Assembly (NCBI GenBank): GCA_039803745.1
Contig: JBDRZD010000016.1
Span: 1-31,314, forward strand
DNA: 31,314 nucleotides
Source: a candidate division WOR-3 bacterium
GTDB lineage: Bacteria > Hydrothermota > Hydrothermia > Hydrothermales > Hydrothermaceae
Direction: 5' to 3'
The translations under genes were made by a program, and so were the position numbers. Every line of letters starts with the position of its first letter. Positions within the stretch are counted from its first letter, which is position 1. Below the pieces are notes generated by a model, which had not been told where the DNA came from, did no database searches, and was given only the letters and a program-made list of their open reading frames with translations. This document shows, piece after piece, positions 1 through 31,314 of this stretch.

Positions 1-1719
1 AATCTTTATATCATCCTTTCTTGCAATATTCTTTTCTTTTGTTACAACAGGGAATGGATGGATAGGTAAAAGAAGATGTGAAGGCATTAAAGGTGTATGA
101 TAGACAACATTTGTTGCAATAAGAGCATTCAATGTATCATTTCTTGCAAATGGTCCTCCATGGTTTGGATTTCTTTCAAATCTTGGAAAATTTGAAGAAG
201 AAATGATTACTCTTATTCTATGTCCTGTATTAAATACATTTGCAGTGCTCCAAACATCTATTTCAAATGTATCAGGAACATGTGGAATAAGTGAGTCTTC
301 AATATCCAAACCATGTCTGTGTCTTGCCATTAGAATTCCATCGGTCATTAAATATGATTTTCCATCAGGATAAACATCTGTAACTCTTACAGAGAAATCA
401 GTATCATATCTATCAGAGGATGCAAATAAAACCATTTTTATTTTCCCTATAACAGCAACAGGATGGGTTAAAGGAGGAGTTGTATAAACAAGGACATCAG
501 GTCTTCCCTCTATAGGGTTTTGATTTCTTGGTCCATATCCACCATACATTGAATCAGGTCCCCAAGGTGGAATTCCTATATATTCCCTTCCACCAATTGT
601 CCATGTTGGAGTTAGTGGATTATACATATATGTATCAGGTGGTTCATTAGTAGTGGGCGGGATTGTGTCAAGAAGACCTCCTGCTCTTAAATAGAATTTT
701 TTATATGTTACTTGAGGAAGTGGCCATGTATCAGCAAGAACCCATCTATTCCAGTATATTGTATCTGTTGTATCAGAAACATCTCCCATCAAATAAAATC
801 TAACAGGTGGTTCATCAAATATTCCATTTGTTGTATCATCATATAAGAAATAATTGTACCACATTATAAGTCTTTCAAGTGCCCATGCTTCATCAAGTTT
901 TGCATTTGAAGGGAAAACAAGGTCTCCAACAGCATTGTTTCCGAAATCACCATGTCTCCATACACCGCAAAGTATTTTTTGCTTTTTAAATCTTTTTTGA
1001 AGTTCTGAAAATGCTTCAAATTGACCATCAGTATAGAGGTCAAACCACCCTGTTACATGATACATTGGATATGGTGCAGAATCCCATCTACTTGTCAAAT
1101 CAACCCAACTCCACATTGAATCATAATTTGGATGATTACATACAGTATCAATTAACCATGGGTTTCCAACACCATAAAGCCAAGTTTCAACAAGTGCCTT
1201 TCTGAGCTCTCCACCATGCCATGCGCAGTGATGATAAACAGAGGGAGCAGCAGCAAGTGGAGCAACGACATCAAGAGAGGGAGGAGTTGAGCCTGCACAA
1301 TAATATTGGGTCATACCAGGAGCAGAAGCACCAATCATTCCTATTTTACCATTGCATATAGAATCCCATAAGGCAATCCATTCAACAGTATCAAAGCCGT
1401 CTCTTAGAGGTCCCCATCCATCACTCATAAAAATAAGTGGTTCACCCTGCGACTCATATCTTCCCCTTAAGTTTTGAGAAATTATTACATAACCAAGATA
1501 ATCACAGGCAAATGAAAGAAGAAGGGAATCATCAATACTTCTTTCATAAGGCGTTCTTTGAAGAATTACAGGTCTTGGAAATGGATGATATTGGGGATCA
1601 GGAGCATAAACATCTGCAACAAGTAAAATGCCATCTCTCATCGGTATCCATATTGTATCCACTGTAAAGGAGGAGAGTATACCTGCACTTATTATAAGGA
1701 GCACCCATATTTTTTTCAT
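1..1719 (-). CDS. CocE/NonD family serine hydrolase with signal peptide (partial; continues beyond the left edge)
   Basis: Not in the ORF track; I translated segments by hand. ATG at 1719 follows an AAGGGGG SD. The N-terminus reads MKKIWVLLIISAGILSSFTVDTIWIPMRDGILLVADVYAP...PVILQRTPY (the PMRDG and RTPY CocE motifs). The nucleophile elbow is GKIGMIGASAPG, and the C-terminal domain has ISSSNFPRFERNPN...PSHLLLP. The segments are all in one frame that reaches position 1. Confidence 0.9.
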   Translation of the reverse strand, partial: MKKIWVLLIISAGILSSFTVDTIWIPMRDGILLVADVYAPDPQYHPFPRPVILQRTPYERSIDDSLLLSFACDYLGYVIISQNLRGRYESQGEPLIFMSDGWGPLRDGFDTVEWIALWDSICNGKIGMIGASAPGMTQYYCAGSTPPSLDVVAPLAAAPSVYHHCAWHGGELRKALVETWLYGVGNPWLIDTVCNHPNYDSMWSWVDLTSRWDSAPYPMYHVTGWFDLYTDGQFEAFSELQKRFKKQKILCGVWRHGDFGNNAVGDLVFPSNAKLDEAWALERLIMWYNYFLYDDTTNGIFDEPPVRFYLMGDVSDTTDTIYWNRWVLADTWPLPQVTYKKFYLRAGGLLDTIPPTTNEPPDTYMYNPLTPTWTIGGREYIGIPPWGPDSMYGGYGPRNQNPIEGRPDVLVYTTPPLTHPVAVIGKIKMVLFASSDRYDTDFSVRVTDVYPDGKSYLMTDGILMARHRHGLDIEDSLIPHVPDTFEIDVWSTANVFNTGHRIRVIISSSNFPRFERNPNHGGPFARNDTLNALIATNVVYHTPLMPSHLLLPIHPFPVVTKEKNIARKDDIKI

Positions 1720-1750
1720 ATAACCCCCTTGCTTAAATTTAAACATCCTT

Positions 1751-1780
1751 ATTATAAAGATAAAAAAATTTTTCTTTCAA
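1751..1780 (-). promoter_or_regulatory. Putative housekeeping-sigma promoter for the CocE gene
   Basis: Minus strand TTGAAA (1780-1775), 18 nt, TATAAT (1756-1751), about 30 nt upstream of ATG 1719. Confidence 0.6.
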
Positions 1781-2432
1781 ATTTATTTCCAAAAAATATT
1801 CTTTTACCTTTTGAAAGAATTAAAATTCTATCAGATAATTCCTCTGCAATTTCTTTTTCATGAGTGGAAAATATTATTGATCTTTTATTATTTTTAAATT
1901 CTAAAAATTTTTTAATTATTATTTTTTTTCCATTCTCATCAATTGCAGTGAATGGTTCATCAAGCACTAAAATTTCAGGTTCATTTAAAAACGCTCTTAT
2001 AAAACCTGCTTTTTGAATTTCTCCTCTTGAAAGATTTTTAACCTTCTCATTTAATTTATGTTCTATTAAAAATTCAGAGGAAATTTTTTCAATTTTTTTA
2101 AAGGGTTTTTCTATTCCGATTATTCTTGCAATTATATATAAATTTTCATAAAGGGTAAGTTCTGGATAAAAGAGAGGTTCATGAAATAAAAACCCAATTT
2201 TTGAATAAACATCCCTTTCTTTAAAGGGATCTTTACCAAATATTCTTATATTTCCTTTTAAAGGTTTTATAATTCCTGCAATTATCTTTATAAGTGTTGA
2301 TTTACCCGAACCATTTTCTCCAAGAATACACAATATTTCCCCTTTTCTTAAATAAAAAGAAACATCATCTAATGCTTTAATATTTCCAAAATTTTTTGAA
2401 ATGTTTTCTACTTCTATTATCTTCTCTTCCAT
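1752..2432 (-). CDS. ABC transporter ATP-binding protein (CcmA/DrrA-like)
   Basis: Walker A GENGSGKST, signature LSRGE, Walker B ILVLDEP, H-loop STH. Confidence 0.9.
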   Translation of the reverse strand: MEEKIIEVENISKNFGNIKALDDVSFYLRKGEILCILGENGSGKSTLIKIIAGIIKPLKGNIRIFGKDPFKERDVYSKIGFLFHEPLFYPELTLYENLYIIARIIGIEKPFKKIEKISSEFLIEHKLNEKVKNLSRGEIQKAGFIRAFLNEPEILVLDEPFTAIDENGKKIIIKKFLEFKNNKRSIIFSTHEKEIAEELSDRILILSKGKRIFFGNKFERKIFLSL

Positions 2433-3250
2433 TTAAAAATTAAGAAAATCCCTATAAATATTATAACAATTAAAACTGGCACTATATCTTTTAAATAATT
2501 TCCCCTTTTGATTTTTACCTTAAAATAAATCATTTCGTTTTCTTTTATCTCTTTTAATTTAAACCTTAAATATTTTTTACCTGCGGTTTCATAATTTTCT
2601 CCATCTTTTATACCCTCAATTTTTAGATTTTCTGATAAAAAAATTTCAAACAAATCTATTTTAAAAGGTAAAACTCTTTGATATTCAAGGTCTCCTTTTA
2701 TATAATACTCAAAAGATAAAATTTCTTCAGGAGGAGAAATGGGAAAGTGGTATAATAGTTTGTTTTTTAAAATTATAACTTCATTGGGAAAAAGTCCTGT
2801 AAAAGGTAAAAAATTTTCAATTCCTTCTGGAAGATTTATTTCAAAGGGTTTAAAAAATGCATAATTTTCATCATTTTTAAATGTTATAACTTCTATAACT
2901 GAAATTTTGTTATTTTCTTTTAAAATTGCCATATGGACTCTTGAAATTTTTACTATTTTTTCATCACTCTTTGTTTCCCATATATTAAAATTTAAAGAGG
3001 TGTCCTTATTTATAGAAATAATATTTCTAAAAATTACATCCTTATAAAACACTTTTACTAAATAAACTCCTTCTTTTAGATCAAATTTAAATTCACCATT
3101 TTTAGAAAACAGGGAATCCACAGGAGTTAATCTTTCTTGTGATATATTAAAAATAAAAATTTTTACATTCCCTTGATTTTTTTTGAAAGTCTGGTTTATA
3201 ACATTTCCTTTAATTAAATAAAAAGATAAAAAAAGAATTAATATCTTCAA
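2417..3250 (-). CDS. Hypothetical exported protein with beta-rich domains (N-terminal carboxypeptidase-regulatory-like) and a C-terminal TM anchor
   Basis: Short N-terminal hydrophobic leader, GEFKFDLKEGVYLVKV beta-sandwich-like pattern, and C-terminal IVPVLIVIIFIGIFLIF-KWKRR. Overlaps both neighbours. Confidence 0.6.
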   Translation of the reverse strand: MKILILFLSFYLIKGNVINQTFKKNQGNVKIFIFNISQERLTPVDSLFSKNGEFKFDLKEGVYLVKVFYKDVIFRNIISINKDTSLNFNIWETKSDEKIVKISRVHMAILKENNKISVIEVITFKNDENYAFFKPFEINLPEGIENFLPFTGLFPNEVIILKNKLLYHFPISPPEEILSFEYYIKGDLEYQRVLPFKIDLFEIFLSENLKIEGIKDGENYETAGKKYLRFKLKEIKENEMIYFKVKIKRGNYLKDIVPVLIVIIFIGIFLIFKWKRR

Positions 3251-3942
3251 ATTTCCTCTTTCTTAATCTTTGGATTTTTCCCCGTAAAGCAAAATTCAAC
3301 AAATGCTTCATATGTCCATGGCATTTTCTCTTTGAATATTTCAGCAATTATTTCTGCATACTGTCTTATTTCCCATTGAGCATGAATATCTGCTCTTAAA
3401 TTTATAAAATTCATTAAAGACCTTGCATTTACTGTCCAGTAAAATTCTGTATATGTGCTTAAAGGCAGGATAATTCTTGCAAGTTCTTTTGCAACCCCCT
3501 TTTCAAGCAATTTTTTATAAAATTCAAAAACCCTTTCTTGCAATTCCTTTATTTCCTTTAAAATTTCCTTTTCCCCTTCAATTTCAATAAATTCACTTGA
3601 TTGTTTATCCTTTTCGCTCTGTCCTCTCAATTTTTCAGGAACATAATATTCATCAGGATATTCTGTATATCTTCCAGATATTTCATTGTAAGAAGCCCAT
3701 CTGTGCCTGAACCATTGCCTTGCAACAAATATTGGACATTTTATATGAAATTTAAAAACTGAATGTTCAAAGGGTGTTAAATGCTGATTCTTTAAAAGAT
3801 ATCTTATAAGTTTCTTATCCTTTTCTTCTCCTTTAAGTCCTTCACCATGGGAAACCCTTGCTGCCTGAACCACTGCATTATCTCCTCCTAAAAAGTCAAT
3901 CAACCTTACAAAGCCCTTATCAAGAACTTTATATTCTTTCAT
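3247..3942 (-). CDS. thyX: FAD-dependent thymidylate synthase
   Basis: VLDKGFVRL, AARVS, HLTPFEH, the ThyX motif ARQWFRHRWASYNEISGRY, and HAQWEIR. Confidence 0.97.
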   Translation of the reverse strand: MKEYKVLDKGFVRLIDFLGGDNAVVQAARVSHGEGLKGEEKDKKLIRYLLKNQHLTPFEHSVFKFHIKCPIFVARQWFRHRWASYNEISGRYTEYPDEYYVPEKLRGQSEKDKQSSEFIEIEGEKEILKEIKELQERVFEFYKKLLEKGVAKELARIILPLSTYTEFYWTVNARSLMNFINLRADIHAQWEIRQYAEIIAEIFKEKMPWTYEAFVEFCFTGKNPKIKKEEI

Positions 3943-4496
3943 AATTTTTCTTCAATTTTTTCAACAATTATATGCCATAAAATCATATAAACTTCTTGAA
4001 TTATTTCTTTTTGAGAAGTTGGCAATTTTATAACAAAATCGCAAAATTCTTCATTTATAGGGGAATTTTCACCTGTAAAATATATTATTTTTAAACCGAT
4101 TTCCTTTGCCTTTAAAATTGCTTTAGAAACATTCTTTGATTTTCCAGAAGTTGAAAATATGATTAATATATCGTCCTTTTTACCAATTGCTTCAATCTGT
4201 TTTGAAAAAATTTCCTCAAAACCATAATCATTTGCAATTGCAGTTATTACTGCTGCATCTATTCCTATATTTATTGCAGGAATCGGTTTTTTAGTTTTAT
4301 CCTTTATCTTCCCGATAAATTCAGCTGCTATATGAGAGGAATCAGAAGCACTTCCACCATTTCCGCATAGAACTATTTTTGCCCCTTTTTTAATATGAGA
4401 ATATACAAGTTCAATTATTTTTTTAATCAATTCTTCATTTTCGCAGACTTTATGTAAAACTTCAATTCTTTCCTTTATTTTTTCTCTAAAATTCAT
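3939..4496 (-). CDS. gmhA: SIS-domain sedoheptulose-7-phosphate isomerase (GmhA/DiaA family)
   Basis: CGNGGSASDSSHIAAEF, TAIANDYGF, STSGKSKNV, IQE...H. Confidence 0.85.
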   Translation of the reverse strand: MNFREKIKERIEVLHKVCENEELIKKIIELVYSHIKKGAKIVLCGNGGSASDSSHIAAEFIGKIKDKTKKPIPAINIGIDAAVITAIANDYGFEEIFSKQIEAIGKKDDILIIFSTSGKSKNVSKAILKAKEIGLKIIYFTGENSPINEEFCDFVIKLPTSQKEIIQEVYMILWHIIVEKIEEKL

Positions 4497-5464
4497 TTTT
4501 TAATTAAAAAAATTAAATAACTTTCACCCATTATTTCAGGTAAAATAAGTGTTTTAATTTCTCCAAGTTTTTTAATTTTAAAGTATAAATCATCTTTATT
4601 TAAAATTTCCTTTTCAGAAATTTCAAGTATTCCTTCTTCTATTAAAAATTTTGAAAGGGAAGAAATTCTTTCTATTTCAAATCCATTTTTTACAAAAAGT
4701 TCTTTTAAAAAGGAAAAGTCAGGAGTATAGGTGATATCAATTTCCCCAATTTCATAATTAAGAATATTTTTTATAAGTTTATGCTTTTTAAAACCCCTTA
4801 TTGTTCCTTCCGGATAATTTATCAAATCGTTTTTAAAAACCCCATAATCTATAAAAAGTATTTTACCCCGGATAAACTTTTTTAAAAACTTTTTAAACCA
4901 TTTCATAAAAGAATAGGGAAATTCAAAAAAATACCCATCCGGTAAAAATTCATAATATTTTAAAAATTTAAAATTTGCTTTTTTAAAAATTTCTTTTTTT
5001 TCTTTAATATCAACCCATACTTCAAAAAATCCTTTATTCTTGAGAAATCTCTTACACGGGAAAGAATCAATAAATTCAACCATAATAAAAAAACCTTCCA
5101 TCTCTTTTATTTCATCTATACTTTTTAAAATAATAACTTTTTCTTCAAAACTTTTTAATTTTTCCTTTATTGTTTTTCTATTATTTTCACTGATTTCAAA
5201 TATATAATATTTTTCAATTTCGGAATTTGAAGAAAGGATATCAAAGGCTAAAGAACCATCACCACCCCCAAATTCATAAACATTTTTAAATTCATGTTTT
5301 TTTAAAAAATTTGCTATTACTTCCCCAAAAAATTTTGAAACTGTTTGCGGAGTAAAAAAATCACCTTCTTTTCCAAATATTTTTTTATTTTTAATATAAT
5401 AGCCAATTTTTTTATCATATAAACATATTTCCATGTATTTATCAAAAGGCATCACCCTTTTCAT
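4493..5464 (-). CDS. SAM-dependent methyltransferase, MidA/NDUFAF7 family
   Basis: PFDKYMEICLY...GYY, FGKEGDFFTP, motif I EFGGGDG, EFIDSFP, FIDYG, GEIDIT. Confidence 0.88.
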   Translation of the reverse strand: MKRVMPFDKYMEICLYDKKIGYYIKNKKIFGKEGDFFTPQTVSKFFGEVIANFLKKHEFKNVYEFGGGDGSLAFDILSSNSEIEKYYIFEISENNRKTIKEKLKSFEEKVIILKSIDEIKEMEGFFIMVEFIDSFPCKRFLKNKGFFEVWVDIKEKKEIFKKANFKFLKYYEFLPDGYFFEFPYSFMKWFKKFLKKFIRGKILFIDYGVFKNDLINYPEGTIRGFKKHKLIKNILNYEIGEIDITYTPDFSFLKELFVKNGFEIERISSLSKFLIEEGILEISEKEILNKDDLYFKIKKLGEIKTLILPEIMGESYLIFLIKK

Positions 5465-5473
5465 AATAATTTA

Positions 5474-5503
5474 ATTTTATTGAAAAATACAGTAGATTTT
5501 CAT
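5474..5503 (-). promoter_or_regulatory. Putative promoter for the MidA-like operon (probably leaderless or very short leader)
   Basis: Minus strand ATGAAA (5503-5498), 18 nt, TAAAAT (5479-5474). ATG at 5464 is 9 nt downstream and has no SD. Confidence 0.45.
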
Positions 5504-5509
5504 TAATAT
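5480..5509 (+). promoter_or_regulatory. Putative promoter for rpmF-plsX
   Basis: TTGAAA (5480-5485), 18 nt, TAATAT (5504-5509), then SD AAGGAGG at 5521-5527. Confidence 0.55.
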
Positions 5510-5531
5510 TTAAAACTTTTAAGGAGGTAAT

Positions 5532-5723
5532 ATGCCAGTTCCAAAAAGAAGACATTCAAAAGCAAGGGGTAGGAAGAGGAGAACCCACTGGAAGATAAAA
5601 CTTTCTGGTTTTTCAACATGTCCAAGATGTGGCAATTTTAAATTGCCCCATAGGGTATGCACCTTTTGTGGATATTATAAAGAAATGCCCGTGATTGAGA
5701 TTGTTGAGAAAAAGAAGGAATAA
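5532..5723 (+). CDS. rpmF: 50S ribosomal protein L32 (zinc-ribbon form)
   Basis: MPVPKRRHSKARGRKRRTHW, CPRC...HRVCTFCGYY, strong SD, and position directly upstream of plsX. Confidence 0.98.
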   Translation: MPVPKRRHSKARGRKRRTHWKIKLSGFSTCPRCGNFKLPHRVCTFCGYYKEMPVIEIVEKKKE

Positions 5724-6725
5724 ATGTATAAGGCTATAGTTGATGGTGCAGGAAGTGAAAAACATCCCTTTCCTGAGATTGAGGGTTCTTTAAGAGCAAT
5801 AAATGAAAGAAAAGATTTAGAAATAATTTTTTTAGCCTCAAAAGAAGATAAAGATAAGATTCCGAAAAAATTGTCTGAAAAGATAAAAATAATTTATACT
5901 GAGGAAAAAGTAAGTTTTCATGATAAACCTTCACAGGCGCTTATAACAAAGAAAAATTCAACAATGAGTATAGGACTTGAAATGGTTTCAAAGGGTGAAG
6001 GTGATTTTTTCATATCTGCTGGTAATACAGGTGCAGTTGTTGCTTTTGCATTAAAACACCTTGGAAAAATAAAAGGAGTTAAAAGACCTGCAATATGCGC
6101 TTTATTCCCTTCTTTAAAGGGTTTTGTTGCTGTCCTTGATGTAGGTGCGAATGTTGATTCAAAACCAATCTATCTTTTTCAATTTGGAATAATGGGTTAT
6201 TTTTTTGCAAAGTATATATTAAATAAAGAAAAACCAAAGGTTGCATTGCTTTCAATAGGTGAAGAGGAAATTAAGGGAAATGAACTTGTTTTAAAAGCAA
6301 AAGAATTATTTGAACAGAATAATTTACCCGGATTCATAGGATTTGTTGAAGGAAAGGATATATGCAAAGGAACAGCTGATGTAATTATTACAGATGGATT
6401 TGTGGGAAACTCTATACTCAAATTTGGTGAAGGACTTTTAGAAGCTGCTGCAAGTGTATTTATGGAGGAAGTAAGAAAAAGCATAGTTAATAAGTTTGGA
6501 ATATTTGTTTTAAAAAGAAGTATAAAAAAACTTTTAAAAAAGTTTCATTATGAAAGTTTTGGAGGTGCTCCATTACTTGGTATTAATGGGACAGTTATAA
6601 TATGCCATGGAAGGAGTTCAGCCAATGCTATTAAAAATGCAATATTTGAGGGAATTAAATTTAAAAAAGAAGAACTTAATAAAAAAATTGAAGAAAATTT
6701 ATTGAAATTTTCCCATCTATTTTAA
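5724..6725 (+). CDS. plsX: Phosphate acyltransferase
   Basis: SAGNTGA, GVKRPA, LDVGANVD, IGEEEIKGN, DGFVGN, GGAPLLG, CHGRS; canonical rpmF-plsX synteny. Confidence 0.97.
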   Translation: MYKAIVDGAGSEKHPFPEIEGSLRAINERKDLEIIFLASKEDKDKIPKKLSEKIKIIYTEEKVSFHDKPSQALITKKNSTMSIGLEMVSKGEGDFFISAGNTGAVVAFALKHLGKIKGVKRPAICALFPSLKGFVAVLDVGANVDSKPIYLFQFGIMGYFFAKYILNKEKPKVALLSIGEEEIKGNELVLKAKELFEQNNLPGFIGFVEGKDICKGTADVIITDGFVGNSILKFGEGLLEAAASVFMEEVRKSIVNKFGIFVLKRSIKKLLKKFHYESFGGAPLLGINGTVIICHGRSSANAIKNAIFEGIKFKKEELNKKIEENLLKFSHLF

Positions 6726-6731
6726 TATAAT
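6702..6731 (+). promoter_or_regulatory. Putative promoter for the tRNA pair
   Basis: TTGAAA (6702-6707), 18 nt, TATAAT (6726-6731), 13 nt before tRNA-Glu. Confidence 0.65.
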
Positions 6732-6744
6732 TAAAAACTTTAAT

Positions 6745-6819
6745 GGCGCCATCGTCTAGCCAGGCCAAGGACGTGTGGTTCTCAGCCACAAGACCCGGGT
6801 TCAAATCCCGGTGGCGCTA
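6745..6819 (+). tRNA. tRNA-Glu (anticodon CTC), CCA not encoded
   Basis: Acceptor GGCGCCA/TGGCGCT, anticodon arm TGTGG-TT CTC AG-CCACA (CTC 6781-6783), T arm CCGGG-TTCAAAT-CCCGG, discriminator A6819. Confidence 0.95.
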
Positions 6820-6820
6820 T

Positions 6821-6892
6821 TGGGGGGTGGTGTAATTGGCAACACGCCTGGCTCTGGACCAGGTAATCGGGGTTCGAGTCCCTGCCCCCCAG
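6821..6892 (+). tRNA. tRNA-Gln (anticodon CTG), CCA not encoded
   Basis: Acceptor TGGGGGG/CCCCCCA, D arm GTGT/ACAC, anticodon arm CCTGG-CT CTG GA-CCAGG (CTG 6854-6856), T arm CGGGG-TTCGAGT-CCCTG, discriminator G6892. Confidence 0.95.
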
Positions 6893-6893
6893 T

Positions 6894-6920
6894 GGAACTT
6901 TAAAACATTTTGATTCGTCT
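6894..6920 (+). promoter_or_regulatory. Putative ECF (sigmaE-like) promoter for degP
   Basis: GGAACTT at 6894-6900 and CGTCT at 6916-6920 (GGAAC-N17-CGTC), upstream of SD AAGGAGG and the degP ATG. Confidence 0.55.
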
Positions 6921-6947
6921 TTAATATTTAAATTAAGGAGGTGAAAG

Positions 6948-8456
6948 ATGAAGAGAGTTTATATTCTTCTTTCAGGTAGCCTTATATTTTTTGTTGGAAT
7001 TTTAATAGGTTTTATAATGACTGCTAAACTTAAAATAGATACGAAGGCTTATGCAGAAAATCCGATAAAGGAAATCAGAAAAGAAGAGATAAAATTTGAT
7101 TCAAAAAATCCTTTTGCAAAGATAGCACAGGAAGTTATTCCTGGAGTCGTAAATATAAAGGCAACCAAAAAAGTGAAAAGAAGTATTGAGTTTTTCTTCC
7201 CCTTTGAAGACCCGTTCTTTAAAAAATTCTTTAGAGAATTTATACCGGAGCATCCCCAGGAATACGAGACAGAAGTTCTTGGTTCAGGATTCATATTTCA
7301 AAAAGAAAATGATACTTATTATCTTCTTACAAACTATCATGTGATAAAGGATGTTAATGATATAATAATAACTTTATGGGATAAAAGGGAATTTAAAGGG
7401 AAGGAAGTGAAAATAATTGGAAAAGATAAATTAACCGATGTTGCTGTTTTATCCGTTAAAACAAAGGAAGATTTAAAGGTTTTAAAATTGGGTGATTCAG
7501 ATAAAATAAATGTGGGTGATTGGGCAATAGCAGTTGGTAATCCTTTTGGTTTTAATGGAACTGTGACAGTTGGGGTGATTTCTGCGCTTGGCAGGTCACA
7601 CCTTCAATTTGGTGAGGAAGAAGGTCCTGTATTTCAGAATTTTATACAGACTGATGCAGCAATAAATCCCGGGAATTCCGGCGGTCCTCTTTTAAATATT
7701 GAAGGAGAAGTTATTGGAATAAATTCTGCAATATTTTCAACAATGGTTAGAGGGAATATAGGGATAGGTTTTGCAATTCCAATAAATACTGCAAAGAATG
7801 TTGCAAAGCAGTTGATTGAAAAAGGCGAGGTAAGAAGGGGTTATCTTGGTGTAAAGATTCAGGAAGTGGATGCTGACCTTGCAAAGGCATATGGACTTGA
7901 AAAACCAATTGGAGCACTTGTAACAGAAGTTGTTAAAGGGGAAGCAGCTGATAAGGCAGGTGTTAAAGAAGGAGAAATCATAATAAAAGTTAATGATGAA
8001 GAGGTTAAAAATGTTGAAGATTTAAGATTGAAGATAATAAGTCATTTCCCAGGGGAGGTTGTTAAACTTACATTAATAAATGAGGATGGCAAAAAAAGAG
8101 AGGTTAATGTAAAACTTGGTGAATTGAAAGAAGAAATGTTTACAAAAGGTGAAGAAGAAAGCAAAGAGGTTTCCGGATGGCTTGGAATCGAAGTGAAAGA
8201 ATTAACAAAAAATTTGAAGGAAGAGTATAATATAAAGGGTGAAAAGGGAGTTGTTATAGTGAATATTGATCCAGAAGGAAGCGCCTATAAAGCAGGTTTA
8301 AGGGAAGGAGATTTGATTTATAGGATAGGTAAAATTAATATAAATGATATTAAAGATTATGAAAGGGCAAGAAAACTTTATGAAAAGGAAAATAAACCAA
8401 TTCCATTCCATATTGAAAGGCAGGGAAACAAAAGGATTATAGCAATTTCGCCTTAA
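6948..8456 (+). CDS. degP: Do/DegQ family periplasmic serine endopeptidase (HtrA) with two PDZ domains
   Basis: N-terminal hydrophobic anchor or signal, LGSGF, TNYHV (His), TDVAV (Asp), QTDAAINPGNSGGPL (Ser), and the PDZ starts RGYLGV and GWLGI. Confidence 0.95.
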   Translation: MKRVYILLSGSLIFFVGILIGFIMTAKLKIDTKAYAENPIKEIRKEEIKFDSKNPFAKIAQEVIPGVVNIKATKKVKRSIEFFFPFEDPFFKKFFREFIPEHPQEYETEVLGSGFIFQKENDTYYLLTNYHVIKDVNDIIITLWDKREFKGKEVKIIGKDKLTDVAVLSVKTKEDLKVLKLGDSDKINVGDWAIAVGNPFGFNGTVTVGVISALGRSHLQFGEEEGPVFQNFIQTDAAINPGNSGGPLLNIEGEVIGINSAIFSTMVRGNIGIGFAIPINTAKNVAKQLIEKGEVRRGYLGVKIQEVDADLAKAYGLEKPIGALVTEVVKGEAADKAGVKEGEIIIKVNDEEVKNVEDLRLKIISHFPGEVVKLTLINEDGKKREVNVKLGELKEEMFTKGEEESKEVSGWLGIEVKELTKNLKEEYNIKGEKGVVIVNIDPEGSAYKAGLREGDLIYRIGKININDIKDYERARKLYEKENKPIPFHIERQGNKRIIAISP

Positions 8457-9175
8457 TGAAGAAATCTTCATTAAAAAAGCAAATTGAAGGATGGGTATGG
8501 GCTCTTGTTGTTGCTTTATTTTTGAGATACTTTGTGCTCCAGGCTTATAGAATTCCATCCGGTTCAATGGAAGATACACTCTTACCAGGAGACTTCCTTT
8601 TAGTATTTAAACCCATATATGGTATAGAAATTCCTTATACAGAAATAAAATTTTTCCAATTTTACAAACCAAAAAGAGGAGATATTGTTATTTTTAGATT
8701 TCCCCTTGATCCATCAAAGGATTTTGTTAAAAGATGCGTGGGTCTTCCCGGTGATACAATTGAAATAAAAGATAAAGTTTTGTATATAAATGGAAAAAAG
8801 GTTTTTGAGCCTTACGCAATTCATAAGGACGGGAAAATTATTCCTCCTTTAATAAATACAAAAGATGAGTTTTCAAAAAAAGAATTTCAAAGAATGTGGA
8901 TGGAAAGGGAACTTGTAGAAGAGCCAATGGCAAGGGATAATTTTGGTCCTGTTGTTGTTCCACCTAAGACATATTTTGTTCTTGGTGATAATAGAGATAA
9001 TTCTTCTGATTCAAGATTCTGGGGGCCTGTTCCTGAAAAATATTTAAAAGGTGTCCCATTAATTATATATTTTTCTTGGGATTCTGAATCAAATAGCATA
9101 TTTAAAAAAATCAGGATAGAAAGATTACTTCAAATTCCCCTTTTATGGAAAAAAGAATTTTATTCCGTCCCATAA
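8456..9175 (+). CDS. lepB: Signal peptidase I
   Basis: TM helix, IPSGSMEDTL (Ser), RGDIVIF, DFVKRCVGLPGD (Lys), GDNRDNSSDSRFWG; TAATG coupling to degP. Confidence 0.97.
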   Translation: MKKSSLKKQIEGWVWALVVALFLRYFVLQAYRIPSGSMEDTLLPGDFLLVFKPIYGIEIPYTEIKFFQFYKPKRGDIVIFRFPLDPSKDFVKRCVGLPGDTIEIKDKVLYINGKKVFEPYAIHKDGKIIPPLINTKDEFSKKEFQRMWMERELVEEPMARDNFGPVVVPPKTYFVLGDNRDNSSDSRFWGPVPEKYLKGVPLIIYFSWDSESNSIFKKIRIERLLQIPLLWKKEFYSVP

Positions 9176-10089
9176 AATGCAAAATATGTGAAGATAAGCC
9201 TGTAATATATTTAAGAGCATCAAATTTAGCATTATGCAGAGAGCATTTTATAGAAAGATTTGAAAAAATCACCTTTGAAATTATTAAAAAATTTAAAATG
9301 TTTGATAAAAATGAAAAGGTACTTGTTGCATGTTCTGGTGGAAAAGATTCTTCATCCTTAGCATATATTTTAAAAAAACTCAATTTTAATATTGAAGGAA
9401 TTTATATAAATCTTGGAATAGAAAAGGGTGACTATTCTAAAAAATCAGAAGAGTTTGTTAAAAAATTTTCTGAAAAATTTAATATTAAGATTCACATTTA
9501 TGACTTAAAAAAAGAAAAAGGTAGAGGATTAGATGATATTTTGAAAAATAAGAAAAGTTATAAACCCTGCTCTGTATGCGGAATTGTTAAAAGATATGTT
9601 ATGAATAAATTTGCCTTTGGAAAAGATTTTAATACAATTGCAACAGGTCACAATCTTGATGACGAAGTTTCCCGCCTTTTTGGAAACATAATATTCTGGC
9701 AGGAAGGATATTTGATTCATCAAAATCCTTTACTTGAAAGGGATGAAAAACTTTTGAAAAAGGTTAAACCCTTTGCTTTTTTTACTGAAAAGGAAACAGC
9801 CCTTTATGCAATTTTGAATGAGATTGATTATATAAGAGATGAATGTCCTTATTCAAAGGATGCAAAAACATTATTTTATAAAAGCCTTTTAAATAAAGTT
9901 GAAGAAAATTCACCTGGAGCAAAAATAAGATTCTATAAAGGATTTCTTGAAATTCAAAAGAAATACTTTAAAACTGTTCATAAAAAACATATAGAAATTA
10001 TTGGAGAAGAAAAGGAATGTAAAATATGTGGGATGCCAACTACAAGGGAAATATGCGGATTCTGCAGGATTTTTGAAAATGAAAGTTAG
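9145..10089 (+). CDS. ttuA: tRNA 2-thiolation sulfurtransferase, TtuA/Ncs6 (TIGR00269-type)
   Basis: N-terminal CxxC...CxxH Zn finger, PP-loop SGGKDS, Fe-S ligands CSVC and ECPY, GHNLDD, and a C-terminal CxxC...CxxC Zn finger. Zn fingers at both ends favour TtuA over TtcA. Confidence 0.88.
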   Translation: MEKRILFRPIKCKICEDKPVIYLRASNLALCREHFIERFEKITFEIIKKFKMFDKNEKVLVACSGGKDSSSLAYILKKLNFNIEGIYINLGIEKGDYSKKSEEFVKKFSEKFNIKIHIYDLKKEKGRGLDDILKNKKSYKPCSVCGIVKRYVMNKFAFGKDFNTIATGHNLDDEVSRLFGNIIFWQEGYLIHQNPLLERDEKLLKKVKPFAFFTEKETALYAILNEIDYIRDECPYSKDAKTLFYKSLLNKVEENSPGAKIRFYKGFLEIQKKYFKTVHKKHIEIIGEEKECKICGMPTTREICGFCRIFENES

Positions 10090-10831
10090 TATTGTGATAC
10101 CCGTTTATAATGAAAAGAAATACGTTGAAGAGGTCGTAAATGAAATTTTTGAAGTTAAAATAAAAAATAAAAAAATTTACATTGTTGATGATGGCTCGGA
10201 TGAAGAAACAAAAGAAATTCTTAAAAGATTAAAGGATGTAGAAATTATAACTCATAAAAAAAATATGGGATATGGTGCCGCAATAATTTCTGGTTTCAAA
10301 AAATCAATTTCTGAAAATTTTGATTATATAATAACAATTGATGCAGATAGACAGCATATTCCAAAAAGAATACCTGAATTTTTAAAATATATTAAATATT
10401 ATGATGTTGTTTCAGGTTCAAGATATATGAAAGGGGCAAAAGTTTTAACACCACCGCCAGAGGATAGAAAATATGTAAATTTTTTAATTCAAAGGGTTAT
10501 ATTTTATCTAACAGGACTAAAAATCACTGATGCATTTTGTGGTTTTAAGGCATATAGAAGAGAATTTATTGAGGGTATAAATTTTAAAGAAAAGGGCTAT
10601 GCCTTTCCATTAGAAGTCTGGTATTATGTTTATAAGAAGAAAGCAAGATTAAAGGAAATTCCCTGTGAACTTTTTTATCCTGAAAAAAGGAATTTTAGAG
10701 GAGAGATAATGGACAAAGAAAAGAGAATTTTATATTATAAAAGTGTTTTAGAGAAACTTTTTAAAAAGAATCTTGATGAATTATTTTTGAAAGCAAAAAG
10801 GGAGATAGAAGATGAATATTTTAGTGATTGA
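10079..10831 (+). CDS. Glycosyltransferase family 2 (DPM1-like fold, no obvious TM segment)
   Basis: Start moved to ATG 10079 (MKVSIVIPVYNE). Motifs: VDDGS, NMGYGAA, DxD motif IDADRQH, VSGSRY, TDAFCGFKAYR. Confidence 0.92.
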   Translation: MKVSIVIPVYNEKKYVEEVVNEIFEVKIKNKKIYIVDDGSDEETKEILKRLKDVEIITHKKNMGYGAAIISGFKKSISENFDYIITIDADRQHIPKRIPEFLKYIKYYDVVSGSRYMKGAKVLTPPPEDRKYVNFLIQRVIFYLTGLKITDAFCGFKAYRREFIEGINFKEKGYAFPLEVWYYVYKKKARLKEIPCELFYPEKRNFRGEIMDKEKRILYYKSVLEKLFKKNLDELFLKAKREIEDEYFSD

Positions 10832-11495
10832 TGCTCATCCTGATGATGCAGAACTTGGTCTTGGTGGAACAATATTTAAAATGGTTAAATCAGGCTATAA
10901 TGTTTATATTTTAGATTTAACAGATGGAGAGCCAACCCCTTTTGGAACAAAAGAAAAAAGAATTGAGGAGGCAAAAAAAGCAGCAGAAATTTTAGGAGTA
11001 AAAAAGAGGATAACCCTTGATTTACCGAATAGATACTTATTTGACACAAAAGAGGCAAGAATTAAAGTTGCAGAAATAATAAGGGAATATGAAATAGATT
11101 TTATATTTACCCACCAGGGAGATGATACTCATCCTGACCATATTGCTGCAAGAAAAATAACTGATGGGGCAAGATTTTATTCAAAATTAACAAAAACAGA
11201 TATGAAAGGAAATCCAAGGTATCCCAAAAGAATTTTTTATTATATTGCTTCCCATAAAAGAAAAGTATTTGAGCCAGATTTTATAATAGATATTACAGAG
11301 GAATTTGAAAAAAAGATTGAAGCAATAAAATGTTATGAATCGCAATTTTTATTAAATCCTGAAAGAAGAAATGTATTTGATCTTGTTGAATCAGTGAATA
11401 AATATTATGGATCAAGGATTGGAACAAAATATGGTGAAGGAATAATTATAGAGGAAAGTTTTGGGATAAAGGATATATCTTTTCTATTTAAATGA
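10812..11495 (+). CDS. bshB1: PIG-L/LmbE family N-acetylglucosaminyl deacetylase, BshB1-like
   Basis: AHPDDAELGLGG, DLTDGE, R..EA..AA.ILG, HPDH, PDFIIDIT, KIEAIKCYESQF, YGEG. Confidence 0.85.
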   Translation: MNILVIDAHPDDAELGLGGTIFKMVKSGYNVYILDLTDGEPTPFGTKEKRIEEAKKAAEILGVKKRITLDLPNRYLFDTKEARIKVAEIIREYEIDFIFTHQGDDTHPDHIAARKITDGARFYSKLTKTDMKGNPRYPKRIFYYIASHKRKVFEPDFIIDITEEFEKKIEAIKCYESQFLLNPERRNVFDLVESVNKYYGSRIGTKYGEGIIIEESFGIKDISFLFK

Positions 11496-12895
11496 TTCCT
11501 CAAAAAAATGATGAAATATATTTAAGTTCTTCTTTTAATGAAATAAATTCAAAAGCAAAAGAAAACAGGATTTTAAGAGAAAAATTTTTCAAAGTTTATA
11601 GTTTTTTTAAATTTAAAAATGAAAAAATTAAAATTGCTTCAGGGCATCAGCCTTATATTTTCCATCCAGGGATATGGGCAAAGATAATATTTTTAAATTT
11701 TTTTAACGATTTTGAAAAAATGTTTATAACAAATGACTCAGATGTTAAAGATGGAATTTTTATTGAAATTCCTTTTTTTGATGGGAAATGGAGAAAAATA
11801 AGGGAGTATATATATTTAAATTCAGAGAAAAAAACATTTGAAGAATACGATTTTTATAAGTTTAAAAGGGGAATTCTGTTTTTTTCAGAAAGGTTTAAAG
11901 AAATAGAGAAATTTATAAGAGAGGATGTAAAAGAAAAAATTTTAATTTTCATAAAAAATTTGAATGAATATGAAGATGTTGTTTCCTCAATTATTCTTAC
12001 AAGAAGAAATTTTGAAAGGGAGATAAAATATGGGGAAAAGATAGTTTCAGAAATTTGTAAAGAAGAAAACTTTTTAAAGTTCTTTCTTTATTTTTTTTAC
12101 GAAGGTGAAAAAATCTTTGATATTTATAATAAAAAACTTGAGGAATATAGAGTTATAAAAAATATAAAAAAAGAAGGTGAGCCTTTCCCCTTTCTTTTAA
12201 AATATAATGATTTTTATGAAATTCCCTTCTGGATCATTAAAGATGGAAGGAAAAGGATTTTTAAAAATAAAAATTCCTTATATATAGAAAATGAAAAGAT
12301 AAAGGAGTTATCCTTTGATTTTGAAAAAGATATTGAAAAGATTAGAAATTTAAAAATAAGACCGAAAGCATTAACACTTTCAATCTATCAAAGAATTTTT
12401 TTATCAGACCTTTTTGTTCATGGAATAGGTGGTGCAAGGTATGATGAATTCACTGAAAAATTTTTTGAAGATGTTTTCAATTTAAAGATACCGGAATTCA
12501 TATTTTTAACAGGAACATTTTACCTTTTTGAAGGAAATCCCTCTGATTTATCTTCCAAAATTTCTGAACTGATTCAAAAGAGAAATTTTTTAATTCATCA
12601 TCCTGAAAAATTTTTAAAAGATGATCCTCTTGTTAATGAGAAAATAAAATTAATTGAAGAGATAAGGAATCTTAAAAAAAATAAAAGGGAAATCGGTGAA
12701 AGAATAAAAAAGATAAATGAAAAATTAAAGGAAAAAATTGAAGGAATTTTGAAGGAGATTGAAAGGGAAATAAATGTTTTAATGGAAAAGGAAGAGGAAG
12801 AAAAAGTAAAATATTATAGGGAATATCCTTATTTTTATTTTGATTATGAAAGAATAAAAAAGGCAATTGAAAAAAGATATGATAATAGGAATTGA
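11492..12895 (+). CDS. Uncharacterised protein, probable divergent BshC-fold (Rossmann plus coiled-coil) ligase
   Basis: SGHQPYIFHPGIWAK resembles BshC TGQQ/TGHQ...GP...K; TNDSD resembles EDHD; PKALTLSIYQ...LFVHGIGGARY resembles PNVVTRPLxQ...FIxGPGExxY. A long K/E coiled coil follows. Lies directly after bshB1. Alignment is by eye only. Confidence 0.55.
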   Translation: MIPQKNDEIYLSSSFNEINSKAKENRILREKFFKVYSFFKFKNEKIKIASGHQPYIFHPGIWAKIIFLNFFNDFEKMFITNDSDVKDGIFIEIPFFDGKWRKIREYIYLNSEKKTFEEYDFYKFKRGILFFSERFKEIEKFIREDVKEKILIFIKNLNEYEDVVSSIILTRRNFEREIKYGEKIVSEICKEENFLKFFLYFFYEGEKIFDIYNKKLEEYRVIKNIKKEGEPFPFLLKYNDFYEIPFWIIKDGRKRIFKNKNSLYIENEKIKELSFDFEKDIEKIRNLKIRPKALTLSIYQRIFLSDLFVHGIGGARYDEFTEKFFEDVFNLKIPEFIFLTGTFYLFEGNPSDLSSKISELIQKRNFLIHHPEKFLKDDPLVNEKIKLIEEIRNLKKNKREIGERIKKINEKLKEKIEGILKEIEREINVLMEKEEEEKVKYYREYPYFYFDYERIKKAIEKRYDNRN

Positions 12896-13766
12896 TATTG
12901 GTGGGACATTTATAAAAATAGGATTTTTTAAAGATGGAGAAATAATAAAGAGAATAAAGATTGAAACACCAAAAAATGGAAAAGAGATTCTGGATAAAAT
13001 AATTGAAATAATTTTGAATTTAAAAGAAAAAATAGATGGAATTGGAATAGGGCTCCCCGGTATGATTTATAAAGGTAAATTAGTTCAGGCTCCAAATTTA
13101 AAAGGGCTTGAAGGATTTGAAGTTGAAAAATATTTAAAGGAAAGGATTTCTTTTGAATTTTATATTGATAACGATGCAAACTGTGCTGCCTTAGGTGAAA
13201 AATATTTTGGTCTTGCAAAAGATTTAAACGATTTTATTGTAATAACACTTGGAACAGGTGTAGGTGGTGGAATATTTTCAAATGGTAAATTATTAAGGGG
13301 GAAAGATGGGCTTGCAGGTGAAATAGGTCATATAACAATTTTCCCTGATGGAATAAGATGCAATTGTGGGAAAATAGGCTGCCTTGAAGTTTATGCATCA
13401 AAAGAAGGATTTAAAAAGATTTTAAGAGAAAATGTTGAACCTGAAGAGATTGCAAGAAGGGCAAAAGAAGGGATTGAGAAGTATAAAAAAGTTTTTGATT
13501 TGATGGGTTTTTCTCTTGGTATTGCCTGCGGTAATCTGGTAAACATTTTCAATCCAGAAGCAATAATATTTACAGGTGGAATATCAAAAAGTTATGATTT
13601 ATTTAAAGAGAGTTTTTTAAACAGTTTAAAAGAAAATGCATTTTCTCATCTTTTAAAAAATTTAAAGATAAAAGTATCAAGTATTTCAGAAGATTCAGGA
13701 GTTCTTGGTGCCATAGGTCTTTTTATTTATGAGAAAAGGGGAAAATCCTTACAAAGTTTCCTTTAA
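12879..13766 (+). CDS. ROK family sugar kinase (glucokinase/GlcNAc kinase-like)
   Basis: Start at ATG 12879 (MIIGIDIGGT). Motifs: GIGIGLPG, DNDANCAALGE, TLGTGVGGG, AGEIGH, and the Zn motif CNCGKIGCLE. No N-terminal HTH. Confidence 0.93.
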   Translation: MIIGIDIGGTFIKIGFFKDGEIIKRIKIETPKNGKEILDKIIEIILNLKEKIDGIGIGLPGMIYKGKLVQAPNLKGLEGFEVEKYLKERISFEFYIDNDANCAALGEKYFGLAKDLNDFIVITLGTGVGGGIFSNGKLLRGKDGLAGEIGHITIFPDGIRCNCGKIGCLEVYASKEGFKKILRENVEPEEIARRAKEGIEKYKKVFDLMGFSLGIACGNLVNIFNPEAIIFTGGISKSYDLFKESFLNSLKENAFSHLLKNLKIKVSSISEDSGVLGAIGLFIYEKRGKSLQSFL

Positions 13767-14516
13767 AAATTTTTTTAAAGGGATTGGCATCCTTTCCATT
13801 GAAATTATGTCTTTAAAGGGAATATTTAAATTTTCAACAAGAAATTTTATATAATAAAAGGATAAAAAATTTAAAAATTCACCTTCTATTTCTCTTAAAT
13901 TTTTTAACATCTCTTTAAAATTTTTCATCATGTACGAATATTCTCCCCTTTTGATAAATAAATTTCTATGAATTTTTATATAAGGAAAAACAAGATGTGA
14001 AAAATAAAAAGCAATCCCTTCTGAAAAAAATAATTCTTCAAAATTTTCTTCTTTATAAGGGAAAATCTTTCTTCTTTGCGCATGACCTATTTCATGGGCA
14101 ATTATTACTGGTAAATTTCTTATGTCATTTATTCTATCAATTGAAATTCCAATTAAAATTTCTTTATCAAAAACTGTTTTCCCATCAGGGCAGAAAAATC
14201 CAATATAAAAAATGATTTTACCTTCAATATCCATAATAATTTTTCCCTCTATTTCTTTTAAATACTCATTTAAATGGGGATAAAAATTTTTGTCAAAATC
14301 TAAAACATTTGAATAATGAGAAATTTTTGCTTTTTTAATTCTTTCATATATTTCTTCCTTTTTTAAAAACTCCCATCTTTTACAAAATTTTTTAAAATAA
14401 TACTCATATTTTTCAAAATACTCCTTTTTAATTTTTTCAAAATCCTCTTTTTCAAGAAATTCTAAAAATTCCTTATATAAGGGAATTATATTAAAATTTA
14501 ACTTCTGAGAAATCAC
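13749..14516 (-). CDS. Putative Zn-dependent protease (HExxH; DUF2268-like)
   Basis: IIAHEIGHAQR followed by FSEGIA (likely third ligand). The GTG start is uncertain. The 3' end overlaps the convergent ROK gene. Confidence 0.6.
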   Translation of the reverse strand: MISQKLNFNIIPLYKEFLEFLEKEDFEKIKKEYFEKYEYYFKKFCKRWEFLKKEEIYERIKKAKISHYSNVLDFDKNFYPHLNEYLKEIEGKIIMDIEGKIIFYIGFFCPDGKTVFDKEILIGISIDRINDIRNLPVIIAHEIGHAQRRKIFPYKEENFEELFFSEGIAFYFSHLVFPYIKIHRNLFIKRGEYSYMMKNFKEMLKNLREIEGEFLNFLSFYYIKFLVENLNIPFKDIISMERMPIPLKKFLKETL

Positions 14517-15459
14517 TTATATTTAATTCCCTTTCATTCCCTGAAATCTTTGCGTTATTACCTATAATTGAATCTTTTATATTTAAACTGTATATTTCTG
14601 TGAATTCACCAATTATTGAATCCTTAATTATTGAATTTTCTATTCTTGTATTTTTTCCAATTGAAACAAAAGGTCCTATTATTGAATCTTTTATAAAGGA
14701 ATTTTCTTCAATATAACATGGCTTTATTATAAGAGAATTTTCTATTTTACCAAGATTCTTTGTATTTTTTGTTAATATCTCTCTATGAGTTGAAAGTAAA
14801 AATTCCTTTGTTCCACAATCAAGCCATTTTTTAATATCTTCTTTTCTTATATAAATTCCTTTTTCAATAAGAAGTTCTATTGCATCTGTCAATTGATATT
14901 CTCCCTTTGTTTTTATATCCTTTTCAATAATCTCTTTTATCGCTTCCTTCAATTCAAAGGGTTTTTTAAAAAAATATATTCCTGCAATTGCTAAGTTTGA
15001 AATGTATTCTTTTGGTTTTTCAACAAGTTTTATTATTCTTTCTCCTTCACATAGAGCAACACCAAATCTTGATGGATCATTTACAGGATAAAGTCCTATA
15101 AAGTTTTCATTAAAATTTTTGAAATCCGATTCAATTATTGTGTCACCAAGCAGAATTAAAATTTCCTCATCTTTTTTAACTTTTTCAAGGGCAAGAAAAA
15201 TTGCATGGGCAAGACCAAGAGGTTCTTCCTGAATTACAAAATCAACAGGAATTTTATAATTCTCCTTAACACTTTTAAATACTTCTTCTCCATCCCTTGA
15301 TATTACAAGAATTATTTTTTCGATTGGAAGCGAAATTAAAGAATCAATTGCATGAAAGATCATTGGTTTTCCTGCAAATTTTAAAAGTGGTTTTGGTATT
15401 ATTAAAGTATGGGGTCTTAATCTTGTTCCCTTTCCAGCAGTTGGTAATATTAATATCAT
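14491..15459 (-). CDS. Sugar-phosphate nucleotidyltransferase with C-terminal left-handed beta-helix
   Basis: AGKGTRLRPHT...PKPLL, QEEPLGLAHA, LGDT, FGV, VEKP, GEYQLTDA, WLDCG, and C-terminal hexapeptide repeats (IKDSIIG). Confidence 0.9.
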   Translation of the reverse strand: MILILPTAGKGTRLRPHTLIIPKPLLKFAGKPMIFHAIDSLISLPIEKIILVISRDGEEVFKSVKENYKIPVDFVIQEEPLGLAHAIFLALEKVKKDEEILILLGDTIIESDFKNFNENFIGLYPVNDPSRFGVALCEGERIIKLVEKPKEYISNLAIAGIYFFKKPFELKEAIKEIIEKDIKTKGEYQLTDAIELLIEKGIYIRKEDIKKWLDCGTKEFLLSTHREILTKNTKNLGKIENSLIIKPCYIEENSFIKDSIIGPFVSIGKNTRIENSIIKDSIIGEFTEIYSLNIKDSIIGNNAKISGNERELNISDFSEVKF

Positions 15460-16451
15460 TTTTCTTTCATCCTTTCCTTTAATAAATCAATCCTTTTTAT
15501 CTCAAATGGGTCTTCTTTGTAAAACCTTGCAATAAAATAACTTACAAAATCTCCAAGAATTATCAAATCAAATATTCTTTCAAGATAATTTTTACCCTCA
15601 GGCTCAATAGTATTTATACCAACAAATACATCTTGAATGAGTTTTATTGTTTCTTCTATTCTTATTAAATTTCTTTTGTGGATATCAGGACCTTTTATAA
15701 AAATTGCCCATCCTGAATCAAGTAAATCCTCTGGATGGCAAAGGCCAACAATTTCATTATGATTCATTTCAGGAAGAATATCAATATGACAGAAAGTTTT
15801 ACCATTCTCATTTATCTGGGTTTTCCATCTTAATGCGCAAGGGAAATATTCATCAGGAGTATAAATAAATAAAAGTCTTTTATAAATTTTTGAAGCGATA
15901 TCAAAACCCTTTCCTTCTTCTTTTGAATAATCTTTTACTTTTTTTTCAATAAATTTTGAAGTTTCAATTAAATCCCTTTTATTAAATTTTAAATATTTTT
16001 CCAAAAATGAAAAAATAGAGGAAAATATCCATCCAAGTGCACATCTTGGTGGATAACCCTCTGGAAGATTTATAAAGGGGATGTTGAGTTCTTTTGCCCT
16101 TCTAAGTAAATTTCCACCTGATGTGACAACAAGGGATTTTTTATCCTTTAATTTTTCAAAATTTTCAATTGTTTCTTCTGTGTTTCCAGAATAACTTACA
16201 AATATGTATAAAAAATCTTCATTTATATATTCTTCAGGAACTTTATAATCTTTGAATACAAAAAATGGAATATTTGAAATTCTTTTAAGTAAATCTCCTG
16301 CAATACCTGAGCCACCCATTCCACATAAAACAATCCCTTTAATATCTCCGTAATCCTTTCTATTATAAACTTCTAAATTGAGCCCCTCTTTTATCTGTAA
16401 AGGCAATTCCTTTATAAAACTTTCCATATCTTTAAACTTATAAGGGCTCAT
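15456..16451 (-). CDS. Bifunctional phosphoglucose/phosphomannose isomerase (SIS family)
   Basis: CGMGGSGIAGD, SYSGNTEET, TSGG.L, PPRCA, RWKTQINENGK, PEMNHNEI. Confidence 0.93.
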   Translation of the reverse strand: MSPYKFKDMESFIKELPLQIKEGLNLEVYNRKDYGDIKGIVLCGMGGSGIAGDLLKRISNIPFFVFKDYKVPEEYINEDFLYIFVSYSGNTEETIENFEKLKDKKSLVVTSGGNLLRRAKELNIPFINLPEGYPPRCALGWIFSSIFSFLEKYLKFNKRDLIETSKFIEKKVKDYSKEEGKGFDIASKIYKRLLFIYTPDEYFPCALRWKTQINENGKTFCHIDILPEMNHNEIVGLCHPEDLLDSGWAIFIKGPDIHKRNLIRIEETIKLIQDVFVGINTIEPEGKNYLERIFDLIILGDFVSYFIARFYKEDPFEIKRIDLLKERMKEK

Positions 16452-19066
16452 AGATGCTCCAAATAAATTTTTAACTTTTCAATTTTTTCATTAAACTCAT
16501 TCAATTTTTTTTCATTAAGTGCCACAATTTCCTTCGGTGCTTTTTGCACAAAATCTTCACTCATCAATCTCTTTTTTATTTTATTCACATGCTTTTTTAA
16601 TTCCTCAATCTCATTTTCAATCCTCTTCCTTTCTTTTTCAATATCCACTATTCCTTCAATAGGAATATATATTTCCACCCCTTCACAGGTTGCGAAGGCA
16701 CATTTTTTTATCGGTGTATCTATAAATTCCACCTCATTAATAAATGAAAGTCTTTTAATTTCTTCTATTCTTTCAATAAAAATATTCTTTTTTGATGAAC
16801 TCCCGAGCCATCTTAAAAAGAGGTTGAGTTTTTGATTTATTGGAATGTTATATTCTCCTCTTATTTCTCTTATAATAGTTATCATCTTTTTGATGAATTC
16901 AAAATCTTCATATTCCTCTTTATATGAAAATCCTGAAGGAGCTGGCCATTCAGAAATTGTTATACTTTCTTTTTTATCTGGGAAAGGTAATTTCTGCCAT
17001 ATCTCTTCTGTTATAAAAGGCATAAAGGGATGCAAAATTCTTAAAAATTTTTCAATAACATAAAAGGCTATATAAAGGGCATATTTTTTCTTTTCCTTAT
17101 CTTTAAATCTATCCTTTATAAATTCAAGATACCAGTCACAATACTCATTCCAGAAAAATTTATAGCATTTCCATGCTGCATCAACAAAAGCAAAATTCTC
17201 AAGGTCTTTTGTAACATTTTTTATGAGTTCGTCAAGAGAATAGAGAATCCATTTATCTTCAATATAAAGTTTATTTTTGTCAAAGGATATTTCGTTTTCA
17301 TAGTTTAAGAATAAAAGTCTCGAGGCATTCCATAACTTGTTTGCAAAATTTCTTCCTATTTCCATCTTTTTTTCAGAGAAGAGGACATCCTGTCCTTCAG
17401 GAGTTATAAGACACATGGAGAATCTTACCCCATCTGCTCCATATTTTTTGATTAAATCAAGGGGGTCAGGGGAATTTCCAAGACTTTTTGAAAGTTTTCT
17501 CCTTTTTTCATCCCTTACCATTCCTGTTAAAACAATATTTTTAAATGGGACTTTACCTGTAAATTCAATACCTGCCATTATCATTCTTGCGACCCAGAAA
17601 AATAGTATATCCCATCCTGTTACAAGGGTATCTGTTGGATAAAATTTTTTAAAATCTTCTGTTTCCTTTGGCCATCCCATCGTTGAAAATGGCCAGAGCC
17701 ACGAGGAGAACCATGTATCAAGAACCTTTTCCTCCTGCTTTATTTTTTTAGATTTACATTTTACACATTCTTTTGGAGTTTTTCTTTTTACCATTATATT
17801 ACCACATTTTTCACATTCATATACAGGGATTCTATGTCCCCACCAGATTGACCTTGAAATACACCAGTCTCTTACATTTTCAAGCCAGTTATAATAATTC
17901 TTTTCATAACTTGTAGGGAAAAATATGATTTCTTTATTTTTTGCTGCTTCTATTGCCTTCTCTGCAAGTGGTAGCATTCTTACAAACCATTCCTCTGATA
18001 AGTATGGTTCTATAATTGTATGACATCTATAACATTCTCCTATTGAATGTTTATATTCTTCTATTTTTGACAGAAGTTCCATCTCTTCAAGTTCTTTAAC
18101 TATTCTTTCTCTTGCCTCAAATCTTTCCAATCCTTTAAATTTTCCCGCATTCTCATTCATTTTACCAAATATATCCATAACTATTACTTTTTCAAGACCG
18201 TGCCTTTCCCCAATTTCAAAATCGTTACGGTCATGAGCAGGTGTTACTTTAACGCATCCTGTTCCAAATTCAGGGTCAACGATTTCATCTCCAATAATTG
18301 GGATCTCTCTATTAATAAAAGGAAGGATTGCTATTTTCCCTATAAGATGTTTGTTTTTTTTATCATCTGGATTTATTGCAACTGCAGTATCTCCAAGCAT
18401 TGTTTCAGGTCTTGTTGTTGCAACTGTAATAAAACCGCCTTCTTTAAGTGGATATTTTATAAAATAAAGTTTACCCACTATCTCCCTATGTTCTACTTCA
18501 TCATCAGCAAGGGCAGTTGTACATCTTGGGCACCAGTTTATTATATAAAACCCTTTATATATAAGTCCCTTTTCATATAATCTAACAAAGGCTTCAATAA
18601 CTGCTTCTGAAAGTTCGGAATCCATTGTAAATCGTGTCCTTGAAAAATCACAGGAAACCCCTAATTTTTTTAATTGCTTAAGTATTAAATCACCATATTT
18701 TTCCTTCCATTTCCATACCCTTTTTAAAAATTCTTCCCTTCCTAAATCAAACCTTGTCTTCCCTTCTTTTGCAAGTTCTCTTTCAACAACATTCTGTGTG
18801 GCTATCCCTGCATGATCTATTCCGGGAAGCCATAGAACCTCGTATCCCTGCATCCTCTTCATCCTTATTATTATATCCTGAAATGTATTGTTTAAAACAT
18901 GACCCATTGTAAGACTTCCAGTTATATTTGGTGGAGGCATTACAATCGTATACTTTTCTTTTTCTGATTTATTATTTGCTATGAAATATCCTTTCTCATC
19001 CCAGAAACTAAACCATTTCTCTTCTATTTCACAAGGCTTAAAAACCTTTTCCATTTCTATTTTCAT
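16448..19066 (-). CDS. valS: Valine--tRNA ligase
   Basis: PPPNITGSLTMGH, GIDHAGIATQ, ATTRPET, GTGCVKVTPAHD, DWCISR, DTWFSS, KLSKSLGN, and a C-terminal coiled coil. Confidence 0.98.
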   Translation of the reverse strand: MKIEMEKVFKPCEIEEKWFSFWDEKGYFIANNKSEKEKYTIVMPPPNITGSLTMGHVLNNTFQDIIIRMKRMQGYEVLWLPGIDHAGIATQNVVERELAKEGKTRFDLGREEFLKRVWKWKEKYGDLILKQLKKLGVSCDFSRTRFTMDSELSEAVIEAFVRLYEKGLIYKGFYIINWCPRCTTALADDEVEHREIVGKLYFIKYPLKEGGFITVATTRPETMLGDTAVAINPDDKKNKHLIGKIAILPFINREIPIIGDEIVDPEFGTGCVKVTPAHDRNDFEIGERHGLEKVIVMDIFGKMNENAGKFKGLERFEARERIVKELEEMELLSKIEEYKHSIGECYRCHTIIEPYLSEEWFVRMLPLAEKAIEAAKNKEIIFFPTSYEKNYYNWLENVRDWCISRSIWWGHRIPVYECEKCGNIMVKRKTPKECVKCKSKKIKQEEKVLDTWFSSWLWPFSTMGWPKETEDFKKFYPTDTLVTGWDILFFWVARMIMAGIEFTGKVPFKNIVLTGMVRDEKRRKLSKSLGNSPDPLDLIKKYGADGVRFSMCLITPEGQDVLFSEKKMEIGRNFANKLWNASRLLFLNYENEISFDKNKLYIEDKWILYSLDELIKNVTKDLENFAFVDAAWKCYKFFWNEYCDWYLEFIKDRFKDKEKKKYALYIAFYVIEKFLRILHPFMPFITEEIWQKLPFPDKKESITISEWPAPSGFSYKEEYEDFEFIKKMITIIREIRGEYNIPINQKLNLFLRWLGSSSKKNIFIERIEEIKRLSFINEVEFIDTPIKKCAFATCEGVEIYIPIEGIVDIEKERKRIENEIEELKKHVNKIKKRLMSEDFVQKAPKEIVALNEKKLNEFNEKIEKLKIYLEHL

Positions 19067-19074
19067 AGGTGTTA

Positions 19075-19080
19075 ATTATA
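19075..19080 (-). promoter_or_regulatory. Putative -10 element for valS (probably leaderless or very short leader)
   Basis: TATAAT (19080-19075), 8 nt, ATG (19066). No SD and no clear -35. Confidence 0.4.
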
Positions 19081-19087
19081 AAGGAAA

Positions 19088-20239
19088 TTAATCCAAAAGT
19101 TCTTTAAATTCAGAAACAACATCTAATTTTTCCCAGGAAAACCCCTCTTCTTCTCTTCCAAAATGTCCATAACAGGCAGTTCTTCTATAAATTGGTTGTA
19201 ATAATTCAAGATATTCTATTATCCCCCTTGGAGATAGGTCAAATCTATTTTTAATAAATTCAATAATTCTTTCATCCGGAACCTTACCGGTTTTAAAAGT
19301 ATCAACAAATATTGCCACAGGTTTTGGAACACCTATCGCATAGGCGAGTTGAATCTCACATTTTTTTGCAATTCCTGCTGCCACAATATTTTTTGCAAGG
19401 TATCTTGCCATATAAGCAGCAGACCTATCTACTTTTGTTGGATCTTTACCTGAAAAACATCCGCCACCATGTCTTGCATATCCACCATATGTATCTACCA
19501 TTATTTTTCTACCAGTCACCCCTGAATCTGCCTGAGGTCCTCCAATTACAAATCTTCCTGTTGGATTTATAAAATATTTTGTTTCTTCATCGAGTTTAAT
19601 ATTTTCTTTTTTGAGTACATACTCTATTACATGTTCATATAAATCATCCCTTAATTCATCAATACTTATATCAGGGTCATGCTGTGCTGATAATACAACT
19701 GCCTCAACCCTGTAAGGTTTTCCTCCTCTATACTCTATTGTAACCTGTGATTTACCATCAGGTCTTAAATAATCTAAAATCTTATTTTTTCTAACTTCTG
19801 CAAGTCTTTTTACTAACTTATGGGCAAGCATTATTGGCATTGGCATATATTCAGGTGTTTCATCAATTGCAAAACCAAACATCATCCCCTGATCTCCTGC
19901 ACCACCAGTATCCACTCCTATTGCTATATCCTTTGCCTGTTCTTGAATTGAAGTTAAAACAGCAACAGATTCATAATCCATACCATAAGCAGGATTTGTA
20001 TAACCTGCATTTTTAATAACATCTCTCACAATATCTGGAATTTCAACATAACAGTCCGTTGTTATTTCACCAACAACAATAAGAACACCTCTTGTGGTCA
20101 TTGATTCAACCGCAACTCTTCCATGCTTATCTTTGCTTATTATTTCATCAAGAATTGCATCAGAAACCTGATCACATATTTTATCCGGATGACCCTCTGT
20201 AACTGATTCAGATGTAAATATAAATCTTTTTTCTTCCAT
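19088..20239 (-). CDS. metK: S-adenosylmethionine synthetase
   Basis: [50 protein letters not shown]. Confidence 0.99.
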
Positions 20240-20241
20240 AA

Positions 20242-20835
20242 TTATTTTCCTCCTTTTAATAAATTTTCAATTATTTTTGCAAAAATATCAAATTCAACAT
20301 TGACAAGTTCTTCTTTTCTTTTAAGAGAAATCGTTGTATTCTTATAAGTATAAGGTATTATTTTAAAAATTCCTCTATTTCCTTTCCTTTCAAAAAGTGT
20401 AAGGGAAATTCCGTCTATCGCAATTTGTGCCTTTTGATAAAGATATTTTTCAAAATTTTTATCAAACTCAATTTCAATCCTCATTTCTTCCCTATTTTTT
20501 AATATTTTTTTTATTTTTCCAATTCCATCTACATGTCCTGTTACGAAATGCCCTCCAAACCTATCTTCTATTTTTAAAGCAGGTTCAAGATTTACAGGAT
20601 AACCTCTTCTTAAAATCCTTCCAAATTTTGTTGTTTTTAAAGTTTCTTCAGATAAAAAAACTTCAAAAATTTTACCATCAACTTTTTCAATTGTTATGCA
20701 TGCTCCATCAATACTTATGCTATCTCCTTCTTTTAGTTTTATCTCATCTTTACATTCTATTTTAGTCCTTTTACCTTTACCCTCACTTTTAACATCCACA
20801 ATTTTACCTGTTGTTTTTATAATTCCTGTGAACAT
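20242..20835 (-). CDS. ribE: Riboflavin synthase (alpha chain)
   Basis: Start set at ATG 20835, giving the conserved MFTGII N-terminus. Motifs: [33 protein letters not shown]. Confidence 0.95.
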
Positions 20836-20837
20836 TT

Positions 20838-21818
20838 TTACCAAAGTTTCATTTTTTCTCTTACATCTTCCAAAGTATTTTTAGCAACCTCTTGTGCCTT
20901 TTTATTTCCCACTTCAATGATTTCTATAATCCTTTTAATATTCTTTTTTAATTCTTTTTTCTTTTCCCTGAAAGGGGCAAGGAAAGAGACCATTTTGTTT
21001 ATGCAATTCTTTTTACACTCAACGCATCCCAGTTTTCCAGATTCACAACCTTCCCTTATTTCTGGATTTTCTTTTCCATCAATAAGAGAGTGGTAAGCAA
21101 AAACAACACATCCATCCGGGTGACCGGGATCACCAAGCTTTATTTTCATAGGATCAGTGTAAGCCTTCATGATTTTCCTCTCCAGTTCTTCAGGTTCTTC
21201 ATCAACAAATATTGTATTGTTCAAAGATTTGCTCATCCTTGCTTTACCATCTATTCCAGGAACTCTTGGGGTTTTTGTTAGAATAGGTTCAGGTAGAGGA
21301 AAGGTTTCACCGTAGAGATAGTTAAATCTTCTTGCAATTTCTCTTGTTATCTCAATATGGGGGAGCTGGTCTTCACCCACTGGAACAAGGTTTGCTTTAT
21401 AAATAAGAATATCAGAAGCTTGAAGAACTGGATAACCTAAGTGTCCATATGAAATGTTTTCTTCAAGTCCTAAATCTCTTACCTGTTCTTTGACGGTGGG
21501 GTTTCTCTCAAGCCTTGCAATAGAAATTAGCATTCCAAAAAGAAGATAAAGTTCTGCATGTTCTTTTACCTTGCTTTGAATAAATATAACCGATTTTTCA
21601 GGGTCTATTCCTATTGAAATCCAGTCACATACAGCTTCAATTATATACTCCTTAATTTTCTCGGTATTTTTATAATCCGTTGTTAAGACATGCCAATCAG
21701 CAACCTCATAAAAGCATTCATATTCTTTTTGAAGATTAACCCAGTTTATAAGAGCACCAAAATAATTTCCTATATGAATTTTACCTGTTGGTCTTAAGCC
21801 TGATAAAACCCTTTTCAT
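20838..21818 (-). CDS. trpS: Tryptophan--tRNA ligase
   Basis: SGLRPTGKIHIGNYFG, GYPVLQASDIL, VPVGEDQLPH, RMSKS. Confidence 0.98.
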   Translation of the reverse strand: MKRVLSGLRPTGKIHIGNYFGALINWVNLQKEYECFYEVADWHVLTTDYKNTEKIKEYIIEAVCDWISIGIDPEKSVIFIQSKVKEHAELYLLFGMLISIARLERNPTVKEQVRDLGLEENISYGHLGYPVLQASDILIYKANLVPVGEDQLPHIEITREIARRFNYLYGETFPLPEPILTKTPRVPGIDGKARMSKSLNNTIFVDEEPEELERKIMKAYTDPMKIKLGDPGHPDGCVVFAYHSLIDGKENPEIREGCESGKLGCVECKKNCINKMVSFLAPFREKKKELKKNIKRIIEIIEVGNKKAQEVAKNTLEDVREKMKLW

Positions 21819-22402
21819 ATTTCAAAATTAATTCCTAATCCAAAAGCAGAATTAAAAGTTGAAATAAATATCTCACTAAAAAGAGAAGTTTTTTGTGTAA
21901 ATTTAAATAAAAATCCCAGTTTCACTTCAACTCCTGGATAAACATCTGTTTCATTTTCCCCTTTTATTTCTTTTGATTCAAAGCCTATTCCCATTCCTCC
22001 TCCGCCATAAGGAATAATTTCTAATTTATCTTCAAGGGGTATTTTATAATCAATTAGAAAATCTGTCAAAAAGAAAAAGTGGAGTAATTTTTCTTCAAAA
22101 TAAAAACCGGTATGAGGAATTACGGAAATATTAAATGGGTAATCTTTTTTACTTTTAAAGACAAGGAAATTTAAGTTTCCATCAACACCAATCCCTGCTT
22201 TAGTATCCCCATTACTTTTAAATAAGAAAGCAGGTTTAATTCCGCCTTCTAAGTTTTCACTTAATCTTACTTCGAAGGAAGCACAAAATCCAAATCTCTC
22301 ACCAACAAGAAAATAGGCTCCAAATCCTGTGTTTTTAACAGGTTCACATACATTAAACCCCGGCACTATTTGATTTATTATTAACACTAAAAACATTTTC
22401 AT
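21815..22402 (-). CDS. Putative small outer-membrane beta-barrel protein
   Basis: Short leader, alternating aromatic/Gly strands, PYGGGGMG, and a final strand FGLGINFEI resembling a BAM beta-signal; SD AAGGAG. Confidence 0.65.
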   Translation of the reverse strand: MKMFLVLIINQIVPGFNVCEPVKNTGFGAYFLVGERFGFCASFEVRLSENLEGGIKPAFLFKSNGDTKAGIGVDGNLNFLVFKSKKDYPFNISVIPHTGFYFEEKLLHFFFLTDFLIDYKIPLEDKLEIIPYGGGGMGIGFESKEIKGENETDVYPGVEVKLGFLFKFTQKTSLFSEIFISTFNSAFGLGINFEI

Positions 22403-22428
22403 CTATTCCTTCTCCTTTTAAAAGTTTA

Positions 22429-22458
22429 ATGTTAAAGAAAAAATACTTGAATTTTCAA
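22429..22458 (-). promoter_or_regulatory. Putative promoter for the OMP-trpS-ribE-metK operon
   Basis: Minus strand TTGAAA (22458-22453), 18 nt, TAACAT (22434-22429). Confidence 0.55.
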
Positions 22459-22460
22459 GT
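22445..22460. repeat. Perfect 7-bp inverted repeat ACTTGAA-TT-TTCAAGT
   Basis: Read directly from the sequence; lies in the divergent intergenic region. Confidence 0.6.
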
Positions 22461-22489
22461 TGAAAAGATATTTTGTTTTAATTTAAAAT
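22460..22489 (+). promoter_or_regulatory. Putative promoter for the nuoIJK-like genes (probably leaderless)
   Basis: TTGAAA (22460-22465), 18 nt, TAAAAT (22484-22489). GTG start 6 nt later, no SD. Confidence 0.55.
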
Positions 22490-22495
22490 TAAAAT

Positions 22496-22876
22496 GTGAA
22501 GTTTATAAAATCTTTCTTCATTTCTTTTAAAAATTTAATTTCAAAAAAAACTGAGTATTTTTATAAAAAAGTCGAGCCTTTAAGACCAAGACATATTTTA
22601 CAAAAATATGGAGATGGTAAAGAAAAATGTACCGGATGCATGATATGCACTGCCATATGCCCTGTTGATGCAATTTATATTGAAGGAGAAGAAGATAAGA
22701 GTTTAAATCCTAAAGGAAAATATGCAAAAATATTTGAGATAGATTATGGTAGATGTATATTCTGTGGTTTTTGTGTAGAGATATGCCCTGAAGAAGCACT
22801 AATAATGGTTGAATATTCTGAACCTGTGTTTTCTTCAAGAAGGGAGATGATTTTAAAAAAGGAGGATTTTTTATAA
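22496..22876 (+). CDS. nuoI: NADH-quinone oxidoreductase subunit I-like 2x[4Fe-4S] protein
   Basis: RHIL...GKEKCTGCMICTAICPVDAI and FEIDYGRCIFCGFCVEICPEEAL; C-terminal REMILKKEDFL. Confidence 0.85.
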   Translation: MKFIKSFFISFKNLISKKTEYFYKKVEPLRPRHILQKYGDGKEKCTGCMICTAICPVDAIYIEGEEDKSLNPKGKYAKIFEIDYGRCIFCGFCVEICPEEALIMVEYSEPVFSSRREMILKKEDFL

Positions 22877-22888
22877 TTTAAAGAAAAG

Positions 22889-23356
22889 ATGAATTATTTT
22901 CTTCTTTTTGCTCTTTTTATTATAATCTTTCTTTCCTATTATATAATTTTCTCAAAAAATATTTTTTATTCAATAATATCACTTCTTATTATAGTTATGT
23001 TCATGAGTATTTTTTATCTTTTAATGGGTTCATTTTTTTTATTCGTGATCAATATTTTTGTATATGCTGGTTGGACAATGGCATTATTAATTTTTGCAAT
23101 TCACACAGACCACCTTAAAAAAGTTAAGGATATAAGAGTTAAAGAAACTCTATTCTCCTTTTTTATTACACTTTTTGTTTATTTCCTTATTTTAAATGTG
23201 TTAAAGAAATACCTTTTCCCAAAAAAAATCATCTCTTTTAAAATGGAATTTATATTCGAAATTCTTCTAAAAGATTATATAACTTTTCTTATGCTTATAA
23301 CATTGATTCTCTCAGTCGGAATAATAGGAACTTTTATAATAATTAAGAGAAGATGA
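22889..23356 (+). CDS. nuoJ: NuoJ-like membrane protein (divergent)
   Basis: Five hydrophobic segments, KNIFYS, VYAG, and position between nuoI and nuoK. Confidence 0.75.
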   Translation: MNYFLLFALFIIIFLSYYIIFSKNIFYSIISLLIIVMFMSIFYLLMGSFFLFVINIFVYAGWTMALLIFAIHTDHLKKVKDIRVKETLFSFFITLFVYFLILNVLKKYLFPKKIISFKMEFIFEILLKDYITFLMLITLILSVGIIGTFIIIKRR

Positions 23357-23604
23357 TAGATGTTTTTTATTTTGGAATAATTTTAATTTTCTTAAACGGA
23401 GTCTTAATTATGATTTTAAGAAGAAGAAATCCTATTTATTTTTTAATCGGGATAATGGTTTCCCTTTCTTCCATTTCTTTATTATTTTTTTTGACATCAA
23501 GAATTTTAGGTAATCCTCACGGTGAAATATATGCAATTTTAATCTTCTCGGTAACAGGAATTTTTATGGCATTCACCCTTTCAATATTGATAAAAAGAAG
23601 TTGA
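23353..23604 (+). CDS. nuoK: NuoK-like membrane protein (divergent; conserved glutamates absent)
   Basis: Three TM helices, RRRN loop, LIGI, and GEIYAIL (resembles GQV); ATGA coupling to nuoJ. Confidence 0.7.
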   Translation: MIDVFYFGIILIFLNGVLIMILRRRNPIYFLIGIMVSLSSISLLFFLTSRILGNPHGEIYAILIFSVTGIFMAFTLSILIKRS

Positions 23605-23629
23605 TATTTCTTATTAAATCCATTATAAT
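23601..23629 (+). promoter_or_regulatory. Putative promoter for htpX (probably leaderless or very short leader)
   Basis: TTGATA (23601-23606), 17 nt, TATAAT (23624-23629). ATG 8 nt later, no SD. Confidence 0.55.
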
Positions 23630-23637
23630 TAAATACT

Positions 23638-24489
23638 ATGAAAGCGAACAAGATTAAAATATTTTTATTTTTAGGAATGTTAATTATACTTTCTTCAATT
23701 TTTGGGAAAATTCTTGGAGGAAATATTTTAATGTTAATACTTTTTGCTTTAACCCTTTTTATAAGTGTATTCTATTATTATTTTTCTGATAAAATAATAT
23801 TTAAAATTTATAAGGTTAAACCCTTACCTTACCATAAATTCCCAGAAATTCATCATATTGTGAAAGAAGTTTCAGAGATTGCTGGAATAAAAAAACCGGA
23901 AATATATGTATTTCCCTCTCTTCATCCGAACATATTTTCAACAGGGAGAGCGCCCCAGAAGGGAGCAATTGTTTTTACCTATGGTATTTTAAAGAGATTA
24001 AATTTAAGGGAATTAAAAGCAGTTGTAGCCCACGAGATCTCCCATATAAAAAATATGGACAGTTTAATACAGATATTTTCTGCAGCATTTGTAAGTACAA
24101 TAACATCAATTGCAAATATTTTTAAATACCTTGTAACTTTTGGTATGGAAACAGAAAATAAAAGAGGCGATCTTTTATATTATTTTATACTTGGAATGTT
24201 TTCTCCTTTTGCTTCCTTATTGATACATCTTTTGATTTCAAAAAATAGAGAATATATTGTAGATGAAATTGCTTCAAAATTAACAAATGATCCTCTTGCG
24301 CTTGCAAGTGCTCTTGAAAAACTTGAATTTATGATAAGAAGATTCCCTCTTGAAATTAATCCTGCAACAAGCCATATATTTATTTTAAATCCTTTAAAAT
24401 CTGGAAATTTTATCTTCAACTTATTTAATACCCATCCTGATGTTGAAGAAAGAATTGAAAAACTTAAAAAACTTTCTTATGTGATATGA
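23638..24489 (+). CDS. htpX: M48 family zinc metalloprotease HtpX
   Basis: Two N-terminal TMs, YYYFSDKI, PNIFSTGR, VVAHEISHIKN.D, SKNREY.D, ALASALEKL, FNTHP..EERI. Confidence 0.93.
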   Translation: MKANKIKIFLFLGMLIILSSIFGKILGGNILMLILFALTLFISVFYYYFSDKIIFKIYKVKPLPYHKFPEIHHIVKEVSEIAGIKKPEIYVFPSLHPNIFSTGRAPQKGAIVFTYGILKRLNLRELKAVVAHEISHIKNMDSLIQIFSAAFVSTITSIANIFKYLVTFGMETENKRGDLLYYFILGMFSPFASLLIHLLISKNREYIVDEIASKLTNDPLALASALEKLEFMIRRFPLEINPATSHIFILNPLKSGNFIFNLFNTHPDVEERIEKLKKLSYVI

Positions 24490-25613
24490 AGATATTTTTA
24501 ATTATGCTTTTGAATCTTTCAAAAAGTATATACGGTGATTTCTTTTATTTTCCAAAGGAAAATAAGGATTCAATAGTAATATATTTAGAAGTTCCTGTTG
24601 ATTTTCTTGTTTTCAGTAAATATAAAAATAATTATTTCACTGAAATGGAAATAAATTTTGCTCTTTATGATAAAAATGGAGAAATAGTGAAAGGAGAAAG
24701 AATAAGTGAGAGAATAGAGGTTTTAAGACTTCCAAAAGACTCTATTATATCAAAGGAATTTGTGATTCTGGACACCCTGAAAGAGAAAAGGGCTTCGGTT
24801 AAAATAATAAATTTTGAAAAAGAATGGAAGATGGAAAGGAATTTTAAAAGGGAAGGTGATGTTATTCTTGGTGACATTGTTTTTCTTGACGATAGTAATA
24901 GAGTGATTCATAGGGTTGAGAAAAATAAAAGTATAAAAGTTTTTATGCAGATCTATTCAAAAAAAGAGATTGACGAAGATTTTAAAATTGAATTCTGGAG
25001 AAAAAATGATATCAAGAAATATTTTAAAGATCATTTAAAAGGTAAAGGAAATATTGAAATCAATAAAGAAATAGATTTAGAAAATCTTTCAGCAGGCGAT
25101 TATAAAGTAAGGGTTTATTTTGAAAAATCAAAAAAATATTCTGAAAAGATATTAAGTTTTTATGGTAGATATTTATTTGGAGATGAGAATTTTTATATGA
25201 TTGTTGATGCCCTTTATTATTTTGCGGATCAAAAAGATGTTGATTCTTTAAGACTTGCACCTTTTGATAGAAGAGAAAAAGCCTGGGAGAAATTCTGGTC
25301 AAAAAGGGATCCAAGCCCTTTAACACCCGAGAACGAATTTGAGGAGGAATTTTTAAGGAGATTCTATTACGCAAATGAAAGTTTTAGCACCCTCAATATA
25401 CCAGGTTATAAAACAGCAAGGGGAAGAATATATATCTTATATGGTGAACCTGACGAAATTGAGAGACACCCATTTGAAATAGATACTTATCCTTACGAAA
25501 TATGGTATTATTATAATAAAAGATTGAAATTTGTTTTTGTTGATAGAAAGGGGACAGGTGAATATGAACTTGTTCCTTCTGATTCTTATAGGTATATCTC
25601 CCCCTGGAGATAA
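24486..25613 (+). CDS. GWxTD domain-containing exported protein
   Basis: FWSKRDPSPLTPENEF...R..YANESF...GYKTARGRIYILYGEPDEI...YEIWYY...FVFVD..GTGEY. Confidence 0.85.
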   Translation: MKIFLIMLLNLSKSIYGDFFYFPKENKDSIVIYLEVPVDFLVFSKYKNNYFTEMEINFALYDKNGEIVKGERISERIEVLRLPKDSIISKEFVILDTLKEKRASVKIINFEKEWKMERNFKREGDVILGDIVFLDDSNRVIHRVEKNKSIKVFMQIYSKKEIDEDFKIEFWRKNDIKKYFKDHLKGKGNIEINKEIDLENLSAGDYKVRVYFEKSKKYSEKILSFYGRYLFGDENFYMIVDALYYFADQKDVDSLRLAPFDRREKAWEKFWSKRDPSPLTPENEFEEEFLRRFYYANESFSTLNIPGYKTARGRIYILYGEPDEIERHPFEIDTYPYEIWYYYNKRLKFVFVDRKGTGEYELVPSDSYRYISPWR

Positions 25614-26817
25614 AAATATCATTTGTGATTTAAGCGTTTTTTCCTTAAATGATTCAACTTCATATACAGAATTTATTTATTTTATATCCCCGGATTATTT
25701 AAAAATTCTTAAGAAAAATTATTTTGATTTAGAAATCAGCGTCTCCATTTTTGATAAGAACGAAAAAAAAGTAGTGTCTGATTCATGGAAAAAGAGGTAT
25801 AATTTCAAAAGTGAGGATTCTTATATTGCTGATATATTTACTTTTATATTAAAAAGCGGGGAGTATAAAATATCTATAAAACTCAAAACAAAAGAATTTG
25901 AATATAAAAAAGATACTGCTCTTTTAATTCCTTATTTTTCAAAGGCAAGTATCTCAGATATCCAGATATTTAAAGAAGTCTCAACTGATAAAAATAAATA
26001 TCCTTTTAAAAAATATAGCCTTTCTTATATTCCTTCTCCCTTTTTCTCTCATCCTGACTCATTTGCTTATTATTATTTTGAAATATATAGTCCCCCTCCT
26101 TTATTTTTTGTTTATCTTGAAATAAAAGACAGTTTGAATAATGTATGGCTTTCAAATATTGAGGAAAAAAAAGATGTTGAAAAAGCAAGTTTTATATACG
26201 GGAAAATTCCAATTTATGCACTTGAGGGAGGAAAGTATTCTTTTAAAATAAGTCTTTTAGACACTCTTAAAAATTTGTTAGCAGAAAAAGAAAAAAAATT
26301 TACTTATTTTTCTCTAAGATATTTGCATAAAAAAAGGGCTTTAGAAAAATATGAAGATTATCTTTCATTTATTGACTTTTTTGCGAGCAAGGAGGAGATG
26401 GAAGAATTTAAAAAGTTAGAGGGAAATGCAAGGATTACTTTTTTGAAAAAATTCTGGAGTAAGTTTGATCCTGATCCCTCAACACCTGTAAATGAATTTC
26501 TGGTCACATTTACAGCAAGAGTTGAATATGCTGATCAAAATTTTGGAACGCCCTTTAAAAAGGGAAGATATACTGATAGGGGGAGAATATATATAAAATA
26601 TGGACCACCTGACGAAGTTAGAAGAAATCCCTATCCTGTTGAGATTAGGGATTGGGAATCCTGGTTTTATAAATCGCCTTCAAAAAATCAATATATTTTT
26701 ATTGATTTAAAGGGTAATGGTGATTATATTTTAATTTATTCTTCAAATCCAGAAGAACCAGGAAGGTCAGATTGGAAAAACTACGTTCCACTGGAAGAGA
26801 TAGAAGTTTTGAGATAA
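25564..26817 (+). CDS. GWxTD domain-containing exported protein (second paralogue)
   Basis: Start moved to ATG 25564 (MNLFLLILIG; AGGTG upstream). FWSKFDPDPSTPVNEF...RVEYADQNF...GRYTDRGRIYIKYGPPDEV...WESWFY...YIFID..GNGDY. Confidence 0.85.
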   Translation: MNLFLLILIGISPPGDKNIICDLSVFSLNDSTSYTEFIYFISPDYLKILKKNYFDLEISVSIFDKNEKKVVSDSWKKRYNFKSEDSYIADIFTFILKSGEYKISIKLKTKEFEYKKDTALLIPYFSKASISDIQIFKEVSTDKNKYPFKKYSLSYIPSPFFSHPDSFAYYYFEIYSPPPLFFVYLEIKDSLNNVWLSNIEEKKDVEKASFIYGKIPIYALEGGKYSFKISLLDTLKNLLAEKEKKFTYFSLRYLHKKRALEKYEDYLSFIDFFASKEEMEEFKKLEGNARITFLKKFWSKFDPDPSTPVNEFLVTFTARVEYADQNFGTPFKKGRYTDRGRIYIKYGPPDEVRRNPYPVEIRDWESWFYKSPSKNQYIFIDLKGNGDYILIYSSNPEEPGRSDWKNYVPLEEIEVLR

Positions 26818-28250
26818 TAAAGAATTTTTTAGTCTTTTTCTCTGGAACTTTTATAAGTCGTGTTTTTGGTTTTATAAGAGAAATATTTATTGCCTTTTCA
26901 CTTGGTGCAACCCATTTTGCTGACATTTTATATGTTTCTTTCAGGATTCCAAATTTTTTAAGGGATATAGTTGCAGAAAATGCAATTCAAACTGCCTTTG
27001 TTCCAAGTTATATAAAATGGAAAGAAAAAAAGGAGGAAAAATGTTCCTCAAATGTATTTTTAATATATTTAATTTTTTCAATATTTATCGTAGTTATTGG
27101 AATAATATTTTCTCCATTTATAGTAAAAATAACAGCCTTTGGATTTTTAAAAATTCCCTGGAAATATGCTTTAACTGTTAAACTTACAAGAATTTTATTT
27201 TTTCTAATAATATTTTTGTTTCTTTCAGCCTTTTTTAGTGGAATATTAAATGCCGAGAAAAAATTCTTCCCTTCCTCTTTTTCTCCTGCTATTTTTAATA
27301 TCACTTTTCTTATAATAGGATTCATTTCTTATTTTTATTTTAAAAATGATGAAAAAAATTTAACATTTTTATTTGGTATAGGACTTTTAATTGGAATAAT
27401 GATGCAGTTTATATTTTTATTGCCCTTTGTTTTGAGGAAAAAATTTTTTAAATTTATGCCTTCTTTTAAAAAAGAAGAAATTAAAAAACTTAAGCCTTTT
27501 TTTCTTTTACTCTTTCCTGTAATTTTAAGTACCTCTTTAAACCAGGTGATACTCTTTATCTCAACCCTTCTTTCATCTCTTTTGGGTGAAGGAAAGGTGG
27601 CAATACTAAATTATGCTTATAGGGTGATGCATCTTCCAATTGCATTTCTTGGAGTTGGAATTGCAGTAACAACATTACCTGATATGGTTAAGGAAAAGGA
27701 GAAAGGAAAATATCTTTTAACTATTTATAAAGAGACAATTTTTATTTTGCTTCCTGTTATAATTTTTATGATAGCAGATTCTTATGAAATAATCAAAATT
27801 CTATATAAAAGGGGCGCCTTTACTGAAAGTGACACTTATAAAACTTCATCTGTATTTATAATGTATTCCTTTTCAATTCTATTTTTTTCTCTTTCAAAAA
27901 TAAATTTAAATTATTTTTACAGTCAAGATAAAATAATTGAACCCATGCTTTCCTTTCTTTTCAGTACTTCCTCTTATATAATATTTGCACCTATACTTTC
28001 AAAACTTCTTGATGTCTCAGGTCTTGCTCTTTCAAGTTCAATTGCCTCTTTCACCCAGTTCATATTTTTGCTTTCCAGAATGCCTTCTTTTATTTCTAAA
28101 TTCCCCTATAAATTTAAATTTCTTCTTCTTCTTTTGATTTTTTCTTTTATATTGTATATTAAACTTGTAGACCTTATAATTATTGAACTTGCAATTGATT
28201 CAATTTTTTTAATTTTGTTTTATTTAGTTATTAAAAAGATATGGAGGTAA
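26772..28250 (+). CDS. murJ: Lipid II flippase MurJ
   Basis: TFISRVFGFIRE, FRIPNFLR, AFVP, YAYRVMHLP, RGAFT, GLALSSS; many TMs; TTG start preceded by GGAAGG. Confidence 0.93.
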   Translation: MEKLRSTGRDRSFEIIKNFLVFFSGTFISRVFGFIREIFIAFSLGATHFADILYVSFRIPNFLRDIVAENAIQTAFVPSYIKWKEKKEEKCSSNVFLIYLIFSIFIVVIGIIFSPFIVKITAFGFLKIPWKYALTVKLTRILFFLIIFLFLSAFFSGILNAEKKFFPSSFSPAIFNITFLIIGFISYFYFKNDEKNLTFLFGIGLLIGIMMQFIFLLPFVLRKKFFKFMPSFKKEEIKKLKPFFLLLFPVILSTSLNQVILFISTLLSSLLGEGKVAILNYAYRVMHLPIAFLGVGIAVTTLPDMVKEKEKGKYLLTIYKETIFILLPVIIFMIADSYEIIKILYKRGAFTESDTYKTSSVFIMYSFSILFFSLSKINLNYFYSQDKIIEPMLSFLFSTSSYIIFAPILSKLLDVSGLALSSSIASFTQFIFLLSRMPSFISKFPYKFKFLLLLLIFSFILYIKLVDLIIIELAIDSIFLILFYLVIKKIWR

Positions 28251-28729
28251 AAAGGATAATTGAAGCAATTTTATTTATATCTCCAAAGCCAGTTTCAATT
28301 AAAAAATTAGAGGAGATTATAGGAGAGAAAAAAGAAGTTATAGAGAAGGCAATTGAAGATTTAAAAAAGGATTATGAGGAGCATTCCTTTCAGATAATTG
28401 AGGTGGGTGGTGGTTTTTCTCTTTATACAAAACCAGAATATTCTGAATACATAAAAAAAGTTTCAAAGGATAAAAAAATAAAATTGTCAAAAGCAGCAAT
28501 GGAAACACTTGCTATAATTGCCTATAAGCAGCCAATTTCAAAGGCAGAAATTTCAAGAATTAAAAAATGCTCACCTGAATGGACAATAAAAGTGCTTTTA
28601 GAAAAGGGGCTCATAAAGCCTGTAGGAAGACTTCCTGTCCCTGGAAGACCAATTCTTTTTGGAACAACTCAAAGGTTTCTTGAAGTATTTGGTCTGTCTT
28701 CAATTGATGAATTACCAAAAATTGAATGA
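28241..28729 (+). CDS. scpB: SMC-Scp complex subunit ScpB
   Basis: IIEAILF, LSKAAMETLAIIAYKQPIS, PGRPILFGTT..FLEVFGL.SIDELP. Confidence 0.96.
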   Translation: MEVKRIIEAILFISPKPVSIKKLEEIIGEKKEVIEKAIEDLKKDYEEHSFQIIEVGGGFSLYTKPEYSEYIKKVSKDKKIKLSKAAMETLAIIAYKQPISKAEISRIKKCSPEWTIKVLLEKGLIKPVGRLPVPGRPILFGTTQRFLEVFGLSSIDELPKIE

Positions 28730-30012
28730 AAAACATTAAACTTTTCATATGGATGTTAAGGATTTCAATGATAATTTTATCCCTTCCTCTTATTCTTTTG
28801 ACTTTTTTATTCAGAAATATTCAAATGGATATGGAGAATAAAATTATGGAAAAGGAATTTTTTAATGCGAAAATTTTTACACAATTTTTAAAGGAAAAAA
28901 AATTTTTTTTACATTCTTATCTCTATCCTGATGCATTTTTAATAGATCAAACTTCTTATTCAATAAAAAAAATATGGGGAGAAGAGAAAATAGAAAATAT
29001 AAGAAAAATTTTTGATGATTATAAAAATGGAAAATATACAAGGCTCACATTATTTACTCAAAAGGGAATAATAATAGAAAAATATTCAGAGGATACGCTT
29101 GCAATTTTTTCATCACCCTCTTTTCCCCTTTATATGTCAAATATAAAAAGGGTTTACAACTTTTTCCTCATAATAGGCATAATATGGGTATTTTCTGGAT
29201 TTTTAATTGGTTTTTTAATTTCCTTACCCTATGAAAGAATATTTAAAAAACTCCAAAGAGGGGAAATTGAAGGAATTGATTTTTTAAAAGGTTTTTTAAA
29301 AAAAGAGGATATTCAAAGATTTTTAAAAACAAAGGAAATTAAAGAAAGAGAAGAAAAATTTCTCCTAATTTCAGAACTCACCTCCTCTTTTTTACATGAA
29401 ATAAGAAATTCCCTTTCTTCTTTAAATGCCTTTTTATCTCTCATAAAGATTAAAGATAAAGAACTTGAGAAAGTCTTTTCTCCTGTTAAAGAAGAAATAA
29501 GAAATATAAGTGAATCTCTTTTTTCTTTTAATGAAATAATAAGAACCCAGAGGATTAAAGATTTAAAAATAGTTAATTTAAAAGAGATTGTTGAAAATTG
29601 CATTGAAGAATTCGTCTCCAAATTTAAAGAAAAGAAATTTAAAATAAACACCTGTTTAAAGGATATAGAGGTCTATATTTCTCCATTCCTTGTCAAAAGG
29701 GCGATTTTTAATATAATAAAGAATTCCTATGAGGCAATAAGTGAGGGCGGGAATATTGAAATTTCTTCCAAAATATCTGATAATATAATATCTTTAATAA
29801 TTGAAGATGATGGATGCGGAATGAGGGATGAGGATATTGAAAAAGCAACTTTACCTTTTTATACAACAAAGGAGTCAGGACTTGGTCTTGGTCTTTCATT
29901 TGTTAAAAAGGTTATGGAGTTACATGGTGGAGAGATCTTAATAGAAAAAAGGGTGCCAAAAGGTTTAAAAGTTATATTAAATTTTAAAGCCTATGAAAGT
30001 ATGGGTTCTTGA
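28726..30012 (+). CDS. Membrane-bound sensor histidine kinase
   Basis: Two TMs, H-box HEIRNSL, N-box NIIKNSYEA, IEDDGCGM, PFYTTK, GLGLGL, HGG. Confidence 0.93.
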   Translation: MKNIKLFIWMLRISMIILSLPLILLTFLFRNIQMDMENKIMEKEFFNAKIFTQFLKEKKFFLHSYLYPDAFLIDQTSYSIKKIWGEEKIENIRKIFDDYKNGKYTRLTLFTQKGIIIEKYSEDTLAIFSSPSFPLYMSNIKRVYNFFLIIGIIWVFSGFLIGFLISLPYERIFKKLQRGEIEGIDFLKGFLKKEDIQRFLKTKEIKEREEKFLLISELTSSFLHEIRNSLSSLNAFLSLIKIKDKELEKVFSPVKEEIRNISESLFSFNEIIRTQRIKDLKIVNLKEIVENCIEEFVSKFKEKKFKINTCLKDIEVYISPFLVKRAIFNIIKNSYEAISEGGNIEISSKISDNIISLIIEDDGCGMRDEDIEKATLPFYTTKESGLGLGLSFVKKVMELHGGEILIEKRVPKGLKVILNFKAYESMGS

Positions 30013-31314
30013 TGATAATAAAAGTTTTTGCAATTTAATTTCCCAGTTTATTAGAGAAAAGGGGTATGAAGTTTTTTCTTTTTATGACCCTTCTGATCTA
30101 TTAGAAAAACTTAAGAAAGATTCACCTGATTTTGTTATTCTTGATTTAAAACTTCCAAAAATAAACGGGATCGAAGTTTTGAGGAAGATAAAGGAAAAGG
30201 ATGAGAATATAAAAGTTATAGTTATAACTGCTTTTGGTTCAATTGAAAATGCAATTGAGGCAATAAAAAATGGTGCATACTATTTTCTAACAAAACCCTT
30301 TGAAAGCGAAGAAATAATAATTTTAATGCAAAAGGCAATTGAAGAGGAAAAATTAAAAATTGAAAATATAGAACTTAAAAAGAAATTAAAAGAAAAAGAG
30401 GAGATTGAAATAATAGGAGAAAGTAAGGCGATAAAGGAGGCACTTCTCCTTTCAGAAAAAGTCGCCCCGGTTGATACAACTGTGCTTCTAATTGGTGAGT
30501 CAGGGACAGGGAAGGAGCTTTTTGCAAGGAAAATACATAATGAAAGTAAAAGAAAAGGTCCTTTTGTCCCAATAAATTGTGCAGCAATCCCGAGGGAGCT
30601 TTTAGAGAATGAACTCTTTGGTTCTGAAAAGGGTGCATTCACAGGAGCAGTAGCAAGGAAGATAGGAAAGTTTGAAGTTGCGAATGGTGGGACAATATTT
30701 TTAGATGAAATATCTGAGCTTGATTTTGACTTACAGGCAAAACTTTTAAGGGCTATTGAATTTAAAGAGATAGAAAGGCTTGGTGGTATAAAACCAATAA
30801 AGGTTGATGTTAGAATTATTGTTGCTACAAATAAGGATTTAAAAAAATTAGTTAATGAAGGTAAATTCAGGGAAGATTTGTATTATCGTATTTCAACATT
30901 TCCTATATATCTTCCACCTTTAAGAGAAAGAAAGGAAGATATACTAATTCTTGCAAATTATTTCCTTGAAAAATTTAAAAGAGCATTCAATAAAAAGGAT
31001 TTATATTTCTCAGAAGAGGTTAAAAAATTCTTCCTTGAATACTCATGGCCAGGGAATGTAAGGGAACTTGAGAATGCGATTGAAAGGGCTTCAATACTTG
31101 CTGATAAAGAGATAACTTTAGATTCTTTCCAATTTCCCTTTAGAGAAAAGAGGTTAGAAGAAATATTTTCTTTGCCAAAGGGAGTTCCTTTAAAAGAGGC
31201 AGTTGAAATTTTCAGAAAAAAAATTGAAAGATATTTAATAGAGAATGCTCTGAAGGAGACAAATGGTGATAAAAAGAAAACGGCAAAAATTTTAAAAATT
31301 TCAAGAAAGACCCT
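29993..31314 (+). CDS. Sigma-54-dependent response regulator, NtrC family (partial; runs off the right edge in the Fis-HTH)
   Basis: Not in the ORF track; translated by hand from ATG 29993. Receiver MKVWVLDD...ILDLKLP...TAFGS...TKPF, Walker A GESGTGKE, GAFTGA, FLDEI, FREDLYYR, WPGNVRELEN, and HTH start KTAKILKISRKT. Confidence 0.96.
   Translation, partial: MKVWVLDDNKSFCNLISQFIREKGYEVFSFYDPSDLLEKLKKDSPDFVILDLKLPKINGIEVLRKIKEKDENIKVIVITAFGSIENAIEAIKNGAYYFLTKPFESEEIIILMQKAIEEEKLKIENIELKKKLKEKEEIEIIGESKAIKEALLLSEKVAPVDTTVLLIGESGTGKELFARKIHNESKRKGPFVPINCAAIPRELLENELFGSEKGAFTGAVARKIGKFEVANGGTIFLDEISELDFDLQAKLLRAIEFKEIERLGGIKPIKVDVRIIVATNKDLKKLVNEGKFREDLYYRISTFPIYLPPLRERKEDILILANYFLEKFKRAFNKKDLYFSEEVKKFFLEYSWPGNVRELENAIERASILADKEITLDSFQFPFREKRLEEIFSLPKGVPLKEAVEIFRKKIERYLIENALKETNGDKKKTAKILKISRKT

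Follow-up and report, generated by a model that had tools for sequence, protein, structure and literature searches.

Overlapping genes for a GT2 glycosyltransferase, a BshB1-type deacetylase and a BshC-fold protein: a candidate pathway on a glucosaminide other than bacillithiol

Results and Discussion

Three overlapping genes on the forward strand of a candidate division WOR-3 bacterium (10079..12895 of the 31,314-nucleotide stretch that was analysed, hereafter the window) encode a GT2 glycosyltransferase, a PIG-L/LmbE deacetylase and a 467-residue protein. We are fairly confident that all three enzymes belong to the same pathway, which acts on a glucosaminide other than bacillithiol, and, on balance, we regard the trio as a single biosynthetic cassette that follows the logic of bacillithiol and mycothiol synthesis with different parts. 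No published account of this cassette was found in the literature.

Gene organization and conservation of the trio

The GT2 open reading frame (ORF) runs from 10001/10079 to 10831, and the ATG at 10079 yields a protein of 250 residues with the N-terminus MKVSIVIPVYNE, a start that agrees with the N-termini of GT2 homologues in the alignment. In the ORF listing, this gene (10079..10831) overlaps the deacetylase gene (10812..11495; 227 residues) by 20 nt, and the latter overlaps the gene for the 467-residue protein (11492..12895) by 4 nt. The products would catalyse the proposed first, second and third steps, respectively. An overlapping trio of this composition had been predicted from the sequence alone, and it was confirmed by the ORFs, by Pfam, by the NCBIfam model TIGR04001 and, for the third protein, by its predicted fold; the GT2 motifs listed in this original prediction (PPPEDRKYVN, GYAFPLEVW and KRNFRG) are all present in the translation. 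Upstream, the gene for a TtuA-type tRNA 2-thiolase (9145..10089, forward strand; NCBIfam NF049949, 9e-96) overlaps the GT2 start by 11 nt and, downstream, the ORF of a ROK-family sugar kinase (12867..13766, forward strand; Pfam ROK, 1.9e-69) overlaps the gene for the 467-residue protein by 29 nt when its start is taken at the listed TTG. Both linkages are lineage-specific: the TtuA-trio gene order is shared with loci L009, L161 and L162 only, and the ROK gene adjoins the trio only in the window and in L009 (1 of 80 loci). We therefore mention these two genes as context only.

The genes for GT2, deacetylase and putative ligase (the 467-residue protein) follow one another in the same order on one strand in 41 of the 80 homologous loci. 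Such an arrangement far exceeds what chance would produce, the order being kept in loci from several phyla, namely Actinomycetota, an Armatimonadota-like phylum, Nitrospinota, Atribacterota and Firmicutes-labelled MAGs. A further 26 loci hold a GT2-ligase pair, and homologues of the 467-residue protein thus adjoin the GT2 subfamily in 67 of the 80 loci. The dispersed genes are also consistent with the co-occurrence that had been anticipated. All five genomes in which the ligase gene lacks a neighbouring GT2 gene hold one GT2 orthologue elsewhere (290-322 bits, with the next GT2 paralogue at 137 bits or less), and 33 of 40 carrier genomes contain a match to the BshB1 model over the cut-off. Similar trios had been suggested for Planctomycetota; the link is real, but in those genomes the deacetylase is usually encoded at a separate locus. 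Among 101 sampled genomes of a single phylum, members of the GT2 subfamily (E≤1e-45) were present in exactly the three ligase-carrying genomes and in none of the other 98, while BshC was present in 26 genomes, none of them one of the three carriers. The distribution of the cassette is patchy, with 3 carriers among 81 sampled genomes of the window's own phylum. Carriers are found in diderm as well as monoderm phyla, whose envelopes are unrelated, and include MAGs labelled Planctomycetes, Verrucomicrobia and Spirochaetes.

The trio genes sit among housekeeping genes. Some neighbours have thiol-redox functions, which speaks for a thiol role: an OsmC gene is located directly upstream of the cassette in 10 actinobacterial loci and, in the Armatimonadota-like phylum, about 12 loci have haem-synthesis genes upstream and CcmA/B/C/E/F genes downstream. 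Each of these contexts is limited to one lineage, and together they represent about two independent events. A weak GNAT-like gene comes after the ligase gene in 6 loci, of which 5 are planctomycete and 1 is Spirochaetaceae-labelled; it may be reminiscent of MshD of the mycothiol pathway.

The GT2 glycosyltransferase

The first protein matches Pfam PF00535 (Glycos_transf_2, 7e-33). In the NCBIfam search every equivalog remained far under its cut-off, the best match being PpgS (79.5 bits, cut-off 370), and the best rows were all polyprenyl-phosphate transferases. The predicted structure (pLDDT 95.1) has a GT-A fold that aligns with DPMS 5mlz (Z 23.9, 32% identity over 225 residues) and with ArnC (Z 20.3, 29% identity). 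By sequence and fold together, the best matches are DPMS, ArnC and GtrB, and within this clade the protein falls into a subfamily that is distinct and highly conserved. Residues invariant in 35 orthologues include D88, D90, Q92, H93, R115, R130, N134, D151 and K157. Of these, D88-A-D90-R-Q92-H93 aligns with 89-DADLQH-94 of DPMS, the DxDxQH metal/donor motif, R115 and R130 align with the Dol-P phosphate ligands R117 and R131, and N134 aligns with S135. By contrast, DPMS K178, which lies at the phosphoester, aligns with A175, L218 aligns with a residue that is variable and polar in the GT2 subfamily, and several isoprene-contact positions are changed.

A lipid phosphate is possibly the acceptor, because the closest relatives of GT2 are polyprenyl-phosphate transferases. 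The predicted model extends over the two interface-helix regions of DPMS (residues 1-235) and shows no transmembrane (TM) helix, the chain ending after two short helices; no conserved small membrane gene adjoins GT2 in the neighbourhoods of the homologous loci. The enzyme would be peripheral or soluble. Removal of the TM domain leaves DPMS membrane-targeted and active on Dol-P (PMC5526996), and the conjugate made by the cassette could therefore be attached to a lipid instead of being a soluble metabolite.

The deacetylase

The second protein matches Pfam PIG-L (3.5e-27) and passes the NCBIfam BshB1 model TIGR04001 with 204 bits (cut-off 182.5). Its sequence also matches 2ixd (3e-35) and B. subtilis BshB1 (6p2t, 2e-33). 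The catalytic residues, that is the HxDD...H zinc site, the Asp base and the equivalent of Arg53, are intact: H9, D11, D12, R50, H107, D109 and H110 align with BshB H12, D14, D15, R53, H110, D112 and H113. The position of BshB Arg109, which is implicated in GlcNAc-Mal binding according to a review (PMC4101496), is occupied by T106. Indeed, none of 46 distinct trio-type deacetylase genes encodes Arg at this position (44 Ala, 1 Thr and 1 Ser), whereas 22 of 25 canonical BshB1 proteins have Arg (20) or Lys (2). Scores with the BshB1 model also differ, being 150-217 bits for trio-type deacetylases versus 230-333 bits in BshC-positive genomes. Since the trio-type enzymes have lost Arg109, the earlier suggestion of an acceptor other than malate gains support.

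The BshC-fold protein

The third protein matches no Pfam or NCBIfam family, and the BshC models (TIGR03998 and Pfam PF10079, Rossmann-like_BshC) do not detect it even at E≤10. Its predicted model (pLDDT 91.6) has BshC 4wbd as the top Foldseek match (E 1.4e-10), and VIA-align against 4wbd_A gave a Z-score of 24.1 (rmsd 5.7, 423 aligned residues) over residues 12-463 of the model and 19-531 of the chain. Class I LysRS followed with Z 18.8, and all other chains were at 10.0 or below (MshC, 9.6). The likeness to BshC extends along the whole protein: a class-I aaRS-like Rossmann core with connective insertions is followed by a C-terminal coiled coil. Judged by this model, the protein can be placed in the BshC structural superfamily as a divergent member, and the label 'BshC-like' given to it before has been borne out by the fold. 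A profile-profile comparison of its family with 13 canonical BshC proteins (hhalign) gave a weak match (E 1.5e-4, 397 collinear columns, probability 52%), in which the motifs GHQP/GQQA, DxD/EDHD, RP/RP and HGxGGxxY/GPGExxY are collinear. The BshC signatures GQQxGxxTGPLYxxxK, EDHD and GPGExxY, which are invariant in the 13 canonical proteins, are replaced in this family by GHQPxxFHPGxWxK, DxD and HGxGGxxYD. The family comprises 2197 cluster representatives at E≤1e-3, occurs in at least 560 species genomes and is entirely unannotated. According to a review (PMC5790435), even the activity of canonical BshC has yet to be reconstituted in vitro, and the label 'cysteine ligase' for the 467-residue protein is therefore an extrapolation.

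Canonical thiol genes in carrier genomes

The window's genome, which is 93.5% complete, contains no BshC match (TIGR03998, E≤1), no BshA over the cut-off (TIGR03999; the best GT4 reaches 111 bits versus a cut-off of 273.7), no MshC over the cut-off and no GshA match. Among 40 other carrier genomes, none has canonical BshC (TIGR03998, E≤0.001) or BshA over the cut-off, as the proposal of a BshA-independent pathway had implied, and MshC over the cut-off was found in none of five carriers examined. All the computational checks suggested with the original prediction agreed with it. With respect to redox partners, YtxJ was present in 0 of 41 carrier genomes, 1 of the 41 had YpdA over the cut-off, and bacilliredoxin was present in 0 of 5. 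The bacillithiol partners are thus not co-distributed with the cassette, and a thiol role therefore gains no support from known partner genes. Two Firmicutes-labelled carriers (G033 and G216) have a YpdA-type reductase over the cut-off and no BshC.

Proposed pathway and alternative explanations

In the proposed pathway, the inverting GT2 would transfer a HexNAc to form a beta-linked conjugate; the most likely sugar is GlcNAc, donated by UDP-GlcNAc. The acceptor would be a molecule other than malate and would probably bear a phosphate, because invariant residues align with the phosphate-binding arginines of DPMS. The zinc deacetylase, placed in its family by sequence, would then free the 2-amino group of its presumed substrate (HexNAc-X to HexN-X), and the ligase, of which the fold is apparent and the chemistry assumed, would acylate the sugar amine in an ATP-dependent manner with an amino acid, by analogy cysteine. 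On this analogy, the product would probably be an undescribed N-aminoacyl (probably cysteinyl) beta-glucosaminide whose aglycone is not malate and may be phosphorylated or a lipid. It is probably not bacillithiol itself, because the GT2 is an inverting enzyme of the polyprenyl-phosphate type, the deacetylase lacks Arg109 and the redox partners are mostly missing.

The cassette shares with BshA/BshB1/BshC the order of glycosylation, deacetylation and ligation, a deacetylase that fits the BshB1 model, and the BshC fold including the coiled coil. It differs in that its first enzyme is an inverting GT-A GT2, whereas BshA is a retaining GT-B GT4, and in that its ligase is missed by all BshC sequence models and has GHQP..FHPGxWxK and HGxGGxxYD where BshC has GQQxGxxTGPLY..K and GPGExxY. 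The mycothiol route (MshA/MshB/MshC/MshD) has the same three-step logic, a PIG-L-family deacetylase and a class-I aaRS-fold ligase, but MshC is a CysRS paralogue with little likeness to the 467-residue model (Z only 9.6) and MshA is a GT4. With the polyprenyl-phosphate transferases DPMS, ArnC, GtrB and PpgS the cassette GT2 has in common 29-32% identity and the DxDxQH metal site, and two of the three acceptor-phosphate ligands of DPMS have aligned counterparts in it. The succession of GT2 and deacylase also resembles the ArnC-ArnD-ArnT route of making, deacylating and transferring a sugar. However, the deacylases of such routes are of the NodB or YdjC type and not of the PIG-L type, and the cassette has no TM domain and no nearby GT-C, whereas an aaRS-like ligase is present only in the cassette.

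A somewhat unlikely alternative is that the whole pathway is lipid-linked. GT2 would then be a GlcNAc-phosphoryl-polyprenol synthase, to which we liken GacI, AglK and PpgS, the deacetylase would produce GlcN-P-polyprenol, and the BshC-fold enzyme would N-aminoacylate the lipid-linked sugar. The lipid conjugate would then be the end product, or its sugar would, after flipping, be passed on to an envelope polymer or lipid by ArnC/ArnD/ArnT logic. The relatives of GT2, its invariant R115, R130 and N134, its coverage of both interface-helix regions and the activity of TM-less DPMS all speak for this possibility, as does PIG-L, which acts on lipid-linked GlcNAc according to the review cited above (PMC4101496). 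Yet the annotated recurrent neighbour clusters contain no GT-C transferase or flippase, the genes are placed among housekeeping genes in phyla with unrelated envelopes, K178, L218 and several isoprene contacts of DPMS are not conserved, and neither a TM helix nor an adjoining small membrane partner is found.

It is improbable that the trio makes ordinary bacillithiol (Cys-GlcN-malate), with GT2 as a non-orthologous replacement of BshA and the 467-residue protein as a fast-evolving BshC. The deacetylase does exceed the BshB1 equivalog cut-off, and the YpdA-type reductases of G033 and G216 would fit, but a DPMS-type GT2 inverts configuration, Arg109 is missing in all 46 trio-type deacetylases, these enzymes score below those of BshC-positive genomes, and YtxJ, YpdA and bacilliredoxin are all but missing from the carriers examined. 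Very improbable is the view that the linkage serves a macromolecule instead of a small molecule. In that case the aaRS-like protein would act, much like GluQRS, on a glycosylated tRNA base or on a protein, where GT2 and deacetylase would have prepared the sugar-amine. Class I LysRS is indeed the second-best fold match, and tRNA-modification genes are located near some loci (TtuA in the window, TGT at 5 loci and a TRAM methyltransferase at 13 loci). However, these contexts vary by lineage and are non-adjacent in most loci, the 467-residue protein has a BshC-type coiled coil at its C-terminus and no anticodon-binding domain, and the closest relatives of GT2 use phosphate acceptors rather than nucleobases or proteins.

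Our preferred reading is that the cassette makes a cytoplasmic low-molecular-weight thiol or cofactor in lineages without the glutathione, mycothiol and bacillithiol pathways. The specific assignment of cysteine as the amino acid, and of a redox thiol as the role, is tentative and made by analogy. More tentative still is the full proposal of a new and widespread low-molecular-weight thiol, a cysteinyl-beta-glucosaminide with a phosphorylated or otherwise non-malate aglycone, which would serve as the hitherto missing redox buffer in the cytoplasm of the carrier lineages; its ligase, in which a conserved His-x-Gly follows the first strand, would be more synthetase-like. The lineages concerned are Planctomycetota (anammox bacteria included), Verrucomicrobiota, Armatimonadota-like phyla, Coriobacteriia-type Actinomycetota, Nitrospinota, Atribacterota and the present hot-spring lineage.

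Hiras et al. (2018; PMC6282198) describe Planctomycetes, Verrucomicrobia and Spirochaetes as having no documented or predicted low-molecular-weight thiol. The cassette represents a concrete candidate for this small-thiol gap in large bacterial lineages. For practical annotation, a 'BshB1' label in a cassette-carrying genome is not evidence for bacillithiol. Lastly, as a divergent sister of BshC with different active-site residues, the 467-residue family offers a second route into the BshC chemistry problem and, if the redox-buffer proposal is true, its ligase could reveal the chemistry of the BshC superfamily.

Linkage and co-distribution of the three enzyme families

The three genes of the trio overlap on the forward strand. 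The GT2 gene (10079-10831; 250 aa), whose ATG start agrees with the N-termini of orthologues and whose product matches Pfam PF00535 (7e-33), overlaps by 20 nt with the gene for a PIG-L/LmbE deacetylase (10812-11495; 227 aa), which scores 204 bits against a cut-off of 182.5 bits for the NCBIfam BshB1 model TIGR04001. The latter gene overlaps by 4 nt with a 467-aa ORF (11492-12895) for a BshC-fold protein, hereafter the putative ligase, which is unmatched by Pfam and NCBIfam. The three GT2 motifs named in the original prediction are present in the GT2 translation. The trio belongs to a tight one-strand string (6948-13766) with the order HtrA-LepB-TtuA-GT2-deacetylase-467aa-ROK kinase, and housekeeping genes, for example those for ValRS, MetK, TrpRS, MurJ, ThyX and PlsX, are located elsewhere in the window. 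The sequencing runs listed as containing the stretch are all of hot-spring DNA, with none of RNA.

The ligase family comprises 2197 representatives at E≤1e-3 in a 50%-clustered library, species-representative genomes contain at least 560 confirmed loci, and all of its named matches are labelled 'hypothetical protein'. Synteny was examined in the best 80 of these at least 560 loci by scoring their ORFs against the window's proteins. In 67 of the 80 loci, the ligase gene is closely preceded by a same-strand GT2 gene of this subfamily, and 41 have the full order GT2, deacetylase, ligase; these 41 are labelled Actinomycetota/Coriobacteriia, Armatimonadota and related MAGs, Nitrospinota, Nitrospirae, Atribacterota and Firmicutes. 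Another 26 loci, mostly from Planctomycetota, have the GT2-ligase pair without an adjacent deacetylase gene, and in 13 the ligase gene stands alone (Brocadia and Scalindua types, one Verrucomicrobiota and others, one of them cut by a contig end). The pair is also present in Planctomycetota that have been cultured, with a match labelled 'hypothetical protein' in Thalassoglobus polymorphus as an example. In all five ligase-alone genomes inspected there was exactly one GT2 orthologue, with 290-322 bits, the next paralogue scoring at most 137 bits. Likewise, the BshB1 model was matched above its cut-off in 33 of 40 genomes carrying the ligase family, and at E≤1e-10 in 39 of them. Specificity was assessed in 101 genomes drawn evenly from the phylum to which one Firmicutes-labelled carrier belongs: 3 genomes had the ligase family, and precisely these 3 had the GT2 subfamily (E≤1e-45), which was missing from the remaining 98. 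The three families thus show strict linkage and co-distribution, as the original prediction of a functional trio had anticipated.

In a sample of the window's own phylum, the ligase family was present in 3 of 81 genomes, namely that of the window and two others from its taxonomic order, both with the gene order HtrA-LepB-TtuA-GT2-deacetylase-ligase. The ligases of these two, at loci L161 (2433-3323, reverse strand) and L162 (3961-4989, forward strand), are shorter, with about 375 aa; they align to window residues up to 345 and lack the C-terminal coiled coil, while the GT2 and deacetylase genes are intact and syntenic. An apparently decayed ligase copy in a relative (G268) was rejected, since its '4 TAA' codons reflected a profile overrunning the stop of the shorter form of about 375 aa.

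Lineage-specific neighbourhoods

Outside the trio, the neighbours are lineage-specific. In the window the trio is adjoined by the ROK sugar kinase gene (12867-13766, forward strand) and by reverse-strand genes at 13749-16451 for a nucleotidyltransferase, a bifunctional PGI/PMI and a 255-aa protein. In this lineage, these neighbours may provide the cassette with sugar nucleotides. The sugar-1-phosphate nucleotidyltransferase has a left-handed beta-helix tail of the GlmU/RmlA-long type and stays under every equivalog cut-off, and the 255-aa protein weakly matches a DUF2268 Zn-protease.

Gene calling in the neighbourhoods was crude, as the longest ORFs were taken and, in clusters 3 and 8, antisense ORFs of GC-rich loci were picked up. 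Actinomycetota-type loci have an OsmC-family gene directly upstream of the trio (10 loci) and genes for PlsY, a DAG-kinase-like protein and EF-G downstream. The trio of the Armatimonadota-like phylum has genes for a MerR regulator, ferrochelatase and a class-III aminotransferase on its upstream side and CcmA/B/C/E/F on its downstream side (about 12 loci). The OsmC and cytochrome-c maturation neighbours touch thiol redox chemistry, but this context is weak evidence because each represents the synteny of one lineage. In 6 loci, five planctomycete and one Spirochaetaceae-labelled (L063), the ligase gene is followed on the same strand by a gene for a protein of 311-503 aa with a weak GNAT match (Acetyltransf_9, E 5.5e-4), for example at 3794-5230 (forward strand) of locus L086. 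By analogy with MshD in mycothiol synthesis, this protein could N-acylate the product.

Elsewhere in the window, two tandem overlapping GWxTD-domain genes (24486-26817, forward strand; 375 and 428 aa) are located downstream of an M48 peptidase gene and directly upstream of MurJ. A 277-aa ORF between an ABC ATPase gene and ThyX (2417-3250, reverse strand) and a 195-aa ORF beside TrpRS (21815-22402, reverse strand) have no Pfam match at E≤1e-5.

Canonical thiol genes in the carrier genomes

The genome of the window (1.67 Mb, 93.5% complete) contained no BshC match at E≤1 and no GshA match; its best GT4 scored 111 bits against the BshA cut-off of 273.7, and the single match to the MshC model was below cut-off, at the level of CysRS. 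Among the 40 other carriers, none had BshC and none had BshA above cut-off. Canonical BshA and BshC are therefore absent from these genomes, in line with the BshA-independent route that had been proposed. BshC was found in 26 of the 101 sampled genomes and in none of the 3 carriers among them, a non-overlap which by itself is not significant with three carriers. These 26 come from the phylum of genome G033, and a harvest of BshC in 94 genomes of the phylum of genome G028 yielded none.

The partner genes of bacillithiol do not track the cassette: YtxJ was detected in 0 of 41 genomes and bacilliredoxin in 0 of 5, and YpdA exceeded its cut-off in 1 of 41 genomes and in 2 of 3 Firmicutes-labelled carriers. 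Two Firmicutes-labelled genomes, G033 (locus L104) and G216 (locus L125), combine the cassette with a YpdA-type gene of about 410 bits, well over the cut-off, and have no BshC. In two loci of Scalindua-type genomes (L106 in G023, L107 in G037), an 804-aa open frame begins with a YpdA-like domain (about 161 bits), which makes up its N-terminal 265 residues. Matches to the Pfam model GSH-S_ATP in 4 of 5 carriers were discarded as uninformative, since this model also matches control genomes without glutathione synthesis.

The 467-aa protein represents a separate family with a BshC fold

A high-confidence AlphaFold2 model of the 467-aa protein, built on 23 homologues, had a pLDDT of 91.6 and a pTM of 0.85. 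Its top Foldseek match in the PDB was B. subtilis BshC (4wbd; E 1.4e-10), and in a second, independent fold search of representatives BshC gave a Z of 24.1 (rmsd 5.7, 423 residues). The match spans residues 12-463 of the model and includes the C-terminal coiled coil. The next match was class I LysRS (Z 18.8), the remaining chains being at or below 10.0, with MshC at 9.6. When the family profile was compared by hhalign with 13 canonical BshC proteins from BshC-positive genomes, a weak but collinear alignment was obtained (E 1.5e-4, probability 52%, 397 columns), in which ligase motifs face BshC motifs as GHQP/GQQA, DxD/EDHD, RP/RP and HGxGGxxYD/GPGExxY. The invariant BshC motifs are replaced, and none of the BshC sequence models detects the ligase family. 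The family profile found only coiled-coil noise, and not BshC, among PDB sequences, and Pfam at E≤10 gave only chance coiled-coil matches to the 467-aa protein. In a protein-language-model atlas, the nearest named clusters were archaeal ones bearing PF10079 (BshC), with scores (0.86 and 0.80) at lead level. Homology to BshC rests on the fold together with the weak profile alignment, and by its predicted structure the 467-aa protein is a BshC-fold protein of its own family.

Signs in the deacetylase and GT2 that the product is probably not bacillithiol

The deacetylase retains its zinc-binding residues, the Asp base and Arg53. According to a review (PMC4101496), Arg109 of BshB contacts GlcNAc-Mal and its mutation reduces activity. 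The aligned residue was never basic in 46 distinct trio-type genes (54 rows minus 8 duplicates): 44 have Ala, that of the window has Thr and one has Ser. Canonical BshB1 genes were taken from 26 BshC-positive genomes, one locus of which had no exact motif match; of the other 25, 20 have Arg at this position, and the rest have Lys (2), Asp (2) or Val (1). BshB1-model scores were 150-217 bits for the trio-type genes versus 230-333 bits in BshC-positive genomes.

In a Thalassoglobus MAG (locus L100, 1480-3221, forward strand), dapB comes after the unlinked BshB1-like gene. In B. subtilis, bshB1 is located downstream of dapB, and this adjacency may be an old synteny remnant. According to a review (PMC5790435), B. 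subtilis bshB1 shares its operon with mgsA and bshA.

The nearest relatives of the GT2, a GT-A enzyme, are polyprenyl-phosphate transferases: it matches DPMS of P. furiosus with a Z of 23.9 and 32% identity over 225 residues, and ArnC with a Z of 20.3 and 29% identity (profile E-values 2e-24 and 1.6e-21). These closest kin invert configuration, whereas the BshA of bacillithiol is a GT4 enzyme that retains the alpha configuration. The GT4 class of BshA is given in PMC5790435. Functional residues were mapped through a HMMER alignment to 5mlz and the DPMS paper (PMC5526996). The DADxQH metal/donor motif is retained (D88, D90, Q92, H93), and R115 and R130, which are invariant in 35 orthologues, align with R117 and R131, the ligands of the Dol-P phosphate in DPMS. 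DPMS S135 aligns with the invariant N134, and K178 with A175. Judged from these residues, the acceptor would carry a phosphate and would be either polyprenyl phosphate or a soluble phospho-compound.

Proposed pathway and alternatives

It is probable that the three enzymes act in one pathway, on a glucosaminide distinct from bacillithiol. A three-step route of the bacillithiol or mycothiol type would yield an N-aminoacyl-beta-glucosaminide other than bacillithiol, and signs of such a distinct product come from the type of GT2, the loss of Arg109, the lower BshB1 scores and the failure of the partner genes to track the cassette. The donor sugar, acceptor, amino acid and biological role are what we infer for this route. 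The likeliest version, held tentatively, is that the amino acid is cysteine and that the product serves as a thiol buffer. The main rival, which we regard as rather improbable, is a polyprenyl-phosphate-linked product. The kinship with DPMS and the invariant arginines at its phosphate ligands are consistent with such a product. The GT2 has no TM helix, and DPMS without its TM region is still membrane-targeted and active according to parts of PMC5526996. No GT-C transferase or flippase was found among the annotated recurrent neighbour clusters. In the preferred pathway, with a bacillithiol-distinct glucosaminide, the ligation is the least certain step, because the reaction of canonical BshC is described in passages of PMC5790435 as never having been reconstituted.

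A search of the full-text literature, with subscription journals outside its scope, found no description of a GT2-based cassette, of the ligase family or of BshC-like proteins in these phyla. Passages of a 2020 review on archaeal thiols (PMC7278568) mention only InterPro BshA/BshC matches in Asgard archaea, and in sections of Hiras et al. (2018; PMC6282198) Planctomycetes, Verrucomicrobia and Spirochaetes are listed with no documented or predicted thiol. With their YpdA-type gene, the Firmicutes-labelled genomes G033 and G216 are well suited to asking whether this reductase serves the product of the cassette.
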